From Acidimicrobiia bacterium (lineage in GTDB: Bacteria > Actinomycetota > Acidimicrobiia > Spongiisociales > Spongiisociaceae): DNA of 64,000 nt. A program made the position numbers and the translations under genes. The notes beneath the pieces were generated by a model that was given only the letters and a program-made list of their open reading frames with translations, had not been told where the DNA came from and ran no database searches. How positions within the stretch are numbered: position 1 is the first letter of the stretch; every line of letters begins with the position of its first letter. Shown piece after piece: positions 1 through 64,000 of the stretch. The stretch lies in contig OZ246890.1 in assembly GCA_965231815.1 (NCBI GenBank), forward strand, positions 1,799,469 through 1,863,468, given 5' to 3'.

Positions 1-63
1 ATTCTCCGACGGGCGATCACCTCACGGAACTCCATGTCTACCGTCGGCTACCGGAAACGGGGA

Positions 64-1110
64 TCAGGCTTCGGCGACCGCCGCGGCGATGCGGTCCCCG
101 AGTTGCTCGGTAGTGGCGCCCATGTCCGGCCCGCCCATCGCCTTGATCGTGGGTAGGACGTTAGCCACCCCCTGCTCCACAATGGCTGCCGAGTCAGGCT
201 CACCCAGATGGGCCAGGCACATGGCGACCGTCAATACGGCCGCCACCGGGTTGGCCCATCCCCGCCCGGCGATGTCCGGCGCCGAACCGTGGACCGGTTC
301 GAATAGAGACGGGAACCGGCCGTCGGGGTTCAGGTTCCCGCTGGCAGCGAGACCCATACCTCCCTGGATGGCAGCGCCGAGGTCGGTGACGATATCTCCG
401 AAAAGGTTGTCGGTAACCACCACATCGAACCGTTCCGGCGAGGTAACCATGTACAGGCACATGGCATCTACATGCACGTAGTCGGTCGCGACCTGCGGGT
501 ATTGTTCGGCTAAGTCGTTGAGGGTCCGGTACCAGAGGTCCCCGGCGTAGGTGAGGACGTTTGTCTTGTGACAGAGTGTCAGGTGCCCTCGTCGTGCGGC
601 GGCCTGCTCGAATGCGAACCGGGTGACCCTTTCCACTCCGAGGCGGGTGTTGATCGACTCCTGCAGCGCAACCTCGTGGGGAGTACCCTTGCGGATGGTT
701 CCGCCCGAACCGGTGTAGGCCCCTTCGGTGTTCTCGCGGGCGATCAACATGTCACAATGCTCCGGTAGGAGTCCGGCGATGGGAGTGGGGACACCGGGTA
801 TCAGCTTTACCGGCCGCAGGTTCACGTAGAGGTCGAAGTCGAACCTGAGTTTAAGGAGCAGGCCGCGCTCCAAGATTCCCGGCGGAACATCAGGTGTGCC
901 GACGGCGCCCAGCAGGATGGCGTCGTGTTCAGCCAACTCGGCCTGGACAGCGGGTGGGAGCACCTCACCGGTCCGTAGATAACGAGTGCCACCCAGATCG
1001 TAATGGTTGGTCTCGACCGTGAATCCACCCCGGTCGGCGGCCGCCGCCAGGGCTTTCAGACCCTGGTCGGTGACCTCAGGGCCGATTCCGTCACCGCCGA
1101 TCACCGCCAT
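64..1110 (-). CDS. leuB: 3-isopropylmalate dehydrogenase
   Basis: N-terminal [12 protein letters not shown] motif and typical LeuB body; start placed at Met before AVIGG, ORF extends to 1140. Confidence 0.9.
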
Positions 1111-1123
1111 GCGGTAGCGCCGA

Positions 1124-2647
1124 TCAGCCATTGACAGCACTTACGGCGCGGTTGAGGGCTTCGACGAAAGCGTGACCAGAACCTTCGACCACGTCGGTGG
1201 ACACCCCCCGTCCGCTATGGGTGGATCCGCCAACCTGTACTACCACGTTTACCTCCGCCATGGCGTCGGCGCCGGCCGTTACCGGAACCACACGATAGTC
1301 CAGCAGGCTGACGTCAAGGCCGAAAGCCTGCTTGAGAGCGTCAAAAGTGGCGTCAACCATTCCGCCGCCGGTTCCGGTGAACTCCTCGGTCTTGTGGCTA
1401 TCGCCGCTCTCGATAGTGACCGTCGAGGTGGGCGTGGTGTGGCTTCCCCCGCTCACGCTTATGGAAACCATCCGTACCGAGCCATCGGCTTGTGCATACC
1501 CCTGGCTGATGATCGCTCGCAGTTCTCGTTCGTTTATCTCGATCTTCCGGTCGGCCACGTTCTTGAATCGCCGGAAGGCTGCCGCGAACTCCTCGTCCTC
1601 CAACACGATGCCCAGCTTGGAGAGCGCATCTGCGAACCCGGCCCGCCCGGAGTGTTTCCCCAGGACGATCTGGCTGGTTGCTCCGACCGAGATGGGATCG
1701 ATGATTTCGTATGTTTCCCGATCCCGCAGCACCCCGTGCTGATGGATGCCCGACTCGTGGGCGAAGGCGTTCCGACCGACCACCGCCTTATTGAATTGAA
1801 CCGGATAGCCCGTTAGGCGGGATACCAGCCTGCTGGTAGGGACGATCTCTTCCGTGTTGGCGTCGACATCAACCCCGAAGTGGTCCCTCCGGGTTCGGAC
1901 GGCCATGATTATCTCCTCGGTGGAGGTGTTGCCCGCTCGCTCTCCTATACCGTTGATGGCGCCTTCGATCTGGCGGGCGCCCGCGTGGATCGCGGAGAGG
2001 GAGTTGGCGACGGCCAGACCAAGGTCGTTATGGCAATGGGTGGAGACGATAACGTCATCCCTACCCCCTAAAACCTCGTCGTATACCCGGCGTAGCAACT
2101 CCACGTAGTCCTCAGGTGTGGCGAACCCGACAGTGTCTGGGATGTTGATGGTGGTGGCGCCCTCCCGTACCGCGGCATGGCAGCACGCGATCATGAAGTC
2201 AGGGTCGGATCGGGTGGCGTCCTGAGGTGAGAACTCCACGTCGTGGGTGTAGCCGCGAGCTCGACGGACTGACTCGATGATCGAGTTCATAACCTCTCGG
2301 GGGGTCATCCGCAGCATCCGTTCCATGTGGATGGGAGAGGTGCTCTGAAAGACATGGATCCTGTGCCGCTCCGCATGACGCACCGCGTCGTAGGCGCGGT
2401 CGATGTCGTCGGGGTGGCACCGGGCCAGGGAAGCGATTACCGGACCCTTCACCTTTTTCGCGATCTGGGAAACACCGTAGAAGTCACCGTCGGATGCGGC
2501 GGCGAAACCGGCTTCGATGATATCTACTCGGAGCTTGGCCAACTGACGGGCGATGACGAGTTTCTCATCCGGGGTCAGCGCGATTCCCGGCGCTTGTTCG
2601 CCATCGCGAAGGGTGGTGTCGAAGATGATCAGCTTGTCTTGTGGCAT
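1124..2647 (-). CDS. leuA: 2-isopropylmalate synthase / citramalate synthase family (short form)
   Basis: [11 protein letters not shown] and [13 protein letters not shown] motifs; start taken at [15 protein letters not shown] extends to 2710; LeuA versus CimA not resolved. Confidence 0.85.
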
Positions 2648-2770
2648 GGGACTGCTCCGGTCTGCGTGTGGTCTGGAAGTCGGGCGGGATGGGGGAGGGT
2701 ACGCCTCCACAGCCCCTAACGGAGGCCGTGGAGGCCTGTTAGTGCCAGCAACTCGCGCAGAATCGGTCGA

Positions 2771-2886
2771 GGAGGGTGCTGAGAAACCCCGTACAAAGGG
2801 GTTCGCCGGCTAATCAAAGCACCCTGACCAGGTAGTTTCACCATACAGCCAACCCCGCTGGATTCGTTTTTCAGCATTCTCCTAGC
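2771..2886 (+). repeat. Interspersed repeat family A copy A1 (diverged, hybrid core)
   Basis: GGAGGGTGCTGAGAAACCCCGTACAAAGGGGTTC ... GTTTTTCAGCATTCTCCTAG with imperfect terminal inverted repeats; intergenic between ilvC and leuA. Confidence 0.7.
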
Positions 2887-2933
2887 AGAGGCGGAGAACC
2901 TGTGCCCTACCGCAGGCTTGGTGGAAGAAACCA

Positions 2934-3944
2934 TTAGCCGGGCGCCTTCGGAGTGAGGAACGGCATCAAGTCACGGAGCCGGGCGCCGACCTGCTCGATC
3001 TCATGGCTTCGTTCCCGTGCTCTGGTGTCGAGAAGCCGCGGAGCGCCTGCGCGGGCCTCGGTCATCCAGTTGCGAGCGAAAGTTCCGGACCGGATATCCT
3101 CCAGAACGTCCTTCATGACCTTGCGCGTCTCATCGGTAATGATACGGGGACCGGTGGAATAGTCTCCCCATTCGGCGGTGTCGGACACCGAATAGCGCAT
3201 CCACGTCAAGCCGCCCTCGTAGAGGAGGTCAACGATCAACTTCAACTCGTGAAGGGTCTCGAAGTAGGCGGACTCGGGTTGGTACCCGCCCTCGACCAGC
3301 GTCTCGTAAGACGCTTTGATCAACTCGGACAGACCACCGCACAGGATGACCTGCTCCCCGAACAGGTCGGTTTCGGTTTCTTCTTTGAAGGTGGTCTCCA
3401 GCACTCCGGCTCTGGCGCCGCCTATCGCCCATGCGTAGGAGAGGCCGAGTTCATGGCAGGCGCCGGATGAGTCTTGATGCACGGCTAGCAGGCACGGTAC
3501 GCCGGAACCTTCCGTGTAGGTGCGGCGCACTAGGTGTCCCGGACCTTTCGGGGCGACCATCAGAACGTCGAGATCTTTGTCGGGGCTGATCTCACCGAAG
3601 TGGATGTTGAACCCGTGGGCAAACATCAGGGCGTCGCCGTTTTGGAGGTGGGGGGCGATCTCCGCGTGGTATAGGTCGGCGGCGTGCTGGTCAGGTACCA
3701 GGACCATGACTACGTTCGCCCATTCGGAAACCTCCGCTACCGAGGCGACCGCGAGACCTTCGCCCTCGGCTTCCAACCGTCGCCGGGACGTCTCTCTGAG
3801 GCCGACCTTGACCTCCACGCCGGACTCCCGGAGGTTGAGAGCATGCGCATGGCCTTGGCTTCCGTACCCGATTACGGCCACCCGGCGGCTTGATATTACG
3901 GCCGGATCCGCATCGTGGTCGTAGTAGATGGAAGCCATGCTCAC
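2934..3944 (-). CDS. ilvC: Ketol-acid reductoisomerase
   Basis: [17 protein letters not shown] Rossmann motif and IlvC body. Confidence 0.9.
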
Positions 3945-3996
3945 CTTTCCCTGGTAGTCGAGCGAATACGGACTATGGAAACCGACTCGGCGGGCG

Positions 3997-4500
3997 TCAT
4001 CCCACCGCTTTCAGTTTCCGGACTTTGGGTTCACGGCGGATCCCGATACGTCCTGACTTGACCAGTTCCATGATGCCGAACGGGCGTACCAGATCCAGGA
4101 AGTCGTTGAGTTTGGAGGGTTTGCCCGCCATCAGCAGCGTGATCGAGTTGACGGCCACATCGACCGGAGTGGCGTTGAAGATCGAGGCGAGATCTATCAC
4201 TTCCCCGCGGCGGCCGGGAGTGGCGTTGATCTTGACCAGCATGATCTCGCGCTCGATTGAGGTGGCGGGATCGAGTTCGGTTATCTTCACCACGTTGACC
4301 AGTTTGTGGAGTTGTTTCTTGACCTGTTCGAGTTCCGCGGCCATGACTACGATGGTCATCGTCGATAGGCCGGCATCAGCGGTCGGGCCGACTGCCAGGG
4401 AATGGATATTGAAACCCCTCCGTGCCAGCAGCGACGCGACCCGGGCGAGGACGCCGGGTTTATCCTCCACCAGCACGCTCAGCACCCGATGATCCCTCAT
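3997..4500 (-). CDS. ilvN: Acetolactate synthase small (regulatory) subunit
   Basis: ACT-domain N-terminus [16 protein letters not shown]; position between ilvB and ilvC. Confidence 0.85.
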
Positions 4501-6197
4501 AGGTCTTCAGGTCCCGTTAGCACGACGTCGTTGGATCCTCCGGCGGGCACCATCGGGAATACCATCTCATCGCGATCCACCTCGAACTCCACGACCACCG
4601 ATCGGTCTTCGATCTCGAGCATCCGCTTGATCGTGTCGTCGACATCCTCGGGACGGTCGGCCCGCAGCCCCACGCATCCCATAGCTTCAGCAAGCTTGAC
4701 GTAATCAGGGAGGTGTCTGCCTAGGTCGGAGGATGAGAACCGTTCGTTGTAGAACAGGCGTTGCCATTGTCTGACCATGCCATGGGCGCTGTTGTTGAAT
4801 ACGGCTACCTTGATGGGGATCTTCTCTACCGAGGCGGTGATCAGCTCCTGAACGGTCATCTGGAAACACCCGTCACCGTCCACGGCTATCACCTGTTTAT
4901 CAGGTCTACCGGCCTTGGCGCCGATGGCTGCCGGGACTGCGAAGCCCATAGTGCCCAGACCTCCGGAGTTGATCCAGTGCCGAGGTTTGTCGAATCCCCA
5001 GTACTGCGAAGCCCACATCTGATGCTGGCCGACCCCCGAGACTACGATGGAATCCTTGTCGGCCAGTTCCCGCAGGCGGGTAAGCACGAACTGAGGTTTG
5101 ATCGGACCGTCCGGTTCCTGCTCGAACCGGAGAGGATGCGTGTCCTGCCATTCCCGGATGGTTCGCCACCATTTCCGTAGCCTTGGCTTCGGGGTATCAC
5201 CCCAGCGCTCGCAGAATGCTTCCAGTATGCGGCCCGCATCTCCTACGATCGGTACCTCCGGAGTACGCACCTTGCCTATTTCGGCCGGGTCTACGTCCCC
5301 GTGAATCACCTTGGCGAAAGGGGCGAAGGAGTTCGGATCGCCCGTGACCCGATCGTCGAAACGAACCCCGACCGCCACCAGCACGTCCGACTTTTGTATC
5401 GCTGTCGTTGCCGCGTATAGCCCGTGCATGCCGGGCATCCCGAGCGTATTCGGATGGCTGTCGGGAATGGCGCCTCTTCCCATCAGGGTGGTCACGACGG
5501 GCATATTGGTCATTTCGGCGAAGGCCAGGAGAGCAGCCGACGCGTTGGCCTTGATGATCCCACCCCCCACGTACAGGACGGGTTGCTCAGCGCCCTGGAT
5601 CATCCGGACGGCTTCTGCGATCCGGCGCGGATGCGGGTTGACGGTGGGGCGGTAACCGGGCATGGATACCGGACCGGGATCGCTCCACTGCAGGGAGGCG
5701 TTCAGTATGTCCTTCGGTAGGTCGACCAGGACGGGTCCGGGCCGCCCTGTCGAGGCGACATGAAACGCTTCGGCCAAGACCTGTGGAATCTCGTCGGGAT
5801 CGGAGACGAAGTAGTTGTGTTTGGTGGCCGGCATGGTGATACCGGTGGTGTACGCCTCCTGGAAAGCGTCATTTCCCACTGCGTTGGTCGGAACCTGTCC
5901 GGTGATAGCCACCATAGGAACCGAGTCCATCAGCGCATCGGCGAGTGGAGTCACGAGGTTGGTGGCGCCCGGCCCCGACGTGGCGATCGTCACCCCGACT
6001 TTGCCCGTTGCCCAAGCATATCCCTCCGCCATGTGTCCGGCACCCTGTTCGTGACGGGCCAGGATATGGCGAAAACCGGCCTCCAGCATCGGATCGTAGG
6101 CGGGCAGGATGGCGCCGCCGGGAATACCGAACGCTACCTCGACATCCAGGTATTCCAGAGCCTTGATCAGTGCTCCTGCACCGGTGATTGTGCTCAT
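4497..6197 (-). CDS. ilvB: Acetolactate synthase large subunit (TPP-dependent)
   Basis: 566-aa TPP enzyme with typical ALS N-terminus; 4-bp overlap with ilvN start. Confidence 0.9.
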   Translation of the reverse strand: MSTITGAGALIKALEYLDVEVAFGIPGGAILPAYDPMLEAGFRHILARHEQGAGHMAEGYAWATGKVGVTIATSGPGATNLVTPLADALMDSVPMVAITGQVPTNAVGNDAFQEAYTTGITMPATKHNYFVSDPDEIPQVLAEAFHVASTGRPGPVLVDLPKDILNASLQWSDPGPVSMPGYRPTVNPHPRRIAEAVRMIQGAEQPVLYVGGGIIKANASAALLAFAEMTNMPVVTTLMGRGAIPDSHPNTLGMPGMHGLYAATTAIQKSDVLVAVGVRFDDRVTGDPNSFAPFAKVIHGDVDPAEIGKVRTPEVPIVGDAGRILEAFCERWGDTPKPRLRKWWRTIREWQDTHPLRFEQEPDGPIKPQFVLTRLRELADKDSIVVSGVGQHQMWASQYWGFDKPRHWINSGGLGTMGFAVPAAIGAKAGRPDKQVIAVDGDGCFQMTVQELITASVEKIPIKVAVFNNSAHGMVRQWQRLFYNERFSSSDLGRHLPDYVKLAEAMGCVGLRADRPEDVDDTIKRMLEIEDRSVVVEFEVDRDEMVFPMVPAGGSNDVVLTGPEDL

Positions 6198-6248
6198 GGC
6201 AAGTTCCTTACGTGCTGGTTGCTGTGATCGGGACCTGGTTCGTCCTAG

Positions 6249-6341
6249 AAAAAAGCCCTCCGGTATGGAGGGCTTCTAGCGCACATGCCGCGGAGCGACG
6301 GTGCGCTACATAAGTACTAGAACGTGGCGGCCAACAGTCAT
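6249..6341 (-). promoter_or_regulatory. Candidate ilvB leader-peptide attenuator: 11-codon Val/Leu-rich leader ORF (6306-6341) plus GC hairpin and U6 terminator (6249-6273)
   Basis: On the minus strand, ATG ACT GTT GGC CGC CAC GTT CTA GTA CTT ATG TAG (MTVGRHVLVLM) is followed by GCCCTCC-ATACC-GGAGGGC and TTTTTT, ~50 nt upstream of the ilvB ATG. Confidence 0.45.
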
Positions 6342-6529
6342 GATTGGCGCGATTATGGAGGAAATGAGCCGAAATGTCAACCTGCTCGATTCCGTCAATG
6401 ACCAGCCGGGACGGCCATTCGGTCCGCTGCCGCCCTTAGAACGGGATCCCGACCCTGGGTCGGCTACGGGAATCTGCACAGCTTGGGCCGGTGTAGAACC
6501 ATCGAGCAGGATCGCTTTACGATAAGGCA

Positions 6530-7756
6530 ATGCAAACATGCAGGCGCGAAGACCTGACCCGAGTGGTCGACCTCGCGAGAAAGGTTCTGGCCGATCTGGA
6601 TCCCGACCAGGTTCCCGGCCGCCTGGCCGGAATTGTCGCACAAACCAGACCTGCGCTAGTGATACCGATGCAAAATCGATTGATTAACGAGGTTGACGGT
6701 AACGAGTGGCTTCGCAGGCGGATCGCAGAGGAGTTCGACGGGGGGGTAGATGCGGAAGACCCGCTGGAAAGAGCGGCATATCTGTTTCTCCACCGGCCCG
6801 ATGGTTGGTCGGATGACCTACGAGAGATATCCCAACGTTCACAGCTGGCGGAGCAAGCCACCCGCATCGAAGAGATGGCCAATTGCATCAACGACCTGAA
6901 GACGGAGCTGGAAGATTGGCGGAACCAAGCCAAGCGCAACCGGAAGCTGGCTAACGAGGCGGCTGCCGAGGCTGAGGCCAATCGTCGGGTGGCGGCCGCC
7001 CGGGCCGAAGCTCTCCGGCGTCAGGATGAGGGAAGTATCACGGCGCTGCGACGGGATAATAGGGTTCTCCGGGGAGACCTGGAAGCGTCGAGAACCGAGC
7101 AACTCGCGCTACGAGGTCGTCTGGATGAGGTCCGGGCTGAGCTTCAGCGAGAACGGCGAGCACCGCGATTGATCGATCGTCCGGCGGCGCCCAGTGCATG
7201 GGCGAGTTTGGATCTCGTCGACTCTGCGCGCTTCCTCGACGATATGGTGGAATCGTTTTCACCGGAGTCGTCCTTTAGCGAAACGACCGGGTCTGTTGAA
7301 GAACCGCTCGATCTCCCATCGGGGGTCTCCCCCGATGACCGCTCTGCGATCGAATGGCTGCTGACCATCGAACGTGATTTCGTGCTGCTGGTGGACGGCT
7401 ACAACGTAGGCTATCACCTGGATAACTCACGGTTCAGCTCACCTGATATCCGCCGACGGCTGGAGAACGACATAGCCAGGTTCAAGAACCTCGCGCGGGG
7501 AAGGCCCCGGGTGGTTCTCGTTTATGACTCCGATCAGACCGGTGTGACGACGCGCGATCCCGGGCCGTCAGGTATCGAGATTCGGTTTACACATACCGGC
7601 CATAGCGCCGACGACGAGATCCTGGCGGAGGCTGCGGACCTGGGTACGGCTGCGGTGGTGGTCTCGACCGATCGTCGGGTGCGGGAGGGTGCGGAGGAGT
7701 TCGGTTCTCTCGGGTTATGGAGTGAGTCCATGGCCGAGTGGATCCGCAACTCCTGA
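6530..7756 (+). CDS. NYN/YacP-like PIN-fold nuclease-domain protein with central coiled coil
   Basis: C-terminal LLVDGYNVG ... VVLVYD ... ADDEILAEA ... VVVSTDRRVRE matches the YacP/NYN pattern; Arg/Glu-rich coiled-coil middle. Confidence 0.6.
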   Translation: MQTCRREDLTRVVDLARKVLADLDPDQVPGRLAGIVAQTRPALVIPMQNRLINEVDGNEWLRRRIAEEFDGGVDAEDPLERAAYLFLHRPDGWSDDLREISQRSQLAEQATRIEEMANCINDLKTELEDWRNQAKRNRKLANEAAAEAEANRRVAAARAEALRRQDEGSITALRRDNRVLRGDLEASRTEQLALRGRLDEVRAELQRERRAPRLIDRPAAPSAWASLDLVDSARFLDDMVESFSPESSFSETTGSVEEPLDLPSGVSPDDRSAIEWLLTIERDFVLLVDGYNVGYHLDNSRFSSPDIRRRLENDIARFKNLARGRPRVVLVYDSDQTGVTTRDPGPSGIEIRFTHTGHSADDEILAEAADLGTAAVVVSTDRRVREGAEEFGSLGLWSESMAEWIRNS

Positions 7757-7820
7757 ACGTCAGGACCCATTCCGGGTCACCAGGGCATATTCGGGTAGAC
7801 GGGTAACGTCAGAGTGACTC

Positions 7821-8042
7821 TTACCCCCTAAAATACCGGTCTAGAAGGTTGACGAGCAACGTGATGACAACGCTCACAATCACCATTGATGTGATGGGAA
7901 CGAATACCGCCGACCGCTCTCCGACCCGGCGGATATCACCCGGAAGGTTGCCGAACCACGACAGCAAACCGAATCGGGTCGCCAAACCGACCAGAATAGC
8001 CACCGCGCCCGCCAGGATAAGTAGGTTGCTCAGTTGCCTCAA
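7821..8042 (-). CDS. Small membrane protein, DUF2905-like
   Basis: 73 aa, two TM helices flanking an LPGDIRR motif. Confidence 0.5.
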   Translation of the reverse strand: MRQLSNLLILAGAVAILVGLATRFGLLSWFGNLPGDIRRVGERSAVFVPITSMVIVSVVITLLVNLLDRYFRG

Positions 8043-8058
8043 TGGATCCCCCTGATGT

Positions 8059-9741
8059 TCAGCCGTCTGTCACGCATCCCAAGCTGGCTGATGACACGGT
8101 TCGGACGTACTTGGCGAGGGTTCCTCTCGTAGCCTTCGACGGGGGCGCCGTCCAGGCTGATCGCCTTCCGGCGAGTTCGGCGTCCGGTACGTGGAGGGTG
8201 ATGGTGCGGGCTGTGGCGTCGATCGAGATCCGGTCGCCCTGCTCTACCAGTGCCAGCGGGCCACCTTCCTGAGCTTCGGGGCTCACATGTCCCATGATGA
8301 ATCCATGGGACCCGCCGGAGAACCGGCCATCCGTGATCAGGGCGACGTCTTGGCCCAGTCCGGCGCCCATGATGGCCGAGGTGGGGGTGAGCATCTCCGG
8401 CATTCCCGGACCACCTTTGGGGCCCTCGTAGCGGATCAGGATCACTGAGCCGGGGGTGATCTCGCCCCGCTCGAGTGCTTCCAGCATGTCCTCCTCGCTG
8501 TCGTAGGGCAGGGCGACGCCGCTGAAGGACAGACCTTCCTTGCCGGTGATCTTGGCTACGGCGCCCTCGGGGGCGAGGTTCCCGCGGAGTATCTGGATGT
8601 GCCCTGAATCCTTGATCGGGCTATCCCAATCGGCGACCACCTGCTGACCCTCGGAGAGTGCAGGTAGGTCGGAAAGATTCTCGCGCAAGGTCCGTCCGGT
8701 GACGGTCATGCAGTCACCGTCAATGGCGCCCCGCTCCAGGAGCATGCGGAGCACCGCAGGCGTACCTCCCACCGTGTGAAGATCGGCCATTACATACTTC
8801 CCGGAGGGCTTGAGGTCGGCCAGGTAGGGAGTGCGGTCGCTGACAGCTTGGAAGTCCTCGATGTGTAGCTCCACACCGGCGGAGTGCGCCATGGCAATCA
8901 GGTGCAGGACCGCATTGGTGGAGCCGCCTAGGACCATGGTGACCGTCATGGCGTTCTCGAAAGCGGCTCGGGTCATGATGTCGCTCGGCTTGATGTCCTC
9001 CTCCATTAGCCGCCGCACCGCCGCTCCGGCCGCCAGACATTCGGCTGCCTTGCCGTCATCGAGCGCAGGCGTGGAGGAACTGTAGGGAAGGGACATGCCC
9101 AGTGTCTCGATCGCTACCGCCATCGTGTTGGCGGTGTACATCCCTCCGCAAGCGCCGGCCCCCGGGCACGCATTGCGGACGATATCGAGGCGGTCCGCCT
9201 CGTCTAGTCGTCCGGCGATGTATTCACCGTACGACTGGAAGGCCGAAACTATGTCGATCGGATTACCGTGACGGTCGGTTCCGGGCTGAATGGTTCCACC
9301 GTAGATCATCACCGACGGCCGGTTCAATCGGGACATCGCCATCACCGCTCCGGGCATGTTCTTGTCACAGCCCGGAATGGAGATGTTGGCGTCATACCAC
9401 TGGGCGCTCATTACCGTCTCGATCGAATCCGCGATCAGATCCCGTGACTGGAGCGAGTAGGACATGCCTTCGGTCCCCATCGACATGCCATCGGAGACCC
9501 CGATGGTATTGAAGCGCATGCCTACCAGCCCGGCCCGGGTAACCCCTTCCTTGACCAGGGAAGCCAGATGGTCGAGGTGCATGTTGCAGCTGTTCCCCTC
9601 GTACCACATGGAAGCGATTCCCACCTGGGCTTTGGACATGTCCTCCGTGGTGAGGCCGGATGCGTAAAGCATCGCTTGGGATCCGCCCTGCGATCTTTCC
9701 TGAGTTATACGTCTGCTGATGAGGTTGATGGGTTGTGGCAT
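8059..9741 (-). CDS. ilvD: Dihydroxy-acid dehydratase
   Basis: IlvD/EDD family N-terminus and full-length body. Confidence 0.9.
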
Positions 9742-9754
9742 GCTCCGATCTTAG

Positions 9755-9962
9755 CCCCGATTATTCATGGATGGAGGTTTGGGGGATGAGTGGAGTAGAA
9801 CCATATTCGCACCCTGACCAGGCAATACAGCTATCGGAGTTCCCCATTCGGGTCCGGTGTAGAGATTCACCTGTCGGGTGAACGGCGGGTTTCTCCTGAT
9901 ACTCGGGTTGAACAGGCGCTACATGCCTCGGTGTGTGGGAAACCTGAATAATCAGGGCTAGA
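9755..9962 (+). repeat. Interspersed repeat family B copy B1
   Basis: CCCCGATTATTCATGGATGGAGG ... GGTGTGTGGGAAACCTGAATAATCAGGGCTAG; near-identical copies at 43626 and 44975 and a reverse copy at 54099. Confidence 0.7.
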
Positions 9963-10250
9963 GCGTGCGGGGAATGGTCGGGACTGTCGCCCCGACCGTG
10001 TCGAGTAACGGCTCGGGAGAGTCTTCGGGCGGGCCGGAGTTCCCGACGGGTTACTCTGCTGGGGATGTGTACCGCACACCTGGATCGTTTTCGCTACTCC
10101 TGCCGGGGTTGTGGATGCGTGCCTATATGGTGACGTCGGTGAGAGCCGGATTCCTCCTTCAGCCCGACGTTCCTCATCCCTCATCGATCCGTCTGAAGTC
10201 TGTAGTGCCCGGGGCTAGCCTTTCCTCTGACCTTTGAGCTTTGTGAGATT

Positions 10251-13200
10251 GTGAAGGGAATGCGTGTGGTCGATATTCCCAAGTGCCCAAGATGTGACCA
10301 CGAGATGGTCTTGCGTACGGCGCGGAAAGGCGCGAGGGCCGGGAGCCGGTTTTGGGGGTGTAGCACTTTCCCGCGGTGCAGAGGAACGCGGAAGTATATC
10401 GGCAATGGTCGCGCGCATCCCCGGCGTGGTGTGAAGGTTGGGGTCGCTGGTCCGACCTCAACCTCAGATCAATCTCGCGAGACGTTCGTCCGGCGTTGCG
10501 GTTCGGGGTGTCCTGTACATGTGGCTTCCGAGGGGTTGGCTAATTCGCTGCGGAAGGCTCGTGTGGATTGGTCAGACGGCACCACATCGACCTATCGGAA
10601 GCTGGGGTGGAGCGCTGAGTACGCGACGGCGGGGGCTTCTCTACGATCGATAGGCCTCAACGGTGTGGCTGCCTTGTCCAACTGCTGGTTGGCGAGCGAC
10701 CGCGCCGGTAGTCTTCCGGATGAGGACTCTCTGCGCGTGCTGGGCGTGATGGGGAAACTCTTGCGCCGTGGCGTTGCGCCACCTCTACATCCTGAATCCG
10801 AACGGACATTGCTTAGTTCTGTCGGGCTAGACGATCTTCTCATATCCGGCCCCCTGCCGGGCGACGTGTCTCCCACACTCCGATCCGCGCACCGTGTGGA
10901 TCGAGCGGCATTCGACGCCATTCAAGGAGACCAGGTTGAGGTAGAGCGCGGCTTGGTCGAGTCTGCGGATGAGGAACGTCTGGTCAGTTGGATGATTGAG
11001 CATCACGCGTGGGCGGCACGCTGGCTGGTGCCGCAGGCCTCGTTCGACCGTTTACTACAGGCGGGAGGACATAGGAAAACGGGAAACCGTAGGTGCGACT
11101 TCCTCTGGGCGCCGCCCGGTGTTTCTCCAGTAGTGATCGAGGTAGACGGCGCTCAGCACGAACAGCAAGTGTTGGCTGATACAGAGAGGGACCGGCTCCT
11201 GCGGTCGATTGGTATTCGTACGATTCGTGTTCCTACTAGCGAGCTTCAGGATGGACACGGCCATGCCCTTGATCGGGTGTCGACCGTGGTTTCCCGTATC
11301 GGAGGACCAGCCACTAGACGGTATATGCCCGCCTCGGACACCGATGTGCGTCTGGTTTGGGGCGCGATCCAGGTCCATCGTTTCGTTCTGGGTTTGTGCG
11401 AGTCGCTACGACGGGGATTCCTACGCGGAGATACTTGGGTCGTCGAGGTCGAGGATCCCACGGGTACGGCTGTGGATCTGGTCGCCCCTTACTTGGAGAC
11501 TCTTTACGCGCTTGATCGCCTCTGGGCTACCAGTTCGGTAGCGCCTGAGCGGGTCCTGCTCACTACGCCCACCGGACCGATCCTCTTGCAGCGCACATCC
11601 GAGGGTCGATATGAACGTACAACGGTCGGGACGGAGGATCGGGCGAGAAGGCCGCAGGTGCGGATGCTTCTCCAATGCGACCTCACCTCTTGCCAGCCGA
11701 TTCCTGACGCAGATGTCACACCGACGGTTGTGCTCAGATCCACCGGTGTGCCCTTTCTGATGTCCGACCCGGGGACAGTCGCTACTAGGCGAGATCGTGT
11801 CAGCCTGGAGGGCGAAGGGGTGCGGGACGCCATGACGGCTCTCCTCCGGGCAGTGTTCGCCAAGCGCGACTTCCGTGAAGGACAGTACGAAGCGATCTGC
11901 GAGGTGATGGCGGGAAGGGACTGCGCCGTGCTTCTTCCGACCGGTGCCGGCAAGAGCCTCGTCTACCAGTTCGCCGGGCTGTTTCTTCCCGGCCGGTGTC
12001 TGGTGGTCGATCCCCTGGTAGCGCTCATCGAGGACCAAGTCGAAGGGCTACACCGCTACGGAATCGACCGTGTCGAGGGCATCACACACGACATAGTCAG
12101 CAGAGGTGACGCAAGTACAATAATGAAAGCGATCGCAGAAGCTGACGTGTACTTCATGCTGGTCGCGCCTGAACGTCTGCAGATACCGGACTTTCGCGAG
12201 ACGTTGCGGGAACTAGCGGCTGGGACACCGGTCAACCTAGCCGTTGTAGATGAAGCCCATTGCGTGTCCGAGTGGGGACATGACTATCGCCACTCGTATC
12301 TCAGCCTGGGCCGGGTCTTGCGTGTTTTGTGTGAGGACTCAGCCAAAGAGCCCCCACCGTTGCTTGCGCTCACGGGGACCGCCTCGCGGGCTGTGCTAAG
12401 AGATGTGCTGTTTCAGCTCGAGATTCGGCAGGTGTCGGACAACTCCATAGTACGACCTGAGACGTTCGACCGTCCTGAACTCAACTATCACGTAGTGTCC
12501 ATCGACGTCAACTACCGTATGCCTCGGCTTCGTAGTGAATTACGGAGGCTACCGGCTCTCTTCGGGGAGCCTAGGTCCGCGTTCTTCGAGCCGGCGGGCA
12601 AGAACACCTTCCCCGGTCTGGTCTTTGTACCGACCGTCAACGGCTTCCCTTCACTCGAGAAGATCACCAAACTGACGGAAGAGGTCATTCCCTCGGTCAG
12701 GATGTTCTCGGGTAAGGTGCCGCGGGGTTTCAATCAGACGCGGTATAAGTCCGAGAAGCGGAGGAATGCCCGTCTATTCATGAACAACTCATCTGTAGCA
12801 CTCGTGTCCACGAAAGCCTTCGGTATGGGCATCGACAAACCGGACATTCGCTGGGTGGTGCACCACATGCTTCCCGGTTCTATCGAGTCCTACTACCAGG
12901 AGGTCGGACGAGCCGGCCGTAATGGAGACCCGGCGCATTGTGTGTTGATGATTAGCGAGTACGACCCGAGTCGTAACCGACAACTGCTGGCCGAGGACCG
13001 CTCTTTGGAGTCTGCACGTGAACGGCACGGCCGCATTCGGCGGTCTGAGCGTGACGATGTGACCACTGCCCTGTTTTTCCATCTATCCAATTTCGCAGGG
13101 ATAGACACCGAAGTGTCCGTTCTCGTGGAGGTAGCGGCTGCGCTAGCGCCCGGGGCGGAACGCCGAAATATCGAGCTACCTTTCAAAGGGGATCGATCAA

Positions 13201-14102
13201 AGCGGGAACGAGCCCTTCACCGTCTCTCGATTCTGGGTGTGGTGAGCGACTATCTCGTCAGATTCAGAGCAGAGACCTTTGTAGTAACCGTTGCCGGAGT
13301 TAGGCCCGACACGGTCGGCGAAGCGTTGGAAGAGTTCGTCAGGCGTAGCCAGCCTGGACTGTTGACTGAGATCAAAGACCGCGTCGGACGGCACGACGAC
13401 CTCATGACTGCAATCGAGGGCTGTGGGCGTGAACTGATCAAGTTCGTATACCGCACCGTCGAGCAAACACGCCGCCGCTCCCTCAGAGAGATGTGGCTAG
13501 CCGCACACGCCGCCGCGCGGAGCAACAATCCCAACCGAGAGCTCCGCCGTCGAATACTCGACTACATGACCGAAGGTGATGTCACCCCTGTCATGCTCCG
13601 CCTGGCGGAAGAGTCCCATTTCAGGTTTTCCGACTGGGTATCGGCGTGGGAATCAATGGAGGGCGACTCAGACGCCCGGGAGTGGCGAGCCGCGGCAGCC
13701 CGTCTGCTCGGCTCCTACCCAACTCATCCCGGCCTGCTGGTGTCGCGGGCCCTACCCGAAGTTCTGTTGGACGACGGTGACCCGAATGAGTTCGAGTCGA
13801 ACCTGCGAGAAGCGTTTCAGTCGGCCAAGAGTGAGTATCAGGCAGACGAAGCAGACACTGTCGGCGCCGTCCGCCTGATTCTCGAACGCGTAATGGAGGA
13901 GCGCCCACTCTGGGGATCTGCCGTGGCCGGCGCGGCTTACTACGCCGGAGTGTCCGACGCAGACGATACCGACTCGTCGGCAACGACCCACACCTCGCGT
14001 GAGAGTTGGCCGATCGCGGCCTTCACTCTCGCCGAAGGCGTTGAGGTTGCTATCTCACTTACACGGGCAGTCCTGGACATCTATAGAGAGGACCGACAGT
14101 GA
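10251..14102 (+). CDS. Multidomain protein: topoisomerase-type C4 zinc finger + DUF559 (Vsr-like PD-(D/E)xK endonuclease) + RecQ-family SF2 helicase + unassigned C-terminal region
   Basis: N-terminal CPRCDHEM ... CSTFPRC; central PVVIEVDGAQHE ... DRLLRSIGIRTIRV (DUF559); helicase motifs LLPTGAGKSL, VVDEAHCVSEWGHDYR, VSTKAFGMGIDKPDIRWVVHHMLPGSIESYYQEVGRAGRNG; GTG start. Confidence 0.8.
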   Translation: MKGMRVVDIPKCPRCDHEMVLRTARKGARAGSRFWGCSTFPRCRGTRKYIGNGRAHPRRGVKVGVAGPTSTSDQSRETFVRRCGSGCPVHVASEGLANSLRKARVDWSDGTTSTYRKLGWSAEYATAGASLRSIGLNGVAALSNCWLASDRAGSLPDEDSLRVLGVMGKLLRRGVAPPLHPESERTLLSSVGLDDLLISGPLPGDVSPTLRSAHRVDRAAFDAIQGDQVEVERGLVESADEERLVSWMIEHHAWAARWLVPQASFDRLLQAGGHRKTGNRRCDFLWAPPGVSPVVIEVDGAQHEQQVLADTERDRLLRSIGIRTIRVPTSELQDGHGHALDRVSTVVSRIGGPATRRYMPASDTDVRLVWGAIQVHRFVLGLCESLRRGFLRGDTWVVEVEDPTGTAVDLVAPYLETLYALDRLWATSSVAPERVLLTTPTGPILLQRTSEGRYERTTVGTEDRARRPQVRMLLQCDLTSCQPIPDADVTPTVVLRSTGVPFLMSDPGTVATRRDRVSLEGEGVRDAMTALLRAVFAKRDFREGQYEAICEVMAGRDCAVLLPTGAGKSLVYQFAGLFLPGRCLVVDPLVALIEDQVEGLHRYGIDRVEGITHDIVSRGDASTIMKAIAEADVYFMLVAPERLQIPDFRETLRELAAGTPVNLAVVDEAHCVSEWGHDYRHSYLSLGRVLRVLCEDSAKEPPPLLALTGTASRAVLRDVLFQLEIRQVSDNSIVRPETFDRPELNYHVVSIDVNYRMPRLRSELRRLPALFGEPRSAFFEPAGKNTFPGLVFVPTVNGFPSLEKITKLTEEVIPSVRMFSGKVPRGFNQTRYKSEKRRNARLFMNNSSVALVSTKAFGMGIDKPDIRWVVHHMLPGSIESYYQEVGRAGRNGDPAHCVLMISEYDPSRNRQLLAEDRSLESARERHGRIRRSERDDVTTALFFHLSNFAGIDTEVSVLVEVAAALAPGAERRNIELPFKGDRSKRERALHRLSILGVVSDYLVRFRAETFVVTVAGVRPDTVGEALEEFVRRSQPGLLTEIKDRVGRHDDLMTAIEGCGRELIKFVYRTVEQTRRRSLREMWLAAHAAARSNNPNRELRRRILDYMTEGDVTPVMLRLAEESHFRFSDWVSAWESMEGDSDAREWRAAAARLLGSYPTHPGLLVSRALPEVLLDDGDPNEFESNLREAFQSAKSEYQADEADTVGAVRLILERVMEERPLWGSAVAGAAYYAGVSDADDTDSSATTHTSRESWPIAAFTLAEGVEVAISLTRAVLDIYREDRQ

Positions 14103-14674
14103 CCGATGGCAACATTGTCGAATTCGAAACCGTACACCGCCGCTTCGGGGAGGCCGTCGAAGCTCTCAAGCAGCTGTCCGAGCTGATGGGTGGGCTACGC
14201 CAGGCCGAAAAGGTGAAAGCGCGAACCGCGGCGACTATGTCCGACGCCTCCGATCGCCTTCGAGAAACGTCCGCAACCCTAGCGTCGTATTGCGAACTCT
14301 TGCGCTCGGCGTTGGCTTCAACGATTCAAGCCCTGCAGTCCGCCGAGAATCTAGCGACCGGGGCTGAGCTATCAGCGATCCGAACCGAGGTGGCCTCCAA
14401 TAAGGCAGCCCTTGCGCACCTAGTCGAGGCCGAAGATTCTCGCAACGTCAAGCTTGCCGACTTGGCTAACCGACAGAACACGATCGCCGACACAGTCGAG
14501 ACAATCCAGAATAGGATCGACGGAGCTCTCTCTCAGGCGCAACAATCTCGAGACAATGCCCTCTCCGAACTCACGGAAACCAAGAACCGACTCGAGATAC
14601 TCGAAATCCGCCTCAGCGGACTACCGCCCAAAATCCGCCGCAAGTACGACCTAGACAACCTTTCACCCTCCTAA
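14099..14674 (+). CDS. Coiled-coil protein, translationally coupled to the upstream helicase gene
   Basis: GTG start overlaps the upstream TGA (GTGA); 191 aa, heptad-like Ala/Leu/Glu/Arg-rich sequence, no catalytic motif recognised. Confidence 0.6.
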   Translation: MTDGNIVEFETVHRRFGEAVEALKQLSELMGGLRQAEKVKARTAATMSDASDRLRETSATLASYCELLRSALASTIQALQSAENLATGAELSAIRTEVASNKAALAHLVEAEDSRNVKLADLANRQNTIADTVETIQNRIDGALSQAQQSRDNALSELTETKNRLEILEIRLSGLPPKIRRKYDLDNLSPS

Positions 14675-14678
14675 CCCG

Positions 14679-15437
14679 ATGCTGATCGTCAGCGACGTTC
14701 ATGCCGCCTTCGCCGAGTTGGCCGCGGTGGCAGGCCTGGGAGAGCCGCTGCTGGTTTTGGGTGATCTGCTCAACTTCGTCGACTACCGCACCGGCGCCGG
14801 CATTGTTGGCGACGTATACGGGCGCGATCATGTGACGGAGTTCATCCGGAATCGCAAGAAAGGTGATTGGGATGCAAACCGACGCTTGTGGCGGAGGACG
14901 ACCGCCGGAAGGTCCGCGGAACTAGCGGCTCGAACCCGTGAGAGGGTGCTCGAGCAGTACGCAGCCGCTCGGCGTGCGCTGGACGGCGCCGACGCCTACG
15001 TAACGTTCGGGAACGTGGACTGGCCTGACGAGATGAGGGCGTGCTTGTCGAACGTCGCCCGGATAGTCGACGGTGAGGTGGTCGAGATCGAGGGTTACTC
15101 GGTGGGTTTTGCGGGCGGCGGGGTACCGACACCCGCCAACGCGCGGGGAGAGGTGTCACACGAGGCAATGGCCGAAAAGTTGGAGGGACTGGGTGCGGTC
15201 GACATACTCTGTACCCACGTAGCCCCTTCGATTGCTCCCTTGCAGCGAGACGTCATCACCGGTGTTCTGGAGCGATCGTCAACGGCGGTACTGGAGTACC
15301 TGCTCGCCTACCAACCGTCTTTCCACTACTTCGGAGACGTACACCAACCACAGGCGAACATGTGGAGGGTGGGCAGGACGCTATGCCGCAACGTGGGGTA
15401 TTTCCGCGCCACCGCCCGTCCGGTACGCCACGGCTAG
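14679..15437 (+). CDS. Calcineurin-like metallophosphoesterase
   Basis: DVH, GDLLN, GNVD, CTHVAP and GDVH metal-binding motifs; starts 5 nt after the previous stop. Confidence 0.75.
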   Translation: MLIVSDVHAAFAELAAVAGLGEPLLVLGDLLNFVDYRTGAGIVGDVYGRDHVTEFIRNRKKGDWDANRRLWRRTTAGRSAELAARTRERVLEQYAAARRALDGADAYVTFGNVDWPDEMRACLSNVARIVDGEVVEIEGYSVGFAGGGVPTPANARGEVSHEAMAEKLEGLGAVDILCTHVAPSIAPLQRDVITGVLERSSTAVLEYLLAYQPSFHYFGDVHQPQANMWRVGRTLCRNVGYFRATARPVRHG

Positions 15438-15763
15438 CCGCAGCCGCAGCCACCCCCGCCGCCGGCCGGGTTCTGGTTTATCACGCTGAATCCTTCACCC
15501 TGAGCGGTCTGGACGAAGTCGATTTCCACGCCGCGGACCGTTTCCCGAGCGGTGTTGGCCACGGCTACCTTGACGCCGTGGGCCTCTTCCACCTCGTAGG
15601 CGTCGTCGACCTCGGGCAGGAAGGCCAGACCGTAGACGGTTCGGCAGCATCCCTGGCCGGCCGGATAGACGTGCAGGTAAGAGCGGTCGACTTCCCCATC
15701 GGCAATCTCCAATACTTTCTCGGCTGCGGTAGAAGACAACGCCACCAGCGCTCCGTTACCCAT
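15434..15763 (-). CDS. erpA: Fe-S cluster insertion protein (HesB/IscA/ErpA family)
   Basis: LSSTAAEKVLEI ... GQGCCRTVYGLAF ... C-terminal GCGCG; start taken at MGNGAL. Confidence 0.8.
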   Translation of the reverse strand: MGNGALVALSSTAAEKVLEIADGEVDRSYLHVYPAGQGCCRTVYGLAFLPEVDDAYEVEEAHGVKVAVANTARETVRGVEIDFVQTAQGEGFSVINQNPAGGGGGCGCG

Positions 15764-15826
15764 TTCTAATCCCTTCCTTGGCGGTCTCGACGATCCTAGG
15801 ATATCTAAGCCGCCCATATTGACCCC

Positions 15827-16258
15827 GTGGCCTTACAGCCCATGTACTTCGAGCCCCGACAGATACTGAACTCCCAAGGCTATGCCGACCCTCCCGGTCC
15901 CGATAAGGGGGTTCTTCGCACCAGGTACATCGCCTTGGTGGAGGCCCGTCTTTACGATCGCAATGCTTCTGCCTTACAGCGCCAAGGGAGGCTGGCAACC
16001 TACGCACCATACGAGGGCCAGGAAGCGATCCAGATCGGAGCGGTAGCGCAGCTCCAGCCCGCGTGGCACCCCGATCATTCCTACGGTACGTCCGCCATCC
16101 TGTCGGTGGGGCGTTCCCATCCGAGACCGGTCGTAAGGGACGGTGCGGTTGCGATCGCTCACCAGTTTCCTCTGAGCCTTTCCTACGACCACCGCATAAT
16201 CGACGGAGCCGAGGGGCGCCGGTTCATGGCAGCGGTCACCGATGCATTGGAGAGCTAG
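15827..16258 (+). pseudogene. Deletion scar of a 2-oxoacid (branched-chain keto-acid/pyruvate) dehydrogenase operon: E1-alpha N-terminal fragment fused in frame to the E2 C-terminal ~50 aa
   Basis: ARLYDRNASALQRQGRLATYAPYEGQEAIQIGA (E1-alpha TPP region) followed by AILSVGRSHPRPVVRDGAVAIAHQFPLSLSYDHRIIDGAEGRRFM (E2 catalytic C-terminus) in a 143-aa ORF. Confidence 0.6.
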
Positions 16259-16260
16259 GA

Positions 16261-16372
16261 GGGTCCTGAAAAACGAATCTTACGGGGTTCGGCGGTTGGC
16301 AAACTGCCTGGTCATGGAGTTGTGGGTTAGCGGCCGAACCCCTTTGTGCGGGGTTTCTCAGCACCCTCCTAG
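16261..16372 (-). repeat. Interspersed repeat family A copy A2 (reverse orientation)
   Basis: Reverse complement matches A3/A4 almost exactly. Confidence 0.75.
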
Positions 16373-16439
16373 TTCCTCCGGTTGAGCGGTACCTCTTCGG
16401 AGGGCTCGAGGACGTTCCCGGATATCTATCCTTGCCGAC

Positions 16440-17477
16440 GTGAAGGTAGGGGTACGCAGATCAAGCAATGCCGGACGTAGGCCGAAGGATCCGTGGGCTC
16501 GGTTCAAAGCAGGGGTCGGTCTGCTGGCGCTGGTGCTGGCAGTGGGCACGGGCGGGTACATGGCGCTCGGACTCGGACTGCTCGATGCCCTCTACCAGAC
16601 GGTAATCACCATCTCGACGGTAGGTTATAGGGAGATAGGGGAGGTCGCGGAGCGGTACAAGGTGTTCACCGTCCTCCTGATCCTATTCGGTACCGGTACC
16701 AGTTTGTATACGTTAGGGGTGCTGATCGAGACCATGTTCGAAGGACGATTGGATAACCAGTTTCGGACACGCCGAATGCAGCGCAAGATCGATCGGCTGA
16801 GCGGCCATGTGGTCCTGTGTGGTTACGGTCAGGTGGGCAGGGCCATCGAGGGCGAGTTGCTCGACGCCGGGGAGGCCGTGGTGGCGGTGGATTCTCGTGA
16901 GCCCGAGTATCAGCAGTTTCCCGAAGACCACCGGATGGTCTTGGGAGACGCCACCGAGGACTCGATCCTCCTCCAAGCCGGCCTTGATCGCGCCAAGGTC
17001 TTGGTGGTGGCCCTGAACTCCGATGTCGATAACCTATTCATAACTCTTACCGCGCGGGCCATCAACCCGGAACTCTTCATAGTTGCCCGGGCCAATGAAT
17101 CGCTCACGCACCCGAAGCTGAGGAGAGCAGGCGCCGATCGAGTGGTTAATCCGCACCAGATCGGGGGTACGCGTATGGCGGCCCTCGTTTCCCATCCCGA
17201 GGTGGCGGAGTTTCTCGATGTGGTCATGCAGGATGGTGAATTCAAGGTACGGCTTGCTGAAGTTCCGATCACCGACGATTCACCGTTGGCTAATCGTTCG
17301 CTCGCGGAATGCAGGATCCGCACCAAGACCGGCGCTTCGGTGTTGTCGGTGCAGAGAGAGCAGAGTTATTTGACCAATCCAGACGGATCATTCGTTTTCG
17401 CGCCGGGGGACCTGCTTATTTCGTTGGGAACGGATGCGCAGTTGATCGCTCTTCGCGCTCAGGCGCGTGCAACTTGA
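16440..17477 (+). CDS. Potassium-channel family protein with RCK/TrkA-N and TrkA-C domains (MthK-like), non-canonical filter
   Basis: Pore helix and filter TISTVGYRE (canonical TVGYGD); Rossmann VVLCGYGQVGR. Confidence 0.8.
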   Translation: MKVGVRRSSNAGRRPKDPWARFKAGVGLLALVLAVGTGGYMALGLGLLDALYQTVITISTVGYREIGEVAERYKVFTVLLILFGTGTSLYTLGVLIETMFEGRLDNQFRTRRMQRKIDRLSGHVVLCGYGQVGRAIEGELLDAGEAVVAVDSREPEYQQFPEDHRMVLGDATEDSILLQAGLDRAKVLVVALNSDVDNLFITLTARAINPELFIVARANESLTHPKLRRAGADRVVNPHQIGGTRMAALVSHPEVAEFLDVVMQDGEFKVRLAEVPITDDSPLANRSLAECRIRTKTGASVLSVQREQSYLTNPDGSFVFAPGDLLISLGTDAQLIALRAQARAT

Positions 17478-17497
17478 GTCGTCCTGCTGAGCGGCGC

Positions 17498-18145
17498 TTG
17501 ACGGAGCGGGATCCCGGCCGAGTGCTATGGGCTCTTTGTCGGCCCCCGGTGCGATTACTTGCAGCCTGGCTCCCGTACTCCTCGGTCAGGAGGTGCCCAC
17601 CACCGGCAGGGGCGTATGTCGCAGTTATCAACCACCTTTCGCATCTGGATCCGCCGGTTGTCGCGCTGGCGCTTCGGCGTCCGATCAGATTCCTGGCGCT
17701 CGACGAACTCTGGGGTAATTCGGCAATGCTGGATTGGGTCTTGAATACCTTCGGGGCGGTTCCTTTCCCACGAGAAGGTAGGTATCCGGTCGGGGCACTC
17801 AGGCAAGCCGTCAAACACCTCCGATCCGGGCAAATCGTCGGAGTGTTCCCGGAAGGTCGAAGGGTGCGCGACTGGGGAGATGCGCCGATCACCAAGGGAG
17901 CGGCCTGGCTGGCGTTGCAGGCGAACGTCCCTCTGGTACCGGTCGCAATCCGGGGTACCCAGCATGCCATGCCGCTGGATAAGGTACGGATACGCCGAGC
18001 ACCGGTACGGGTAGTGGTCGGATGTCCCCTAGAGCCGATCCGGTTTGCGGATCTCCCGGATCCGGTAGCGGCCCTTACCCGGGCCGCGGCCTCAGCCCTC
18101 GATCAGGAGCTGCGCCTAATACGGGGAGGTGTTGTCGGCGACTAG
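17498..18145 (+). CDS. plsC: 1-acyl-sn-glycerol-3-phosphate acyltransferase
   Basis: NHLSHLDP and FPEGRR acyltransferase motifs; start uncertain (TTG 17498 or GTG 17522). Confidence 0.75.
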   Translation: MTERDPGRVLWALCRPPVRLLAAWLPYSSVRRCPPPAGAYVAVINHLSHLDPPVVALALRRPIRFLALDELWGNSAMLDWVLNTFGAVPFPREGRYPVGALRQAVKHLRSGQIVGVFPEGRRVRDWGDAPITKGAAWLALQANVPLVPVAIRGTQHAMPLDKVRIRRAPVRVVVGCPLEPIRFADLPDPVAALTRAAASALDQELRLIRGGVVGD

Positions 18146-18220
18146 TCCGTCCCGTTGGTTTCAGGTGGAGGGGATGCCCGAACGTCGGTGGGAGTGGTCA
18201 TTGCTATTATCAAGAATCGC

Positions 18221-18293
18221 GCCGGGGTAGCTCAGTCGGCAGAGCGGCTCATTCGTAATGAGCAGGTCAGGGGTTCGATTCCCCTCTCCGGCT
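18221..18293 (+). tRNA. tRNA-Thr (anticodon CGT)
   Basis: Cloverleaf folded by hand: acceptor GCCGGGG/CTCCGGC, anticodon stem GCTCA/TGAGC, loop TTCGTAA, T-arm AGGGG-TTCGATT-CCCCT. Confidence 0.9.
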
Positions 18294-18389
18294 CCGTACT
18301 ACTTCGGATTCGTCGTGATCTCGCGCCGTTTATCGTATGAATCGGCGGGGTATCAGAAGGGTGGGTGCAGTCGACCATGGCGCAGGACG

Positions 18390-18974
18390 ATGGCTGATAG
18401 GCAGAACTTTGAAAGGGATGCCTTGGTGCACGCCCATAGGCTCTATTCGGCGGCGCTGAGGATGACCCGGAACCGGGCCGATGCCGAGGATCTGGTACAG
18501 GAGACCTTCCTGAAGGCTTACCGTGGCTACGACGGGTTCACGGAAGGGACGAACCTCCGAGCCTGGCTCTACCGGATACTCACCAATACCTTCATCAACC
18601 GCTACCGGAAAGGTCAGCGCAGGCCTAAGGAGGTCGAACTCGACGAGGTGGAGGATCTCTATCTCTACCGAAGGTTGGCGCCCACGGTGTCCAACCGGGT
18701 GGCCCGTTCAGCGGAGGATCAGGTCTTCGAGTCGCTGGAGGGGGCGGATGTCAGGGACGCTATCGATAAGCTTCCGGGTCCGTACCGGATGCCGTTGCTG
18801 CTAGTAGGTTTGGAGGGATTCTCATACAAGGAGACCGCCGCCATGCTGGATATTCCCATCGGTACGGTCATGTCCCGGTTGCATCGCGGAAGAAAGATGC
18901 TGCAGAGGCTATTGTGGGAGCAGGCGAAGGAATACGGGATCGCCACTCCGACCGAGGACGCCGATGAAGGATAA
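18390..18974 (+). CDS. ECF (sigma-70 group 4) RNA polymerase sigma factor, SigR/SigH/SigE-like
   Basis: Region 2 [12 protein letters not shown] and region 4 [23 protein letters not shown]; followed by a ZAS anti-sigma gene. Confidence 0.85.
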
Positions 18975-19206
18975 GGACAGATGTATCCGGGCGCTCACAC
19001 GCGTCTATTCCTACCTGGACGGAGAGATCCGGACCATGCGCAGGGTGCGAATACGGCTGCACCTGCGGAATTGCATCAACTGCGAGCGGGTTTACGAGTT
19101 CGAGCGACGCTTTATGGGTTTCGTTCGTGAGCGTATCCGGGTTGAGGCGCCGCCGGAGGTCGTTGAGCGTATCCGGGTATCCATCCGCGACTTGAGACGT
19201 CGCTGA
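18964..19206 (+). CDS. Zinc-binding anti-sigma factor (ZAS family, RsrA/RshA-like)
   Basis: 80 aa with C7 ... HLRNCINC (H-x3-C-x2-C); overlaps the sigma gene end. Confidence 0.75.
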
Positions 19207-19215
19207 TCCGATAGC

Positions 19216-20157
19216 TTGATGAACCGGGTGGTTACCGCCCTTCGCGCCGGGATACGATCATCAACCACCGGGCTGTTCAGCCATGTCCCCTATCCGTTGC
19301 AAAATACCTTGGAGTACCAGGGAGATCACGGGGTGTGCGGTCCAGATTCGGCGTCGTGGCCGATCATCGGTGATGTTGCTGCGTTCATCGGCGGGATCCG
19401 TGCCTTGCTCGTGCAAAGCGCCCATCCTGAAGTGGTAGCCGGAGTCGCGGATCATTCCAACTATCGAGTGGATCCGTTAGGTCGTCTGTCCCGGACGGCG
19501 GCGTACGTCACCGCCACCACCTTCGGCGCCCTGCCTGAAGTGTGTGAGGCTATCGATCGGGTCAAGGTCGCGCACGCCGGCGTGGCGGGCAGGTCACATC
19601 GTGGGCGACCGTACGCGGCGTCCGTTCCCGCCCTCTCCGCCTGGGTTCACAACGTGCTTACGGATTCGTTCCTGGCGGCGTACCAGGCCTACGGCCCTCA
19701 ACCCCTCGCGACGGGCCAGGCAGACCGCTTCGTTCGTGAACAGGCCGTGATCGGTAGAATGCTCGATTCCCTTCCCGTTCCGGAGGATGCTCCCTCATTG
19801 AGTGCATGGGTGGAGGACCATCCCGACCTAGGCTCATCGCCGGGGATGGCGGCAACCGTGGAGTTCTTGAGGAATCCTCCGCTCGATCCGGTCCAGAAGG
19901 TGGGATACCGACTTCTCTATACGGGAGCGGTCGCGATACTCCCGGACCGGATCCGGCGAATCCTCGGACGGAAAGATCTTCCCGGATCCGCAACCGCCGC
20001 CCTGGTCACGGTCAGGTTCCTGAGATGGGCGATGGGTTCATCTCCGTCATGGAGGCTGGCGCTCATCAGAACGGGAAGAGAGGTTCCACCGGGCCTGTTC
20101 CGCAGGTCGGTTCCTCCGGCGATCGGTCGGGATGCCCGATTTCAGGGAGTTCCATGA
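19216..20157 (+). CDS. MpaB/DUF2236-family oxygenase-like protein
   Basis: Pattern resembles DUF2236 (IGDVAAFIGGIRALLVQSAHPEV). Confidence 0.6.
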   Translation: MMNRVVTALRAGIRSSTTGLFSHVPYPLQNTLEYQGDHGVCGPDSASWPIIGDVAAFIGGIRALLVQSAHPEVVAGVADHSNYRVDPLGRLSRTAAYVTATTFGALPEVCEAIDRVKVAHAGVAGRSHRGRPYAASVPALSAWVHNVLTDSFLAAYQAYGPQPLATGQADRFVREQAVIGRMLDSLPVPEDAPSLSAWVEDHPDLGSSPGMAATVEFLRNPPLDPVQKVGYRLLYTGAVAILPDRIRRILGRKDLPGSATAALVTVRFLRWAMGSSPSWRLALIRTGREVPPGLFRRSVPPAIGRDARFQGVP

Positions 20158-20249
20158 CGCGACCTCGACTTCGGGGGATTCACCCATCGCAGGGGCCGGT
20201 GATCTCAACCTACTTTCGGGCTCGATCCCGGCGATGGTACAGTTGAGTC

Positions 20250-20570
20250 ATGTCACGCGCGATCCGATCCCGGGAACACAACGCCGTGCTCATGCGGTGG
20301 CTGTTTGCCGTCCTCCTATTGATGTGGTTGGGCGCCTTGTCGGTTGCCCCTGCTTTCGGCCAGGAGGAGGAACCGGTCCCGCAACCGGTTGCCGAGGTTC
20401 CTGAGCCGGCAGTACCGGCGCCGGCGGAGCCCCCTGCCCAGCCTGATCCGGAATGGTCCTATAGATTCCTTGTCCCGGCCACGATGGTTCTCGGCGCGGG
20501 GGCTGTTGTGGGCGCCATAATCATGTACTTCGTGAGGGTCACCAAGAACCGTTACCGCGTTATCAGGTGA
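20250..20570 (+). CDS. Small secreted/membrane-anchored Pro-rich protein
   Basis: Signal-peptide-like LFAVLLLMWLGALSVAPAFG, Pro/Glu/Val-rich spacer, C-terminal TM. Confidence 0.35.
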   Translation: MSRAIRSREHNAVLMRWLFAVLLLMWLGALSVAPAFGQEEEPVPQPVAEVPEPAVPAPAEPPAQPDPEWSYRFLVPATMVLGAGAVVGAIIMYFVRVTKNRYRVIR

Positions 20571-20622
20571 GCCCGGACGGCGTACTCCGCTGCGCCTTGA
20601 TCAGACCGAACGGGTCCGAGCC

Positions 20623-21660
20623 ATGATCGAGGGCCGGTACCTGGAGCAGGCGATACGCACCGCCGGATGGCTGGTCGGTTCATACCCGCTCGCCGATGGC
20701 TACCACCGTCGGGTCATCGAGCAGGACGCTCCGACCATGCTGAGACGAGCTATCGGCATGGTGGAGGAGGAGACGGGCCTCACGGGGGTGGTCGAACCGA
20801 GAGTGGCGGTTATCGACCGGCTTCGATGGGTGGAGCGAAACCTGGCTTCCTTTGCCGTGCTCCTAGCGCCGACCGAGGCCGGGGTGGAAAAGAAACTGAT
20901 CGAGTCGGGGATGGGTGACCGGATATCCAAACGTATCGTGGCCTTGGAGTTCGGTGTGTTGCTAGGACTACTTTCTCACCGGGTACTCGGGCAGTACGAG
21001 CTGATGATCGTCTCCCCGGAAGCCGGCGATGAGGTCTGCTTACCGGCGCCCAACATTCTGGAGTTTGAACGCAGATTCCAGCTTCGGCCCAGCGAGTTCC
21101 GGTTCTGGGTCATCCTGCACGAGGCCACCCATCTGCTCCAGTTCGTGGGCGTACCCTGGCTGAGGTCCTACTTCCTCGAGCTCGCTTCTTCCCTGGTGTC
21201 CTCGGCCGAACCCGACGAATCGCGCATGTCGGTATTGCTCGGGCGCTTGCAGGAGTCCGGTCTCGGAGGAGTGCTCTCGCTTGACGAGAGCGGGCTTCCG
21301 GGTCTCATGGCAACTCCGGCCGAGTTGGATCGCTTGGACAGGGTACAGGCTCTCATGTCCTTGCTCGAGGGTCACGGGCACGTTGTGATGGACCGGATAG
21401 CATCCCGTCATCTTGTGTCTTGGCGCAGGATGTCCGCGTTGGTGATGCAGCGCAGGAATAGTCCGAGGGTGGCCGCTCTGCTGCGGCTAACCGGTCTTGA
21501 GATGAAGGTACGGCAATACGAAGAGGGACGGAGCTTCATTCTCGAGGTCGAGAAACGAGCCGGCTGGTCGGCGGTGAATCTGGCGTGGCAATCACCGGAG
21601 ACCCTTCCCACCAGGTCCGAGATACGAGCCCCCGAGTCTTGGTTGGCTCGCGTAGGCTGA
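20623..21660 (+). CDS. Zincin-like metallopeptidase-family protein (HEATH motif), conserved actinobacterial neighbour of tilS
   Basis: WVILHEATHLLQF zinc-binding motif. Confidence 0.6.
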   Translation: MIEGRYLEQAIRTAGWLVGSYPLADGYHRRVIEQDAPTMLRRAIGMVEEETGLTGVVEPRVAVIDRLRWVERNLASFAVLLAPTEAGVEKKLIESGMGDRISKRIVALEFGVLLGLLSHRVLGQYELMIVSPEAGDEVCLPAPNILEFERRFQLRPSEFRFWVILHEATHLLQFVGVPWLRSYFLELASSLVSSAEPDESRMSVLLGRLQESGLGGVLSLDESGLPGLMATPAELDRLDRVQALMSLLEGHGHVVMDRIASRHLVSWRRMSALVMQRRNSPRVAALLRLTGLEMKVRQYEEGRSFILEVEKRAGWSAVNLAWQSPETLPTRSEIRAPESWLARVG

Positions 21661-21689
21661 CCCATCTCGGGTCTTCGGTCGCCGAACGG

Positions 21690-22988
21690 GTAGATACCTG
21701 CCTGGGTGACCCGCACCTTCCGGTAATGGTGGCATTGAGCGGGGGCGCCGACAGTGCGGTGCTTGCATGGGCGATCCGGCAAACCGGTCGGCTAACCCGT
21801 GCCCTCCATGTGCATCACGGTTGGTCGGGGTCGGATCAGATGGAATCCGCCGCTCTCGGAGTGGCTTCCGAGCTCGGCCTCGAGGTCCAAACCGTGCGGG
21901 TTGACGCGACCGGTTCCGGTTCACCCGAGGACGAAGCCAGGCGAGTGCGCTACGAAGCCTTGCAAAGGGCGGTCGATGAGGGTGAGTTGATCGCCACGGG
22001 CCACACCCTCACCGACCAGGCCGAAACGGTGCTCGGCAACCTGATCTGGGGTACCGGTCTGGATGGGTTGAGAGGGATCCACCGGCGACGTAACAACCTG
22101 GTGCGTCCTCTCATCGGCGTTAGCAGAGCGGAAACCAGAGAGTTGGGATGCCTGCTGGGCCTTCCGTTCAGCGATGATCCGGCCAACCTCGATCATGCTT
22201 TCCGGCGGGTTCGGATACGGCAGGCGCTCGCGTCCTGGGAGAGGCGACTAACTCCCGGTATCACTGCGAGGCTTGCCGGCATGGCGAGCCTCGTCGAAGG
22301 GGACATCGAGTTGCTGGATCAACTGGCCGGCGAAGTCCGGATCGAACAACAGGCCGGCGCGGTACGCATTCCGGCCTCACTGCTCCGGACCCTCCCGCCT
22401 GCGCTGGCGGCGCGGGTGGTACGGCGGGCGCTCCGGATCCTGACCGCTGGATATCCGGGCTCCGGAAGTGACGTGGGGGCGGTGATGAGGACGGCTCGGG
22501 AGGGAATACCCGGCTGGGTCAGCGGCGCCAATCGGGTCACCCGGTCCGGCTCCTACGTGCAGATCGGCGGATCCCCGGCAGAGGATGACCGAGAGAGGGC
22601 TTGGGACATGACCGGCCCGGTTCGATGGGGAGAATGGACATGGGAGGCCAGGGAGATACCGCACCGTCCCGATGTTTTCCCGCTCTCGTCTTGGCGCCAG
22701 GTCTTCGACGGGAATCTGTTCATCGACGCCCAACCGGTGATCCGAAGAATCCTGCCCGATGACCGCTTGGCCATGAGCAGAGGTCACAAACGAGCCCTGA
22801 AGGCCCTAGCGGAGGTCGGCATACCTGTGGAGGACCGGTCGATCTGGCCCGTCCTGGAGGTGGATGGGCGCGTATTGTGGATTCCCGGAGTGCGAAGAGC
22901 CTACACAGGGTGGGTCACTTCCGATACCATGCGCTATGTTCTCATCTCAGCCATGCGGGAGACAAGGTGGAGGCCGGTCGGGTACTGA
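21690..22988 (+). CDS. tilS: tRNA(Ile)-lysidine synthetase
   Basis: PP-loop VALSGGADSAVLAW; upstream of hpt and ftsH; start approximate. Confidence 0.8.
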   Translation, partial: VDTCLGDPHLPVMVALSGGADSAVLAWAIRQTGRLTRALHVHHGWSGSDQMESAALGVASELGLEVQTVRVDATGSGSPEDEARRVRYEALQRAVDEGELIATGHTLTDQAETVLGNLIWGTGLDGLRGIHRRRNNLVRPLIGVSRAETRELGCLLGLPFSDDPANLDHAFRRVRIRQALASWERRLTPGITARLAGMASLVEGDIELLDQLAGEVRIEQQAGAVRIPASLLRTLPPALAARVVRRALRILTAGYPGSGSDVGAVMRTAREGIPGWVSGANRVTRSGSYVQIGGSPAEDDRERAWDMTGPVRWGEWTWEAREIPHRPDVFPLSSWRQVFDGNLFIDAQPVIRRILPDDRLAMSRGHKRALKALAEVGIPVEDRSIWPVLEVDGRVLWIPGVRRAYTGWVTSDTMRYVLISAMRETRWRPVGY

Positions 22989-23494
22989 TCAGCGAGGAAG
23001 ATATCGCGCAGCGGTTGCGTGGGATGGGTGAACAGATCAGCCGGGACTACGACGGTGAGTCCCTACTCGTGGTCGGTATTCTGAGGGGGGCCTTTATGGT
23101 GATGGCCGACCTTGCTCGACACATACGGGTACCGGCGGAGTTCGACTTCATGGCTGTCTCTTCGTACGGGTCGGCCACCAAGACATCGGGTGTCGTGCGG
23201 ATTCTCAAGGATCTTGATGAGGAGATAGCCGGTCGTCACGTTCTTCTGGTTGAGGACATCGTCGATTCCGGACTTACCCTCCACTACCTTCTCGAGACCC
23301 TTAAACTTCGTAGACCTGCTTCCATCGAGGTGGCGACCCTACTCCTCAAGCGAGACATGCAGCGTGTGTCATTGGATGTTCGATACATCGCCTTCACGAT
23401 CGGCCCCGAATTCGTGGTGGGCTACGGACTTGACTTCGATCAGAAGTATCGCAACCTTCCGTACGTAGGGGTTTTGGACCAGCACTCCGTGTAG
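22967..23494 (+). CDS. hpt: Hypoxanthine-guanine phosphoribosyltransferase
   Basis: PRPP-binding HVLLVEDIVDSGLTL; start approximate (GTG). Confidence 0.85.
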   Translation: MEAGRVLISEEDIAQRLRGMGEQISRDYDGESLLVVGILRGAFMVMADLARHIRVPAEFDFMAVSSYGSATKTSGVVRILKDLDEEIAGRHVLLVEDIVDSGLTLHYLLETLKLRRPASIEVATLLLKRDMQRVSLDVRYIAFTIGPEFVVGYGLDFDQKYRNLPYVGVLDQHSV

Positions 23495-23729
23495 CTAGTC
23501 CTGATGGTTCACGTTTCCGACCAACCGACTTATAGAAAGAGGTCCTTAACTAGCGTTACAATGACGTTCGGCACACTAATCGATACTATTAGTGGGACAA
23601 GTAAGGGTAGGCGACTATTAACCCGGCCAACTCACCGGGTCGTCATGATAGGCTCGACGGGCTCGTAAGATTGTGACTGAAGGACGCCGGTCTTTCTTCT
23701 CGGAGTTTCGCGCGTAACAGGACGAGAGC

Positions 23730-25676
23730 ATGAGGAATAGAACATTGAACAAGACCACCCGTACCATCATCGTCTACGGGCTCGTGGTTATGGCGTTGGT
23801 CCTGATGGGGCAACGTTTCCTGGGCCAGGCCAACGAGGCGGAGGAGATCGATCTGACGGTCTTCGATGAGGTGGTCAGGTCCGGAGCGGTAGCTGAGGTA
23901 TTGATCCTGGACCGATCCAACGTTATCGAGGGCAAGCTGGAACCGGGCGCCTCGTCACCCGGAATACCGGCCGAGTTCCGCGTGCGGTATACCGAGGAAT
24001 ACGAGGGGATCCTCACGGAGTTGTTGCTATCCAGCGAGGTAAAGGTTCTGATCGATCCCGAACCGCCGGGGTTCTGGGACCTGATTCTGGGCCTTCTTCC
24101 CTGGTTGCTGATCTTCGGGTTCATGATCTTCGTCATCCTGCAGATGCAGAGCGGGGGAAGTCGGATCATGCAGTTCGGCAAGGCGAAGGCCAAACAGGTT
24201 TCAAAGGACCAGCCTAAAGTCACTTTCGAGGATGTGGCCGGTCTCGAGGAGGCCATCGAGGAACTGGGGGAAATCAAAGACTTCTTGCAATCGCCCCAGA
24301 AGTTCCGGGCGATGGGGGCCAAAATCCCGAAAGGGGTCTTGCTGTACGGCTCTCCCGGAACCGGCAAGACCCTACTTTCTCGGGCAGTGGCAGGTGAAGC
24401 GGGGGTTCCGTTCTTCTCGATTTCGGGGTCCGACTTCGTAGAGATGTTCGTAGGAGTTGGCGCAAGTCGGGTACGTGATCTGTTCGAGCAGGCCAAGACG
24501 GCGGCGCCGGCCATCATCTTTATCGATGAGATCGACGCGGTGGGTCGGCACCGGGGGGCCGGATTGGGTGGAGGCCACGATGAAAGGGAGCAAACTCTCA
24601 ATCAGCTACTGGTCGAACTGGACGGTTTCGACGTCTCAAGCGGTGTGATCGTCGTTGCCGGCACCAACCGTCCTGACATCCTGGATCCTGCCCTGCTCCG
24701 CCCGGGACGCTTCGACCGCCAGATCGTAGTGGATAGGCCTGATCTCAGGGGTCGCCGAGCGATCCTCGATGTGCACGCCAAGGGAAAACCCATTTCCGAC
24801 GACGTTGACATGGAGGTGATAGCGCGGCAGACCCCCGGATTTACCGGGGCTGATCTCGCCAACCTGATCAACGAAGCAGCCCTCCTCGCCGCCCGACGAG
24901 ACAAGGAGCAAGTGGGGCCGCCGGAACTCGAGGAGGCGATCGAGAGGGTGATCGCCGGGCCCGAACGTAAGAGCCGGGTAATGACGGACAAGGAGAGGAA
25001 GGTCACCGCCTACCACGAGGGAGGACACGCGTTGGTGGGATTCGCTCTGCCGAACGCCGATCCCATCCACAAGGTCACGATTATTCCCCGCGGCCGGGCA
25101 GGCGGTTACACGCTCGCCCTCCCGACGGAGGACCGTAACTACCTGCGAAGGTCCGAACTCACCGACCAACTTGCCATGCTCATGGGTGGCCGAGCCGCCG
25201 AGGAGCTGATCTTTGCGGATCCGACCACCGGTGCTTCCAACGATATCGAAAAGGCCACCGAGCAGGCTCGCCGCATGGTGATGGAGTACGGCATGAGTGA
25301 CCATCTAGGCCCGATGAAGTACGGGAAGAGCCACGGTGAGGTATTCCTCGGGAGGGACTATTCGAGCCAGCAGGACTATTCCGACGAGGTAGCGGCCGCT
25401 ATCGACGATGAAGTGCGCGCCCTTCTCAACCAGGCTCATGAAGAGGCCAAGCGGATCTTGACCACCCACATCGATTCCCTGCATCGGATGGCTGGCCGCC
25501 TGCTTGACGTGGAGACCCTTAAGGCAGAGGAAATCACGGCTGTCCTACACGACGTACCGAAATGGGAGACCGTGGAGGGGGCCGGTCCACGCATCAAGGC
25601 CCCCCAACTAAGCCCTCTAGCCGTTGCCGAGGGAGTTGCCGCGGCGCGAGCTTCCGACTCTTCGCATTCCGGCTAG
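23730..25676 (+). CDS. ftsH: ATP-dependent zinc metalloprotease FtsH
   Basis: Walker [14 protein letters not shown] body, HEGGHAL zinc motif. Confidence 0.95.
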
Positions 25677-25678
25677 CA

Positions 25679-26262
25679 CCTTGCGCGGCTGGGAGATCGA
25701 CCAGCAAGCGATCGCGGATGCCATGCGCCGGATCCTGGAGGCGATCGGTGAAGATCCGGGTAGGGAGGGTCTTGCGGAGACACCGGAACGGGTGGCGCGT
25801 ATGTACGCGGAGATCTTCGCCGGAATGCATCGTGATCCTCAGGAGCACTTGTATCGGGTCTTCGTGGCCGACGAACATCAGGAGATGGTGCTGGTTCGTG
25901 ACGTGGTGTTCTATTCGATGTGTGAACACCACTTCCTACCCTTCCACGGCAGGACTCATGTCGCCTACGTTCCCGATGGTCGAGTTACCGGTCTTTCCAA
26001 GCTGGCCCGTCTGGTAGAGGGCTTTGCCCGTCGACCTCAGATGCAGGAAAGGTTGACCACACAGGTGGCTGATGCCCTGGTGGAGGTGCTGTCACCGCGC
26101 GGGGTCCTGGTAGTTGTGGAAGCGCGCCACCTGTGCATGGAGATGCGCGGGGTCAAGAAACCCGGCGCCATCACCCAGACCTCAGCGGTCCGAGGTCAGT
26201 TCCGCAAGAGTCATGCAACCCGGGCGGAAGCCTTGGCCTTGATAAACCGGGGGTGGGCTTGA
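25679..26262 (+). CDS. folE: GTP cyclohydrolase I
   Basis: [14 protein letters not shown] and [10 protein letters not shown] motifs; TTG start assumed. Confidence 0.9.
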
Positions 26263-26321
26263 GGCGGCCACGCTGGCATATCCGTGGAGCTGTCCTGGAT
26301 CCAAACCGGGAAACAATCATC

Positions 26322-27143
26322 ATGGGGATCGTCAACGCTACCCCTGACTCCTTCTCGGACGGGGGCCGATTCATGGAGGAGGAGGCTGCTGTCGCCCATG
26401 GCATACGGCTCTTCGAGGAGGGCGCTCATATCGTGGACGTTGGAGGGGAATCCACTCGACCAGGTTCCGCGCCGGTTCCCGAGGAGATCGAGTTGCGCCG
26501 GGTGATCGGGGTGGTGGCCCGTCTAGCCCGATCCGGAGTGCCGGTGTCGATCAACACGTCGAAGCCGAAGGTGGCGGCCGAGGCTGTCGAGGTGGGCGCC
26601 GCGGTGGTGAACGATGTCGAGGCGCTCGAACGGGAGGGTATGGTCGAGATATGTGCCTCTACCGGGGTGGGGGTCGTGTTGATGCACATGCAAGGCGCCC
26701 CTCGGACTATGCAGAGCAATCCTCACTACGACGACGTGGTAGCGGAGGTAGGGGATTACCTCGTAAGACGGATTAGAGTTGCGGAGGCTTCCGGCATCGA
26801 CCGCAAATCGTTGGCCATCGATCCCGGCATCGGATTCGGGAAGACGCTCACCCACAACTTGGCCCTCCTCAACGGTCTAAAGACGCTGGCGGCGGGAGGA
26901 GTGCCGGTTCTGGTAGGCGCTTCCCGCAAAGCGTTTCTCGGCGCCTTGACCGGGCGACCGGTGGAAGAGCGAGACGCCGTAACAGCGGTAGCCTCAGGGA
27001 TTTGTGTGATAAACGGAGCGTCGATCGTTAGGGTTCACGATGCTCGACTTACCCGCGACGCGGTTGCGCTCGCGGACGCGATGGAGCGAGCAAGGGAAGG
27101 AGACAATGAAGACCGGAATGAAGACCGGCTTGCAACCGCGTGA
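26322..27143 (+). CDS. folP: Dihydropteroate synthase
   Basis: MGIVNATPDSFSDGG ... DVGGESTRPG. Confidence 0.9.
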   Translation: MGIVNATPDSFSDGGRFMEEEAAVAHGIRLFEEGAHIVDVGGESTRPGSAPVPEEIELRRVIGVVARLARSGVPVSINTSKPKVAAEAVEVGAAVVNDVEALEREGMVEICASTGVGVVLMHMQGAPRTMQSNPHYDDVVAEVGDYLVRRIRVAEASGIDRKSLAIDPGIGFGKTLTHNLALLNGLKTLAAGGVPVLVGASRKAFLGALTGRPVEERDAVTAVASGICVINGASIVRVHDARLTRDAVALADAMERAREGDNEDRNEDRLATA

Positions 27144-27594
27144 CTTCGCCTGGGTGATCAAGGACAGGCTGGCCACCTCGGCGCGTCCGGGTGGGCAGGG
27201 CTTTCGGCACCGACGGGTACGTCGCCAGGAGGAAATCTCCTGGCTCCTCCAGAACGGGTTCACGTCGGTGGTGTCGCTGCTACCCGGCTCCCAGAATGTA
27301 AAGAACTACGAGGATGCCGGGCTTGGTGTATTCCGAGCGCCGGTCGATGCGGACTCCGAGCCGGAAGAGGTCGAACAGTCCTTCCACACGATCAACAATA
27401 TCCTATCCGTACCCAATTCTCGAGTGCTGGTGCATCGAGACTACGTCGACGACACGGTATCCGGTGTTCTGGCTGGTTATCTGGTCTATTCGGGACTCGT
27501 GAAGGATCAGAGGTTGGCGGCAATCGTTGTTCAAGAGATCGTCGGGCGACCTCTCGGACCCAACGCGCGGTCGCTCATACCGGAGCCCGACTAA
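27106..27594 (+). CDS. Dual-specificity-phosphatase-fold protein lacking the CX5R catalytic loop, inside the folate operon
   Basis: Fold-like pattern VLVHRDYVDDTVSGVLAGYL where DSPs have VHCxAGxxRSG; sits between folP and folB. Confidence 0.5.
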   Translation: MKTGMKTGLQPRDFAWVIKDRLATSARPGGQGFRHRRVRRQEEISWLLQNGFTSVVSLLPGSQNVKNYEDAGLGVFRAPVDADSEPEEVEQSFHTINNILSVPNSRVLVHRDYVDDTVSGVLAGYLVYSGLVKDQRLAAIVVQEIVGRPLGPNARSLIPEPD

Positions 27595-27609
27595 ACAGAG
27601 CGCCTTTCC

Positions 27610-27981
27610 ATGGTTGAAGACTCCATCACGCTTCTGGGGCTACGCATCCCGGCTCACCACGGGTTGCTGCCGGAAGAGCGGGTCGAGGGCCAGACCTTTC
27701 TGGTGGATGTGACGGCTTGGCTGGATCTCGCGGAGGCGGGTAAGACCGATGATCTCTCCCACACGCTCGACTACGGATCCTTGGCCGAAGCTATTCACCG
27801 GCGGGTGTCGGGCGAGCGATGGAATCTCATCGAGCGGGTAGCGACGCGGGTGTCTGATCTGGTGCTCGAGGATTGCCGGGTCAGTCGGGTGGAGGTCACG
27901 GTTCACAAACCGGAGGCGCCCATCGCGGTAGGGTTCGAGGACGTGGCGGTGACCATCGTCCGGAGCGCGCCACGAGCCTGA
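27610..27981 (+). CDS. folB: Dihydroneopterin aldolase
   Basis: ITLLGLRIPAHHGLLPEER ... TFLVDV. Confidence 0.85.
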   Translation: MVEDSITLLGLRIPAHHGLLPEERVEGQTFLVDVTAWLDLAEAGKTDDLSHTLDYGSLAEAIHRRVSGERWNLIERVATRVSDLVLEDCRVSRVEVTVHKPEAPIAVGFEDVAVTIVRSAPRA

Positions 27982-27988
27982 GGTCTGC

Positions 27989-28504
27989 GTGGTCCGGGCC
28001 GCTGTGTCGCTGGGTTCCAACATGGGAGACCGCCGCGCCGTCCTGGCTCGGGCGCTCAGCAGCCTTGAAGAGTTGGGCAGGCTGATCTCCGTCTCCGATC
28101 TGTACGAAACCGATCCGGTCGGGCCGATCGATCAGGCGTCCTTTTTAAACGCGGTGGCGGTAATGGAGACCGCTCTAGACGCCGAGACGCTGGTCGAGCG
28201 CCTCTTAGACATCGAGGTGCGGCTGGGCCGAGTCAGGGGTCGCCGCTGGGGGCCGAGGATTATCGATCTGGATCTGATCCTGCATGGCGACACCGTCATC
28301 ACGACGGAGACCGTATCGGTGCCCCATCCCCGCTACCGGGAACGGCGTTTTGTTCTGGAACCGTTGGTAGCGACCTGGCCGGACGCACGCGACCCCGACG
28401 GCACGCCGCTCGCCGATCTGCTGGCCTCGGTAGCCGACCAGAGGGTGGTAGTTCACAAAGGCGACGGTTACCAACTATCCGACTCCACCAAACCTAAGAT
28501 GTAG
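27989..28504 (+). CDS. folK: 2-amino-4-hydroxy-6-hydroxymethyldihydropteridine pyrophosphokinase
   Basis: VSLGSNMGDR ... IIDLDLILHGD ... PHPRYRERRFVLEPL. Confidence 0.85.
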   Translation: MVRAAVSLGSNMGDRRAVLARALSSLEELGRLISVSDLYETDPVGPIDQASFLNAVAVMETALDAETLVERLLDIEVRLGRVRGRRWGPRIIDLDLILHGDTVITTETVSVPHPRYRERRFVLEPLVATWPDARDPDGTPLADLLASVADQRVVVHKGDGYQLSDSTKPKM

Positions 28505-28513
28505 TGTTCAGGG

Positions 28514-30262
28514 ATGAACTTGACCAGCAGCAACATCGAGCGCCGACTGCACCTCGGCGAAGACAGCCGTTGGGAGTTCAAAGCGATTGTCTTCACCGGG
28601 ACAGCGGTCAAAGGCCCACGCCAGCAGGATCTTGCGGATGAATTGTCGGCGTTCGCCAACGGACGAGGAGGGTTCCTTCTGTGCGGCGTAACGGATGACG
28701 GCCGAGTGCAGGGGATGACGCGAGCGCAGATGGACGCTCTGGAGCGGGTGCTGGTCGAAGCGTGCATCTCGTCGGTAAAGCCCTCTATCGACGTGGAGAT
28801 ATCTCGAATGGAGGCTGGTGGCGGGTCGCTCTTGGTGGTTGAAGTTCCGCCGGGGTACGCCCAGCACGACAGCCCGGGCGGCTGCTACCGCCGGGTGGGC
28901 AGTTCCAAACGCAGGATGACCAGCGACCAGTGTCTCCGGCTCGCTCAACAGAGAGGACAGGCCCGGTTTGTATGGTTTGATCGGCAGCCGGTGCCCGGCA
29001 CGGGGATCGAAACCCTGACCCATAGGCTGTGGAAACCATTGATCAGCGCGACAGGCGCCGCGGACACCCTGACGGCTCTCCAAAACCTGCGCCTGCTGGT
29101 CGGAGACGACGGTGACGTGTTGCGGGCGACGGTAGCAGGGATACTGCTGTGTACCGATGATCCGCAACGTTGGTTCCCTAATGCGTCCATAATGGCCACT
29201 CTCTACTCGGGCCGTGATCGAGCCTCCGGGCAGCACGACGCGCAGGAGATCACCGGTCCGCTCCATGAGCAGATCGCCGGGGCGGTACGGTTCGTGTTGC
29301 GCAACATGCGAGTGGCTGCTCGCAAGACACCCGGACGGGTTGACATACCTCAATACAGTATCGAGGCGGTATTCGAGGCCGTGGTGAACGCGGTGGCGCA
29401 CCGCGACTATTCCGTTCAGGGACAACGGATCAGGCTGTCGATGTTCGCGGATCGGCTGGAGATCGACTCACCGGGCGCTCTTCCCAACGGCATGACCATT
29501 GAGAACATGGAGGTCAGCCAATCCACACGAAACGACGTCATTGCGTCGGTCTTCGGGCGGGTTGCCGTAGCCGGCATCCCCGGTTCGCAGAACCGTCAAT
29601 TCCTCATGGAACGCCGAGGTGACGGGGTGGCCGTCATTCTTAGGCGAACCCGGGAGACATCCGGTCGGGATCCGGTTTACCGGCTGATCGACGAGTCCAA
29701 CCTCGGGCTGACTATCCCGGCCGCCTCCCTCGAGTTTGTCCCGGCCCATGCCACCGTCTCGGTTCGATCCTCGGCCGGTCCTCTCCCCGGCGCTGATGTC
29801 CTGATCCTATTCCCGAACAACACCTGGAAACGGGCCGTGACCGGCGAGAACGGGGAGACCACCGTCGCGCTGTACACGACGCATCTGCCCATGAGGGTGT
29901 TCGTAGCAGCCACCGGCTACTCGGCGCATGTGGGTAAGGAATGGATTCCCGGCCGGGGTGGGATGGTTGTTGAGCTTGATGATCTCCCCGCCGGCGGGGC
30001 GGTAATCTTTCCGGAGGGAACCGGATATGTTCCGGGATTGGCAGGGCGATTGAACCCAATCCGCGATGGCCATGACAGAACCTACCTGTACGCGTCCAAC
30101 GTCGCAATCGAGCGGGGACGCCCGCAGCCGGCCCATTTCGTACTCGGGGAAGAACTAAGCCTCACCGACGCCGAAGGCCGGGAGGTGTTGGTTCGTATGG
30201 TTGACATAGCCGGTAGCTCGGCGCTGCTTGAGTACCGGTTTCCGGTTGCTAGCCCTGATTAA
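28514..30262 (+). CDS. Schlafen-like AlbA_2 (divergent AAA) + HATPase_c_4 domain protein with ~190-aa extra C-terminal region
   Basis: N-terminal EFK ... ELSAFANGRGGFLLCGVTDDG; central NAVAHRDYSVQGQRIRLSMFADRLEIDSPGALPNGMT. Confidence 0.7.
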   Translation: MNLTSSNIERRLHLGEDSRWEFKAIVFTGTAVKGPRQQDLADELSAFANGRGGFLLCGVTDDGRVQGMTRAQMDALERVLVEACISSVKPSIDVEISRMEAGGGSLLVVEVPPGYAQHDSPGGCYRRVGSSKRRMTSDQCLRLAQQRGQARFVWFDRQPVPGTGIETLTHRLWKPLISATGAADTLTALQNLRLLVGDDGDVLRATVAGILLCTDDPQRWFPNASIMATLYSGRDRASGQHDAQEITGPLHEQIAGAVRFVLRNMRVAARKTPGRVDIPQYSIEAVFEAVVNAVAHRDYSVQGQRIRLSMFADRLEIDSPGALPNGMTIENMEVSQSTRNDVIASVFGRVAVAGIPGSQNRQFLMERRGDGVAVILRRTRETSGRDPVYRLIDESNLGLTIPAASLEFVPAHATVSVRSSAGPLPGADVLILFPNNTWKRAVTGENGETTVALYTTHLPMRVFVAATGYSAHVGKEWIPGRGGMVVELDDLPAGGAVIFPEGTGYVPGLAGRLNPIRDGHDRTYLYASNVAIERGRPQPAHFVLGEELSLTDAEGREVLVRMVDIAGSSALLEYRFPVASPD

Positions 30263-30287
30263 ACAGGGCTAGCAAGCAGGGGTACGA

Positions 30288-31100
30288 GTGCGAATAGTTG
30301 TCGTAGGGCCCGGGCGGGCCGGAGGCTCGGTGGCGGTGGCGGCCCGGATGGCCGGTCACGATGTGGTCGGGGTATACGCCCGGAGAAAAGACGCCACCGA
30401 TGTCGCCGATCACCTCGGATTGACCACCACGCTGGTGGGAGAGACCATGCCGGAGGCCGATCTCATCGTGGTGGCGGTGTCCGATGACGCCATCCGGCCG
30501 GTGGCGAAGGAAATCTCGCCGGGTGCGGCGGCGGTCCCGAGGGCGGTGCATCTGTCGGGTCTCGCTTCCCTGGAAGTTCTGGATCCCTTGCGGCGGATAG
30601 GCTTGCAAGTCGGCGCCTTCCATCCTCTCCAAACCCTTCCCGATTGGCGCACCGGCGGCGCCTCCCTGAGCGGATCCTTCGTAGGAATAACGGCGGAAGA
30701 TGATCTTGCGGAGTTTCTCGATCGGTTGGCGGTCTCGCTCGGATGTAGCCCCGTGCGGATCTCCGAGGAGATGAAGCCCCTGTATCACGCGGCGTCGGCG
30801 GCGGCTTCCTACTACGTCGCTACGGCTCTGGCTATCTCCGAGGCGCTCTACTCGAAAGCAGGCGTGAACTTGGAAGTGGCCCGGCCCCTGACCGGGCACG
30901 CAGTGGGGAACGCGTTCGACTTGGGCGCTACGCATTCTTTGACCGGCCCGATTGTCAGGGGAGACATCGGCACGGTACGCGATCAATTGGAAGCTGTAGA
31001 CCAGCATGCGCCTCATCTGTCGGAGGCCTTCCGGGCCTTCGCTCGCGCCACGGCGGGGTTGGTAAGCACCGACGAGTTATTGAAGGATGTACTGGCATGA
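30288..31100 (+). CDS. Rossmann-fold DUF2520-like protein, conserved neighbour of panC
   Basis: MRIVVVGPGRAGGSVAVAA NAD(P)-binding N-terminus. Confidence 0.6.
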   Translation: MRIVVVGPGRAGGSVAVAARMAGHDVVGVYARRKDATDVADHLGLTTTLVGETMPEADLIVVAVSDDAIRPVAKEISPGAAAVPRAVHLSGLASLEVLDPLRRIGLQVGAFHPLQTLPDWRTGGASLSGSFVGITAEDDLAEFLDRLAVSLGCSPVRISEEMKPLYHAASAAASYYVATALAISEALYSKAGVNLEVARPLTGHAVGNAFDLGATHSLTGPIVRGDIGTVRDQLEAVDQHAPHLSEAFRAFARATAGLVSTDELLKDVLA

Positions 31101-31127
31101 AGGTGGTCAGGACCATGGCGGAGGCTA

Positions 31128-31243
31128 GGAGGGTGCTGAGAAACCCCGTACAAAGGGGTTCACCCGCTAACCCACAACTCCATGACCAGGCGGTTTGCCG
31201 ACCACCGAACCCCGTAAGATTCGTTTTTCAGGACTCTCCTAGG
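31128..31243 (+). repeat. Interspersed repeat family A copy A3
   Basis: CTAGGAGGGTGCTGAGAAACCCCGTACAAAGGGGTTCACCCGCTAACCCACAACTCCATGACCAGGCGGTTTGCC ... TTTTTCAGGACTCTCCTAG; between DUF2520 gene and panC. Confidence 0.75.
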
Positions 31244-31258
31244 GCTGAGAGGAGGGGA

Positions 31259-32092
31259 GTGGTCGGTCTGGTTCCGACCATGGGCTTCTTTCATGAAGGC
31301 CATCTCTCGCTCATGGAGAGGTCGGTGAGTCAATGCGACCTGACCCTGGTCACCATATATGTCAATCCGTTGCAGTTCGACGATCCGGGAGACCTGGCGC
31401 GATACCCCGTCGACCATGATCGGGATCTGGCTCTGGCCGATCAGGTAGGCGTAGATGTGGTGGTGGTTCCCGATGCGGACGAGATGTTTGCCGCCGCTCC
31501 GCTTACACAGGTGTCGGTGGCCGGTATCGGGAGTCGCTTGGAGAGTCGCTTCCGGCCCGGTCACATGACCGGGGTAGCGACGGTGGTCACCAGATTGTTT
31601 GCCGGGTTGCAGCCCGATGTCGCCTACTTCGGTCGAAAGGATGCGCAGCAACTGGCTATGGTGACCCGGCTGGGTTCTGACTTGGGCTTCCCCATACGGG
31701 TGGTCGGCTGCCCACTCATCCGGGAGCCTGACGGTCTGGCCCTATCGTCACGAAACATCCTGCTGGGAGATCGTCGAGAGGAGGCACTCGGTCTGTCGCG
31801 TGCTCTTATGAAGGCGGCCGCGATGTTCGAGGCCGGGGAACGAAGAGCCGAGTTCATCGAAGAGGCGGTACGAAGCTATCTCGATCCCACCGCGCTCGAC
31901 TACGTGGAGGCCTGTGACGCAAATACCATGGAGCGGGTAGCAAACGCCGAAGGGGAGGTCGTTCTAGCGATGGCTGCCCGGGTCGGTTCCATCCGCCTGA
32001 TCGACAATGTACGACTTCGCGCCGAGGGGAACTCGCTCGAAGCAGATCGCGGAGTGTGGTTGGACAGCCCTAGCGTGCTCTACAGTGCGTGA
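31259..32092 (+). CDS. panC: Pantoate--beta-alanine ligase
   Basis: VGLVPTMGFFHEGHLSLM; the listed ORF start at 31097 reads through repeat A3, so a GTG start after the repeat is assumed. Confidence 0.85.
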   Translation: MVGLVPTMGFFHEGHLSLMERSVSQCDLTLVTIYVNPLQFDDPGDLARYPVDHDRDLALADQVGVDVVVVPDADEMFAAAPLTQVSVAGIGSRLESRFRPGHMTGVATVVTRLFAGLQPDVAYFGRKDAQQLAMVTRLGSDLGFPIRVVGCPLIREPDGLALSSRNILLGDRREEALGLSRALMKAAAMFEAGERRAEFIEEAVRSYLDPTALDYVEACDANTMERVANAEGEVVLAMAARVGSIRLIDNVRLRAEGNSLEADRGVWLDSPSVLYSA

Positions 32093-32140
32093 GCAGGCTC
32101 CGGTGTCACCGGATAGCCGAGGTGTCCATATGGAGAATCG

Positions 32141-32920
32141 ATGTTTCTAGCGGTTGACGTCGGTAACACCCAAACCGTTATAGGGGTATTCGAGGGCACG
32201 CGGGTAGTGAGACAATGGCGGCTGTCCAGCGGTCGGGAACGCACCAGGGATGAGTTCTCGATCCTGTTGGGGGGGCTGCTGGCCACAGGCGGTTACCGGG
32301 CGGAGGATTTTGACGGAGCGGCGATGTCCTCAGTCGTGCCCCCGGTGGCTGCTGCGCTGCGGTTATCTCTCGAGGGCTTGGTAGGGACGAGGGTCCTGGC
32401 GGTGGGGCCGGGTATCAGGACCGGGATGGCGATACAGATCGACAATCCTAGAGAGGTCGGCGCTGATCGAGTGGTTAACTCGGTGGCGGTCAAGGAGCGT
32501 TACGGGACGCCGGCCGCGGTGGTCGACTTCGGTACCGCTACCACCTTTGATGTGGTCGACCGGGATGGCTGTTATATCGGGGGAGCTATCGCTCCGGGCC
32601 TCGAAGTGTCACTGGAGGCTCTGGTAAGCGCCACCGCAACTCTCCGAAGAGTCGATCTGGTCGAACCGAGGTCGGTGGTGGGGCGGAACACCGTCGAGGC
32701 CATCCAGAGTGGTCTCCTTTTCGGGTATGCGGGTCTGGTAGATGGCATTCTGGGTCGGATAATCGAGGAAATCGGCGGAGGTTCACCGGAAGAGAGCCCT
32801 TCCGTCGTTGCCACCGGTGGTATCGCGCCTGTGATCGTTCCGTACTGCAAGCTTGTCTCCACCCTGGATGAGACCCTTACTCTTGACGGTCTGCGTCTTA
32901 TCTGGGAGCGGAACCGGTGA
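32141..32920 (+). CDS. coaX: Type III pantothenate kinase
   Basis: MFLAVDVGNTQTVIGVF. Confidence 0.85.
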   Translation: MFLAVDVGNTQTVIGVFEGTRVVRQWRLSSGRERTRDEFSILLGGLLATGGYRAEDFDGAAMSSVVPPVAAALRLSLEGLVGTRVLAVGPGIRTGMAIQIDNPREVGADRVVNSVAVKERYGTPAAVVDFGTATTFDVVDRDGCYIGGAIAPGLEVSLEALVSATATLRRVDLVEPRSVVGRNTVEAIQSGLLFGYAGLVDGILGRIIEEIGGGSPEESPSVVATGGIAPVIVPYCKLVSTLDETLTLDGLRLIWERNR

Positions 32921-32951
32921 TCCGGCTCGACTGCGGTACCCTGCGACGGTC

Positions 32952-34481
32952 ATGAGCGATTCCTCGGGTATGCCGAATCAAGAACCAACAACGGGCTCGG
33001 AGCTAGCCGATCATCCCTTAACGTCCCAGCGCCTCGAAAAAGTGGCGCGACTGCGGGCTGAAGGGATTGATCCCTATCCGCTCGGGTATCAACGGGACGC
33101 CACCGCTACCGCGCTTCACGAACGATTCGCCGAGCTTGAACCCGATTCCCGCACAGGACATGTCGTGCAGGTAGCGGGCAGGCTGATGAACATCCGGAGG
33201 CTAGGGAGATTGCTGTTCGGCGTCATCCAAGACTATTCGGGCCGGATCCAGCTGTTCGTAGATCGGAGAGGATTGCGGGAGGCGGGATTCTCCGCATTCG
33301 GCGACCTTGACCAGGGTGATTGGATCTGGGCCAAGGGTGAGGTTATGACCACCCGCCGTGGTGAACTCAGCATCCACCTCGAAGGCTTTGCGCTTCTGGC
33401 GAAGGGCCTACGGCCTCTACCCGACAAGTGGCACGGGCTCCGAGACAAGGAACGCCGCTTCCGGAGACGGGAGCTCGACCTGCTGGTCAACCCGGAAGCC
33501 AGGCGCATAGCCGAGGCCCGTTCCGCCGTCGTGTCCGAGTTGCGACACCAGTTCGAAAGGCGAGGGTTTACCGAGGTGGAGACACCCGTATTGCAGGTAC
33601 TGGCCGGCGGCGCCCTGGCTCGACCCTTCCAGACCTATCACAATGCGCTAGGCATCGACATGTACCTGCGGATAGCTACCGAACTGCATTTGAAGCGGCT
33701 GGTGGTCGGGGGCATGGAGAGGGTGTTCGAATTGGGCAGGGTGTTTCGCAACGAGGGAATCGATTCCCGGCACAATCCGGAGTTCACCACCCTAGAGGCC
33801 TACCAGGCGCTGGCGGACTACCACGACATCATGCGGCTTATGGAGGAGATTATCCCGGCGGTGTCCGAGCGGGTGTTGGGTGACGCCCTTTTGGTATACC
33901 AGGGCCGTCAACTCGATCTCCGTCCGCCCTACCCTCGTCTTCCCTTGCTGGAGTTGGTCGGCCGAGCCTTAGGCATCGAGGTTGTGCCCACCATGGCGAC
34001 ACAGGACCTCCAGGATGCCGCTGCCCGCGCCGGGATAGAAGTCGACGGCCATCCGGGGTTCGGCAAGTTGGTGGAGCAGGTGTTCGATACCCTGGTTGCT
34101 CCCGGACTGTGGAACCCGACGTTCGTGATCGATCATCCGGTCGACATATCCCCTCTGGCACGCCGCCATCGTTCGGAAGACGGCCTCGTCGAGCGGTTCG
34201 AGCTCTACATCGCGGGAAGCGAATACGTGGACGCGTTCACCGAACTCAACGATCCTGTGGACCAGCGAGACCGGTTCGAGGCGCAGGCTGCGGCGCGGAG
34301 TGCGGGTGATCACTCGGCCCATCCCGTCGACCAGGATTTCCTACGCGCGTTGGAGGTGGGAATGCCCCCCACGGGAGGTCTCGGTATCGGTGTCGATAGG
34401 CTTGTAATGCTGCTCACCGACCAGACCACCTTACGAGAGGTGGTTCTCTTCCCGCATCTGAGGCCTGAGGCTTTGAGTTGA
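32952..34481 (+). CDS. lysS: Lysine--tRNA ligase (class II)
   Basis: OB-fold region VQVAGRLMNIRRLGRLLFGVIQD and class II core; start at MSDSS. Confidence 0.9.
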   Translation: MSDSSGMPNQEPTTGSELADHPLTSQRLEKVARLRAEGIDPYPLGYQRDATATALHERFAELEPDSRTGHVVQVAGRLMNIRRLGRLLFGVIQDYSGRIQLFVDRRGLREAGFSAFGDLDQGDWIWAKGEVMTTRRGELSIHLEGFALLAKGLRPLPDKWHGLRDKERRFRRRELDLLVNPEARRIAEARSAVVSELRHQFERRGFTEVETPVLQVLAGGALARPFQTYHNALGIDMYLRIATELHLKRLVVGGMERVFELGRVFRNEGIDSRHNPEFTTLEAYQALADYHDIMRLMEEIIPAVSERVLGDALLVYQGRQLDLRPPYPRLPLLELVGRALGIEVVPTMATQDLQDAAARAGIEVDGHPGFGKLVEQVFDTLVAPGLWNPTFVIDHPVDISPLARRHRSEDGLVERFELYIAGSEYVDAFTELNDPVDQRDRFEAQAAARSAGDHSAHPVDQDFLRALEVGMPPTGGLGIGVDRLVMLLTDQTTLREVVLFPHLRPEALS

Positions 34482-34598
34482 GCGCATGGCGCAGGAAAGG
34501 AGTCATGAGACCCCCGATCTTCACCGAAACCAAGAGCGCCGCATGACCCTCCGGGCGTTAGATGGAACCCGCGGAGGCGTTACGTTCCGTGTCGAGAG

Positions 34599-35510
34599 AT
34601 GGCCGTCTCCGTGTTGACGGTCGATTGCCACCTCCATCTGACCGAATCCGCCGAGCAGGCGCCCATCTGGTGGATGGAGGAACTGTACCGCCCGTACGGC
34701 GGCGACTACGTCTGGACGGACGGGGCGGCGATCGTTCGCATTCTGGACCGGGCGGGGGCCGACATCGGAATGGTCCAGGGTTCCGACATCCGCCGCACCA
34801 CCTTCCATCCCGACTTTCCGGATCAGCGTAATGTGTACGTGCCGAATGATTACACGGCCCGGCAGGTGGCCCGGTTTCCCGACCGGCTGATCGGTGTCGC
34901 CAACATCGACCCTTTGAGGGACGTACGAGCCGGAGTCATCGAGCAGCGTCGTTGCGTGGAAGAGTTGGGCTTCAAGTCCTCGAAGTTTTTGCCTACCTAC
35001 CAGAACTACTACATCGACGATCCGGCTGTGGCCCCCATGTTCGAAAGTTGCCTGGAACTCGACATAGTCGCCCATGTGAACACCGGTTACTCGCCGACGA
35101 TCACCGCGGCCCTCCGGTACGGACACCCGGAACGCCTCGACCGGATCGGGATTCGCTACCGCGACCTGCGGGTTCTCGTCTACGTCAATTTCCCGTATGT
35201 AGATGAGGGGATCGCGGTAGTGGCTCGCCATCCCAACTTCTACGCCGACATCGCCTACTTCGTCGGCGCCGGACCGGAGTCCCTCTTCGACGCCCTCGAC
35301 AAACTTCGGGGCTTGGATGCGCTCGATCGGGTGGTCTACGGCTCGGACAACAACGACAAGGACCGGACCGGAGGTGGGCAGAGGATCGGAACCCACCTGT
35401 TGGACGAGCTAAACGGAGTGGCCGAGCGCAGGGACCGAGAGCCTTTCGTGGCGGCGCAGATCGAGGGCATCGTGGGCGGTAACGCGCGGCGTCTTTACAA
35501 ACTGGACTGA
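34599..35510 (+). CDS. Amidohydrolase-2 family (TIM-barrel metal-dependent hydrolase/decarboxylase-like) protein, paralogue 1
   Basis: HxH motif VDCHLHL; close paralogue immediately downstream. Confidence 0.7.
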   Translation: MAVSVLTVDCHLHLTESAEQAPIWWMEELYRPYGGDYVWTDGAAIVRILDRAGADIGMVQGSDIRRTTFHPDFPDQRNVYVPNDYTARQVARFPDRLIGVANIDPLRDVRAGVIEQRRCVEELGFKSSKFLPTYQNYYIDDPAVAPMFESCLELDIVAHVNTGYSPTITAALRYGHPERLDRIGIRYRDLRVLVYVNFPYVDEGIAVVARHPNFYADIAYFVGAGPESLFDALDKLRGLDALDRVVYGSDNNDKDRTGGGQRIGTHLLDELNGVAERRDREPFVAAQIEGIVGGNARRLYKLD

Positions 35511-35514
35511 GCCG

Positions 35515-36435
35515 ATGCCCACCGTCGACGTTCTGCTGTACCTGACCGAAGCCCCTCGCCATGCGCCCGTATGGTGGATGGAGGAGCTCTACCGTCCGTA
35601 TGGAGGGGAATACCGCTGGACCGACGGCGCGACTCTGGTGGATCTTCTCGATCAGGCCGGAATCGAAGTAGGTCTGGCGCATGGTTCGGACATACGTCGC
35701 ACCACTTTCCATCCGAGCTTTCCGGACGAACACGATGTGCACGTGCCCAACGACTACACCGCAGCCCAGTGCGCCGCCTATCCGGGGCGGCTCTACGGAG
35801 TGGTGTGTGTGGATCCGTTGCGCGACGTTCGCCGGGCCACGGAGGAGATCGATCGTTGCGTTCGAGAATACGGGTTCCGCATGATGAAGCTCCTACCCAC
35901 CTATCACCATCACGATCCCGATGACCGGAGGCTGGCGCCCGTCTACGAGAAGTGTTTGGAACTCGACATTCCGATCCATACCCATTCGGGGTTCACACCG
36001 ATCATCAACGCTCCTATGCACCATGCCCGCCCGGTTCTGCTCGACGAACTCGGGATCCGCTACCGGGAGCTCAAAGTGATTGTCTATCTGGCATTTCCCT
36101 ACGTGGACGAAGGTATCGCGGTGGTGGCTCGCCATCCCAACTTCTATGCCGATCTGTCCTACTACGCCGGAGGGGATCCCCGCGATCTCTATGGGGTACT
36201 GAACAAACTAAGGAGCCTAGGAGCCCTGGATCGGGCGGTCTACGGGTCCGATAACAACGACAAACAGAAATCCGGCCCCGGCGGAGTGGCGTCCGGCATT
36301 TTCCGCAACGTGAACCGGGTAGCCCGTCAGGTGGGGGGTTCCGAACTCAGCGCCGCCGAACTCAAGGCCATCATGGGCGGCACGGCCTCCCGTCTCCTGA
36401 GAATCCCGGACCGCGTTTCCGCTACGGTTGAATGA
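35515..36435 (+). CDS. Amidohydrolase-2 family protein, paralogue 2
   Basis: Long collinear similarity to 34599-35510 (WWMEELYRPYGG ... FPYVDEGIAVVARHPNFYAD ... VYGSDNNDK). Confidence 0.7.
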   Translation: MPTVDVLLYLTEAPRHAPVWWMEELYRPYGGEYRWTDGATLVDLLDQAGIEVGLAHGSDIRRTTFHPSFPDEHDVHVPNDYTAAQCAAYPGRLYGVVCVDPLRDVRRATEEIDRCVREYGFRMMKLLPTYHHHDPDDRRLAPVYEKCLELDIPIHTHSGFTPIINAPMHHARPVLLDELGIRYRELKVIVYLAFPYVDEGIAVVARHPNFYADLSYYAGGDPRDLYGVLNKLRSLGALDRAVYGSDNNDKQKSGPGGVASGIFRNVNRVARQVGGSELSAAELKAIMGGTASRLLRIPDRVSATVE

Positions 36436-36455
36436 GTGTCTTATTACCCACGGGT

Positions 36456-37775
36456 CTATCTCGACGGGGTCGGCAAGACATCGAAAACCGTCGGTTCTGA
36501 CACGTTCGCTTCCAGAGCGGTGAGAGCGGTTTCCACCACCCGCCGTCGATGCTCGAGTTCGTCGGCCTCGTCGAGGCTCGGATCGCCGAAGGGGTGGGTA
36601 ACGGCGTTGCCCTGGACGATCCGCAGCACTCCGACCGATTCGGCGAGCGGAACCAGCGCGGTGACCAAGGCGGCCGGGATACCCTGATTCTCGATTGACT
36701 TTGCCAGCGTAGACCCGCTACGCGTGCCCGTTCCTCAGGTAGAGCCCACGATCACCGCCTGCACCCCGTCGTCAATCAGAGAGCGTCCCATCTCGGCGCC
36801 TATCCGGGTCATGTCCCGAAGGGATCCCATATTGCCGGTGGTGCTCAGCAGGTCGCCATGCAGGGTAAAGCGGCCCTGTTCTTCCAGCGAGCGGGCTGCA
36901 TCGAGCGGAACCTGACGGTCGGGGTCGAGGTTGGCGAAACTGGTGTCGATGCCGCCGTGTACCGACTCGAACTCACCTTCCCTGAACCCATCCTTATCGT
37001 GGATCGGGTAGGCATACCACTTGGTAGCCCATCCCGAAGGCAGCCGGTCGGGGTTGCCGGTCGGAACGATCCCCGCTTCGGTCACCAGCGCCAGCCGGAA
37101 GGGCGCGCCCGCCACGATGGGGTCGGACGGCTCGGCCGGCCCGTACCGGGGAAGGGGCCATTCTGTCTCGTACGGCGCCCCGCGCATCTTGGCGAGCAGC
37201 ATCTCGATCGCCCTCGTTGACCCTCTAACGGATTCGAACGTGTTGCGCCGGAAGCCTTTGGTGAGGGTTCCCTCCTCCTGTGCGGCGCCGAGGCGCCGGC
37301 CGCGGCCCAGTTTGGCCACCAGCCGCGCGAGCCCCTGCAGTGCGGCCCCCATACCGGCGGCGGTCTCGGCGGTGGAAAGAACGGGAACCGAGGCCCGGTA
37401 CTCGACGGCGCCCGGGCTATCGGCATGGAGCCCGGTCACGGACGGTATTCCGAGCCGGTCGGTCACGGCTTTGCAGACTGCGCCGCAGGCAAGACCGTAC
37501 CTACCGGATCCGAATCCCGGACCCGCCACCACGATATGGGGCTCGAATCCGGCTATCAGGTCTACCACCTCGTCTACCGCGGCCTCCCCGCGCTCGGCCA
37601 TGTAGTTGTCGCCGCAGATAACCGTGCCCACGATCCGCTCGTCATCTTCCAGCAGGCGGTCCAGGCCCCTACCCGTACCTACCGGTCCCGGTTGAGAGAC
37701 CGGTCCGCTCCCGGCACGGTCCTCCCCGCCGACCCCACCGAAGAACTGGTTTAGATAGTGGACGATCCTGATCAT
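36456..37775 (-). CDS. grdB: Glycine/sarcosine/betaine reductase selenoprotein B family, with in-frame UGA (Sec) at 36735-36737
   Basis: Motifs flanking the UGA AVIVGST-U-GTGTRSG and downstream GIPAALVTALVP ... RIVQGNAVTHPFGDPSL are conserved; two listed ORFs (36735-37775, 36456-36668) are collinear through TGA. Confidence 0.8.
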
Positions 37776-37782
37776 GGTCCTA

Positions 37783-39117
37783 TCAGTACTCCTCGCCGCG
37801 AATGCATGTGTGTCCGAACTGGTGCGTGCTTGCCAGCACGACCGCTAGCGGGGCTTCGAAGGCCCCCGCAGGATCGTTCTCGATCTGGATCAGGCGTTCT
37901 CCGCCGATAACTCGCTCCACGGACTCGAAAAGGACAGTCTCCTCGTAGTTCCCGGTGCTAACTATGGCATCCGCTTCCGGTACGAAGTGGACGAAGCCCG
38001 ACTCTCCCGGATTGGCGGCCATCTCCATCGACAGCATCGTTGTCGCTACTCCGCGTCGTTCTAGATTCCGGCAAACCATCATGGCATCGACCGCCGGATG
38101 TCCTCCCCCGGCGTAGTTGATCAGCGCCCCTTCCGCTCCCATCATTATCGCCAGGTTGGAGGCATGGTTGGCAAGTCGTTCCTTGGCGGCCCGCGTGTCG
38201 CCGTTGGTGAACAGCACCACTCCCCGGAATTCGATGTCCTTACCGTGACGAGCGTACAGATCCTCGATGATGGCGTGGTTCTGCACCGTATAGGTCAGTT
38301 CCCTCATGCAGGCGATAGCGTTCCAGCCGCACACCAGCGCCCCGTCGAGCAACTCGTTCGGATGGATCGGTGTGGGGAGATGTGCGCTGCCACCGATTGC
38401 GCCGGCGCCGGGGGCGATCTCGCCATGCAGAAAGGGGATGGCAAGTTGGTAAAGGTAGACGACTGCAGGCAGGTCTCGCACCCCTGAAGGAGCCAGATCG
38501 AAGGTGTCTACCCGGTCGGGTGTCTGACCGAGGGTGGCGGACGCCAAGTGCCTGGCGGCCTTTAGGCCGGCCAACCTGACCGCCCGATTGTATTCCACCG
38601 CCTCCGGAGTTCCCTCGAAGATGTTGTCAGGCCGGTCGCCGCTCTCGAGAAGGGAGCGGGTCGGTTCGCACGACACCACCACGTTGATGAGTTCGGAGAA
38701 GGGAGAGTACCTGGCGGTGGGGCCCGCCATGTCGAAGATCGCCTCTCGCCAGTAGCGGGGCTCTCCCGGCACCGGACGCGCCGTCTCGACGACCGATACC
38801 CCCTTGAGAGCATAGGTGGCGCCGGACCCGACCGGTCGGGGGCCGGTAAGGAGGCCCGAGAAGTCGGCGCCTTCCGGATCCACCTTGATCCGCGGCTCGA
38901 CCGCGTCGATGGCGTTTATGACCCTTACCGGGTCTCCCGGTCTGACGATACTTACCGATACAGAAGCAAAGTTGGGGTCGTCGGCCAGTATTTCCTCAAG
39001 TGCGTCTATGTCGATGGTGAGCACCCCGCCGGCCAACTCCGTGTGGGAGCCTTCCCTGACCTCGGTGACCTGGAAGGAGCCGATATCCAGTACCTGGCGG
39101 AGCGGGCCCGAGTTCAC
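37783..39117 (-). CDS. grdE: Glycine reductase proprotein GrdE-like (PrdA/GrdE family)
   Basis: DGALVCGWNAIACMRELTYTVQNHAIIEDLYARHGKDIE follows the proprotein family pattern. Confidence 0.75.
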   Translation of the reverse strand: MNSGPLRQVLDIGSFQVTEVREGSHTELAGGVLTIDIDALEEILADDPNFASVSVSIVRPGDPVRVINAIDAVEPRIKVDPEGADFSGLLTGPRPVGSGATYALKGVSVVETARPVPGEPRYWREAIFDMAGPTARYSPFSELINVVVSCEPTRSLLESGDRPDNIFEGTPEAVEYNRAVRLAGLKAARHLASATLGQTPDRVDTFDLAPSGVRDLPAVVYLYQLAIPFLHGEIAPGAGAIGGSAHLPTPIHPNELLDGALVCGWNAIACMRELTYTVQNHAIIEDLYARHGKDIEFRGVVLFTNGDTRAAKERLANHASNLAIMMGAEGALINYAGGGHPAVDAMMVCRNLERRGVATTMLSMEMAANPGESGFVHFVPEADAIVSTGNYEETVLFESVERVIGGERLIQIENDPAGAFEAPLAVVLASTHQFGHTCIRGEEY

Positions 39118-39175
39118 CGTGACGATCCCTTCACGACCAGGCGGTGGTCGGGACGTTCCGTGTAGACGACGCGCC

Positions 39176-40165
39176 TCATATAACCTGTGGCAGTCCGAGC
39201 ATCCGGCGTGCCTGAGCGGGGGTGGCGATCTCGCGGTTCATCTCTTCGGCGACGCGACGTATCCGGCTCACCAACTGCCCGTTGCCGCTGGCCTTTTCTC
39301 CCCGCCGGAAGTAGATGTTGTCTTCCAGTCCTACCCGCACATGGCCGCCGAGGAGGATTCCCAGGACGTTCATCGGGATCTGAAAGGGTCCGGTCCCGAT
39401 GACCGAGAAAAGGGCGCCGGACGGCAACTCGTTGATGAGCGACATGAGGTTGGCAGGGGTCGGGAAGGACGCCGTCTGCGCGCCGAGGACGAACTGGACC
39501 ATGTATGGAGGGGTGACATTCTCGTTGTATATGAGGTCTCGAAGTACCCAGTACTGGCCCGGGTCGTAGATCTCGAGTTCAGGCTTCATACCCCGTTCCA
39601 CGATTATGGACGCGTAGTGGTTGATCTCGCCGTAGGTTGTCCCGCTGCACATGTCGTATTCGATCGGCCCGCGGGGGTGCGGTAGGTGGGCGGGACGCTC
39701 CGGCATGGTGAAACTTGACACGAATGGACCGAGGTTGAGAGTCGCCACGTCGGGCGCCGGGTCGGAGAACAACGGGGAGTAGCGTTCTTCGGTGGTCAGA
39801 GTCGGACCACCACCGGTGCTGTTGTTGATTATCACGTCGGGGCACTGCTCGCGGATCATCCGGTTCACGCGCCCGTAGTCCTCCGGGTTCCCGCTGCACT
39901 GGCTCCAGTCCTGCGGGTCCCTGACGTGCACATGGATCTGTGAAGCTCCTGCTTCGTATGCCTGGCGCGCTTCCTCGGCTTGCTCCTCGGGTGTCTCCGG
40001 TAGGGCGGGATTCGACTCCTTGCCGTGGCCGCCTCCGCTTATGGCAGCGGTGATGATCAAGGGCGGAAACGCGCTACGGGCTGTTTTCCGCATCCAGAGA
40101 TACGGGTCACGAAAGTCCCAGGTTGCTTCGATTTCACCCATGTTGTCCCTTTTCGCGCCAATCAA
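39176..40165 (-). CDS. 3-keto-5-aminohexanoate cleavage enzyme family (BKACE/DUF849)
   Basis: PLIITAAISGG ... IHVHVRDP ... GLEDN TIM-barrel signature; start may be the internal Met at 40141. Confidence 0.7.
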   Translation of the reverse strand: MIGAKRDNMGEIEATWDFRDPYLWMRKTARSAFPPLIITAAISGGGHGKESNPALPETPEEQAEEARQAYEAGASQIHVHVRDPQDWSQCSGNPEDYGRVNRMIREQCPDVIINNSTGGGPTLTTEERYSPLFSDPAPDVATLNLGPFVSSFTMPERPAHLPHPRGPIEYDMCSGTTYGEINHYASIIVERGMKPELEIYDPGQYWVLRDLIYNENVTPPYMVQFVLGAQTASFPTPANLMSLINELPSGALFSVIGTGPFQIPMNVLGILLGGHVRVGLEDNIYFRRGEKASGNGQLVSRIRRVAEEMNREIATPAQARRMLGLPQVI

Positions 40166-40261
40166 CCGTCCGACCGGCTCCGTACGGTTTCGAGGAGTCG
40201 CCGACCGATCCGGTACATAACCTACCCTATTTCTTAGACCTTACCTGTCACGACGGGCTGG

Positions 40262-40621
40262 CTAGGAGGCGAGTGGTTCCAGCTTGGACAGCAGGTCCGA
40301 GACGTGCGCCAGGTAGTCCTCGACGGTTTCGCCGGGCAGCCAGCCTTCATAGAGGTTGGTGTGTAGGGCGCCTGCCAGGCCGAACGCGGTCCGAATGTCC
40401 CGGTCTCCGGTCTCGTCCGCTAGGCGGTTGACCACGCGCCATAGCTGGTGATGTCCACCGTGGGGCCATCCTCGGGCCTCGGCGATGCTCTTGACCATCT
40501 GAGCAGCGGCGCCCTAGCCCTTCTCGGAGGCTTGCAGCAGGTCGCCCTCGGCTAGGTAGGTCCGGGCTCTGGCCAGAAACTCCCGTCCGGTAGTGTTGTA
40601 GTATCTTGTCTTAGTAGTCAT
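40262..40621 (-). pseudogene. HEPN-like small protein disrupted by an in-frame TAG (probable TGG to TAG nonsense mutation)
   Basis: Minus-strand reading MTTKTRYYNTTGREFLARARTYLAEGDLLQASEKG-TAG-GAAAQMVKSIAEARGWPHGGHH; both halves in one frame separated only by the stop at 40514-40516. Confidence 0.45.
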
Positions 40622-41063
40622 GGGGATATCATATCGTAATTGTGGGTAAATGAAGCAGCCGGGCGACGGTGTTTCTCAACAGGTCGGCCGTCTCGTCTTC
40701 AGCCACGACCAGCGCGCCATAGCGCTCCATGTCGAGCCGGTTGGGCGCGTGGTGAGGGAACCGGGAACCGCATGTCGGTGTTGATGATGGGGGTCATTCC
40801 GGTGAAGAAGTGAACCGGGATGTCGAGTTTCCAAGGCCTTCTCGTAGATAGGATCGAGTCTACGGTCACTCTTGTGGTGCTCGCCGCGGCAGTCATCGAC
40901 CCGGAGCGCACCCGCCGCTGATCACGGGAACCAGTCGCATGGCGACCGTCCGGCGATTCGAGACCGGGCCGCACCTCGGTTGCGACTACCCTCCATACTT
41001 CGAGAAAATATGCGGACCCCCGTTGTGCTGCGGGTCCGGTCAGCCTGGAGACTGCAAGAGTTT

Positions 41064-42488
41064 ATGCGGGAACCCGCCATCCTCAATAGCGCCTACGCGC
41101 TGGCCCACGCTCCCGAACTGGTGCGTTATGGATCGAAACCCGTTCGCGAGATCCGTCGTGATCCGTCTCTCCTGCCGTCGATGACCGAGGGGCTGCGGCC
41201 CTGGAATGAGGTGATCGGGTATCCACCCAACCAGGTTTTCATCGGCAATCTGCAACCTCGCGACCTTGTTTCGATCCCTCGACCCTGGTACAGGAACCGG
41301 GTCGAGCATGCCGTCCCTTCCGGGCCTTTCGGGCGGATGATCACCCAAGCCGCGCTCTACGGGCTCATGAAGTTGTGTGATGACTTCGATCTGTTGACTA
41401 TCGACGAGAAGCTTGCCGAACAGGCCAGGCTGGAACTCATCGAGTTCGATCACCGTAGGGACCGGATCGTCGGCGCCGATCCGGCCGAGTTGAAGGAACT
41501 CCTCGACGGGGGTAGCGGTCTTCCGCTCTACCACGGCACTCGCGTCGCGGGTTTCATTCGTACGGCCCATGAACAGGACGCCTCGCTGGCGGCATCGGTC
41601 TTGCTCGAGAACCTGGCGTGCAAGGCGACCGCGGTCCTAGCGGTTTCCGATCTTCTGAGGTACGGCAGCCTTGCGCCCTCTCGGGTCGATTACCTGTTCA
41701 ACAGCGGTGAGGAGGCGGTCGGAGACCGCTACCAGCGGGGGGGCGGGAGCCTCTCGAAGGCGATCGGCGAAGTGGTGGGATGCGTGAACGCCACCGGGTC
41801 CGACCTCAAGGCGTTCTGTGCCGCTCCCGTCCACGCCCTTATCGCGAGCGGGGCGATGGTTGCCGCGGGACTCTACGATCACGTCGTGGTCCTCGGCGGC
41901 GGCTCGCTGGCCAAACTAGGTATGAAGTTCGCAGCCCACCTTCGCAACGGGGTACCGGTCATGGAGGACTGTCTGGCTTCCATGGCTTTCCTGGTAGGAC
42001 TCGCCGACGGAGACGCAATGCGGTTGCGGCTCGACCTGACGGGCAAGCATCCGATCGGCGCCGGGTCGTCCCCCCGCGCGGTATACGAGGCGTTGGTGAT
42101 CGAACCGTTGGCCAGGGTCGGTCTTGGCATCACCGACGTCGACAGGTACGCGGTGGAGATGCATAACCCGGAGATCACCGAACCGGGAGGGAGCGGCGAC
42201 GTTCCCAGAACCAACTACCGTACTCTCGGAGCGATGGCGGTGCTGCAGGGAGAGATCGGGAGAAGCGACATCAATCGTTTCGTGGCTGAACACGGAATGC
42301 CGGGCTTCGCTCCCACACAAGGCCACATTCCCGCCGGAGTACCCTATCTGGGCCATGCTCAGCAGGCTATGGATCGGCAGGAACTGGACAGGGCGATGAT
42401 CGTCGCCAAGGGAAGCCTGTTCCTGGGACGGATGACGCAGTTGGTGGACGGGGTCTCTTTCGTGGTTGAAAAGGAACGCCGTCCGTGA
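41064..42488 (+). CDS. GrdC-like protein (glycine reductase protein C component, PlsX/FA_synthesis fold), tentative
   Basis: ~475 aa, HVVVLGGGSLAKLGMKF pattern; sits directly upstream of grdA; start uncertain (ORF begins at 40872). Confidence 0.45.
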   Translation: MREPAILNSAYALAHAPELVRYGSKPVREIRRDPSLLPSMTEGLRPWNEVIGYPPNQVFIGNLQPRDLVSIPRPWYRNRVEHAVPSGPFGRMITQAALYGLMKLCDDFDLLTIDEKLAEQARLELIEFDHRRDRIVGADPAELKELLDGGSGLPLYHGTRVAGFIRTAHEQDASLAASVLLENLACKATAVLAVSDLLRYGSLAPSRVDYLFNSGEEAVGDRYQRGGGSLSKAIGEVVGCVNATGSDLKAFCAAPVHALIASGAMVAAGLYDHVVVLGGGSLAKLGMKFAAHLRNGVPVMEDCLASMAFLVGLADGDAMRLRLDLTGKHPIGAGSSPRAVYEALVIEPLARVGLGITDVDRYAVEMHNPEITEPGGSGDVPRTNYRTLGAMAVLQGEIGRSDINRFVAEHGMPGFAPTQGHIPAGVPYLGHAQQAMDRQELDRAMIVAKGSLFLGRMTQLVDGVSFVVEKERRP

Positions 42489-42526
42489 AGGCCGTAACGA
42501 CCGATGAGATGAAAGGAGTCCGACAC

Positions 42527-42979
42527 ATGGACTTGAAGGGCAAGAGCGTGGTGGCGATCGGTGAGCGGGAGGGGGTCAACGGACCCAGCCTCAAGCTGCT
42601 GGCCGAATCCGCCGGCGCCGATGTGGTGTTCAGCGTTACCCAGTGCTTCGTCTGAACGGCGGGGGGCGCCATGGACCTGGAGGATCAGGCGAACGTCAAC
42701 CGCCTGGCCGAGACCTCCGTCGGTGACGAGATGGTCGTGTTGCTCGGGCAACCGGACGCCAACAGCGCCGGTCTCTTCGCAGAGACGGTAACGAGTGGCG
42801 ATCCGACCTGGGCTGGTCCTTTGGCCGGAGTCCCGTTGGGACTTCCTGTTTATCACATACTGGAGCCGGAGATCAAAGAACAGATCGATGAAGAACTCTA
42901 TGACGAGCACGTTGGCCTGATGGAGTTGTCGGCCGATGTGGATGAGATAATCCACTGGGTGGCGATCTGCAGAGATTGA
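42527..42979 (+). CDS. grdA: Glycine reductase complex selenoprotein A, in-frame UGA (Sec) at 42653-42655
   Basis: SD AAAGGAG 8 nt upstream of the ATG; MDLKGKSVVAIGEREGVNGPS ... VVFSVTQCFV-U-TAGGAMDLEDQ ... GDPTWAGPLAGVPLGLPVYHILEPE. Confidence 0.85.
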
Positions 42980-43130
42980 GACCGTACTTCCTTCGATGCT
43001 CCGGCCCGCCTGCCCCGGCGTAGGCAGGGCAGCAGGCTAAGTGCCTTACCCGGCCCCGGGTTCCGGTGCCCGAACGTGTGCGGGACCCGCGGAGGATGAT
43101 CGAAGCTGTATTACCTGGTCAGGACGTGAC

Positions 43131-43246
43131 TAGGAGGTGCTGAGAAACCCCGTACAAAGGGGTTCAGCCGCTAACCCACAACTCCATGACCAGGCGGTTT
43201 GCCGACCACCGAACCCCGTGAGATTCGTTTTTGAGCACCCTCCCAG
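43131..43246 (+). repeat. Interspersed repeat family A copy A4
   Basis: Near-identical to A3; preceded at ~43105-43125 by an inverted fragment of the family B core. Confidence 0.75.
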
Positions 43247-43625
43247 TGTCCCGAGTCGGAAGTTCCGTGCACATCGCGAGTAACCACCCGGCCTGCTTCC
43301 GGCACAGACCCGGGTTAAGATCGCGAAAACCGAACTACCCGGATGGGACCCCTCTCAGTGGGACCCACCCCCGGCCGCCGCCTCCTCAGCGTCGAAACGC
43401 GTCCCGCTAACCCCTCGCCTTGCCAAACAGAGGCAAGGCAGAAGAAAACAAGCAAGATGATCCCAACCCCGGTCCGGTCGGTACCTGACCCAACCGTCGG
43501 TGCTTTACGGTTACCCACCAGTATGCAGACCGGGTATGACAGATTTCCCCGGCCGTCGGGTTACGCCCGTCGGAAAGATTTCGCGGTCTCCCGAACACAA
43601 GCGAAACAACGATTCACGACACTAG

Positions 43626-43832
43626 GCCCGATTATTCATGGATGGAGGTTTGGAGGATGAGTGGAGTAGACCATATTCGCGCCCTGACCAGGCAATACAG
43701 CTATCGGCGTTTCCCATCCCGGTCCTATTTAGAGATTCACCTATCGGGTGAACGGTGGGTAGCCCCCCAAAACTCGGGTGGAACTGGCGTAACATGCCTC
43801 GGTGTGTGGGAAACCTGAATAATCAGGGCTAG
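43626..43832 (+). repeat. Interspersed repeat family B copy B2
   Basis: Full-length B copy just downstream of the polyprenyl synthase gene. Confidence 0.7.
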
Positions 43833-43887
43833 GCCGCTTTGCCATTCATCGGCATAACCCCTGCCCCATGAAGGATCGGGGCCTGCC

Positions 43888-44883
43888 TCATCCGCTCGCC
43901 TGGTGGACCCGGTCGACCAGATAGGCGCCCATAGTCCGCAGCACGGAACGGGCGGTGACGTCAGGTAGGGAATCGATTGCTTCCGAGGCGGTATCGAGGC
44001 GCCGAACACACTGCTCCAGCACCCTGTCGATGTAACCACCCTCCCGGACCAGACCGATTACTTCTTCGACTGCACGATCCGAGTACGGCACGCCTTCCTC
44101 TAGGAGCTCGCGGACTCGGGCCCCGGTCGGACCTTCCAAGGCATAGAGAACCGGAAGGGTGTAGACCCCTTGACGAATGTCGCTTCCGGCGGGTTTGCCG
44201 ATTTGTTCATCGGTGGCTACCAGGTCGAGCGCATCGTCGGTTATCTGGAAGACCATTCCCAATTCCCAGGTGGCGGTTGATAGGGCCTCCACGAACTCCC
44301 GTGGAGCGTCGGCGGCGATCGCTCCCATCCGCGCGGCGGTCCTGATCAGGCTCGCGGTCTTGCCCTCCATGATCCGGTAGTGCTCGGCAGGGCCGTGTGC
44401 CAGGTCTCCGGTCAGGTGCAGCTCGAGTGCTTGTCCCTCCACTAGTTCCGTGTAGGTCCGCGCCAATAGCGCGACCGTCTCCAGGCCCAGGGTATCCGCT
44501 GCGAGCTCGGAGGCCTTGGCGATGAGGAAGTCTCCGGCCAGGATGGCCTGGGAGTTCTTCCATCTAACGTTCACCGAGAGGGTTCCCCGCCGGGTCTCAG
44601 CCTCGTCTATCACGTCATCGTGGTACAGCGATCCGACATGGATGAGTTCAACCGCCGCTCCGGCATCGACCAAGCGGTGGTCGTGGGAGGGTCCGAATTC
44701 CCCTGCGAGTTGGGTAAGGATAGGTCGAAAGCGTTTCCCGCCCGCCACCAGCAAGTGTTGGGTGATCTCGGTCAGGTAGGGATCGCCGGCGGCCGACACC
44801 TCTAGGAGGCGTTCCTCGACCAGTCCGATTCGATCCCACACCTCGGGTAGGTCGATAAGGTCCGGGAGAGTCAGGGTGGCCAT
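43888..44883 (-). CDS. Polyprenyl (geranylgeranyl/farnesyl) diphosphate synthase
   Basis: First Asp-rich motif LYHDDVID and second QITDDALD; start at MATLTLPDL; the listed ORF extension to 45189 runs into repeat B3. Confidence 0.8.
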   Translation of the reverse strand: MATLTLPDLIDLPEVWDRIGLVEERLLEVSAAGDPYLTEITQHLLVAGGKRFRPILTQLAGEFGPSHDHRLVDAGAAVELIHVGSLYHDDVIDEAETRRGTLSVNVRWKNSQAILAGDFLIAKASELAADTLGLETVALLARTYTELVEGQALELHLTGDLAHGPAEHYRIMEGKTASLIRTAARMGAIAADAPREFVEALSTATWELGMVFQITDDALDLVATDEQIGKPAGSDIRQGVYTLPVLYALEGPTGARVRELLEEGVPYSDRAVEEVIGLVREGGYIDRVLEQCVRRLDTASEAIDSLPDVTARSVLRTMGAYLVDRVHQASG

Positions 44884-44974
44884 TTCGTTTGCTCCGCCTC
44901 GGGAAAAGGTCTTCCCTATGCTAAAGACATGTGCATTGATCGCCACCATCGTCGGGTCGATCCACTTTGGCGTA

Positions 44975-45184
44975 ACCCCTATTTTTGATGGATGGGGGTT
45001 TGGGTATGGGTGGAGGAAGCCACAATAGCGTCCTGACCAGGCAATACACCTATCGGCGTTTCCCGTCCCGGTCCGGTGTGGAGATGCACCCGCCGGGTGA
45101 AACCGGTCGGTTCCTACTAAATAATCAGGTTGAACCGGCGATACATGCCGCGGTGTGTGGGAAACCCGAACGATCAGGGTTAAA
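44975..45184 (+). repeat. Interspersed repeat family B copy B3
   Basis: Full-length B copy between the polyprenyl synthase start and clpC. Confidence 0.7.
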
Positions 45185-45262
45185 GTCACTAATAGGAATC
45201 AGGAGGGCTTAAGCTTGTATCCTCGGAGGGGTAGAGTCATGGGTCCGGGGAGGTGTTAGGTA

Positions 45263-47752
45263 ATGTTTGAGCGTTTCACCGACCGGGCGCGCCGAGTGGT
45301 TGTCCTAGCCCAGGAAGAAGCCCGGTTGCTCAACCACAACTACATCGGCACCGAGCACATTCTCCTCGGGCTGATACATGAAGGTGAGGGCGTGGCGGCA
45401 CGGAGCCTTCAGAGTTTGGGCATCCGGCTGGACTCGGTACGTAGCCAGGTTGTGGAGACCATCGGACAGGGCCACCAATCTCCATCCGGACATATACCGT
45501 TCACACCTAGGGCCAAGAAAGTTCTCGAACTGAGCCTGCGTGAGGCTCTGCAGCTGGGACATAACTACATCGGCACCGAACACATCCTGCTGGGTTTGAT
45601 CCGGGAAGGTGACGGGGTAGCGGCACAGGTATTGGAGAAGCTGGGCGCCGATCTCCCCAAGGTTCGCCAGACGGTCATCCAGTTGCTATCGGGAGGGTCA
45701 TCCGACGAACCCACCCCGGCCGGCACGGCGCCCTCCACGAGAGGCTCCGCGGTATCCGGATCCACGGTTCTCGATCAGTTCGGTAGGAACCTCACCCAGT
45801 TGGCCGGGGAGCATGAACTCGACCCGGTGATCGGCCGGCACACGGAAATCCGACGTGTCATGCAGATACTCTCCCGGCGATCCAAGAACAACCCGGTCCT
45901 GATCGGCGAACCAGGTGTCGGCAAGACCGCCATCGTTGAGGGATTGGCCCAGCAGATCGTAGGGGGAGAGGTTCCGGACACCCTCACCTCAAAGCAGATA
46001 TACACCCTTGACCTAGGGGCTCTGGTCGCAGGCTCCCGCTATCGGGGTGACTTCGAGGAACGGCTCAAGAAAGTTCTCAAAGAGATAAACAGCCGAGGGG
46101 ATGTCATCCTGTTCATAGATGAGATCCATACCCTGGTGGGGGCCGGCGCCGCCGAAGGGGCTATCGACGCCGCCAGCATCCTCAAACCCATGCTGGCGCG
46201 AGGAGAACTACAAACGGTGGGCGCCACCACCCTCGAGGAGTACCGCAAGTACCTGGAGAAGGACTCGGCTCTCGAACGCCGCTTCCAACCCATTCACGTA
46301 GAGGAACCCACCGTGGCCGAAACAGTCCTGATACTGCATGGCCTGAAGGATCGTTACGAGGTCCATCATTCGGTCCGCTTCACAGATGACGCCATCAAGA
46401 TGGCCGCCAGCCTCGCCGATCGATATATATCCGACCGGTTCCTCCCCGACAAGGCGATCGACCTGATAGACGAAGCGGGTAGCAGGAATCGTATCTTCCG
46501 GCGGAGTTCAAGCCCGCAGCTCAAGCAGATCGACGACCAGCTGAGCGCAGTTCGTAACGACAAACTCAAAGCGGTCTCCGCCCAGCAGTTCGAGCAGGCG
46601 GCCAAGCTGCGAGATCAGGAGCGGGCGTTGCTCTCCGACCGGGTCCGTCGGAGCTCCGAGCTGGGAATCAGCACCAAGACCGACGACTGGGTGATCGACG
46701 AGGACGAGATCGCCGATGTTCTCGCCCAATGGACCGGGATACCGGTTCAACGCCTGACCGAGGAGGAGACTGCCCGTCTGGTCCATATGGAAGAGGAAAT
46801 GCACAAGCGGATCATCGGTCAACATGACGGGATTTCGGCGGTTAGCAGGGCGATCCGACGGACCCGGGCGGGCCTCAAGGATCCCAAGCGGCCCAGCGGT
46901 TCCTTCATTTTCCTCGGTCCCTCCGGGGTAGGTAAGACGGAGACGGCCAAGGCCTTGGCCGAGTTCCTATTCGGTGACGAGGACTCTCTAGTGCAGCTCG
47001 ACATGTCCGAATACATGGAGAAGCACACGGTGAGCCGACTGGTGGGGTCCCCCCCCGGCTACGTGGGGTATGACGAGGGCGGCCAACTAACCGAAGCTGT
47101 ACGCCGCAAGCCCTTCTCGGTCGTGCTCTTCGACGAGATCGAGAAGGCACACCCCGACGTTTTCAATACTCTGTTGCAGATTCTCGAGGACGGACGCCTC
47201 ACCGACGCGCAGGGAAGGACCGTGGATTTCAAGAACACGGTGATCATCATGACCTCGAACCTGGGTTCTCAGTCGCTTCGCAAGCGCGCGGTCGGTTTCC
47301 AGCATGAGAACGACGAGGTCGGTTACGAAAAGATGAAACAGAAGCTGACCGACGACTTGAAGCGCCATTTCCGCCCTGAGTTTCTCAACCGGATTGATGA
47401 AGTGATCGTTTTCCACCGGCTGACCGAGGATGAGGTCAAGCAGATCGTCGATCTGCTCCTGGTTCGGGACAGGGAGCAGTTAGCTACCCAAGCTCTCGAC
47501 TTGGTACTGAGCGACGCCGCCAAGAAGTTCCTGGTACGGAAGGGATACGATCGGGAACTGGGCGCCCGGCCCCTGAGACGCGCTATCCAGCGCTACCTGG
47601 AGGATCCTCTGGCCGAACAGGTGTTGTTGGGCGATTACCCGTCCGGCACCACCATCGTGGTTGATGCTAATCCGGAAGGCGAGAGCCTTATCTTCGAGAT
47701 GGTGGACACCCCGGACACGCCGCCGGTCGATCTGGTCGAATCCGAGTCATAG
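45263..47752 (+). CDS. clpC: ATP-dependent Clp protease ATP-binding subunit ClpC
   Basis: Duplicated Clp-N repeats, two AAA modules ([30 protein letters not shown]), UVR-like linker. Confidence 0.95.
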
Positions 47753-47865
47753 ACGTTCCGCATTGCGATTTACCGGCCCGCTCGCTTCTGCCCTGGTTCA
47801 GAACGCGGTAGACTGACCGGCACCTAGTATCCCTGTGGCGGGGTTCGATGAGGAGGAAGGGCACC

Positions 47866-48966
47866 ATGTTGTACACGAGAAACAGGCTGTTGATCTTGTT
47901 GATGGCTCTCGGGCTGCTGGTTACGGCATGCGGTGGCGATGATGATCCGAGTGTCCTCACCGCAACCCAAGTGACCTCCGACTCGCCCGACGCTCCTCCC
48001 CCTCCTGCTGCTGGTGAGGCGATCAGGGTTGGTTTGGTGTATGACATCGGTGGTAGGGGTGATCAGTCGTTCAATGATGCGGCAGCGATTGGTTTGGATC
48101 GTGCGGCGTCTGAGTTGGGTATTGAGTTCTCGGAGGCTTCGGCTAACGAGGATGGGACGAATCGTGAGGAGTTGTTGGCGCTGCAAGCTTCCGAAGGCGC
48201 TGACCTGGTGATCGGGGTGGGTTTCTTGTTCGGTGAGCCGATGGCCAATGTGGCGTCCGAGTTTCCCGATACGCACTTTGCGATTGTGGATTCGACGGTT
48301 GATTCTCCCAATGTGGCGGGGTTGATCTTTGCTGAGGAGCAGGGTTCGTTTCTGGTGGGTGTGGCTGCGGCTCTCAAGACCCGGAATGAGACTGTCGGTT
48401 TCATCGGTGGTGTGAACATTCCGTTGATCCATGCGTTCGAGGCGGGGTTCCTGGCTGGTGTCCAAGCTGTCAATCCGGATATCACGATCCTTTCGCAGTA
48501 CGTGACGGAGCCGCCGGATTTTGATGGTTTTAACGATCCTGCGGCGGGCCGGGTGGTTGCCCAGTCGATGTTCGAGCAGGGCGCCGATGTGATTTATCAC
48601 GCGGCGGGTGGTACCGGTGGTGGTTTGTTCCAGGCTGCGAAGGACTTTTCGGAGGCCAACGACACTCATGTGTGGGCTATAGGGGTTGACTCGGACCAGT
48701 ACTTGACCGCCGGTGACTTCCAGTCGTACATCCTGACTTCGATGCTCAAGCGGGTGGATGTGGCGGTGTTCAACACCATCCAGGCTGTCCAGAACGGTAC
48801 GTTCAATGCGGGCCCACAGGTTTTCGATCTCTCGGTCGACGGGGTCGGCTATTCCACGTCGGGCGGGTTCGTTGACGATATTGCTGCCGAACTTGAGGAC
48901 TATAAGCAGCAGATCGTGTCCGGGACGATTAACGTGAGTCCAGACCCGGCTGATTACCAGGGCTGA
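47866..48966 (+). CDS. BMP-family (PnrA-like) ABC transporter substrate-binding lipoprotein, probably nucleoside-binding
   Basis: Lipobox LLVTAC; SD GGAGG 9 nt upstream of the ATG; mature domain has G/T-rich codon usage. Confidence 0.85.
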   Translation: MLYTRNRLLILLMALGLLVTACGGDDDPSVLTATQVTSDSPDAPPPPAAGEAIRVGLVYDIGGRGDQSFNDAAAIGLDRAASELGIEFSEASANEDGTNREELLALQASEGADLVIGVGFLFGEPMANVASEFPDTHFAIVDSTVDSPNVAGLIFAEEQGSFLVGVAAALKTRNETVGFIGGVNIPLIHAFEAGFLAGVQAVNPDITILSQYVTEPPDFDGFNDPAAGRVVAQSMFEQGADVIYHAAGGTGGGLFQAAKDFSEANDTHVWAIGVDSDQYLTAGDFQSYILTSMLKRVDVAVFNTIQAVQNGTFNAGPQVFDLSVDGVGYSTSGGFVDDIAAELEDYKQQIVSGTINVSPDPADYQG

Positions 48967-49005
48967 TGATCAGGAGGATCCGGTGGATGTTCGACCGGTG
49001 AACGT

Positions 49006-50517
49006 ATGACCCTTGCTGTACACCTTGAAGGGATAACCAAGCGCTTTCCCGGGGTAGTGGCGAACGACAGAGTCAACTTGACGGTCGAATCCGGCGAGAT
49101 CCACGCCATATGCGGGGAGAACGGCGCGGGCAAGTCAACCCTGATGAAGATCATCTACGGGATGCAACCCCCTGACGAGGGCCGGATTGAGATTTTCGGG
49201 GAGGAGCGGCACTTCGGCTCCCCGAAGGAAGCCATCGACGCGGGTATCGGCATGGTCCATCAGCATTTCATGCTGGCGGACAACCTTACCGTCCTCGAGA
49301 ACGTCATCCTCGGAGCGGAGCCGTCCAAGGGGTCGCTGATAGATTTCTTGACCGCCCGAACCCGGCTCCGCGAGCTGGGAGATGCCTACGGGCTGGAGCT
49401 GGATCTCGACGATACGGTCGAGACTTTGGAAGTCGGCGAACGTCAACGCATCGAGATCATCAAGATCCTCTACCGCGGCGCCCGGATTCTGATCCTCGAC
49501 GAGCCCACCGCGGTGCTCGTACCTCAGGAAGTCGAAGAGCTGTTCCGCAACATGCGGGAACTCAAGGCGGAAGGCCACACGATCATCTTCATCGACCACA
49601 AGCTGGACGAGGTGTTGGAGATCGCCGATTCGATCACGGTTCTCCGTCATGGTCGCTCGGTGGCTACCGCTGATCCCGCCGACGTGACCGCACAGGATCT
49701 GGCCGAGTTGATGGTCGGTTCGGAACTCCCGACGCCGGGCGTACGCGTCTCGACGGTCACCGATCAGAGCGTGATCGAGGTGCGGGGCATCTCGGCGACT
49801 GACGAGGTCGGGGCGCCAAGACTGCGCCATGTGGACTTTTCCTTGCATAGCGGCGAGATCGTCGGCATCGCGGGTGTGGAGGGAAACGGTCAGGCCGAGT
49901 TGGTCGAGGCGATCCTAGGGATCTCGCCACTCACCTCCGGGTCGATCCGTATGCATGGTGAGGATGTGACGGAGTGGTCGGTACGCCAGAGGCGGGAGGC
50001 CGGTCTGGGTTACATTCCCGAGGACCGGCACCGGAGGGGTCTATTGTTACCGGCGCCGGTTTGGGAGAACAGTATTCTGGGCCATCAGACCAGGGAACGT
50101 TTCCTGAGTTCAGGATTGTGGATCGACGAGGATGCCTCCAAGGGACACGCGGCCGAGGTGGTCGAGCGCTTCGATGTGCGCACACCGGGCGTCACGACAC
50201 CCATTCACGCTCTGTCAGGGGGCAACCAGCAGAAGTTGATCGTCGGTCGGGAGATGTCGACCAAGTGCAATCCCCTGATCGCCGCTCACCCCACCCGAGG
50301 TATTGATGTGGGGTCGCAGGCGGCAATCTGGGAGGAACTTCGCCGAGCGCGAGGGGAGGGCCTGGGTGTGCTCCTGATCTCGGCCGACCTTGAGGAGTTG
50401 ATAGGGTTGAGTGACACGTTACTGGTCATGTTGCGCGGCGAGATCGTGGCCCGGCTCGATCCTGCGGAGGTCAGCCCGCGTGAGCTCGGGGCCTATATGA
50501 CCGGAGCCGCCGTATGA
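49006..50517 (+). CDS. ABC transporter ATP-binding protein with duplicated ATPase domains
   Basis: Two Walker A/ABC signature sets (GENGAGKST, LSGGNQQK). Confidence 0.85.
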   Translation: MTLAVHLEGITKRFPGVVANDRVNLTVESGEIHAICGENGAGKSTLMKIIYGMQPPDEGRIEIFGEERHFGSPKEAIDAGIGMVHQHFMLADNLTVLENVILGAEPSKGSLIDFLTARTRLRELGDAYGLELDLDDTVETLEVGERQRIEIIKILYRGARILILDEPTAVLVPQEVEELFRNMRELKAEGHTIIFIDHKLDEVLEIADSITVLRHGRSVATADPADVTAQDLAELMVGSELPTPGVRVSTVTDQSVIEVRGISATDEVGAPRLRHVDFSLHSGEIVGIAGVEGNGQAELVEAILGISPLTSGSIRMHGEDVTEWSVRQRREAGLGYIPEDRHRRGLLLPAPVWENSILGHQTRERFLSSGLWIDEDASKGHAAEVVERFDVRTPGVTTPIHALSGGNQQKLIVGREMSTKCNPLIAAHPTRGIDVGSQAAIWEELRRARGEGLGVLLISADLEELIGLSDTLLVMLRGEIVARLDPAEVSPRELGAYMTGAAV

Positions 50518-51644
50518 GCCGGATGCGGGCGATCCGAAGGGTCATGGGTCCGCCGGTGGGCGCCGTGCTGCTCGCACTCATTGTCGCCTCGGTGATCCTG
50601 TTCGTCTCCGGTGCGAACCCCTTTGTCGCGTTCGGCAACGTGATCGAGTACGGCACACGGTTGGAAACCCTCGTCGAGTCTTTCAACCGGGCTACGCCGC
50701 TTTACCTGTCCGGTATCGCGTTCGCCATCGCTATGAGGATGAACCTCTTCCAGATCGGTGTAGAGGGACAATACATCCTGGCTGCTTTCGTTGCCGCCTA
50801 CGTGGGGGCCGGCGTGGGTTCGTTGTTCCCTCCGCTGCATGTCCTGATAATCCTTGTCGTGGCGATGCTGGTGGGAGCGGCGTGGGCCGGTCTGGCCGGA
50901 TGGATGAAAGTGACCCGCAACGTCCACGAAGTGATATCGACTATCATGCTCAACGCCATAGCGGTGGGCGGCGTAGTGTCCTTCCTCTTGGGCCGGTGGA
51001 GTATCGAGAGTGCCTCCCTGGATACCCGTCTGGGAGACATTGCCACCACCGGCTGGTTCCCGAGCCTCAACCCCATCCTTGAGTTGGTCACCAGGGAAAT
51101 AAGACGCGTGGAGTTGACCGGCTTCATCCTTGTGGCGGCTGCGGTCGGTATCGGCTACCACCTCCTCGTCAACCGGACCCGGCTCGGGTTCGATCTCCGG
51201 GCTACCGGGACCAATCCATGGGCTGCCGAAGCCAGCGGGGTGCCACCCAAACGGACGATCGTTCTGGCGATGCTTCTCAGCGGTGCGGCGGCGGGCTTGG
51301 TGGGGATGGCCGACCTGCTCGGAGATCAGCATTTCTACAGTCTCCGGTTCCCTCAAGGTCTCGGTTTCGCCGGCATAGCGGTGGCTCTTCTAGGTCGCAA
51401 CCACGCGGTAGGGGCAGCCATCGCGGCGGTTGCCTTCGGCTGGCTCGAACGAGCCTCAGGGATACTGGAGGTCAGGGGTGATGCCCCGAGGGAGATAGTC
51501 ACCATAATGGTGGGTGTAATCATCCTGTTCGCGGTTATCGCCTACGCATTGGCGCAGCGCCGGGGACGGATCGAGGCAGCCGCGGCAGCCGCTGCACAGG
51601 TGACGGAAGCGTCAGGGCCGGATGCTGAGGAGGCCGACACATGA
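50514..51644 (+). CDS. ABC transporter permease
   Basis: Multi-TM protein; overlaps the ATPase stop. Confidence 0.8.
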   Translation: MSRMRAIRRVMGPPVGAVLLALIVASVILFVSGANPFVAFGNVIEYGTRLETLVESFNRATPLYLSGIAFAIAMRMNLFQIGVEGQYILAAFVAAYVGAGVGSLFPPLHVLIILVVAMLVGAAWAGLAGWMKVTRNVHEVISTIMLNAIAVGGVVSFLLGRWSIESASLDTRLGDIATTGWFPSLNPILELVTREIRRVELTGFILVAAAVGIGYHLLVNRTRLGFDLRATGTNPWAAEASGVPPKRTIVLAMLLSGAAAGLVGMADLLGDQHFYSLRFPQGLGFAGIAVALLGRNHAVGAAIAAVAFGWLERASGILEVRGDAPREIVTIMVGVIILFAVIAYALAQRRGRIEAAAAAAAQVTEASGPDAEEADT

Positions 51645-52924
51645 GTACAGTGCGCGAGCCGCCGCTGATCACCCTGCGGGACAACGTCATGCAGGGGAGG
51701 CGGCGATGGCTCGTATTCGGTCTTGGCGCCGTGCTGCTCTTGGCGGCCACTCAGATGTTTGCCAAGCAGGCTACCGACGATCTGACCTCGAGCGGGACTT
51801 GGGCCATAGCTCTTGCCTGGTCGGTTCCGATCCTCATGGCCGGACTGGGGGGCGTGTTCTCCGAGCGGGCCGGGGTGGTCAACATCGGCCTTGAGGGCAT
51901 GCTGATCCTGGGGACCTGGTTCGGGGCATTCGGCACGATGATCGGTGGGCCATGGTTCGGGATGCTCTTGGCGGCGGTCGCCGGTGGTGTGGGCGGTTTG
52001 ATAATGGCGACGGCCGCGGTCGGCTTCAACGTGGACCACATCGTTGCCGGGGTGGCCGTAAACCTCATGGCGCCCGGGCTGACCCGCTTTTTGTCCGACC
52101 TGCATTTCTCCGACCGGGGCGGATCGATCACGCAGTCGCCCAACATCAGTGGTGTCAGCAGCTTCAGCTTGCCGATCCTGGCGGGTGGAACCGTATTCGG
52201 GTGGAAGAGCCCTGATGTCCTGGGATCGATCGAGAATGCCGAGGTGTTCTGGTTATCGGATCTAGCCGGAATAGCGAGGGGTTTCGTATTCCAGATGTCC
52301 TGGTTGACGTTGATCGCGTTTCTCATACTGCCACTGTCGATTGTCCTGCTCTGGCGGACCCGCTTCGGTCTGCGGTTGCGGAGTTGCGGGGAGCACCCTC
52401 ACGCAGCCGACTCTTTAGGTGTGAACGTTTACAAGTACAAGTACTACGGGGTCGTGATCAGCGGAGCCTTAGCCGGGTTCGGTGGCGGGTTCCTCGCCAT
52501 ACAGCTATCCGGCCTGTACAAGGAAGGCCAAACCCAGGGCAAAGGGTATATCGGACTGGCCACCATGATCTTTGGGAATTGGAATCCGATCGGAACCGCC
52601 CGCGGCGCCATCCTCTTCGGCTTCACAGAGACGCTGCGACTGCGAGACGAGAGCGCCGCCCACGCGCTGCTCCTGCTGGTCGCTATCGCCGTCGGTCTGC
52701 TCCTTATCTGGCGCATTCTTCGCCGGAGTGGACGGCTGGGTACCGTGCAGTTGGCAATCGTCGCGGTAGCTGTCGGCTACTGGTATGCAAACTCGACCGG
52801 CGTACCTAACCAACTCCCCGCTATCACTCCCCACATAGCGGTGTTGGTGGTGCTCTTGTTCGCCACTTCACGTCTCCGGCCTCCTGCTGCTGACGGTCTT
52901 CCATTCCGTAAGAGCGACCATTAA
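51641..52924 (+). CDS. ABC transporter permease (second)
   Basis: Multi-TM protein; overlaps the previous stop. Confidence 0.8.
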   Translation: MSTVREPPLITLRDNVMQGRRRWLVFGLGAVLLLAATQMFAKQATDDLTSSGTWAIALAWSVPILMAGLGGVFSERAGVVNIGLEGMLILGTWFGAFGTMIGGPWFGMLLAAVAGGVGGLIMATAAVGFNVDHIVAGVAVNLMAPGLTRFLSDLHFSDRGGSITQSPNISGVSSFSLPILAGGTVFGWKSPDVLGSIENAEVFWLSDLAGIARGFVFQMSWLTLIAFLILPLSIVLLWRTRFGLRLRSCGEHPHAADSLGVNVYKYKYYGVVISGALAGFGGGFLAIQLSGLYKEGQTQGKGYIGLATMIFGNWNPIGTARGAILFGFTETLRLRDESAAHALLLLVAIAVGLLLIWRILRRSGRLGTVQLAIVAVAVGYWYANSTGVPNQLPAITPHIAVLVVLLFATSRLRPPAADGLPFRKSDH

Positions 52925-53053
52925 GGCCATCAGTTTCCAGTTTCTGGTTACAGGTTGCCAAGATATATTGCACGGCGTTGGACGGCGATAGTAAGTGCGG
53001 TGCCGTCGGCTTCCGGTCATGTTCCTCGGAAGCCGGCACCCGGCAACTGACAA

Positions 53054-53989
53054 CTATCCGGTAGTGGCGGTCTCGAACACCATCTGCTTGAAGCGGTGGT
53101 TGTCGATGGACCGAATCACCTCAACGTTGGGCGGTTCGCCGGTCACGTCCAGCGAGTCAACCACCGACATGCCCCGCGTAAGGGGGCTATCGGCCTCCAC
53201 CTCCACGTAGTGGCGGCTGGCTTCGGTTACCACGCCGTCCCTGTCCAGCGCGACGGCCATCGCTGCCGGATCGGGGAGTTCCATCCGGTCGGTGCCCGAC
53301 TGCCGCCGGGCGGCTGCCATGGCGGAGGTGTTGCAGTCCACGAAGAAGTGGGCGAGCGGGGTATCAAGGCGCTTCAGGTCCTTCCTTTCACGATGGTCGA
53401 ATCCGGCTTCACCCCGGCACAACTCCCAGGGCGCCAGCTCGATTGGAAGCCCCGAGGCGAAGACCCCGCGAGCGGCGTGTGGATCGAACCACAGGTTGAA
53501 CTCCGCGGCCGGGGTTACGTTGCCTACCGCGTTGACTGTTCCCCCCATCACCACGCACCTTCCGACAAGTTCCACGAGATCAGGTGCTTGCCGCAGCGCC
53601 ATCAGCAGGTTGGTCAGCGGACCCAAGGTCACCAATGTGCATCCCGGGTTATCTCTGATGGTGGTAACCAGAGCGGCTACTGCATCCACGGTTTCGGGTT
53701 TCCGAACGGGAGGGGGGTACCCCTGGTCGCCAAGTCCGTCCCGACCGTGGAACCAGGTGGCGAACCGGGCCTCGACAAGCAAGGGTTCCGCCGCACCCTG
53801 GAACACGGGTACGTTGGATCCGCACAACTCGGCGGTGAACAGGGCGTTGCGGGTGGCTTGTTCAACGGGACAGTTGCCGGCCACCGTGGTTAGGGCTAGC
53901 ACCTCGACATCGGGGTGTCGCAAGGCCATGGCCAGCGCCACCGCATCGTCTGATGCAGTGTCGGTATCGATGATCATTCGCACTTTCAC
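53054..53989 (-). CDS. Nucleoside hydrolase (inosine/uridine-preferring family)
   Basis: N-terminal IIDTDTASDDAVAL aspartate cluster. Confidence 0.85.
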   Translation of the reverse strand: MKVRMIIDTDTASDDAVALAMALRHPDVEVLALTTVAGNCPVEQATRNALFTAELCGSNVPVFQGAAEPLLVEARFATWFHGRDGLGDQGYPPPVRKPETVDAVAALVTTIRDNPGCTLVTLGPLTNLLMALRQAPDLVELVGRCVVMGGTVNAVGNVTPAAEFNLWFDPHAARGVFASGLPIELAPWELCRGEAGFDHRERKDLKRLDTPLAHFFVDCNTSAMAAARRQSGTDRMELPDPAAMAVALDRDGVVTEASRHYVEVEADSPLTRGMSVVDSLDVTGEPPNVEVIRSIDNHRFKQMVFETATTG

Positions 53990-54098
53990 CGGATTCTCCC
54001 TTCCCTGTTGACAGGATTCCGGCGGGTCAGCTCGACAATCCGGTGCTTCACCGCTCTTGTCAACCCGAACGTCACGAAACGGTTCGAGCCGACCACTC

Positions 54099-54304
54099 CT
54101 AGCCCTGATTATTCAGGTTTCCCGCACACCGAGGCATGTAACACCAGTTCCAACCCGAGTATACGGCGAAACCCACCATTCACCCGGAGGTGAATCTCTG
54201 CACCGGCCCGGGATGGGAGACACCGATAGTTGTATTGCCTGGTCAGGGGCGTGATTACGGCGTAATCGACTCATCTGTCAAACCCCCATCCATGAATAAT
54301 CGGG
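54099..54304 (-). repeat. Interspersed repeat family B copy B4 (reverse orientation)
   Basis: CTAGCCCTGATTATTCAGGTTTCCCGCACACCGAGGCATG ... CCATCCATGAATAATCGGGG. Confidence 0.7.
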
Positions 54305-54332
54305 GCTGAAGTAGGACTGATGGTTATCGTTC

Positions 54333-55550
54333 TCACCCGGATGGTGAGAGATCAACCCGCTCGTAGCCCCGGATCACAAATCCGTCCTCCCGCTCGGGTT
54401 CGGTAAGAAGAGCGAGGCGAGGCATGGCGATGGCGAGCCGTCCCAACGCGACCTCCAGTTCGAGCCGAGCCAGCGGCGCCCCCAAGCAGTAGTGAACCCC
54501 GCCGCCGAAGGATATGTGGTCGGAGTTTCCGCGGTCGATCCTGAACCGGTCAGGTATGTCAAATCGGCGGGGGTCGCGGTTAGCCGACCCGAATAGCAGC
54601 GCGATCTTGTCACCGGGTGGGATCTTCGTTCCGGCGATTTCGATTCCGTCGGCGATAGCGTAACGCTCGAACATCTGTAAGGGGGGATCGAAACGCAGCA
54701 TCTCCTCGATTGCCACGGCCGATGTCACGGCGCCGCCGGTGAGACGCAGCCACTCTCCTCCGTTCATCGCCGCGACTATCCCATTTCCCAGAGTGTTGAC
54801 TGTGGCTTCGTGTCCTGCATTGAGAAGAAGGACGATGGTCGAGATAATCTCGGGATCGGACAGCTTACCTTGCGCGGTCTCCGCGAAGCAGAGCGCGGTA
54901 ATCAGATCATCCCGGGGCTCTGCTCGCCGGGTGGCGATCAGCTCGGAAGCCCACTCCGAAAACTCTCGCGATGCGTTGACGGCCTCCCGGGCCTGGGAAT
55001 GCGTGGTATGTAGTTCGTACATCTTGACTATGGCGTGCGACCATTCCAGAAGCAGGTCGGCGTCGTCGAGGGGGGCGCCCAGCAGGGTGGCTATCACCCG
55101 AACCGAGTAGGGCTGCGCGTAGTCGGCCAACAGGTCGAAACGATCCCGGTCACGAAGTTCTACCAACAGGGAGTCCGCAATCTCGGTTATCGGGCCTCTT
55201 AGCGCTCTAACCCGCCGGGGGGTGAAGGCTCGGTTTACCAGGGATCGAATCCGGGTGTGCTCGGGCGGTTCGAGCATCAACAATGAGTGTCGCTCAACTT
55301 GGTAGTAGGGTTCCCAACCTTGCAGGTCCAGTTCCCTTATAGGCCGCAGATCGGAAGGGAGCGCGTGTCCCTGCCGGACCCGGCCGAGCCGACGATCCAG
55401 TTGAGCGGCGCGCACGTCCCGATGACGAGTAACCAACCATAGGTTCCATGCGTGGTCATAGTGGATCGGTCCTCTCTCGCGCAGGTCGTTGAGGATCGGG
55501 TAGGGGTCTCGGATGAAATCCGGATCGGCTGGATTGAAGAAGTCAGCCAT
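54333..55550 (-). CDS. Cytochrome P450
   Basis: Heme-binding FGGGVHYCLGAPLARLE, EXXR helix; start at MADFFNP. Confidence 0.85.
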   Translation of the reverse strand: MADFFNPADPDFIRDPYPILNDLRERGPIHYDHAWNLWLVTRHRDVRAAQLDRRLGRVRQGHALPSDLRPIRELDLQGWEPYYQVERHSLLMLEPPEHTRIRSLVNRAFTPRRVRALRGPITEIADSLLVELRDRDRFDLLADYAQPYSVRVIATLLGAPLDDADLLLEWSHAIVKMYELHTTHSQAREAVNASREFSEWASELIATRRAEPRDDLITALCFAETAQGKLSDPEIISTIVLLLNAGHEATVNTLGNGIVAAMNGGEWLRLTGGAVTSAVAIEEMLRFDPPLQMFERYAIADGIEIAGTKIPPGDKIALLFGSANRDPRRFDIPDRFRIDRGNSDHISFGGGVHYCLGAPLARLELEVALGRLAIAMPRLALLTEPEREDGFVIRGYERVDLSPSG

Positions 55551-56452
55551 TAACCGTTCGTGCCGACGGTCTCCAGCGTCGCCGCTTCTTGTACCCGTCC
55601 CCAAAAATACAGTTCTTCGATGGCCAACTCATCAAATGCCTGTTCCCCTCCGAGCGATTCCGACGCATAGGTAGCTGTCACGCGGATGGTGAGCTCCAGT
55701 GTGTGGTTAGTAGACGTCGTGATAGGCAGGGGTCGCTCATTGGTGTTGTCGATCTCGGCGACAAACGGAACCCCTGGTAGGTCATCGGTCTCGATCTCCA
55801 CTGCCCTCACCCGGTAGTTCCTGAGGAACTTCTCCTCGTTGCGGACGTTCTGGATCTGGACCGATTCGAGAGCCACCGGGCTCACAAAGGTGATGTCGAT
55901 CCAGGCATCTTCTCCTTTTAGGCCTGCGTCGTTCCAGTAGGTGTCCCTGTTGTCGATGAGGTTCTCGCATGCAAGGTTGGCGTTGTATTCGCTGGAACAG
56001 GTGATCGAGATCGGTGTGATCCGCTCCAGCGGTCCGATTGCTCGGGTAGTCGGAGTGGTGCTGGATCCGGTCGTTGCCGCATCTTCGGCGACGCTTTCAG
56101 GTGGTTCTTCATCGCCGCGAATCGCCTGGATAACCAAGGCTGCGACCACAACTAGGGCGATGACTACTACGATGATGCCCAGTGCTCGGCCACCGGCGGT
56201 AACCGATCGGAGGGGAGGGGCCGCTACGGCGATCTGTTGCTGTCCTAGCCTGGCGCCGCACTGTTCGCAATGGCGGTTCGAACTCCTCTGGTCCTCTCCA
56301 CAGGACGGGCAGGTCAGATAAGATTCCGCGGAAGACTGCACCGCCGCGTCGTCGGCGCCTTCCCAATCGTCGGGTTCCGTTAGTTCGAACTCCTCGAAGT
56401 CGATGCCCTCCAGCGGGTCGTCCCAGGAACCGTCCCCTCGGCCGTTGCTCAT
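55550..56452 (-). CDS. Membrane protein with N-terminal zinc ribbon, one TM segment and extracytoplasmic beta-sandwich-like domain
   Basis: CPSCG ... CEQCGARL then IIVVVIALVVVAALVI TM segment. Confidence 0.5.
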   Translation of the reverse strand: MSNGRGDGSWDDPLEGIDFEEFELTEPDDWEGADDAAVQSSAESYLTCPSCGEDQRSSNRHCEQCGARLGQQQIAVAAPPLRSVTAGGRALGIIVVVIALVVVAALVIQAIRGDEEPPESVAEDAATTGSSTTPTTRAIGPLERITPISITCSSEYNANLACENLIDNRDTYWNDAGLKGEDAWIDITFVSPVALESVQIQNVRNEEKFLRNYRVRAVEIETDDLPGVPFVAEIDNTNERPLPITTSTNHTLELTIRVTATYASESLGGEQAFDELAIEELYFWGRVQEAATLETVGTNG

Positions 56453-56756
56453 CGAATACCCATCTTTGCCGCTAATCTCCTCGCTGATGATAGTTGCAGG
56501 AGGGCGAGGATGATAGTTGCGACCATCAGTTCCGCGGCGTCATTCTCCGAGGGCATCAGGGTTGCAGAGCCATGGACGATCAGGTCCGAGTTGGGCGCCG
56601 TCGCGCTTCTCGTTCTTCTGGCTATCGGCCTGTGGCGACTGTTCCGGTCGGAGAAACGGTGACATCCCCGGTCCGTCAACGAAGATGTGTGGATAACTCT
56701 TGGATCTACCAGGATTTGGTTCGTCCGAGCCTCCGGCCATCTAGAATCATGCACCG

Positions 56757-57815
56757 ATGACCGAACGCGTTTCCCTGCTACGAATCCTTTCTCGGCTGGC
56801 TCCGGGCACCGCTCTGCGGACCGCGGTCGAGCGCATAATCCAGCAGGGCAACGGAGCTCTGGTGATACTGGGCTCGACCGCCGATATCGAAGCTGTTGCG
56901 TACGGAGGGTTCGTGCTTCGGGATTCCGAGTTCAGCCCTGCCCGGCTGGCGGAACTAGCCAAAATGGATGGAGCGACCATCCTTGATGACAGCGGGAGTT
57001 GGATATTGCGGGCTAACGCCCACCTACTCCCCGATCCGTCCATCAGAACCGATGAGACAGGCGCCCGCTTCCGTACCGCCGAGCGGATGGCCAAGATGTC
57101 CGAACGGCCGGTACTGGCCATCAGTGAGGAACGGGGTCAGTGCTTCGTATTCTACGGGGATCGTAAGCAGCGCCTCAGCAGTCCCTCCGAGTTGCTGGCC
57201 CGTATCAACCAGGAGTTCCAGACTCTGGAACACTTCAGGCGCCGGATGGTCCAGGCAAAAGAGAGGCTTACGCGATTGGAAGTCAATGACGAGGTGACCC
57301 TCGGAGATGCGATCGTGGTGCTACAGAGAACCGAGTTGGTTCGGCGCCTTGGTGAACGGGTAGAGCGTCTGGCTGTGGACCTGGGTGAGGAGGGTCACAT
57401 GGTCGACCTGCAACAGGCCGATCTGGTGACCGGTGTAGAGGAGTTGCGCGAGTTGGTGGCGAGGGACTATTTCCAGGAGAACGGAGATCGCGGGATGAGG
57501 GTCCTCAAGGTATTGGAGGATCGTCCATTGCAGGACATCTACGATACCGAGCGGGTCTGCAGGTTGTTAGAGGTGGAGGGCATCGGCACGCGAACACGAC
57601 CTGCGGGCTACCGGTTTGTGAATGGCATCCCCGGTATCCCACCGTCCGTCCACCAGGGTCTGGTGGACAACTTTCACGAACCGGGTAAGCTCATGCTGGC
57701 CTCTGAGACAGAGTTGAGCTCGGTGTCCGGAGTAGGGGAGACGATGGCGGCGACCATACGTCGCCATCTAGATCAGGTAGCGCGCCAGTACCGGCATACC
57801 GGAACCAACCATTAG
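56757..57815 (+). CDS. disA: DNA integrity scanning protein DisA (diadenylate cyclase family) with variant RHR motif
   Basis: DAC domain with DGATILDD; expected GTRHRTAER is TGARFRTAER; C-terminal HhH region. Confidence 0.8.
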   Translation: MTERVSLLRILSRLAPGTALRTAVERIIQQGNGALVILGSTADIEAVAYGGFVLRDSEFSPARLAELAKMDGATILDDSGSWILRANAHLLPDPSIRTDETGARFRTAERMAKMSERPVLAISEERGQCFVFYGDRKQRLSSPSELLARINQEFQTLEHFRRRMVQAKERLTRLEVNDEVTLGDAIVVLQRTELVRRLGERVERLAVDLGEEGHMVDLQQADLVTGVEELRELVARDYFQENGDRGMRVLKVLEDRPLQDIYDTERVCRLLEVEGIGTRTRPAGYRFVNGIPGIPPSVHQGLVDNFHEPGKLMLASETELSSVSGVGETMAATIRRHLDQVARQYRHTGTNH

Positions 57816-57889
57816 CCCTGATTGAGGTCGGCTCAACTTGTCGCCACGGGCGGCAATATAGATTCCTCTCGGGAGTTAGGATCAGATAG

Positions 57890-58774
57890 ATGATTGAAAC
57901 GCGGGTTGTTCGTAGTTCCGATGCCGCTGGTGGGTCGGATGGATCGGAGGGTGGTTTGGAAGAGACCGGAGAGGTGTCGGTTGCTCCGGCCCGTCAGGTT
58001 CCCAAGAAGGCAGCCGCTAAGAAAGCTGCCGCTAAGAAAGCTGCCGCTAAGAAGGCACCTGCCAAGAAGGCTGCCGCTAAGAAGGCACCTGCCAAGAAGG
58101 CTGCCGCTAAGAAGGCTGCCGCTAAGAGGGCTCCCGCCAAGAAGGCTGCCCCTAAGAAAGCTGCCGCCAAGAGGGCTCCCGCCAAGAAAGCGCCCGTGAG
58201 GAGGGCCCCACCCAAGCGCCGGAATCCGCGGTCACGCAAAGCTTCCCGGAAGTCGTCTTCAACCAATAGGCGGAAGATTTCATTCAAAGTAGGCGACAAG
58301 GTAGTCCATCCTCATCACGGAGCTGCGTTGATCACCAGACAAGTTGAACAGGAGGTCGTGGGCGAGAGTCGTTCCTACTTCGAACTCCAAGTTGCAACCG
58401 AACAACTCACCGTGTTCGTGCCGGTAACGTCGATGGATCAGATTATCCGGCCGGTGATCTCCAAGACCGCCGCTACCAAAGTGATGCGCATCTTCAAGGA
58501 AGACCCTCAGTCATCGGGAAACAACTGGAGTCGATGGTACAAGGTGCTCAACGAGAAGATGACCTCCGGCGACATCTACCAAGTGGCGGAGGTGGTCAGG
58601 GATCTGACCTATTCCCAGCACACCAAAGGTATTTCCCCGGCCCTCAAACGCATGCTGTCACGGGCACGGGTAACGCTGACCAGTGAACTCGCCTATGCCC
58701 TCAGTATCAGCACGGAAGAGGCGGTCGAGCGTCTTGATCGGGCTCTCCCCGATGCGGAGTCCGTAGGCGTTTAG
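57890..58774 (+). CDS. carD: CarD/CdnL-family RNA polymerase-binding regulator with ~130-aa N-terminal Lys/Ala-repeat extension
   Basis: [21 protein letters not shown]-interacting domain and [28 protein letters not shown]; N-terminal [10 protein letters not shown] repeats; followed by ispD-ispF-cysS as in mycobacteria. Confidence 0.8.
58005..58195 (+). repeat. Tandem 15-bp coding repeat (GCCGCTAAGAAAGCT-like, AAKKA pentapeptide) inside carD
   Basis: About 12 consecutive near-identical 15-nt units. Confidence 0.7.
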
Positions 58775-59056
58775 GGCTTGATCGTTCATGTTTCCGGCTC
58801 CCTTGTGTCCTGAGTCGGAGATTCATTGACGATCGCGATAACCATCCGGGTGCACCGGCAGGTTCGGGGGTCCGAGAACGCGAAAAACGCCGGAACGGTG
58901 ACCTCCAAACAGGGCCCGCCCCCGCCTCCACCTCCGAGGTCTCCTGAACGCGATCCGCTGAACCCCGTCGTCGGGGGAGACGGTCGAATTGTCCGCATTT
59001 TGATGATCCCTGCCCCGGTTCGTTCGGTACCGAACAACCCGAACCGGCGGTGTTTA

Positions 59057-59263
59057 ACCCCGATTTTTCATGCGAGGCGTTTGCCCCGGCGATTTGGCAG
59101 CCTGAATGGGCTCCTGACCTGGGATTACGGTGGACTTGACAGGCTCGTCGGGTTGACCGCGACCGTCACCCATGAGCTGTATACGAATGGAGCACGTAAA
59201 ACGGGCTTGACCTGGCGGTTTATGGGTGGGTGTGTCTGGAAACATGAAGAATCAGGGTTAAGG
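59057..59263 (+). repeat. Degenerate family B copy B5
   Basis: Ends CCCCGATTTTTCATG ... GGAAACATGAAGAATCAGGGTTAAGG match B termini at B-like length; interior strongly diverged. Confidence 0.5.
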
Positions 59264-59408
59264 CTATCCACCATTATGCAAACAGGGGGGGACACTTCCG
59301 GAATCCGACACCCGGAATCCGCGACCCAATCCGGAACACACCGGCTGGTCGGATCGATCCTTCCCCCGAGACGAGGCTTCCCGCAACACAAGCGAATAGG
59401 TACGTGCA

Positions 59409-60146
59409 GTGTCTGACCGGCGGATCGAGCGCGTTTGGGGTGTTGTGGTGGCTGCGGGAAGAGGTCGACGCTTCGGAGCGCCCAAACACACCATCCGCTT
59501 CAAGGGCAAGGCTTTGTGGGAATGGGCTCGCGATGCTCTCCTGCAAAGCGGGGCCGATCAGGTGGTCGTGGTGGGACCGGTGCCCGGCGGGGTAGAGGGT
59601 GGTCCGGAACGTCACATTTCGGTTGCCCGCGGCGTAGATGAAGTCGATCTGGCGGCAACCATCGTGGCCGTGCACGATGCAGCCCGACCATTCGCTCCGG
59701 CTCGTATGATCGCCCGCATGTATACCGTGATGAGGGAAGCACGAGCCGATGGTGTTATACCCGTTGTGACCATTCCCGATGCCTTAAAGCATGTCGACGG
59801 GGAGAGCGGTCGGGTAGTGAAGACCCTGAGCAGAGGCAGGGTCTTCGCGGCCCAGACACCCCAGGTGTTCCGTCCTGATGTTCTCCGGCGAGCGCACGCC
59901 CATTACGCCGGGTTGGACTATCCCGACCCGGCGCCCGATGACGCGGCCATGGTCGAGAGGATCGGAGGCCGGGTGGTTACCGTACCCGGTGACCGGTTAG
60001 CCATGAAGATCACCTATCCGGAGGACCTGCTGCTAGCCCGAACCCTGCTCGCCCGGAGTTCCCGACCCGCCGTTGGAGGAGGACAAGATGGGGAAGCTGA
60101 AGTGGATTGTCTTGGCGGAATCCATGTCCGAACCCCAGCTCCGTGA
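59409..60146 (+). CDS. ispD: 2-C-methyl-D-erythritol 4-phosphate cytidylyltransferase
   Basis: VVAAGRGRRFG N-terminal motif. Confidence 0.85.
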   Translation: MSDRRIERVWGVVVAAGRGRRFGAPKHTIRFKGKALWEWARDALLQSGADQVVVVGPVPGGVEGGPERHISVARGVDEVDLAATIVAVHDAARPFAPARMIARMYTVMREARADGVIPVVTIPDALKHVDGESGRVVKTLSRGRVFAAQTPQVFRPDVLRRAHAHYAGLDYPDPAPDDAAMVERIGGRVVTVPGDRLAMKITYPEDLLLARTLLARSSRPAVGGGQDGEAEVDCLGGIHVRTPAP

Positions 60147-60203
60147 GGGAATCCGGATAGAGAGGATGCTCGTGCCATCTAGATCCGCGGTCGATCGGAG
60201 GCC

Positions 60204-60710
60204 GTGATGGGAGCAGCCGTTCGGATCGGTTCGGGGTTTGACTCCCACCGGATCGGAGGAGCCCCACCCTTGAAGTTGGCCGGAGTCGTTGTGGACCGGA
60301 ACCAGGGGCTGGTCGCGACATCCGATGGAGATGTGGTTGCCCACGCCGTTGCCGACGCTCTACTAGGAGGGGCTGCTCTCGGTGATGTGGGAATGCTCTT
60401 CCCGTCCGGGGACGAGCGATGGCGCGGCGCCGACAGCATGGAGCTACTGGCCCGAGTGGTCGATAGTCTCGCCGCCGAGGGAATGGCGATCGGCAACCTC
60501 GATGTCACGGTGATTGCCGAACTGGTCCGGGTAGCTCCCCACCGAGAGTTGATGCGAAGTCGTCTCGCTTCCGTATTGAGAACGGATGTAGACCGGATAT
60601 CGGTCAAAGCCACCACTACCGACGGAATGGGCTCCATAGGTCGTGGGGAAGGCATCGCGGCCTCTGCGGTGGCGCTCCTCGTATCGGTCCCGACGGACGG
60701 CTCGTCTTAG
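60204..60710 (+). CDS. ispF: 2-C-methyl-D-erythritol 2,4-cyclodiphosphate synthase
   Basis: RIGSGFDSHRIG ... DGDVVAHAVADALLGA. Confidence 0.9.
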   Translation: MMGAAVRIGSGFDSHRIGGAPPLKLAGVVVDRNQGLVATSDGDVVAHAVADALLGGAALGDVGMLFPSGDERWRGADSMELLARVVDSLAAEGMAIGNLDVTVIAELVRVAPHRELMRSRLASVLRTDVDRISVKATTTDGMGSIGRGEGIAASAVALLVSVPTDGSS

Positions 60711-60840
60711 CAATACCCGCACCGGCGGGTAACCTTCTCCCAGTGATCCGATATGCCTGTTCCGAAACGCCCGTCCCACCTGCCGTACCCATGTTTGCAG
60801 GCGCCGTTACCATCACGGACAACGGAAGCGTGGGGGCCCG

Positions 60841-62244
60841 GTGACGACTTTCTATAACACCCTCGGTCGGCGACACCAGAGTTTCGAGCCCTTGGAGAAA
60901 GGTCGGGTCACTCTCTACGTGTGCGGGCCAACCGTTCAGTCTGCCCCCCATCTGGGGCACGGACGGAGCGCGGTCGCCTTCGACGTAGTCCGGCGTTACC
61001 TGGTCTGGAGAGGCTGGAAGGTTCAATACGTTCGCAACATCACGGACGTGGACGACAAGATCATCGCCAATGCCTCCCGTCTCGGAGTATCCACCGAGTC
61101 ATTGGCCCGGGACATGGCTGCCCGTTTCCGGGACGCCTACCGGCGGCTTAACGTTCTCGATCCGGACGTGGAGCCGGCGGCGACCGACCACATTCCTGAG
61201 ATGATCGAGATGATTTCCCGGCTGATAAGTCGAGGTTTCGCTTACAAGGGCGGTAAAGATGTCTACTTCCGGGTCCGGGCTCTCGACGGCTACGGGAAGC
61301 TATCGGGTCGGAACGTAGACGAGTTGAGGGCGGGTACGCGGATCGAACCGGGAGTGGACAAGGAAGATCCTCTTGACTTTGCTCTTTGGAAAGCCGCCAA
61401 GCCGGGTGAACCGTTCTGGCCTTCTCCGTGGGGTCCGGGGAGGCCGGGATGGCACATCGAGTGCTCGGCGATGTCCGCCAAGTATCTAGGCACACCGTTC
61501 GATATTCACGCCGGTGGCGCCGACCTGATCTTCCCTCATCATGAGAACGAGATAGCACAGACGGAGGGGGCATCCGGGCGAGGCTTGGCCCGCTACTGGT
61601 TACACAACGGAATGGTCAATCTGGGGGGAGCGAAGCTTTCCAAATCAACCGGACATGTGATCGACTTGGCCGAAGCCATAGCAACGTACGGAGGTCCGGT
61701 AGTTCGCCTGTTCTACCTACGGGCTTCCTACCGTTCTCCCCTGGAGTTCTCGACCGGGTTTCTCGAGGAGGCGGCGATCGGCCTGGAGCGGATCCGGTCC
61801 CTTCTACGGAGAGCGTCGCCGGTCACGGAACCCGGCGATGAGGCGACCCTGGAGCGCTTCGTGGCGGCTATGGATGATGACTTCAATACGGCTGAGGCGT
61901 TGGGAGTGCTCTTCGACGCGGTGCGGGAAGGGAACGCGGTGCTTGACCGCGGGCGGAAGGCCGATCCGTGGGCGTCCGCGGTGCGGGAAATGTGTGACGT
62001 ACTGGGAATTGATCTAGCCGAGGAAGGTCTGGAGGACTTGGAGGTACCTCTTGTCGAGCTCGCCTCCTCCTACGGATTTGCCACTGTGGACTCTTCGATC
62101 GCCCTCGATAACCTGCTCGGCTTGAGGGATAGGGCCAGAAGGGATCGGGACTGGGCACAGGCCGACGCCGTGCGCGATGGCTTGGCGGCGATCGGGATCC
62201 TGTTAGAGGATTCAGCCGATGGCACCCGCTGGTATCGGCGCTAG
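60841..62244 (+). CDS. cysS: Cysteine--tRNA ligase
   Basis: YVCGPTVQSAPHLGHGRS (HIGH) and KLSKSTGH (KMSKS). Confidence 0.9.
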   Translation: MTTFYNTLGRRHQSFEPLEKGRVTLYVCGPTVQSAPHLGHGRSAVAFDVVRRYLVWRGWKVQYVRNITDVDDKIIANASRLGVSTESLARDMAARFRDAYRRLNVLDPDVEPAATDHIPEMIEMISRLISRGFAYKGGKDVYFRVRALDGYGKLSGRNVDELRAGTRIEPGVDKEDPLDFALWKAAKPGEPFWPSPWGPGRPGWHIECSAMSAKYLGTPFDIHAGGADLIFPHHENEIAQTEGASGRGLARYWLHNGMVNLGGAKLSKSTGHVIDLAEAIATYGGPVVRLFYLRASYRSPLEFSTGFLEEAAIGLERIRSLLRRASPVTEPGDEATLERFVAAMDDDFNTAEALGVLFDAVREGNAVLDRGRKADPWASAVREMCDVLGIDLAEEGLEDLEVPLVELASSYGFATVDSSIALDNLLGLRDRARRDRDWAQADAVRDGLAAIGILLEDSADGTRWYRR

Positions 62245-62962
62245 GGTCGAAGGCGTTCACGCGGTCAGGGCGGCGCTGTCCGCCGAGCGGGTGACGCTGC
62301 TCTATGTGGAGCGCGGACGCCGCGATGCGGAGGTCTACGTCGAGGAGGCAAGGCGAACGGGTGCTCAGGCCAAGTTGGTGGACTCGGTCAAGAACCTGGC
62401 GGAAACGGACTCTCCTCAAGGCCTGGTAGCGAAAGCGCGGCCGATCCGGTTCCGGTCCCTTGATCGGATGCTGGCTGTGCAAGCGGGCCGGGTTTTGCCC
62501 GCTCTGCTCGTGCTCGACCATCTCCAGGACCCGAGGAATGTGGGAGCGATAGCGCGTTCCGCGTTCGGCGCCGGTATGACGGGAATGGTAGTCCCGCGCC
62601 GCCGCGCCGCTCCGGTCTCGGCGCTGGCTTTCAAGGCGGCGGCCGGCTCGTTCGAACGGCTCCCGGTGGCCTCCGTGTCCTCGGTGGCGGGAGTCGCCGA
62701 TCGGGCGTCCGGCGCAGGGGTGTGGACGGTAGGTCTAGCCCCGTCGGCTGACGTTCCCCTGTTCGGTCTGAGCCTCCTGGCCGAACCGGTGGCCATTTTC
62801 GTGGGATCCGAGGGCCGAGGTCTTGGCCGCCTGGTCGGCAAACGTCTCGATACCCTGGTCTCTATTCCGATGGCGGCCAGCGCCGCAAGCCTTAACGCAT
62901 CGGTGGCCGCCGCCCTCGCCTGTTTCGAGTTGGCTCGGATTCGAGAACGGTTCGGCGACTAA
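62219..62962 (+). CDS. rlmB: SpoU/TrmH-family 23S rRNA 2'-O-methyltransferase
   Basis: VLDHLQDPRNVGAIARSA and IFVGSEGRGL SPOUT motifs. Confidence 0.8.
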   Translation: MAPAGIGARVEGVHAVRAALSAERVTLLYVERGRRDAEVYVEEARRTGAQAKLVDSVKNLAETDSPQGLVAKARPIRFRSLDRMLAVQAGRVLPALLVLDHLQDPRNVGAIARSAFGAGMTGMVVPRRRAAPVSALAFKAAAGSFERLPVASVSSVAGVADRASGAGVWTVGLAPSADVPLFGLSLLAEPVAIFVGSEGRGLGRLVGKRLDTLVSIPMAASAASLNASVAAALACFELARIRERFGD

Positions 62963-63120
62963 CCGGCGACTGGCGACTGGCCGAGAAGACATCCGGTTTC
63001 AAATGTGTCCGAAGGACAGCAGAACGGCCAATCACGGCTAATCTAGATAGTGCATTGGTGAACCGACTGCAATCTGAACCGGTTCCGGTCCGGATGATCG
63101 GTTATCGGGAGGGAGAGAAG

Positions 63121-64000
63121 ATGCGAAAGCTAGCAATGTTGATCATGTGCCTTGCCTTGGTAGTGGTCTCCTGCGGAGATGGAGAGCAAGAATCGCAACA
63201 GACAACCACGCAGCCGGCTGAGGCCGTGACGACTACCGCGGCGTCCGGCGAGGGCGCATCTTTCGAAGCCGGCCCGTTGGGTGTGGTGGAGGTTGGTGTT
63301 GGTGAGGAGATTCAGGTTCGGTCGTTGAATGCTATTTCGGGGGATGTGGCGTTTTTGGGTCTTCCGAATCAGCGTGGGGTGGAGTTGGCTATTGCTGATT
63401 ATGGGCTGATTGCGGGTCGTTCGGTGTCGTTGGGTACGGGTTTGGATGATTTGTGTTCGCCTGAGGGTGGTCAGGCGTCTGCGCAGTCGGTGGTGGCGGA
63501 TCCGTCTGTGGTGGGTGTGATCGGTACTTCGTGTTCGGGTGCGGCGGTGGCGGCGGCGCCGTTGATTTCGGATGCGGGGATGGTGATGATTTCTCCGTCT
63601 AATACGTCGCCGGCGTTGACGTCGGATTTGGCTGGGACGCCGGGTTCGGCTTATCAGCCGGGGTATTTCCGGACGGCTCATAATGATTTGTTTCAGGGTC
63701 GGGCGGTTGCGTTGTTCGTTCGTAATGAGTTGGGTTTGAACAGGGCGGCGGCTATTCATGATGGTGATCCGTATACGCAGGGTTTGGCGCAGGCGTTTGC
63801 GGATGCGTTTGTGGAGTTGGGTGGTGAGGTTACGACGTTTACGGCGGTTAATAAGGGTGATACGGATATGACCGCGGTGTTGACTGAGGTGTCGTCGGGT
63901 GGTCCTCAGGCGGTGTTTTTCCCGATTTTCATGCCGGAGGGTGGTTTCATCGTTCAGCAGGTGGGTGGTGTGTCTGGTCTTGATGGGGTGGCGTTGATCG
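63121..64000 (+). CDS. Branched-chain amino-acid (LivK/LivJ-family) ABC transporter substrate-binding lipoprotein, 3'-truncated by window end
   Basis: SD GGGAGGGAG upstream of the ATG; lipobox VVVSCG; not in the ORF track because no stop falls within the window. Confidence 0.75.
   Translation, partial: MRKLAMLIMCLALVVVSCGDGEQESQQTTTQPAEAVTTTAASGEGASFEAGPLGVVEVGVGEEIQVRSLNAISGDVAFLGLPNQRGVELAIADYGLIAGRSVSLGTGLDDLCSPEGGQASAQSVVADPSVVGVIGTSCSGAAVAAAPLISDAGMVMISPSNTSPALTSDLAGTPGSAYQPGYFRTAHNDLFQGRAVALFVRNELGLNRAAAIHDGDPYTQGLAQAFADAFVELGGEVTTFTAVNKGDTDMTAVLTEVSSGGPQAVFFPIFMPEGGFIVQQVGGVSGLDGVALI

Follow-up and report, generated by a model that had tools for sequence, protein, structure and literature searches.

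The RqlH/RqlI pair (PsyrTA) comprises a RecQ-like helicase with a fused effector domain and a small partner, encoded in the same operon, that restrains it. Without RqlI, RqlH is genotoxic, and phage defence by PsyrTA was demonstrated later. Covalent helicase–Vsr fusions recur in Hhe, ARMADA and Druantia. On our best reading, these fusions and PsyrTA/RqlHI are the closest analogues of a gene pair, g1–g2, found in a 64,000-nucleotide stretch of an Acidimicrobiia genome, hereafter the window. We favour, with moderate confidence, the view that g1 and g2 form a horizontally acquired accessory cassette of two genes, lying beside a resident gene, g3, and functioning as a helicase–nuclease conflict module. 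The pair is probably an anti-phage or anti-plasmid defence or toxin–antitoxin-like module, undescribed so far.

The three plus-strand open reading frames of the locus are confirmed as earlier described, their coordinates agreeing with the first-pass annotation of three tightly linked, co-directional genes:

10120..10250, + strand: cassette leader, delimited by alignment with empty site L090 and filled site L089 and by blastn synteny breaks
10251..14102, + strand: g1, 1283 aa, GTG start; Zn-ribbon/Vsr-DUF559 nuclease/RecQ-type SF2 helicase/winged-helix and helical-repeat protein
14099..14674, + strand: g2, 191-aa helical partner protein with a polybasic C-terminal tail, LPPKIRRKYD
14679..15437, + strand: g3, 252 aa; resident divergent gene reasonably placed in the metallophosphoesterase superfamily, outside the conserved module

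The junction between g1 and g2 is the GTGA overlap reported before (CAGTGACC at positions 14097–14104), and a GAGAGG Shine–Dalgarno-like motif precedes it; the earlier spacing of g2 and g3 has to be corrected, as 4 nt (CCCG) rather than 5 separate the g2 stop codon from the g3 ATG. Promoter and terminator counts over positions 9700–15900 equal the shuffle background. The flanking interspersed repeats and degraded operon of the first-pass annotation are both present: a repeat of ∼210 nt lies at 9752–9961 and another of ∼125 nt at 16255–16380, each with three further copies within the window, and a ∼2.7-kb deletion has reduced a 2-oxoacid dehydrogenase operon, leaving a fusion ORF of 143 aa (15827–16258). 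Window neighbours of the three genes include ilvD, a NYN-domain gene and an Fe-S protein gene. The one tRNA of the window is tRNA-Thr (18221–18295), and an Rfam search of the window returned nothing else as a possible non-coding RNA integration target.

Architecture of g1 and its relation to described helicases

The description of g1 as a fusion of zinc finger, DUF559 and RecQ stands, since its Zn ribbon, DUF559, DEAD and Helicase_C matches all exceed the Pfam gathering scores. From the N terminus to the C terminus, the protein is organized as follows:

10281..10394, + strand: Zn_ribbon_Top1, topoisomerase-type C4 zinc ribbon, residues 11–48 (Pfam PF01396, 35 bits against a cutoff of 32)
10533..10940, + strand: alpha/beta domain, residues ∼95–230 (AF2 pLDDT about 90)
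10953..11300, + strand: Vsr-like/DUF559 PD-(D/E)xK endonuclease, residues ∼235–350, with invariant catalytic residues
11337..11750, + strand: second alpha/beta domain, residues ∼363–500 (AF2 pLDDT above 90)
11826..13028, + strand: RecQ-type helicase core, residues ∼526–926, with motif I LPTGAGKS, DEAH box and motif VI QEVGRAGR
13038..14099, + strand: winged-helix and all-helical (TPR-like) region, residues ∼930–1283, the C terminus of g1

The zinc ribbon, modelled by AF2 with high pLDDT, is missing from several g1 relatives; plasmid copies of the same ribbon in PLSDB are fused to restriction, NERD or UvrD proteins. A disordered linker (residues 53–94) leads to the first alpha/beta domain, which has neither a Pfam match nor a specific PDB match. 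The second alpha/beta domain also has no Pfam match, and the region around it is conserved in the g1 family, whose matches span residues ∼100–535. The nuclease assignment draws on a DUF559 profile match (residues 294–346), on a fold like that of Vsr and on the conservation of the catalytic acidic residues and histidine: D283, E297, D299, R313, D314 and R326 are invariant, and Q302 and H303 nearly so. The helicase core comprises DEAD (residues 543–714) and Helicase_C (residues 790–892) matches, and K568, DEAH (667–670) and QEVGRAGR are invariant in a 37-sequence alignment; nuclease and helicase motifs alike are kept across these sequences, which share 32–87% identity. Intact motifs I, II (DEAH) and VI, together with the NCBIfam recQ_fam subfamily model TIGR00614 (240 bits, cutoff 219.8), place the core in the RecQ family of SF2, and RecQ, BLM and WRN structures in the PDB match g1 with E values from 1e-38 to 3e-52, the best being RecQ 1oyw (3e-52). 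RecQ, like Vsr, is a classical protein of DNA repair, which tells against the conflict-module reading in that a repair role is conceivable.

Despite its core motifs and its passing of the recQ_fam cutoff, g1 differs from canonical RecQ in its score against the equivalog TIGR01389 (265 bits, cutoff 640), in a ∼525-aa N-terminal extension that carries the nuclease, in its C terminus and in its accessory distribution. The C terminus shows no sequence-detectable RecQ Zn-binding/RQC or HRDC domain. On the absence of RQC and HRDC domains and the sub-cutoff equivalog score, g1 was rejected as a bacterial RecQ orthologue.

PsyrTA/RqlHI resembles g1–g2 in being a two-gene operon that combines a RecQ-family SF2 core devoid of HRDC with an effector and a small partner, and PADLOC's model for PsyrT aligns with the g1 core (230 bits; best stretch, profile positions 7–223 of 689). 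However, the PsyrTA effector is a phosphoribosyltransferase (PRTase) and that of g1 a Vsr/DUF559 nuclease; Pfam finds no PRTase domain in g1, and a PRTase-bearing relative (P0061) matches only 29% of it. The PsyrTA partner is DprA-like, whereas the partner here is a helical, tail-anchored or polybasic protein (g2 against DprA_N, E=0.22, noise). The similarity is limited to the helicase core, g1 having in addition a Zn ribbon, two alpha/beta domains and a winged-helix/TPR-like C terminus.

The best PADLOC match of g1, again restricted to the core, is DpdF of the Dpd 7-deazaguanine DNA-modification/restriction cluster (PDLC02864, 299 bits); judged by sequence, DpdF and g1 belong to the same RecQ-like branch of SF2. 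Yet g1 reaches 147 bits with the NCBIfam equivalog NF041063 (cutoff 550), neither dpdA/B/C nor other dpd genes adjoin it, and DpdF has no Vsr domain match. Hhe (SF1/DUF4011 plus Vsr), ARMADA and the Druantia YprA-family proteins share with g1 the covalent linkage of helicase and Vsr in accessory or defence loci, but their helicases are of the SF1 DUF4011 or YprA/DUF1998 types rather than RecQ, and their partner genes differ from g2. In the YprA-family helicases of ARMADA and Druantia, moreover, Vsr is C-terminal, whereas in g1 the nuclease precedes the helicase; the YprA structure 6znp matches g1 with E=4e-7, against 3e-52 for RecQ.

Among the named helicase–nuclease defence systems compared (Gabija, Hachiman, Hhe, Druantia and DISARM), PADLOC gives no GajA/B, HamA/B or Hhe match to g1, and its DruE, DrmA and BrxH models cover ∼50–70 residues of helicase motif VI (E 1e-9 or weaker), none of them full-length. 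No PADLOC 2.0 model describes the g1–g2 pair, and only the generic RecQ-core models (DpdF, PsyrT) reach g1. A literature search for the combination of RecQ, DUF559 and defence returned nothing, and one for DUF559, helicase and anti-phage gave an unrelated match. The first-pass statement that this domain combination fits no named system thus holds for both PADLOC and the literature.

The small partner and the distribution of the pair

Although g2 matches no significant family in Pfam or NCBIfam and shows weak coiled-coil-type matches to SMC/JetC/LmuB arms, it is a member of a family of small helical proteins encoded just after nearly every g1 relative. At 22 of the 23 full-length loci first examined, the start of an ORF of 131–304 aa lies between −13 and +39 nt relative to the stop codon of the helicase gene, and the order of helicase then small partner is also found in L089, L091, L092, L098 and L099. 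Tight coupling of g1 and g2, claimed earlier for the window, is seen both in the GTGA overlap and in the small partner lying directly 3′ across relatives. Homology among the partners goes beyond composition (62 pairs with E<1e-5, against 0 for reversed sequences), and this control excludes coiled-coil bias as the source of their similarity. A C-terminal transmembrane helix is present in 14 of 23 partners and a basic tail in 9; the tail-anchoring helix is typical of most, and the clade of g2 has a polybasic tail instead. The absence of a transmembrane helix from g2's own clade tells against the membrane-anchoring reading given below. Our literature search found no description of a tail-anchored partner of a defence helicase.

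Full-length g1 relatives are scattered over Acidimicrobiia, Dehalococcoidia, Gammaproteobacteria, Acidobacteriota, Bacillota, Verrucomicrobiota, Planctomycetota and Cryosericota, with an archaeon as a possible further host, and the family amounts to 375 clusters at 50% identity among 1.84 billion representatives. Near-full-length relatives occur in 2 of 2.9 million viral contigs, and on PLSDB plasmids the Zn ribbon is the only part of g1 that is matched. Individual loci carry the pair near defence genes, namely full-length DruE of Druantia (L003), ZorC and ZorD of Zorya (L023) and ZacC of Azaca (L007). It lies near toxin–antitoxin and PRTase-CE/ORC-like genes in L081, next to IS21, CopG and HicA in L098, where a LexA-like/ImuB/DnaE2-type mutasome cassette is 4–5 kb away, and in L092 it immediately follows two serine recombinases, where a prophage-like contig ends. 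Against the conflict-module reading, ordinary metabolic genes are the neighbours at many loci, including L083 and L099, and the co-location with defence genes is anecdotal. A phmmer search of the neighbour ORFs with one integrase seed found nothing.

The analogy with RqlH/RqlI, in which a RecQ-like protein is genotoxic without its partner, also lends itself to a purely selfish toxin–antitoxin or addiction pair, g1 being the genotoxic toxin and g2 the antitoxin, with no anti-phage benefit. Overlapping or abutting genes fit the translational coupling of such pairs, and toxin–antitoxin modules are frequent neighbours. We regard this as unlikely: the predicted antitoxin is encoded downstream and, in most family members, is held in the membrane by a tail anchor, an unusual arrangement for a type II antitoxin, and the phage defence by PsyrTA implies that toxin–antitoxin behaviour and defence are not exclusive.

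Insertion of the pair beside a resident gene

The conflict-module reading is accompanied by a defined insertion. A cassette of ∼4.55 kb (leader, g1 and g2) is inserted a few nucleotides upstream of the g3 ATG, its left junction lying at ∼10120–10145; the preceding ∼9962–10120 is retained ancestral spacer between ilvD and the phosphoesterase gene. Synteny of L090 with the window ends at 9754 and resumes at 14678. This mapping relied on L090 and L089, the spacers of L084 and L085 being too diverged. At four empty sites (L084, L085, L086 and L090) ilvD is directly beside g3, and L087 and L088 are also without g1 and g2; the only filled sites, L089 and L091, belong to the lineage of the window. 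In these two and in the window, g2 and g3 have the same orientation and are 4–28 nt apart. The 4-nt spacing in the window is explained by the cassette having landed just upstream of the g3 start codon, and this insertion beside g3 made the locus look like a three-gene operon.

Target-site duplications or terminal repeats were not recognized at the cassette, which carries no recombinase. In L087, the upstream side of g3, which in the window is occupied by the cassette, adjoins an integrase-led island with AbiEii. The empty-site comparison suggests that, in this Acidimicrobiia lineage, the upstream flank of the phosphoesterase gene may be a place of repeated insertion. The segment is accessory, as had been proposed, in that the presence of g1–g2 varies among relatives; the first-pass annotation had named the trio's presence or absence in related genomes as its own test, and by that test the pair varies and g3 is fixed.

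Since the dS of g1 (0.18) is about equal to that of ilvD (0.19), the sequences suggest a single old insertion followed by vertical inheritance; the lower dS of g2 (0.06) relative to g1 and ilvD may be short-gene noise. Purifying selection acts on both genes of the cassette, with a dN/dS of about 0.3, about five times that of ilvD.

That ratio, and the empty sites in close relatives of the same lineage, weigh on the proposal that g1 repairs DNA as a housekeeping or stress-related enzyme; on that view it would be a RecQ paralogue with a built-in nicking nuclease of Vsr type, would process mismatches, forks or recombination intermediates, and would have g2 as an accessory scaffold. The core does belong to the RecQ family, the Vsr fold is a repair endonuclease fold, several loci are in metabolic neighbourhoods and the L098 pair has its mutasome cassette nearby. 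Nevertheless, the very sparse and scattered phyletic distribution, the lack in g1 of the RQC and HRDC domains that RecQ proteins of repair possess and the recurrence of the pair beside defence, toxin–antitoxin and mobile genes make a repair role improbable.

g3 itself falls below the threshold of Pfam Metallophos (E=0.043, 14.7 bits against 21.5). Because 21 of 27 family members compared match PF00149 (best 2e-6) and the family motifs are kept, its assignment to the metallophosphoesterase superfamily seems reasonable. The motifs invariant in the family are D6xH8, G28D29..N32, G111N112-V-D114, H180 and G219D220xH222, the third having Val in place of the His of GNH(D/E); the superfamily pattern used for comparison was DxH, GDxxD(R), GNH(D/E), H and GHxH. 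Searches of the PDB with phmmer and with a 27-sequence profile gave nothing relevant for g3, no SbcD/Mre11 match was found, NCBIfam likewise gave nothing, and the PADLOC PDC-S10 model matches it weakly (E=1.3e-4).

The genomic evidence is that g3 is a lineage-conserved housekeeping-type gene and not a component of the module. Its family has at least 1400 phosphoesterase relatives and is conserved in Acidimicrobiia, against about 60 relatives for g1 in equivalent searches, and six loci with g3 orthologues 74–88% identical lack g1 and g2. With tblastn on 99 loci, g3 was co-located with g1 only in L089 and L091; none of 25 loci outside this lineage that have a g1 relative and small partner has a g3 homologue, and, of 116 neighbour ORFs from 16 loci, at most one hit Pfam Metallophos. 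In other genomes g3 is followed by a UvrD/HRDC helicase, which the window lacks.

The first-pass annotation had made the phosphoesterase a third component, acting with the coiled-coil protein and the helicase–nuclease in SbcCD/Mre11–Rad50-like end processing or in a three-component defence. Shared orientation, the short g2–g3 gap and the lack of a terminator-like site between the genes in the window, L089 and L091 do speak for it; g3 is probably now co-transcribed with g1–g2, and a secondary functional co-option in this lineage is conceivable. Even so, the occurrence of g3 without the pair, its absence beside other g1 relatives and the disparity in family size leave a trio very improbable. SbcCD/Mre11–Rad50 logic fails likewise, as the 191-aa g2 has no ABC-ATPase head and is not Rad50/SbcC-like, and g3 neither matches SbcD/Mre11 nor co-occurs with g1 outside one lineage. 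A replication or transfer function serving an integrative element or prophage rather than the host, to which the serine recombinases of L092 and the IS21 of L098 might point, is equally hard to credit, since the insert in the window is g1 and g2 only, with no recombinase, replication or transfer genes, and relatives are so rare on viral contigs and reduced to the Zn ribbon on plasmids.

A possible mechanism and its implications

Under the conflict-module reading, the RecQ-type motor would load on and move along DNA, aided by the Zn ribbon and winged helix, and would bring the Vsr-like nuclease to the DNA for nicking or cutting. Gene order and features of the protein sequences lead us to infer that g1 and g2 may interact and that partners may localize to the membrane; the small partner would bind g1, the helical C-terminal domain being the most plausible site. 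It might restrain the nuclease until triggered, by analogy with RqlI and RqlH, or it might keep the enzyme near the points of foreign DNA entry, at the membrane or the periphery of the nucleoid. A conserved part for g3 is absent from this scheme. A more specific possibility, which we put forward only tentatively, is a new two-component immune system, widespread but sparse, in which a RecQ/Vsr enzyme, gated or positioned at the membrane by a tail-anchored coiled-coil partner, or in Acidimicrobiia by a version with a polybasic tail, attacks DNA at the site or time of foreign DNA entry.

The locus is also a caution against inferring operons from gene spacing: with its 4-nt gap and common orientation, a resident gene resembled a component, and it was the empty-site comparison that told the mobile pair apart from its landing site. 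The family of about 375 clusters at 50% identity, spread over many phyla, at present carries no annotation other than ‘RecQ family helicase'. If the pair is defensive or toxin–antitoxin-like, it would represent a new helicase and nuclease architecture, with an N-terminal Vsr domain on a RecQ motor and a tail-anchored helical partner. Membrane anchoring of the partner hints that the attack on DNA may be connected with the membrane, which can be tested, and, if true, would amount to a membrane-tethered helicase–nuclease logic distinct from that of PsyrTA, Hhe, Zorya and Druantia.

The helicase–nuclease gene and its neighbours

All three open reading frames (ORFs) of the first-pass annotation were recovered at unchanged coordinates:

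10251-14102, g1, Zn-ribbon/Vsr-DUF559/RecQ-type helicase, 1,283 aa
14099-14674, g2, small helical partner, 191 aa
14679-15437, g3, metallophosphoesterase superfamily, 252 aa

The tight linkage described for them holds for g1 and g2, which are joined by a GTGA overlap with a Shine-Dalgarno-like GAGAGG motif upstream, and needs correction for g2 and g3, whose spacing is 4 nt rather than 5 nt. Convergent with g3, on the minus strand, is an ORF resembling HesB/IscA Fe–S assembly proteins (15434-15817), for which Pfam Fe-S_biosyn falls slightly short of its cutoff (E=2.3e-5); the stop codons of this ORF and g3 share 4 nt.

Four Pfam domains score above their gathering thresholds in g1:

residues 11-48, Top1-type Zn ribbon
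residues 294-346, DUF559
residues 543-714, DEAD
residues 790-892, Helicase_C

The initial reading of g1 as a zinc finger, a DUF559 domain and a RecQ-type core holds, and its RecQ-type part is also backed by NCBIfam, where g1 passes the cutoff of the RecQ-family subfamily model and falls below those of the RecQ and DpdF equivalogs, and by the PDB, where RecQ, BLM and WRN cores match residues ~525-919 only. An AlphaFold2 model of residues 1-535, computed from 37 sequences (pLDDT 84.8), resolves the Zn ribbon, a disordered linker (residues 53-94), an α/β domain (~95-230), the nuclease domain (~235-350) and a second α/β domain (~363-500). Some relatives lack the Zn ribbon and the first domain. Across the family alignment (37 sequences, 32-87% identity), no variation is seen at nuclease residues D283, E297-x-D299 and R313-D314 or in helicase motifs I, II and VI, and Q302/H303 of the nuclease reach at least 90% conservation; both activities have therefore probably been retained.

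The g2 product matches no curated family and weakly resembles the coiled-coil arms of SMC, JetC and LmuB. The match of g3 to Pfam Metallophos is below threshold (E=0.043); 21 of 27 g3 relatives match PF00149, and most metallophosphoesterase motifs are kept in the family.

Insertion of a two-gene cassette beside a resident phosphoesterase gene

The proposal that g1, g2 and g3 form a three-gene module is not sustained by comparison with other genomes. At least 1,400 relatives of g3, labelled 'Icc-related phosphoesterase' or 'metallophosphoesterase', occur in Acidimicrobiia. At four loci carrying g3 orthologues (79-84% identical in L084, L085 and L086, 88% in L090), the order is the ilv operon, a NYN-domain gene, ilvD (minus strand) and, directly adjacent, the phosphoesterase gene (plus strand), with no g1 or g2. 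The pair is also absent from two 'Candidatus Spongiisocius' loci (L087 and L088; orthologues 74-75% identical). The trio is common only to the window and loci L089 and L091, where g3 is 95% identical to that of the window. Over all 99 loci fetched, tblastn places g3 with g1 in two and without it in six, and no g3 homologue adjoins any g1 relative other than those of L089 and L091. The g1-g2 pair is thus the variable, accessory element at this position, and it, not the trio, is the conserved unit.

Comparison with the empty site L090 defines the insertion. By blastn, synteny extends to window position 9754 and resumes at 14678, one base before the g3 ATG. The left flank, resolved by alignment A3, comprises:

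9752-9961, copy of a 210-nt repeat
~9962-10120, retained ancestral ilvD-phosphoesterase spacer, recognized by motifs such as GGTTAC and GTGGATGCG
from ~10120-10145, cassette-specific sequence

In L090 only ~15 nt separate the equivalent of this left junction from the g3 ATG, which gives a cassette of ~4.55 kb consisting of a leader of ~110-130 nt, g1 and g2. The cassette is inserted between the phosphoesterase upstream region and its start codon, which by itself accounts for the shared orientation and the 4-nt g2-g3 gap, so that neither need reflect a functional link. Searches for a recombinase, a tRNA or a target duplication at the insertion found none, a promoter and terminator scan around the cassette was uninformative, and the GC content of the region is unremarkable. 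Relative to L091, dS is 0.18 for g1 and 0.19 for ilvD, an equality that suggests a single old insertion passed on vertically; the short g2 has a lower value (0.06). The dN/dS ratios (~0.26-0.30 for g1 and g2, 0.17-0.19 for g3 and 0.06 for ilvD) record purifying selection, and g1 and g2 are intact and constrained, yet faster-evolving than core genes.

At L087 the flank just upstream of the phosphoesterase gene (1-9724; compare window 9742-14678) is taken up by an island that abuts the gene and is led by a tyrosine integrase, with AbiEii, PDDEXK_3, HNH_3, DUF4268, IS110 and ISL3; ilvD does not lie within the 10 kb examined there. In these Acidimicrobiia, insertions thus seem to recur at this flank. 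At L081, whose g1 relative is 86% identical, the pair is followed by a gene (14318-15010) for a 230-aa protein weakly matching PLD-like nucleases (PLDc_2, E=6e-4) and not by a phosphoesterase, so that the slot after the pair is filled differently between genomes. Elsewhere in the lineage, the gene 30-66 nt downstream of the phosphoesterase gene encodes an HRDC-bearing helicase of the UvrD/PcrA type:

L084, 10930-13572
L085, 10814-13435
L087, 10793-13405
L088, 992-3568

No such helicase occurs within the 64-kb window, and this conserved pairing may be more telling on the role of g3 than the window arrangement.

The interspersed repeats and degraded operon reported around the locus are both present. 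Copies of a ~210-nt family (9752-9961, 43623-43832, 54307-54099 inverted and 44973-45185) are 80-89% identical to one another; the first separates the start of ilvD from the spacer retained upstream of g1. The L089 contig ends inside this copy, its first base corresponding to window 9936, as an assembly break at a repeat would produce. A second family of ~125 nt (16255-16380, 31242-31119, 43246-43129 and 2886-2770; 82-93% identity) has a copy directly after a dehydrogenase-operon remnant, in place of the spacer seen in L089. This remnant, a 143-aa ORF (15827-16258), joins the N terminus of an E1 dehydrogenase to the C terminus of a 2-oxoacid dehydrogenase E2; compared with L089, ~2.7 kb has been lost at ~16061-16063, so that E1 beta is gone entirely and E1 alpha and E2 for the most part. 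The three-gene operon is intact in L089, L090 and L091. Deletion and repeats hint at ongoing genome erosion in the window organism. The sole tRNA in the window (tRNA-Thr, anticodon CGT, 18221-18295) overlaps the 5′ end of a mechanically called ORF for a sigma factor (18258-18974); this overlap probably places the genuine start of that ORF farther in. After it lies a small ORF for a Zn-binding, anti-sigma-like protein (18964-19206).

Family distribution, partners and genomic company

The g1 family is small and widely scattered. An index of 5.8 billion proteins holds ~60 full-length relatives, and residues 1-535, run by phmmer exhaustively against 1.84 billion cluster representatives, hit 375 clusters at E≤1e-10, of which 79 reach E≤1e-30. 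Complete members are overwhelmingly 1,150-1,350 aa long. When the family alignment was used to scan 185,579 species genomes, full-length relatives turned up in Acidimicrobiales, Dehalococcoidia, Alcanivorax, Limnocylindria, Bryobacterales, Cryosericum, Bacillota, Opitutae, Phycisphaerales, Isosphaeraceae, Chloroflexota, Rhodoferax, Clostridium and one Woesearchaeota bin. Close relatives of g2 form only 20 clusters, all unnamed, in keeping with the scarcity of g1.

The pairing is obligate. In 22 of 23 loci with full-length relatives, an ORF of 131-304 aa begins -13 to +39 nt from the helicase stop, the exception being L017, where the contig ends; the same placement is seen in L089, L091, L092, L098 and L099. 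Outside the close clade these partners are mutually related (62 pairs at E<1e-5 versus none with reversed sequences), and g2 belongs to a connected cluster that includes members with transmembrane segments. Fourteen of 23 partners carry a strongly hydrophobic 19-residue segment at most 8 residues from the C terminus, and so are tail-anchored; the other nine, g2 among them, close with a short polybasic tail (for example, LPPKIRRKYD).

The surroundings of the pair are mixed. L081 lies in a conflict-type island with ORC/CDC6-like, PRTase-CE, HTH+M78 peptidase, DUF4411+M78, HNH, HigB and TacA/acetyltransferase genes (Pfam); at L082, Pfam identifies a PhdYeFM antitoxin alongside an HTH gene; L098 has IS21, CopG, HicA, AAA_14/DUF4143 and a LexA-like/ImuB/DnaE2-type cassette; the contexts of L083 and L099 are metabolic. 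PADLOC scans of neighbour ORFs identified full-length DruE in L003 (~1.5 kb upstream), ZacC in L007 (downstream) and, in a Rhodoferax metagenome-assembled genome (L023, 3540-13710), ZorC and ZorD from a type I Zorya system. The L023 pair, an N-terminally shorter g1 relative (aligning to g1 residues 294-1192) and its 258-aa partner, lies immediately downstream of the two Zorya genes, which may reflect a hybrid arrangement or no more than a shared island. Pfam assignments for 116 neighbour ORFs include two integrases, a Type I methylase, an EH-signature protein and many metabolic enzymes. On one IMG/VR contig (L092) the pair directly follows two serine recombinases, themselves after capsid, holin and amidase genes. 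Among PLSDB plasmids only the Zn ribbon is matched, fused to restriction, NERD or UvrD proteins. As individual cases of co-location rather than a statistic, these neighbours suggest association with defence or mobile elements.

Relation to known systems and proposed role

The closest functional analogue of the pair is PsyrTA/RqlHI, a defensive system in which a RecQ-like core is likewise fused to an effector and accompanied by a small partner; membership is ruled out by the missing PRTase domain in g1 and by a g2 that does not resemble DprA. The highest PADLOC scores for g1 come from DpdF, over the helicase core only, and this identity was rejected with g1 under the equivalog cutoff and no dpd genes nearby. 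Hhe, ARMADA and Druantia helicases bear Vsr domains on SF1 or YprA scaffolds, whereas that of g1 is on RecQ. No description of this architecture was found in the literature searched, and the earlier remark that no named system matches holds for PADLOC and that literature. The SbcCD and Gabija/Hachiman analogies drawn at the same time find no support in PADLOC, NCBIfam or the g3 tally over the 99 loci.

What is established for RecQ and Vsr biochemistry suggests, by analogy, a RecQ-type core that is a DNA-dependent ATPase translocating 3′–5′, a Vsr-like domain that nicks or cleaves DNA, and additional DNA binding through the Zn ribbon and a winged helix. We infer with moderate confidence that the partner binds the large protein, its helical C-terminal domain being the obvious candidate site. 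With similar confidence, the partner may keep a potentially genotoxic enzyme in check, in the way RqlI acts on the RecQ-like RqlH, or tie the enzyme to the membrane; transmembrane anchors in most partners and a basic tail in the rest argue for membrane or polyanion contact.

The original interpretation thus survives in part, as an accessory helicase–nuclease with a small partner, and loses the phosphoesterase as a component. A better statement of the finding is an accessory cassette of two genes, inserted beside a resident phosphoesterase gene, that encodes a RecQ-type helicase with a Vsr-like nuclease and a small helical partner, usually tail-anchored in the family. The main alternatives for its role are a selfish TA pair and repair. 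Anti-phage or anti-plasmid defence ranks as the most likely role, with roughly an even chance of being correct; the pair falls within the known class of helicase–nuclease conflict modules and is a plausible candidate for an undescribed defence system.

Follow-up and report, generated by a model that had tools for sequence, protein, structure and literature searches.

Hhe (HheA), reportedly one of the defence systems of Gao et al. 2020, is a single-gene system in which an SF1 helicase (DUF4011/AAA_11/AAA_12) carries a C-terminal Vsr/MTES_1575 nuclease. WRN offers a precedent for a nuclease located N-terminal to a RecQ core. DpdF, a further protein with a RecQ-like helicase, is itself uncharacterised to our knowledge. 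The genes dpdEFJK have been described only as 'related to DNA metabolism' (PMC5699537). In Hhe, a helicase with a Vsr nuclease, defence is lost in the nuclease mutant E1731A (10.1101/2022.06.16.496414). PsyrTA, which defends against phages, and RqlHI, in which RqlI restrains the genotoxic RecQ-like RqlH, form another point of reference (10.1101/2022.05.11.491447), and the helicase–nuclease defence proteins also include Hna, DdmD, Nhi and HmaA (PMC11232893). Here we compare these systems with a locus of an Acidimicrobiia bacterium, found in a window of 64 kb (the whole stretch of DNA that was analysed). Its features are as follows, with the evidence for each in brackets.

10192..14674, + strand: two-gene cassette, comprising a short 5' leader, the helicase–nuclease gene and the partner gene (blastn, gene pairing in relatives)
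10251..14102, + strand: helicase–nuclease gene, 1283 aa as listed (ORF list, Pfam, NCBIfam)
10281..10394, + strand: topoisomerase-I-type C4 zinc ribbon, residues 11-48, with C12, C15, C37 and C43 (PF01396)
10548..10766, + strand: small alpha/beta N-domain, residues ~100-172 (alignments, model)
10767..11300, + strand: Vsr/DUF559-like (EDxHD-type) endonuclease domain, residues ~173-350 (Pfam, fold match, conserved residues)
11301..11825, + strand: alpha/beta domain bridging the nuclease and the helicase, residues ~351-525 (conservation, model)
11826..12950, + strand: RecQ-type SF2 helicase core, residues 526-900 (domain matches, motifs)
12951..13304, + strand: RecQ-like helical hairpin and winged-helix module without a Cys4 zinc site, residues ~901-1018 (model)
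13305..14099, + strand: family-specific all-helical C-terminal domain, residues 1019-1283 (conservation, model)
14099..14674, + strand: partner gene, 191 aa (ORF list, conservation in relatives)

Architecture of the helicase–nuclease

The true start of the larger gene is probably 10260 (ATG) or 10266 (GTG, with AAGGGA before it); these starts give 1280 or 1278 aa, matching the lengths in the closest relatives. The gene is not a chance ORF, as its dN/dS against an 87.6%-identical copy (L007) is 0.22 and at least 150 cluster representatives are homologous to it over the full length. The predicted structure, with 1200 residues modelled, is confident (pLDDT 87.7, pTM 0.87).

The order given in the preliminary description, a zinc ribbon followed by a Vsr/DUF559 nuclease and then a RecQ-type helicase in one polypeptide, was confirmed by domain matches above curated cut-offs. 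Residues 11-48 belong to Zn_ribbon_Top1 (PF01396; 35.0 bits against a cut-off of 32) and hold its four cysteines, although their spacing is CxxC-x21-Cx5C rather than the CxxC-x18-CxxxxC first reported. The ribbon is kept in ~60% of family representatives, and the same type is found on plasmid-borne restriction endonuclease, NERD and UvrD proteins. The N-domain that follows has no Pfam match over residues ~100-172 and is modelled at pLDDT ~90. W107, G119, W120, Y124, R132 and S133 are invariant in a nine-sequence alignment (A1), and W107 is nearly invariant in another (A2); across 150 representatives, the conserved positions are gapped or variable in many.

The nuclease belongs to the DUF559/Vsr-like (EDxHD) group by its Pfam score, its Vsr-like fold and a conserved E...D...(E)xD..H...D pattern. 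The DUF559 match (PF04480; 25.6 bits, cut-off 20.6) spans residues 294-346 and aligns to positions 55-107 of the 109-position model, its C-terminal half alone. The domain itself is larger and also takes in Q262 and E184, the latter a helix residue, and ~70 aa are inserted between helix 1 and Q262. Its fold matches I-Bth0305I, DUF559 and Vsr. Both sequence strings quoted in the preliminary description, VVIEVDGAQHE (residues 294-304) and DRLLRSIGIRTIRV (residues 314-327), are present in the translation. Candidate catalytic residues are E184, D283, E297, D299, H303 and D310/D314, and by the residue equivalences to Vsr (PMC3239194), nearly all of the 150 representatives retain E184, D283, E297, D299, H303 and D310. 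The nuclease thus keeps its catalytic residues, and their loss, which the preliminary description had named among the grounds for giving up its interpretation, is not what we found. The D/E-x-K triad that it proposed as a test of activity was the wrong yardstick, as Vsr-type nucleases use an E/D/H/D set without lysine (PMC3239194). The classical PD-(D/E)xK triad is indeed absent, the motif reading E297-V-D299-G-A-Q-H303 and the K position lacking a lysine, but this is no sign of inactivity because Vsr-type enzymes employ a histidine general base in place of lysine chemistry (PMC3239194). With these residues intact, the endonuclease is predicted to be catalytically competent.

The bridging domain (~351-525), for which the domain search found no family match, is conserved across the family and modelled at pLDDT ~90. 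Beyond it, Pfam places DEAD at residues 543-714 and Helicase_C at residues 790-892, and the NCBIfam model recQ_fam (TIGR00614; 240 bits against a cut-off of 219.8) assigns the protein to the RecQ family. Motif 0 (FREGQ), Walker A (TGAGKS, 564-569), motif VI (QEVGRAGR, 883-890) and the RecQ aromatic loop of the DEAHCxSxWGHDFR type, which reads DEAHCVSEWGHDYR (residues 667-680), can all be recognised, and the helicase motifs are invariant across the family.

The preliminary description had contrasted this protein with RecQ helicases that carry RQC and HRDC modules after the core. At the level of Pfam this stands, as RecQ_Zn_bind, RQC and HRDC have no match in the protein; it holds only in part at the level of structure, where the model places a helical and winged-helix module after the core that is covered by RecQ structural alignments. 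The module is zinc-less, with no cysteine between C897 and C1058. Because the module is present in the model and has no Pfam match, the RecQ accessory fold is partly retained while the sequence-defined modules are not. Similarly, the last ~380 aa, described as free of any assignable motif, have no match in Pfam, PADLOC or PDB sequences, but in the model their first ~115 aa adopt the fold of the RecQ-like module. The remainder, residues 1019-1283, for which the best PDB E-value is 0.025, is an all-helical domain in the model, with the conserved motifs SQPG, RRRSLREM and SYPxHPGLL.

The partner gene and the extent of the cassette

The GTG start of the partner gene overlaps the helicase stop (GTGA), and the gene is predicted to be translationally coupled to that of the helicase–nuclease. 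The overlapping gene at 14099-14674 had been missing from the preliminary description. Its product is an all-helical coiled coil; a V..RF.E motif lies in its N-terminal part, and its C-terminal tail (LPPKIRRKY) is basic. The partner evolves under a dN/dS of 0.30 and shares 43% identity with its counterpart at a related locus, L001. Helicase and partner are paired in the same way at 21 of 25 related loci, the distance between the genes running from -26 to +4 nt, and we regard the pairing as obligate. The paired loci span Actinomycetota, Chloroflexota, Bacillota and Rhodothermales. One HMM family takes in 23 of 28 partners, and the C-terminus is a membrane helix in seven of 29.

A single blastn match of 4480 nt (10192-14670, 87.6% identity) joins the window to the L007 locus, and the flanks are unrelated. 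Since homology is confined to this segment, the unit is the two-gene cassette, and in close relatives such as L007 the cassette sits at unrelated loci. The helicase–nuclease and partner genes thus move together. In the window, the neighbours are housekeeping genes (ilvD, leu/ilv, Fe-S and TrkA), no further defence genes were found within the 64 kb, and PADLOC recognised no system at the locus. In a ~92%-identical genome, L091, the cassette is intact and syntenic with that of the window, so that in this lineage its behaviour is that of a chromosomal gene passed on stably.

The fusion had been presented as an unusual architecture, but it is shared by at least ~140 clusters at 50% identity from Acidimicrobiia, Gaiellaceae, Chloroflexota, Bacillota and Rhodothermales, and one PADLOC DpdF model is collinear with it. 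The family is rare and patchily spread across phyla; it has no name, and its members are annotated only as "RecQ family helicase". Searches of sequenced plasmids and phages found no copy of the cassette.

Defence or mobile genes adjoin some relatives. The neighbours include Wadjet together with a caspase–helicase and an SLFN-like gene; MAD7 with a HerA-like gene and a DNA methylase; PRTase-CE with an ORC/CDC6-like gene; and IS21, Mu, CopG and HicA genes. Fic genes lie near some relatives. GmrSD and ResIII were each counted at three loci and ISL3 and AAA_21 each at two, and a TrwC relaxase is also present; these raw counts from a subset of loci give qualitative context. Overall, GmrSD, Wadjet, MADS genes, toxin–antitoxin genes and IS elements are often found next to relatives. 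Many other related loci, like the window, have housekeeping neighbours.

Several copies are disrupted: L001 carries an IS insertion, L003-L005 have lost an internal segment, and the genes of L025, L035 and L040 are split. By analogy, this decay resembles that of costly defence genes, and long-read sequencing errors may account for some of the copies that look broken.

The partner gene and its joint movement with the helicase gene carry most of the functional inference. We lean towards a self-contained, horizontally mobile two-gene cassette whose most likely role is defence against phages or other invading DNA, including plasmids.

Comparison with described systems

Hhe resembles the window protein in joining a helicase and a Vsr-type endonuclease in one polypeptide. 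We do not assign the protein to Hhe, as its helicase is of the SF2 RecQ type and its MTES_1575 score is only 14.4 bits against a cut-off of 38.2; HheA was absent among the 25 PADLOC families listed for it (27 matched), and the N- and C-terminal parts scanned alone against PADLOC gave no HheA match. The resemblance is best read as functional analogy, not homology. Hna, DdmD, Nhi, HmaA and Hachiman HamAB differ from it in helicase subfamily, nuclease family and domain order, and none has a coiled-coil partner.

PsyrTA (RqlHI) is alike in layout, with two genes that encode a small partner and a RecQ-like helicase. A toxin–antitoxin or addiction module of this type, in which the helicase–nuclease would be genotoxic and the small partner an antitoxin acting by direct binding, is nevertheless unlikely. 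The tight coupling of a large enzyme to a small, fast-evolving partner behind it speaks for such a module, as do the match of the PADLOC PsyrT model to the helicase core (230 bits) and the frequent inactivation of the large gene, which suggests toxicity. However, the PsyrT similarity is confined to the generic RecQ core, the antitoxin gene usually comes first in classical type II systems, and membrane anchoring, seen in seven of 29 partners, is unusual for an antitoxin. Further, PsyrA is DprA-like, whereas the coiled-coil partner has no PsyrA match in PADLOC and no Pfam family above cut-off (DprA_N appears only as sub-threshold noise, E 0.22), and we do not count the locus as PsyrTA. The precedent for such a module, RqlI/RqlH and PsyrTA, comes from work that describes no Vsr nuclease or zinc ribbon in PsyrT (10.1101/2022.05.11.491447), and the window protein has both. 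Were the locus a toxin–antitoxin module, phage defence, if any, would follow secondarily from abortive infection.

No less unlikely is a housekeeping enzyme of repair or recombination, that is, a RecQ variant particular to the lineage and equipped with a nuclease, with the partner as accessory factor; its analogues would be WRN, or Vsr-type mismatch nicking coupled to unwinding. The protein does have a true RecQ-family core, with all motifs and a winged-helix module after it, as in bacterial RecQ. The housekeeping setting, the synteny between the window and L091 and purifying selection fit a repair enzyme, and Vsr is itself a repair nuclease (PMC3239194). Against this, unlike bacterial RecQ and WRN, the family is cassette-borne and rare, with a patchy spread across phyla; close relatives hold it at unrelated loci, several loci have mobile or defence neighbours, and several copies are broken. 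The protein also scores far below the bacterial RecQ equivalogs (264.6 against 640.2 for TIGR01389; 216.8 against 1015 for PRK11057) and lacks both the Cys4 zinc subdomain and HRDC, and the nuclease of WRN is a DnaQ-type exonuclease rather than a Vsr-type endonuclease.

The best similarities of the protein in the defence databases are to PADLOC DpdF models (up to 299 bits), which raises the question of an orphan or diverged DpdF, as the helicase component from a Dpd-like (7-deazaguanine) restriction–modification system with its modification genes elsewhere. The model PDLC02868 is collinear with the window protein over the nuclease motif (residues 292-347 against profile 91-148) and the RecQ-like helicase (529-750 against 327-541), with the nuclease motif ~236 residues before the helicase at equal spacing in both; in the relative P0205 the match continues through the C-terminal domain (505-1171 against 329-1012 of 1078). 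We nonetheless regard this origin as very improbable and do not place the protein in DpdF. It scores only 147.4 against a cut-off of 550 on the NCBIfam equivalog NF041063 and has an extra N-terminus of ~200 aa (zinc ribbon and N-domain), and no dpd gene (dpdA-K, TGT-like) was found among the 50 ORFs of the window or in the inspected neighbourhoods of relatives. Where Dpd has a cluster of ~10 genes, there is one conserved coiled-coil partner here, which is no Dpd protein.

We give hardly any credence to a selfish cassette that would use its EDxHD-type nuclease to propagate itself, much as a homing endonuclease gene does, without host benefit, because terminal repeats and target duplications were looked for at the cassette and not found, its 4.5 kb with a full helicase and partner are unlike homing endonuclease genes, and its site is not within a conserved host gene, an intron or an intein.

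Discussion

A helicase coupled to a nuclease is a sensible functional reading of this architecture. That the helicase delivers or licenses the nuclease and that the zinc finger serves in recognising DNA, as the preliminary description suggested, are putative roles. Under the defence reading that we favour, we infer DNA cleavage, the direction of translocation, the partner's role and the defence phenotype along the following lines. The product of the first gene would be the effector, an ATP-driven RecQ-type SF2 translocase or helicase, presumably moving 3'->5' on DNA as RecQ does. Besides the nuclease and the zinc ribbon, its N-terminal part holds two domains specific to the family. The zinc ribbon and the winged helix would engage DNA, and as the motor translocates or unwinds, the tethered nuclease would nick or cut the DNA fed to it. 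The rapidly evolving coiled-coil partner, with its basic tail or, in some lineages, its membrane anchor, may gate, inhibit or localise the effector.

A more specific form of the defence reading, which we put forward only tentatively, is a previously undescribed two-component immune system in which the coiled-coil partner would perceive infection at the envelope and then release or recruit the RecQ–Vsr nuclease–helicase to destroy incoming DNA. The partner would then be membrane-tethered or membrane-associating, its length varied by repeat expansion, and the system an architecture-level analogue of Zorya or Kiwa with a RecQ motor. It would occur widely among uncultured Actinomycetota and Chloroflexota, of which many are sponge symbionts.

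Should the defence reading hold, a RecQ-based nuclease–helicase system with a dedicated coiled-coil partner would join the bacterial immune repertoire. Its host lineages, Acidimicrobiia, Gaiellales, Dehalococcoidia and Caldilineaceae, many of them from sponge microbiomes, are poorly sampled by screens centred on E. coli and Bacillus. The locus also provides a handle on the uncharacterised DpdF-type proteins, which should be easier to dissect here because their collinear relative forms a minimal two-gene unit. Finally, the label "RecQ family helicase" masks an intact endonuclease and could mislead reconstructions of repair pathways in the genomes that carry the gene.

A RecQ-type helicase carrying a Vsr-like nuclease

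The helicase-nuclease gene lies at 10251-14102 on the + strand and encodes 1,283 aa, exactly as the preliminary description had it, and the sequence strings quoted there are present in the protein. Its observation of a zinc ribbon, a DUF559 nuclease and a RecQ helicase in one polypeptide is confirmed by Pfam domains above their gathering scores and by the NCBIfam RecQ subfamily model TIGR00614 (240 bits; cut-off 219.8), with RecQ orthologue models missed by a wide margin (264.6 versus 640.2). The spacing given for the ribbon, CxxC-x18-CxxxxC, needs correction to CxxC-x21-Cx5C (C12, C15, C37, C43). Translation likely starts at ATG 10260 or GTG 10266, as the latter is preceded by AAGGGA and relatives are 1278-1280 aa long.

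A structure model of residues 84-1283, built on 56 family members, is confident (pLDDT 87.7, pTM 0.87) and, with the Pfam matches, gives the following order of domains.

Domains of the helicase-nuclease (window 10251-14102, + strand)
Residues 11-48: Zn_ribbon_Top1 (Pfam, 35.0 bits against a gathering score of 32)
Residues ~100-172: small alpha/beta N-domain (model)
Residues ~173-350: Vsr-like domain with an insertion of about 70 residues (model)
Residues 294-346: DUF559 (Pfam, 25.6 bits against 20.6; second half of the Pfam model alone matched)
Residues ~351-525: alpha/beta bridging domain (model)
Residues 526-900: two RecA lobes (model)
Residues 543-714: DEAD (Pfam, above gathering score)
Residues 790-892: Helicase_C (Pfam, above gathering score)
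Residues ~901-1018: helical hairpin and winged helix (model)
Residues 1019-1283: all-helical C-terminal domain (model)

Neither the bridging domain nor the C-terminal one has a detectable relative in Pfam, in PADLOC or among PDB sequences, and for the helical C-terminal domain sequence searches against all three gave nothing significant. Fold searches with the full model, whose matches were dominated by helicases, gave neither domain an independent fold assignment.

The nuclease is intact when judged by the residues that matter for its class. Both the nuclease-region profile (E 2.3e-9, with the motif residues aligned) and the whole-family profile (E 1.8e-9) match 3hrl. According to the I-Bth0305I paper (PMC3239194), the Vsr active site comprises E25, D51, position 62, H64, H69 and D97, and this branch, in which a histidine serves as the base, has moved away from the PD-(D/E)xK motif. 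The counterparts here are E184, D283, E297, D299, H303 and D310/D314; when the window protein is aligned with 150 representatives, mutually no more than 50% identical, they are retained by 126-141 of the ~141 sequences covering a given position. The D/E-x-K lysine, which the preliminary description had made the test of an intact nuclease, is therefore not the relevant one. All of the residues that do matter are present.

When the N-terminal 525 aa served as query in a word-index search, just eight relatives came up, many of them frameshifted, which had suggested a unique or extremely rare fusion. That idea was dropped once 1.84 billion representatives had been searched exhaustively with HMMER: at least 150 near-full-length cluster representatives matched (E < 1e-149 for all those listed), most of those listed being 1100-1350 aa long and aligned nearly end to end. 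A profile search recovered a further 55 full-length members, and about 60% of family representatives carry the zinc ribbon. The preliminary interpretation is partly supported, as to the order of the domains and the intact nuclease; the fusion itself defines a family. With one genome scanned per species, the N-terminal module has a patchy distribution across phyla: it occurs in Acidimicrobiales, sponge-symbiont lineages included, in Gaiellaceae, in Dehalococcoidia, Caldilineaceae and Anaerolineae, in Bacillota, and in Rhodothermales, among others. No copy of the module turned up in plasmid and phage collections, where matches were confined to the zinc ribbon, on restriction endonuclease, NERD and UvrD proteins.

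A coiled-coil partner gene

Downstream lies a 191-aa ORF (14099-14674), whose GTG start (14099) overlaps the stop codon of the helicase gene. Among 25 related genome loci, 21 likewise have an ORF of 149-226 aa that begins between -26 and +4 nt from the end of the large ORF; the others are copies disrupted by an IS insertion or a frameshift, apart from L036, in which a 261-aa ORF starts 16 nt downstream. The pairing also holds in all metagenomic contexts inspected. The partner diverges fast (43% identity where the helicases share ~55%, and ~23% where they share ~42%) and matches no Pfam family at threshold; nevertheless, 23 of 28 partners fall into one family by iterative HMM search at a conservative database size. 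These proteins are all-helical, with an N-terminal V..RF.E motif and a central coiled coil whose length differs through repeat expansions. Of 29 partners, 7 end in a hydrophobic membrane helix and the other 22 in a short basic tail, which in the window is LPPKIRRKY. Tandem expansions of the coiled coil occur in three loci (L013 10825-11505, L030 10701-11285 and L036 10548-11333), that in L036 repeating a unit of about 25 aa (SLRAHVDATGERISGECNKIQEKM) about four times, which suggests that partner length may be under diversifying or ruler-like selection.

The cassette as a unit

The unit is a two-gene cassette. In blastn, the window and the close relative L007 share a single 4480-nt match of 87.6% identity, spanning exactly 10192-14670, between unrelated flanks. 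L091, a 4.0-Mb genome that shares ~92% identity with the window across 13 kb, carries its cassette in the corresponding position, flanked by ilvD and the gene for a 252-aa protein. The cassette is therefore stably inherited within the lineage of the window and L091, but its locus differs in L007, also a close relative. Against L007, dN/dS is 0.22 for the large gene and 0.30 for the partner; by domain, all values are at or below 0.40 except for a disordered linker (0.56). A search of the cassette borders for direct or inverted repeats found short, chance-level matches only, and no tRNA, tmRNA or Rfam RNA that could have served as an integration site adjoins the cassette.

The 252-aa ORF (14679-15437, + strand) begins 5 nt after the partner gene and is conserved beside the cassette in L091. 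We rejected it as a third component: it lies outside the homology with L007, is absent at other loci, and has only sub-threshold similarity to metallophosphoesterases (E 0.043) and a weak PADLOC match to PDC-S10 (1.3e-4).

Several copies of the cassette are inactivated, by an IS insertion in L001 and by split genes in L025, L035 and L040. In three assemblies (L003, L004 and L005, 8001-10498), an internal deletion joins residues ~101-192 to ~729-end, leaving a 658-aa protein (P0023) without the nuclease and the first helicase lobe; the partner gene still follows. P0023 is flanked by a caspase-helicase/SLFN cluster and a Wadjet (JetABCD) system.

Genomic neighbourhoods

The genes of the window are housekeeping genes (leuB, ilvB/C/D, aminoacyl-tRNA synthetases, FtsH, Clp, and pantothenate and folate genes), and generic AAA ATPases were the only PADLOC matches in this context. 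Individual relatives are adjoined by Wadjet, caspase-helicase and an SLFN/AlbA gene; by MAD7, a HerA-like gene and a DNA methylase; by PRTase-CE and an ORC/CDC6-like gene; or by IS21, Mu transposase, CopG and HicA genes, and Fic genes adjoin others. When 116 neighbours, drawn from 17 genome loci, were scanned as one pool, the matches were GmrSD type IV restriction enzymes (3), ResIII (3), ISL3 transposases (2) and AAA_21 (2), together with TrwC relaxase, N6 methylase and ordinary metabolic genes. The GmrSD-type enzymes (DUF262/DUF1524) occur in 3 of the 17 loci; as the pooled scan leaves matches unassigned to ORFs, the GmrSD match is only likely to be the ORF directly downstream of the cassette in two Chloroflexota loci (L019 11263-13107 and L023 11331-13094).

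Relation to known systems

The likeliest reading, which we think somewhat probable, is that this is a mobile two-gene defence cassette in which a RecQ-type motor would carry a Vsr-type endonuclease and be regulated by the coiled-coil partner, which may be membrane-anchored in some lineages. Hhe combines an SF1 helicase with a nuclease at its C-terminus. In WRN, the classical example, the nuclease precedes a RecQ core and differs in fold from that of the cassette. Hhe provides a precedent for defence by a helicase with a Vsr nuclease, the nuclease being required (10.1101/2022.06.16.496414), and Hna, DdmD, Nhi, HmaA and Hachiman exemplify the general nuclease-helicase logic (PMC11232893, PMC12278908). 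The cassette, at present concealed by a generic RecQ annotation, would then belong with the nuclease-helicase defence proteins.

Two rivals to a defence cassette are credible. A toxin-antitoxin module like PsyrTA is possible, though we regard it as unlikely. The PADLOC matches listed for the helicase core are PsyrT, at 230 bits, and DpdF models, the best of which scores 299 bits. PsyrTA/RqlHI sets a precedent for a partner that restrains a genotoxic RecQ-like helicase (10.1101/2022.05.11.491447), but the known antitoxin is DprA-like, unlike the coiled-coil partner. A lineage-specific repair enzyme is slightly less probable again.

An orphan component of the 7-deazaguanine system Dpd is improbable, even though the PADLOC DpdF model PDLC02868 (1078 positions) represents the closest known architecture. 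The model is collinear with the family: residues 292-347 of the window protein, with the DUF559 motif, align to profile 91-148 and helicase residues 529-750 to 327-541, with the same nuclease-helicase spacing of about 236 residues, and in the relative P0205 the match runs through the C-terminal domain (505-1171 to 329-1012). DpdF is itself uncharacterised (PMC5699537), and a literature search for the RecQ and DUF559 combination and for DpdF domain descriptions gave nothing useful. A Dpd system was rejected on genomic context, no dpd gene lying beside any cassette copy examined, and on the DpdF equivalog score (147 against a cut-off of 550). A selfish homing cassette is the least probable reading, and very unlikely.

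Other features of the window

A dispersed repeat of about 210 nt, with complementary ends (AGCCCCGATTATTCA ... TGAATAATCAGGGCT), is present in four copies that are 80-89% identical, one of them in the intergenic region between ilvD and the cassette, where L091 also has a copy.

Copies of the dispersed repeat
9752-9961, + strand
43623-43832, + strand
44973-45185, + strand
54099-54307, - strand

The repeat resembles a MITE or a structured RNA; it has no match in Rfam, and its RNAalifold consensus has 69 pairs, with compensatory changes in just four. The sole tRNA or Rfam match in the 64 kb is tRNA-Thr(CGT) at 18221-18295 (+ strand), 3.5 kb downstream of the cassette. The ORF at 15827-16255 corresponds to no more than the final ~56 positions of the 2-oxoacid dehydrogenase E2 catalytic domain. 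Compared with the syntenic L091, a stretch of about 2.7 kb (L091 13844-16544) has been lost from the window; it encodes E1 alpha, E1 beta and most of E2, and the junction lies near 16061-16063. Finally, between ilvB and ilvD, a 408-aa protein with a C-terminal YacP-like NYN ribonuclease domain is encoded at 6530-7756 (+ strand), and its gene is conserved at the same place in L091.

Follow-up and report, generated by a model that had tools for sequence, protein, structure and literature searches.

What does an open reading frame represent that begins as one subunit of a multienzyme complex and ends as another? On the + strand of the window (the whole 64,000-nucleotide stretch of DNA analysed here), a 143-codon open reading frame (ORF) extends from 15827 to 16258. 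An initial annotation, made from the sequence alone, read it as a fragment of E1-alpha (E1α) joined in frame to the C-terminus of E2, the relic of a 2-oxoacid dehydrogenase operon. Such a frame could be a decayed gene, a small protein with a role of its own, the ancestral state of the locus or a product of sequencing and assembly. Profile searches, synteny with relatives and protein database searches indicate that the ORF is very probably a young pseudogene, the scar of a single deletion of ~2.7 kb inside a PDH-type operon with a heterotetrameric E1 (pdhA-pdhB-pdhC).

Fragments of two enzymes in one reading frame

The resemblance of the two halves of the ORF to E1α and E2 is real and far beyond chance. 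On the E1α side, residues 24-78 of the ORF correspond to positions 20-74 of the 341 positions of the NCBIfam model TIGR03181 (PDH_E1_alph_x; E=3.9e-13), the Pfam family PF00676 is matched more weakly (E=0.0033, below its cutoff), the PDB E1α chains 1w85/3duf are matched at E ~3.5e-4, and the head aligns over 73 of 73 residues with an intact E1α of 345 aa (P0143) at 93% amino acid identity. On the E2 side, residues 87-142 correspond to positions 170-225 of 232 in PF00198 (E=1.7e-15; 57.5 bits versus a cutoff of 23), and the PDB E2 cores 1b5s/3duf are matched at E ~1e-8 in an alignment that includes the catalytic DHRxxDG motif, which reads SYDHRIIDGAEG in the ORF, exactly as in relatives. The fusion of an E1α fragment with an E2 C-terminus is thus borne out by both profiles.

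The retained parts amount to 16% of the E1α profile and 24% of that of the E2 catalytic domain. As a whole E1α, the ORF falls far short (49 bits versus a cutoff of 411 for TIGR03181 and 16.9 versus 22 for PF00676); the complete CAT-like catalytic domain of E2, of ~230 residues, is likewise represented by positions 170-225 of PF00198 alone, and a Pfam profile search of the ORF detected neither the lipoyl domain (PF00364) nor the peripheral-subunit-binding domain (PF02817), both of which are present in the E2 of a relative with an intact operon (L084, below). The E1α fragment is the N-terminal segment carrying the GQEA motif. It had been annotated as a TPP-region fragment, but the TPP-binding motif GDG-X(~25)-NN is absent from the ORF, and its place, at about residues 152-183 of the E1α of L084 and L002 (FGDGATSEGDF...CQNNGWAIS), falls within the deleted segment.

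The limits of the ORF also needed adjustment. The GTG at 15827, from which the 143 codons had been counted, is GTA in the closest relative (L083), whereas the ATG at 15842 coincides in alignments with the start codons of all orthologues and is the start chosen in the public gene call for this locus (P0001). The true start is therefore ATG 15842, giving a predicted product of 138 aa, and positions 15827 to 15841 (+) are a 5' extension of the longest frame that is probably untranslated. From the ATG onwards, the frame comprises codons 1-74 of a pdhA-like E1α gene in their original frame and behind their original upstream region (15842-16063, +), as established by collinearity with L083, the match to P0143 and TIGR03181, and codons 314-371 of a pdhC-like E2 gene with the DHRxxDG motif intact (16082-16255, +). 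The E2 portion had been put at about the last 50 residues. It is indeed the C-terminus but longer, with DNA of 64 codons retained, 58 of them in frame (16082-16255) and six out of frame (16065-16082).

An intact operon at the same position in relatives

Alignment to the intact operons of relatives, the check proposed with the initial annotation, placed the operon at the same position and allowed the junction to be mapped. The closest relative, L083 (5.5 kb; Logan ERR3887490; the contig that encodes P0143), is collinear with positions 12102-16063 of the window at 92.1% nucleotide identity over 3987 nt, the shared stretch covering the C-terminal part of a helicase gene, ORFs of 191 aa and 252 aa, a HesB-like gene and the beginning of E1α. 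Homology ends at window position 16063, which is position 3986 of L083 and codon 74 of E1α. Past this point L083 continues with an intact 345-aa E1α, followed by E1β up to the contig end.

More distant relatives from sponge metagenomes supply the remainder of the ancestral arrangement. Clean genes in one common order were found in L084 (GCA_026710435.1), L085 (JGI 3300027951) and L086 (MKWU01000295, of an assembly derived from the metagenome of the sponge Aplysina aerophoba, PMC5649159): HesB (-), ferredoxin (-), E1α (345 aa), E1β (324 aa), E2 (371 aa), M20 peptidase (-), cupin (-) and an Asp-protease-like gene, then, to the right, TrkA, acyltransferase, sigma, anti-sigma, MPAB and Zincin_2. 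The 70.9-kb contig L002, a 4x long-read assembly with frameshifts, carries HesB-like (-), ferredoxin (-), E1α, E1β and E2 genes and, 7 kb further, TrkA, acyltransferase, sigma-70, anti-sigma and MPAB genes in the order seen at window positions 16440-20157. A tRNA-Thr gene lies between the acyltransferase and sigma genes in L084-L086 and L002, again in the order of the window. When the HesB-like neighbour was used as an anchor in metagenome contigs, MKWU01000295 was the only locus recovered.

The window retains both synteny anchors, namely the HesB/IscA-like Fe-S biogenesis gene on the left (15434-15817, -; PF01521), which adjoins E1α in L083, L084-L086 and L002, and the TrkA-type K+ channel gene on the right (16440-17477, +; Pfam Ion_trans_2, TrkA_N and TrkA_C). 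On both sides of the operon the window is 73-80% identical to L084-L086 at the nucleotide level, and within the operon it aligns with them only at 15817-16053 and 16062-16256. BLASTN against L002 gave the same picture: the HesB gene, the first ~215 nt of E1α (in a match spanning 139 nt), the last 197 nt of E2, and TrkA onwards. The missing stretch measures ~2.7 kb (about 10223-12931 in L084 coordinates), close to the ~3 kb originally proposed, and synteny with L083, L084-L086 and L002 upholds the proposed loss of the bulk of E1α and E2 together with the entire E1β. It comprises E1α codons 75-345, the whole of E1β and E2 codons 1-307, lipoyl and subunit-binding domains included. A tblastn search of the 64-kb window found no other E1α, E1β or E2 sequence; the missing part has therefore not moved nearby.

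The lost operon appears to be best described as PDH-type (pdhABC-like), because the E1α of L084 passes the equivalog cutoff of TIGR03181 (421.8 versus 411.35 bits), and the substrate assignment is accordingly a predicted one. The earlier attribution to a 2-oxoacid dehydrogenase operon thus stands, and its BCKDH label gives way to PDH. In the intact operons of relatives the three genes overlap or abut one another. Compared with the α2β2-E1 pdhA-pdhB-pdhC system of Geobacillus stearothermophilus (1w85/3duf for E1, 1b5s for the E2 core; TIGR03181), the ORF corresponds to the 74 N-terminal residues of E1α and the 58-64 C-terminal residues of E2; ~87% of the coding sequence of such an operon is gone from the window, and with it the TPP motif, E1β, both the lipoyl and the subunit-binding domain and about three-quarters of the acyltransferase domain.

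These comparisons also bear on the direction of change. An ancestral short ORF, with the operon acquired or enlarged later in relatives, is a formal possibility, with nothing else in its favour, and its probability is close to nil. Full-length orthologues of E1α, 345-346 aa long, occur widely across the clade (at least 120 sequences of about 345 aa, at 61-100% identity, with the E1α of L002 as the query), and one stands intact at the syntenic position in L083, L084-L086 and L002. The operon occupies this position in four independent relatives, and both halves of the ORF are domain fragments unable to fold or act alone. The breadth of the orthologues, together with synteny, effectively refutes an ancestral short ORF and leaves loss from an intact operon as the preferred direction.

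A deletion junction in imperfect microhomology

The two genes meet at about 16059-16065 (+), some 40 nt before the position around 16100 where the junction had been placed. E1α homology ends at 16063 and homology to the E2 genes of L084, L002 and L001 (the last a truncated locus described below), which are ~76% identical on this side, begins at 16062-16065, inside a short stretch of imperfect microhomology (GCC(C)RCGG) that reads GCCCACGG in E1α and GCCGCGG in E2. Located 15-20 nt upstream of the junction, at 16034-16044 (+), is an 11-nt sequence, ATCGGAGCGGT (codons I-G-A-V), which is common to the E1α of L083 and the E2 of L084, L002 and L001 and stands in the same codon phase in both genes; through its I-G-A-V motif, BLASTP matches to E2 reach into the head of the ORF. 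Clean recombination at this shared sequence can be ruled out, as the window has 19 more E1α-type nucleotides after it.

Across the junction the chimera reads ...AVAQLQPAWHPDHSYGTS..., and the fusion forms a continuous ORF yet no clean in-frame join, so that the in-frame fusion described earlier is correct for the frame as a whole and incorrect for the joint itself. The first E2-derived DNA (16065-16082, +) encodes codons 308-313 in the wrong frame and is read as WHPDHS: its +1-frame translation is GTPIIP, which fits the E2 consensus GTPIIPYGTS just before YGTSAILS. Nucleotide alignment to L084, L002 and L001 requires a 1-nt gap at about 16080-16083 (CCNTAC→CCTAC), in a short homopolymer context. 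Through this gap, which falls ~17 nt beyond the junction, E2 codons 314-371 come to share the frame of E1α. The frame without the 1-nt deletion is likewise open, to 16269 (ORF 16063-16269).

A junction of this kind invites the suspicion that the organism keeps an intact operon, and that the deletion, or just the 1-nt indel, reflects an error of assembly or sequencing or belongs to a minority variant. The source contig (4.08 Mb) is apparently metagenome- or long-read-derived, related long-read contigs (L002, L105, L106 and L107) are full of frameshifts, the 1-nt gap, as stated, lies in a homopolymer context, and the 24-nt junction sequence has no exact match in JGI metagenome contigs. We nevertheless regard an artefact as very unlikely. 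No repeat at the breakpoints is long enough to collapse an assembly, the shared 11 nt being the sole candidate and lying upstream of the junction. The two retained pieces show equal divergence from all relatives, which rules out a chimera of two strains. In addition, the neighbouring genes of the window are long intact ORFs, and other, independent changes to the locus (its missing M20 peptidase and cupin genes and an inserted repeat, both detailed below) point to a region that has been genuinely remodelled. A real deletion in the genome of this organism thus remains the preferred reading.

A recent loss following long constraint

Compared with the closest relative, L083, genes of the window give dS values of 0.04 to 0.24. 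The E1α head gives dS 0.14, dN 0.031 and an omega of 0.22 (NG86), from only 12 substitutions. It differs from L083 at five amino acid positions, four of them window-specific. A comparison of 17 orthologues places three of the replacements at sites with little or no variation (15-16 of 17) or with small residues only (DRK→DRN, QEA[A/T/S/C]→QEAI and VAP→VAQ), a pattern that fits a constraint lifted part-way along a short branch.

The E2 tail records a longer history. It is 76% identical at the nucleotide level and 77-81% identical at the amino acid level to the tails of L084, L002 and L001, versus 68-71% amino acid identity for the neighbouring TrkA, acyltransferase and sigma genes, and shows dN of 0.11-0.13 against dS of ~1.2 with the DHRxxDG motif kept. 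For most of its history the tail appears to have been under selection. The deletion itself is recent, because the decay accumulated so far is small (omega of 0.22 in the head, DHRxxDG intact in the tail).

A chimera without a counterpart in the protein databases searched

The initial annotation named a genuine conserved small protein as the finding that would overturn its reading, and searches for one came back negative. A protein search with the ORF returned a single full-length match, the locus's own gene call P0001 (138 aa, on a 4,082,865-bp contig); all other matches covered the E2 tail only or the E1α head only. P0001 is a singleton cluster and the sole full-length match among 5.8e9 clustered and 1.84e9 representative proteins. 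A HMMER scan of the 1.84 billion representatives likewise gave one match at E≤1e-30, again P0001, the rest being head only or tail only, and a scan of genome contigs with the chimera recovered only distant E2 genes, via the generic YDHRIIDG pattern.

Six other E1α-head::E2-tail chimeras occur among the matches listed: P0247 (Candidatus Binatia), P0257, P0259, P0267, P0276 and P0279. Their architecture is that of the ORF, an E1α N-terminus followed by a C-terminal part of E2, but their breakpoints differ, they come from unrelated lineages, and their kinship with the ORF runs through the parent families only. They are singletons except for one five-member 90% cluster in Candidatus Binatia. Different breakpoints, unrelated lineages and tiny clusters therefore mark them as independent events rather than members of a family, and deletions between E1α and E2 within an operon appear to recur sporadically. 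Short E2 stubs on long contigs (P0012, P0014 and P0035) were considered as a conserved small-protein family and ruled out: each belongs to an operon of full length that frameshifts have broken up in a long-read assembly. The only true second stub is L001, on a 1.98-Mb contig, in which E2 residues 285-371 remain after a sharp breakpoint just downstream of tandem AACTAGC repeats, with defence-type genes as neighbours (DarT, TerB, BrxC/D-like and OLD-like). It is independent of the deletion in the window.

The distribution weighs on a further alternative, that the chimera is a functional new small protein, transcribed from the pdhA promoter and kept by selection, for example because its E2 segment docks on another E2 core. 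Several features are what such a protein would show: no stop codon interrupts the frame between the native start and the place of the native stop, the return of E2 to its own frame through the 1-nt deletion could reflect selection for read-through, the upstream region is apparently intact, the DHRxxDG motif and the tail are well preserved, the latter as conserved as neighbouring functional genes, and a second relative, L001, likewise retains only a 3' stub of E2. Against this, two very large protein searches found no second example of the chimera and the closest relative has an intact gene in its place; the fractions of the E1α and E2 profiles left are small, and window-specific replacements have struck conserved E1α positions. 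An open frame is in itself unremarkable here, given that the frame without the 1-nt deletion is also open (16063-16269), and the L001 stub differs in breakpoint and neighbourhood, just as the other chimeras are unrelated singletons. On balance a selected function is highly improbable. The C-terminal segment of E2 contributes strands and the terminal helix that make contacts in the E2 core. It is even harder to credit, however, that the chimera is expressed and kept open with its E2 segment binding, modulating or poisoning the E2 core of another complex in the cell. A pseudogene remains by far the better account of the ORF.

From pdhABC to a probable pseudogene

The observations are those expected of a pseudogene: ~2.7 kb has been lost, E2 codons 308-313 are out of frame next to a 1-nt indel, and the truncated form is conserved nowhere else, P0001 being its only full-length match. 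We propose that an ancestral pdhABC-type operon was located between the HesB-like and TrkA-type channel genes, and that one deletion fused E1α codon 74 to E2 codon 308, taking with it the TPP-binding part of E1α, the entire E1β gene and, from E2, the lipoyl domain, the subunit-binding domain and most of the catalytic domain. We infer illegitimate recombination, microhomology-mediated or of the slippage type, from the position of the breakpoints in short imperfect microhomology, 15-20 nt downstream of the shared 11-nt ATCGGAGCGGT; the order of events is an inference as well. At the raw junction the tail of E2 would have been out of register, and a 1-nt deletion 17 nt further along, arising either in the same error-prone repair event or as a later slip, would have restored its frame. 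With the frame restored, the ORF begins at the original start of pdhA and ends where the stop codon of pdhC used to be.

A chimeric polypeptide of 138 aa may still be made, since the pdhA upstream region is unchanged relative to L083. It is expected to be non-functional as an E1 or an E2, having neither set of elements that these activities need. A scan of positions 15300-16700 for consensus promoters and terminators found nothing.

Deletion-made chimeric pseudogenes are known from decaying and host-associated bacteria, for example as fused ORFs at the 'regions of difference' of mycobacteria. The present case shares with that class the head-to-tail fusion of genes on the same strand, breakpoints in microhomology, restriction to one lineage and an intact close relative, and differs from it in no respect of kind; what is specific to the window is the junction-proximal 1-nt deletion that restores the frame and the repeat that has replaced the stop codon. 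The relic would thus represent ordinary gene decay of a known kind and no new gene. Real but ordinary, it raises no new biological question. Its value is as a nucleotide-resolution record of what appears to be the recent loss of a PDH-type complex in one lineage, apparently of sponge-associated Acidimicrobiia-like bacteria, whereas a strain ~92% identical (L083) still has the operon, with E1α intact and E1β following up to the end of its contig. The loss is relevant both to metabolic reconstruction and to annotation: P0001, publicly listed as a 138-aa protein that has an E2 domain but no name, should carry a pseudogene flag.

Remodelling of the flanks

The locus is also a small example of wider remodelling, in which the deletion is accompanied by a repeat insertion and the loss of adjacent genes. 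The scar had been described as abutting a repeat, and it does so to the point that the repeat supplies the stop codon. This element ('repeat A'; 16255-16372, +) is a 118-nt palindromic MITE/REP-like repeat whose first bases provide the TAG of the relic (16256-16258). At the same point relatives have TGA followed by sequence unrelated to the window, so homology ends at the last sense codon; it restarts upstream of TrkA at about 16420, the GTG start at 16440 included. Four copies of repeat A, 82-94% identical, occur in the window, at 16255-16372 (+) and, in the opposite orientation, at 31125-31242, 43136-43246 and 2770-2886 (-). With its terminal inverted repeats of ~20 nt (CTAGGAGGGTGCTGA...), its folding as one long hairpin (-67.4 kcal/mol, z=-6.4), its small size and its presence in at least four intergenic copies per 64 kb, it resembles MITE/REP-like palindromic repeats. 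No clear target-site duplication was seen at the four copies, no Rfam family matched it, and no copies were present in any of the related loci fetched.

Separately from the deletion, the 118-nt hairpin repeat would have landed on the stop codon, and the downstream block of M20 peptidase and cupin genes would have been lost. L084 and L002 have both genes in the interval from E2 to TrkA; the window has neither, and tblastn detected no M20 peptidase, cupin, ferredoxin or Asp-protease sequence in it. The ferredoxin gene between HesB and E1α is missing from L083 as well.

Upstream of the operon lies an accessory module, which the initial annotation had tied to the rearrangement. It is not implicated: because L083 carries the module beside intact E1α and E1β genes, it can be ruled out as the cause of the deletion. 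The module consists of two small ORFs (191 aa and 252 aa) and a helicase gene (10251-14102) whose product combines a Zn-ribbon, DUF559 and a DEAD/Helicase_C core, with DpdF and PsyrT as its best PADLOC matches.

Junction of the relic and surrounding gene content

The chimeric relic (15827-16258, +), in which a pdhA-like E1α head runs into a pdhC-like E2 tail, carries at window positions 16034-16044 an 11-nt sequence, ATCGGAGCGGT (I-G-A-V), that E1α shares with E2 in identical form and at the same codon phase, the E2 genes being those of the related contigs L084, L002 and L001. Both breakpoints lie 15-20 nt downstream of this shared sequence, which may have aided misalignment but is not itself the crossover site. 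The relic's stop codon is derived from one copy of a 118-nt repeat.

Comparison of the flanks (window 15763-15915 and 16259-16486 versus 9577-9976 and 13127-15686 of L084, a more distant relative with the whole locus) shows that the interval between E2 and TrkA lacks, in the window, the genes for the M20 peptidase, the cupin and the Asp-protease-like protein. Neither the window nor L083, the closest relative contig, has the ferredoxin gene (Fer4_15) that lies in L084 between the HesB-like gene and E1α.

Truncated and chimeric pdh/bkd genes elsewhere

L001, a related 1.98-Mb contig, holds an E2 3' stub (10001-10264, considered with its flanks) that retains only residues 285-371. Its breakpoint is sharp and immediately follows tandem AACTAGC repeats, and its neighbours include genes for DarT, ADP-ribosylglycohydrolase, TerB, BrxC/D-like, DEAD helicase and OLD-like proteins. 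This stub is an event independent of the relic. Public databases contain further ORFs joining an E1α head to an E2 tail (P0247, P0257, P0259, P0267, P0276 and P0279), which differ in their breakpoints and occur sporadically in other, unrelated lineages; a 315-aa chimera of Candidatus Binatia is found on several contigs of up to 62 kb. The sporadic appearance of unrelated chimeras suggests that intra-operon deletions recur in pdh/bkd operons.

Dispersed repeats

The 118-nt repeat is palindromic and MITE/REP-like, with four copies in the window, at 16255-16372 (+), 31125-31242 (-), 43136-43246 (-) and 2770-2886 (-). It has terminal inverted repeats of ~20 nt (CTAGGAGGGTGCTGA...) and is predicted to fold into a single long hairpin at -67 kcal/mol (z=-6.4). 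No Rfam family matches it, and none of the related loci compared carries a copy. A second dispersed family, intergenic and ~210 nt long, also has four copies (9744-9961, 43623-43833 and 44973-45182, +; 54098-54316, -) with 67-100% identity, one of them situated between ilvD and the helicase module.

An accessory helicase module

The accessory module (10251-15437), common to the window and L083, encodes a 1283-aa protein combining a Topo-type Zn-ribbon, DUF559 and a DEAD/Helicase_C core, with DpdF and PsyrT as its top PADLOC matches (E down to 2e-89), and two ORFs of 191 aa and 252 aa with no Pfam match. Its position between ilv/leu genes and the HesB-like gene, together with its absence from L084 and L002, suggests a defence-type insertion. 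Over 12102-16063, dS between the window and L083 varies about six-fold between adjacent genes (0.24 for the helicase, 0.04 for the 191-aa ORF), a spread that hints at recombination mosaicism inside the module.

Elsewhere in the window, a gene at 28514-30262, surrounded by housekeeping genes, encodes a 582-aa product that combines the Schlafen AlbA_2 and HATPase_c_4 domains; it may be a further accessory gene of the defence or regulator type. Within ORF 57890-58774, at least 12 tandem 15-nt units (57972-58226) code for a repeat rich in alanine and lysine (AAKKA-type), which probably forms a basic tail of the histone-like or HU type.

Follow-up and report, generated by a model that had tools for sequence, protein, structure and literature searches.

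The closest relatives of the protein studied here (X in the following) are the DUSP23/VHZ-like enzymes, i.e., human VHZ (4erc), Sulfolobus SsoPTP (2dxp), Thermococcus Tk-PTP (5z5b) and the protein of PDB 25xa. In contrast to these, X has neither the cysteine nucleophile nor the conserved general-acid aspartate nor, in the subfamily it belongs to (A, see below), the P-loop arginine. Its loop is acidic, an HRRVRR motif is added, and its gene is part of a folP-X-folB-folK operon, whereas the two canonical relatives that we checked sit elsewhere.

Further points of comparison are the eukaryotic pseudophosphatases, i.e., STYX, MK-STYX, the inactive myotubularin-related proteins, plant LSF1, tensin and auxilin. 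To our knowledge, every known PTP-fold protein without the cysteine (STYX, inactive myotubularins, LSF1, tensin, auxilin) is a non-catalytic binder or scaffold, and we are not aware of any catalysis on this fold in its absence. X differs from the eukaryotic proteins in being bacterial and encoded in a metabolic operon, and nothing indicates that an active paralogue is paired with it. Proteins of the STYX type usually retain the P-loop arginine and bind phospho-ligands at this place, whereas in X the loop is acidified and a new basic motif lies beside it. PRL phosphatases work by binding CNNM through their active site. Unlike X, the PRLs bound to CNNM CBS domains (8ct8) keep the cysteine and a weak activity, and their partner and pathway are unrelated to those considered here.

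With regard to the pathway, X resembles FolQ/NudB (Nudix) in being a small protein encoded within a folate cluster, and its place just before folB makes it a positional candidate for the same step. In L. lactis, folQ lies inside the folate cluster folKEPQC (PMC1971073). The gene for the dihydroneopterin triphosphate (DHNTP) pyrophosphatase is unassigned in most bacteria, in agreement with a remark of the initial annotation of this locus, and unspecific enzymes are able to dephosphorylate DHNTP (PMC1971073). The fold of X is unrelated (PTP) to FolQ/NudB as well as to the FolQ2 (HDIG) candidate, and X shows no Nudix box and no Pfam NUDIX or HD match. Our literature searches found no description of the X family.

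We analysed a stretch of 64,000 nt from an Acidimicrobiia bacterium (the window in the following). The features of the X locus are, with coordinates in the window:

23730..25676, + strand: ftsH, an ORF of 648 aa; tblastn places ftsH upstream in most related loci, and orthologues carry Pfam AAA/Peptidase_M41
25624..26262, + strand: folE (GTP cyclohydrolase I), Pfam PF01227 with E=1.6e-76; the precise start is uncertain
26253..27143, + strand: folP (dihydropteroate synthase), Pfam PF00809 with E=1.4e-79; stop TGA at 27141-27143
27097..27102, + strand: Shine-Dalgarno-like AAGGAG ahead of the X start, read from the sequence
27106..27594, + strand: X, a DUSP23-like phosphatase-fold protein without the cysteine; 162 aa, or 158 aa from ATG 27118
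27106..27129, + strand: X opens with a tandem duplication of 12 bp (MKTG-MKTG), from sequence and alignment; not in homologues
27208..27225, + strand: X codons H35-R-R-V-R-R40, an insertion specific to the family where helix 1 begins, from the alignment
27430..27465, + strand: P-loop remnant of X, V109-H-R-D-Y-V-D-D-T-V-S-G120, from the ungapped alignment to HCRAGYGRTG
27610..27981, + strand: folB (dihydroneopterin aldolase), Pfam PF02152 with E=1.4e-36
27989..28504, + strand: folK (HPPK), Pfam PF01288 with E=7.1e-37

By these profile matches, the neighbours of X are securely identified as FolE, FolP, FolB and FolK; ftsH is the upstream member of the conserved block. The likely start of folP, GTG 26253 or TTG 26259, overlaps with the folE stop; its Pfam domain begins at 26322, and in folP homologues some 24 residues precede the MGI(V/L)N motif. 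The longest ORF containing X spans 27040-27594. Since all homologues open with M-x-TGLKPR, X starts at ATG 27106 or ATG 27118 and not at 27040. Each candidate ATG is supplied by one copy of the duplicated 12-bp unit (ATGAAGACCGGA/ATGAAGACCGGC). That is, the originally annotated start at 27106 fits the homologue N-termini, and so does the duplicate ATG 27118. The described position of the gene, overlapping the folP stop and preceding folB, holds with an overlap of 38 nt (26 nt from ATG 27118), and the X stop (27592-27594) leaves a gap of 15 nt to the folB ATG (27610). Base composition of X matches that of the neighbours (GC3 0.71). On the + strand within the operon, we found no promoter-like or terminator-like site, and no Rfam family, riboswitches included, matches the operon.

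Pfam (E up to 1) and NCBIfam (E up to 10) yield no match for the window's X protein, HD models included; among the curated models, neither Pfam's DSPc, Tc-R-P and PTP-SAK nor any of NCBIfam covers it, i.e., X scores below every threshold of the Pfam phosphatase models. Sub-threshold matches to DSP-type Pfam models are obtained for 6 of the 48 family members tested. A sequence search matches one solved structure, PDB 25xa, at E=6e-5 when started from the sequence alone and at 2.5e-6 when started from the profile. The protein in 25xa belongs to the dual-specificity phosphatase family, and its 124 aligned residues queried are 99% identical to a Candidatus Chlorohelix protein; the latter is named 'dual specificity protein phosphatase 23' at NCBI. 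The alignment of X to PDB 25xa runs without gap across the P-loop (VLVHRDYVDDTVSG against VLIHCRAGYGRTG).

These sequence matches extend to structure and profiles. An AF2 model of X based on 38 homologues reaches pLDDT 89.5 and pTM 0.85 (second model: pLDDT 88.9), and the models show the alpha/beta fold of the PTP/DSP superfamily. Foldseek ranks VHZ/DUSP23 first for the model (E=3e-8), followed by baculovirus RNA 5'-phosphatase, Tk-PTP, Cdc14 and Siw14. When the X family is compared with 20 canonical DUSP23-like proteins, hhalign reports a probability of 98.8% with E=7.5e-17, such that homology to the canonical PTP/DSP subfamily is found both here and via PDB 25xa. The dual-specificity-phosphatase fold proposed by the initial annotation is thus agreed upon by AF2, Foldseek and hhalign; that is, the structure prediction suggested as its check returned a phosphatase-like fold and did not refute it. 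X derives from a DUSP23/VHZ-like atypical dual-specificity phosphatase and has kept the fold.

The catalytic residues are gone. Residue statistics are based on an alignment of 294 X family members. At the nucleophile position, i.e., directly after the conserved histidine, cysteine occurs in 0/294 sequences. The window's X has Arg111 there, and the family shows R (130), Q (55), G (45), A (32) and H (10), with S also occurring. The invariant general-acid aspartate of canonical enzymes aligns to Ala82, with the flanking positions 81 and 83 variable across the family. At the position of the P-loop arginine (+7), the window's X carries Thr117, and the arginine is absent from its subfamily; a basic residue at +7 is found in 110/294 members, all from the other subfamily. 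Basic residues at +1 (133/294) and +7 never occur together, and 51/294 members have neither. X thus shows none of the HCX5R hallmarks (nucleophilic Cys, +7 Arg, general-acid Asp after strand 4).

With R111 and T117 in place of the catalytic Cys and the P-loop Arg, the absence of both residues reported earlier is confirmed, and with it the conclusion that X is either a pseudophosphatase or uses other chemistry. Thiol-based phosphate transfer by X is excluded. Since nucleophile, general acid and P-loop arginine are lost, X should not be filed as a phosphatase; a phosphatase fold with inactivated signature, as defines a pseudophosphatase, is what we observe.

Two subfamilies can be distinguished, with only about 40% identity between them. 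Subfamily A, which includes the window's X, is marked by the loop H-R-[DE]-x-[VI]-D-D-x and comprises 429 database clusters, while subfamily B has H-x-[ED]-E-x-G-D-R and comprises 4,021; the few named members of the latter are Acidimicrobiales and Actinobacteria MAGs. Clusters of the family were observed exclusively on contigs of Acidimicrobiia type. Among the matches listed, about one tenth of the subfamily B members carry Lys/Ala/Pro-rich tails resembling histone H1. A 2,437-aa match with nine matched stretches (P0231) was discarded as spurious, as it matches PKD-like repeats.

Across 84 sequences with less than 70% identity to one another, 29 positions are conserved to at least 85%. Family-wide conservation is strongest in the N-terminal third (G8, P11, R12, F14, W16, R27, G29, G30, H35, R36, V38, R39, R40, E42, E43 and W46), complemented by N64, Y68, P79, R148 and R155 outside of it. 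The most conserved motif of the family is HRRVRR, a 6-residue insertion compared to PDB 25xa and canonical DUSP23-like proteins, with H35 kept in 290, R36 in 293, R39 in 294 and R40 in 293 of the 294 members. Within the P-loop remnant, H110, an acidic residue at +2 (D/E112; 96%), D116 (94%) and G120 are conserved family-wide; most remnant positions vary across the family, four loop positions freely. Besides the N-terminal third, conserved positions occupy the loops that come after strands 2, 3, 4 and 5. In the PTP fold topology, the loops after these strands all open on the active-site face. Because these loops share that face, we infer, from fold topology rather than coordinates, that the conserved residues form one single rebuilt site on the former active-site face.

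Such a site can be read in different ways. One reading takes X for a Cys-independent, probably metal-assisted phosphohydrolase that would take PPi or Pi off 7,8-dihydroneopterin triphosphate or monophosphate, i.e., a FolQ/NudB analogue for Acidimicrobiia. The initial annotation's proposal of a Cys-independent dihydroneopterin-triphosphate pyrophosphatase corresponds to this reading. Here, the Arg/His residues would hold the triphosphate, while E42/E43, D/E112 and D116 would hold Mg2+/Mn2+ and activate water. The many invariant Arg/His residues together with the conserved acidic ones are in line with this, as is the presence of tri- and pyrophosphate enzymes on the ancestral fold, with baculovirus RNA 5'-phosphatase, PIR1/DUSP11 and Siw14 among the structural matches. 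On the other hand, nucleophile, general acid and the subfamily A P-loop arginine have all been lost, four loop positions are free to vary, conservation is centred on the N-terminal third and not on the P-loop, and catalysis would lack the precedent noted above. We therefore consider such an enzyme unlikely.

Next, we consider distribution and evolutionary constraint. A pattern scan with one genome per species finds X relatives in at least 541 species genomes. The labels of the 80 best loci are mostly Acidimicrobiia or Acidimicrobiaceae MAGs, including the sponge-associated Candidatus Spongiisociaceae, beside Actinomycetota, Acidobacteriota, Kiloniellales and 'uncultured bacterium'. As a class, essentially all Acidimicrobiia carry X. 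In the same loci, the median identity to the window proteins is 54% for X, 54% for FolP, 54% for FolB and 47% for FolK; that is, X diverges like FolP and FolB. Whatever the architecture of the cluster, the motifs of X are equally intact. Species count, FolP/FolB-like divergence and the 29 conserved positions argue against a pseudogene, and judged by them X is real and maintained by purifying selection. From the loss of its catalytic motif, X might be taken for a decaying, functionless relic of a phosphatase gene. Given thousands of intact homologues in at least 541 species, an enzyme-like rate and the 29 conserved positions, we assign this reading next to no probability, and the conservation data exclude it.

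We assessed gene order for the 80 best genome loci, where adjacency is counted at the level of the locus. The order ftsH-folE-folP-X-folB-folK is observed in 41/80 loci and folP-X-folK without folE or folB alongside in 23/80. X is found without folP in 8/80 loci, without folB only in 1/80 and as ftsH-X without any fol gene in 1/80, and folP is upstream of X in 72/80. The start of X is mostly located between -26 and +12 nt relative to the folP stop in these loci. The start of folB and the stop of X share 4 nt in 34/55 loci, and the folK start is found at -4 to +9 nt in 21/24. For subfamily B, we used 80 JGI metagenome contigs, sampled independently. Here, folP is directly upstream in 56/58 loci and folB directly downstream in 66/72. 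Pfam-labelled gene calls on long contigs agree with the folate-cluster context.

The survey of relatives suggested earlier thus finds X in their folate operons and, like the structure prediction, does not refute the initial annotation; X adjoins folB or folK in 79/80 genome loci and about 67/72 metagenome loci (subfamily B). Clustering with folate-synthesis genes, as used for context in PMC1971073, applies to X. The proposed co-expression with folate synthesis is supported as well, i.e., by stop/start overlap on both sides and by an arrangement that is kept in 79/80 genome loci and, where the flank is long enough, in about 90% of the metagenome loci. Read from these overlaps, X, FolP and FolB/FolK are made from one translationally coupled message. 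In one locus (L091), X-folB-folK has been relocated together, away from ftsH, folE and folP. Database entries that appear as FolP-X, FolP-X-FolB or TilS-X 'fusions' contain garbled sequence between the domains, such that we take them for frameshifted read-through and not for Rosetta-stone evidence.

This context bears on the hydrolase reading in both directions. In its favour, X directly precedes folB, the enzyme of which acts on the dephosphorylated product, and most bacteria have no assigned folQ gene (PMC1971073). A scan for Nudix boxes in the window and 171 loci finds one gene (in L107) and none in the window; that is, 170/171 loci have no Nudix-box gene at a distance of up to about 5 kb from the fol cluster, which says little either way. 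On the other hand, unspecific enzymes can do the step (PMC1971073), and the X motifs are intact both in the 23/80 clusters without adjacent folE/folB and in four solitary loci. The latter argument is weakened because the counts refer to the locus only, and folE/folB or bypass enzymes may lie elsewhere in the genome. Finally, the neighbourhoods of the two Cys-containing canonical relatives checked (one from Chloroflexota, one on an archaeal contig) are unrelated to folate. There is accordingly no sign of an ancestral pterin-phosphatase role, and the folate link may be specific to the Cys-less family.

We also have to weigh a role that is not folate-specific, for instance that X binds or regulates a polyanion (nucleic acid or polyphosphate, for example). 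X would then have come into the fol cluster only through early insertion into the tilS-hpt-ftsH-fol-panC-coaX-lysS block, which is deeply conserved in Actinobacteria and syntenic irrespective of X. Solitary intact copies of X that adjoin ftsH or tilS and have no fol gene in their vicinity (L080, L107, L113, L136) point in this direction, as do the persistence of X while folE, folB or folP come and go and the histone-H1-like tails mentioned above. Against it stand the overlaps of stop and start with fol genes on both sides in most loci, the continued linkage of X-folB-folK after the L091 rearrangement, and the adjacency to folB/folK (79/80 and 67/72) across subfamilies of about 40% identity. 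We regard a role outside of folate synthesis as improbable. In two loci (L083, L086), a canonical phosphatase with the loop CAAGVGRTG adjoins coaX/lysS; it is unrelated to X (BLASTP E=13).

Our tentatively preferred reading is that X serves the pterin branch of folate synthesis as a binding or accessory component of pseudophosphatase type. We thus rank this binding or accessory role as most likely, a Cys-independent pyrophosphatase second and a role unrelated to folate third. For the preferred reading, the former active-site face would have been rebuilt such that the Arg/His-rich stretch (R27, G29-G30, H35-R36-R37-V-R39-R40, E42-E43) flanks the acidified P-loop remnant (H110, D/E112, D116). 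The resulting surface would bind an anionic pathway ligand, i.e., a pterin that carries two or three phosphates (for example hydroxymethyl-dihydropterin pyrophosphate or dihydroneopterin triphosphate), or alternatively a complementary face of FolK, FolB or FolP. When bound, X would protect or hand over the intermediate, or modulate FolK/FolB/FolP. Anions of the pathway to be considered as candidates are DHNTP, hydroxymethyl-dihydropterin pyrophosphate, ATP, GTP and PPi.

Two-sided translational coupling, the co-migration with folB-folK and the enzyme-like constraint suggest that X is dedicated to the pterin branch. The conserved site has six to eight Arg/His residues, mainly from the insertion, beside the acidified loop, and this chemistry suggests that the ligand is anionic or that the partner offers an acidic surface. 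It is from such observations that we infer the putative ligand or partner of X as well as the absence of catalysis. Three points count against a binding role: the density of invariant Arg/His/Asp/Glu residues would fit a metal-dependent hydrolase equally well, a few loci hold X without any fol neighbour, and there are no genuine domain fusions of X with Fol enzymes.

In summary, X behaves like a pseudophosphatase in an unusual setting, i.e., a bacterial one, class-wide and within a vitamin-biosynthesis operon. Folate synthesis is a classical drug-targeted pathway, and for the dephosphorylations that lie between GTP cyclohydrolase and dihydroneopterin aldolase most bacteria have no assigned gene (PMC1971073). 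Acidimicrobiia are abundant in soils, oceans, sponges and activated sludge. This class has an extra, unannotated and strongly conserved protein wired into folP-X-folB-folK, which forms a new family to annotate as no curated model covers it. If X were catalytic, it would provide a new mechanism for the superfamily as well as a folQ-type gene for a whole class of Actinobacteria. If it is non-catalytic, X would be, as far as we know, the first bacterial pseudophosphatase that serves a biosynthetic operon, which would hint at complexes being formed, or intermediates being handled, around FolK and FolP.

X, the Cys-less phosphatase-fold protein encoded between folP and folB, is not confined to complete folate clusters. 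Considering the 80 best loci among at least 541 species genomes, 23/80 acidimicrobial fol clusters have the form folP-X-folK and lack both folE and folB in the vicinity (related loci L012, L023, L030, L041, L048, L050, L052, L054-L057, L062-L064, L068, L070, L072-L076, L078 and L079). These organisms may rely on FolE2/PTPS-III, carry folE and folB elsewhere in the genome, or obtain pterins by salvage. In two of the loci in which X lacks a fol neighbour altogether, fpg/mutM comes after X (L107, 2097-3686; L113, 1888-2694); in L107, a Nudix hydrolase gene is next after fpg/mutM.

Some folP-X-folK loci also carry a canonical, membrane-anchored phosphatase just past coaX/lysS. These proteins show the loop CAAGVGRTG and match the Pfam families PTP-NADK, PTP-SAK and Tc-R-P. 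We considered them as relatives of X and rejected this, since the sequences are unrelated.
Canonical phosphatases near coaX/lysS:
L083, 13578-14213, minus strand
L086, 7179-7808, minus strand

Within the window, X begins with a 12-bp tandem duplication (ATGAAGACCGGA/ATGAAGACCGGC, 27106-27129), such that its N-terminus reads MKTG-MKTG. The nearest homologues (92% and 85% identity) contain only one copy of this unit and, judged from this sequence comparison, the true start of X may therefore be 27118.

We also identified additional genes within or beside the clusters. In related loci inspected (e.g., L082, L083), folK is directly followed by DUF2520 or panC, so that the 582-aa gene found at this place in the window has the look of an inserted gene, although one whose GC content does not stand out. 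Some fol clusters contain an additional stretch of about 1.5 kb, which in L090 is filled by a 479-aa gene without any Pfam match.
Additional genes and stretches, with the downstream neighbour in the window:
window 28514-30262, plus strand, Schlafen AlbA_2 + HATPase_c_4 gene (582 aa) between folK and the DUF2520 gene
window 30288-31100, DUF2520 gene
L090, 5684-7123, minus (opposite) strand, 479-aa gene between folE and folP
L008, L009, L011 and others like them, at roughly 2000-3500, stretch between ftsH and folE

Close relatives of the window furthermore show a Clp_N double-repeat domain at the FolB N-terminus (L017, 5480-6340; L001, about 5500-6417; also L002-L004, L020, L027 and L031). According to Pfam, a single 286-aa protein comprises both Clp_N (E=4e-30) and FolB (E=9e-37). 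The FolB of the window is without Clp_N.

Concerning the X family itself, about one tenth of the subfamily-B members among the matches listed have long C-terminal tails rich in Lys/Ala/Pro (database homologues P0128, P0137, P0144, P0272-P0277, P0282, P0288 and P0295), which weakly match the histone H1-like HC2 family (PF07382). Within the P-loop remnant, the alignment of 294 members places a basic residue either at position 111, the former Cys site (133/294), or at position 117, the canonical Arg site (110/294), while 51 members have it at neither and none at both. Which of the two positions is basic tracks the division of the family into subfamilies A, to which the window's X belongs, and B.
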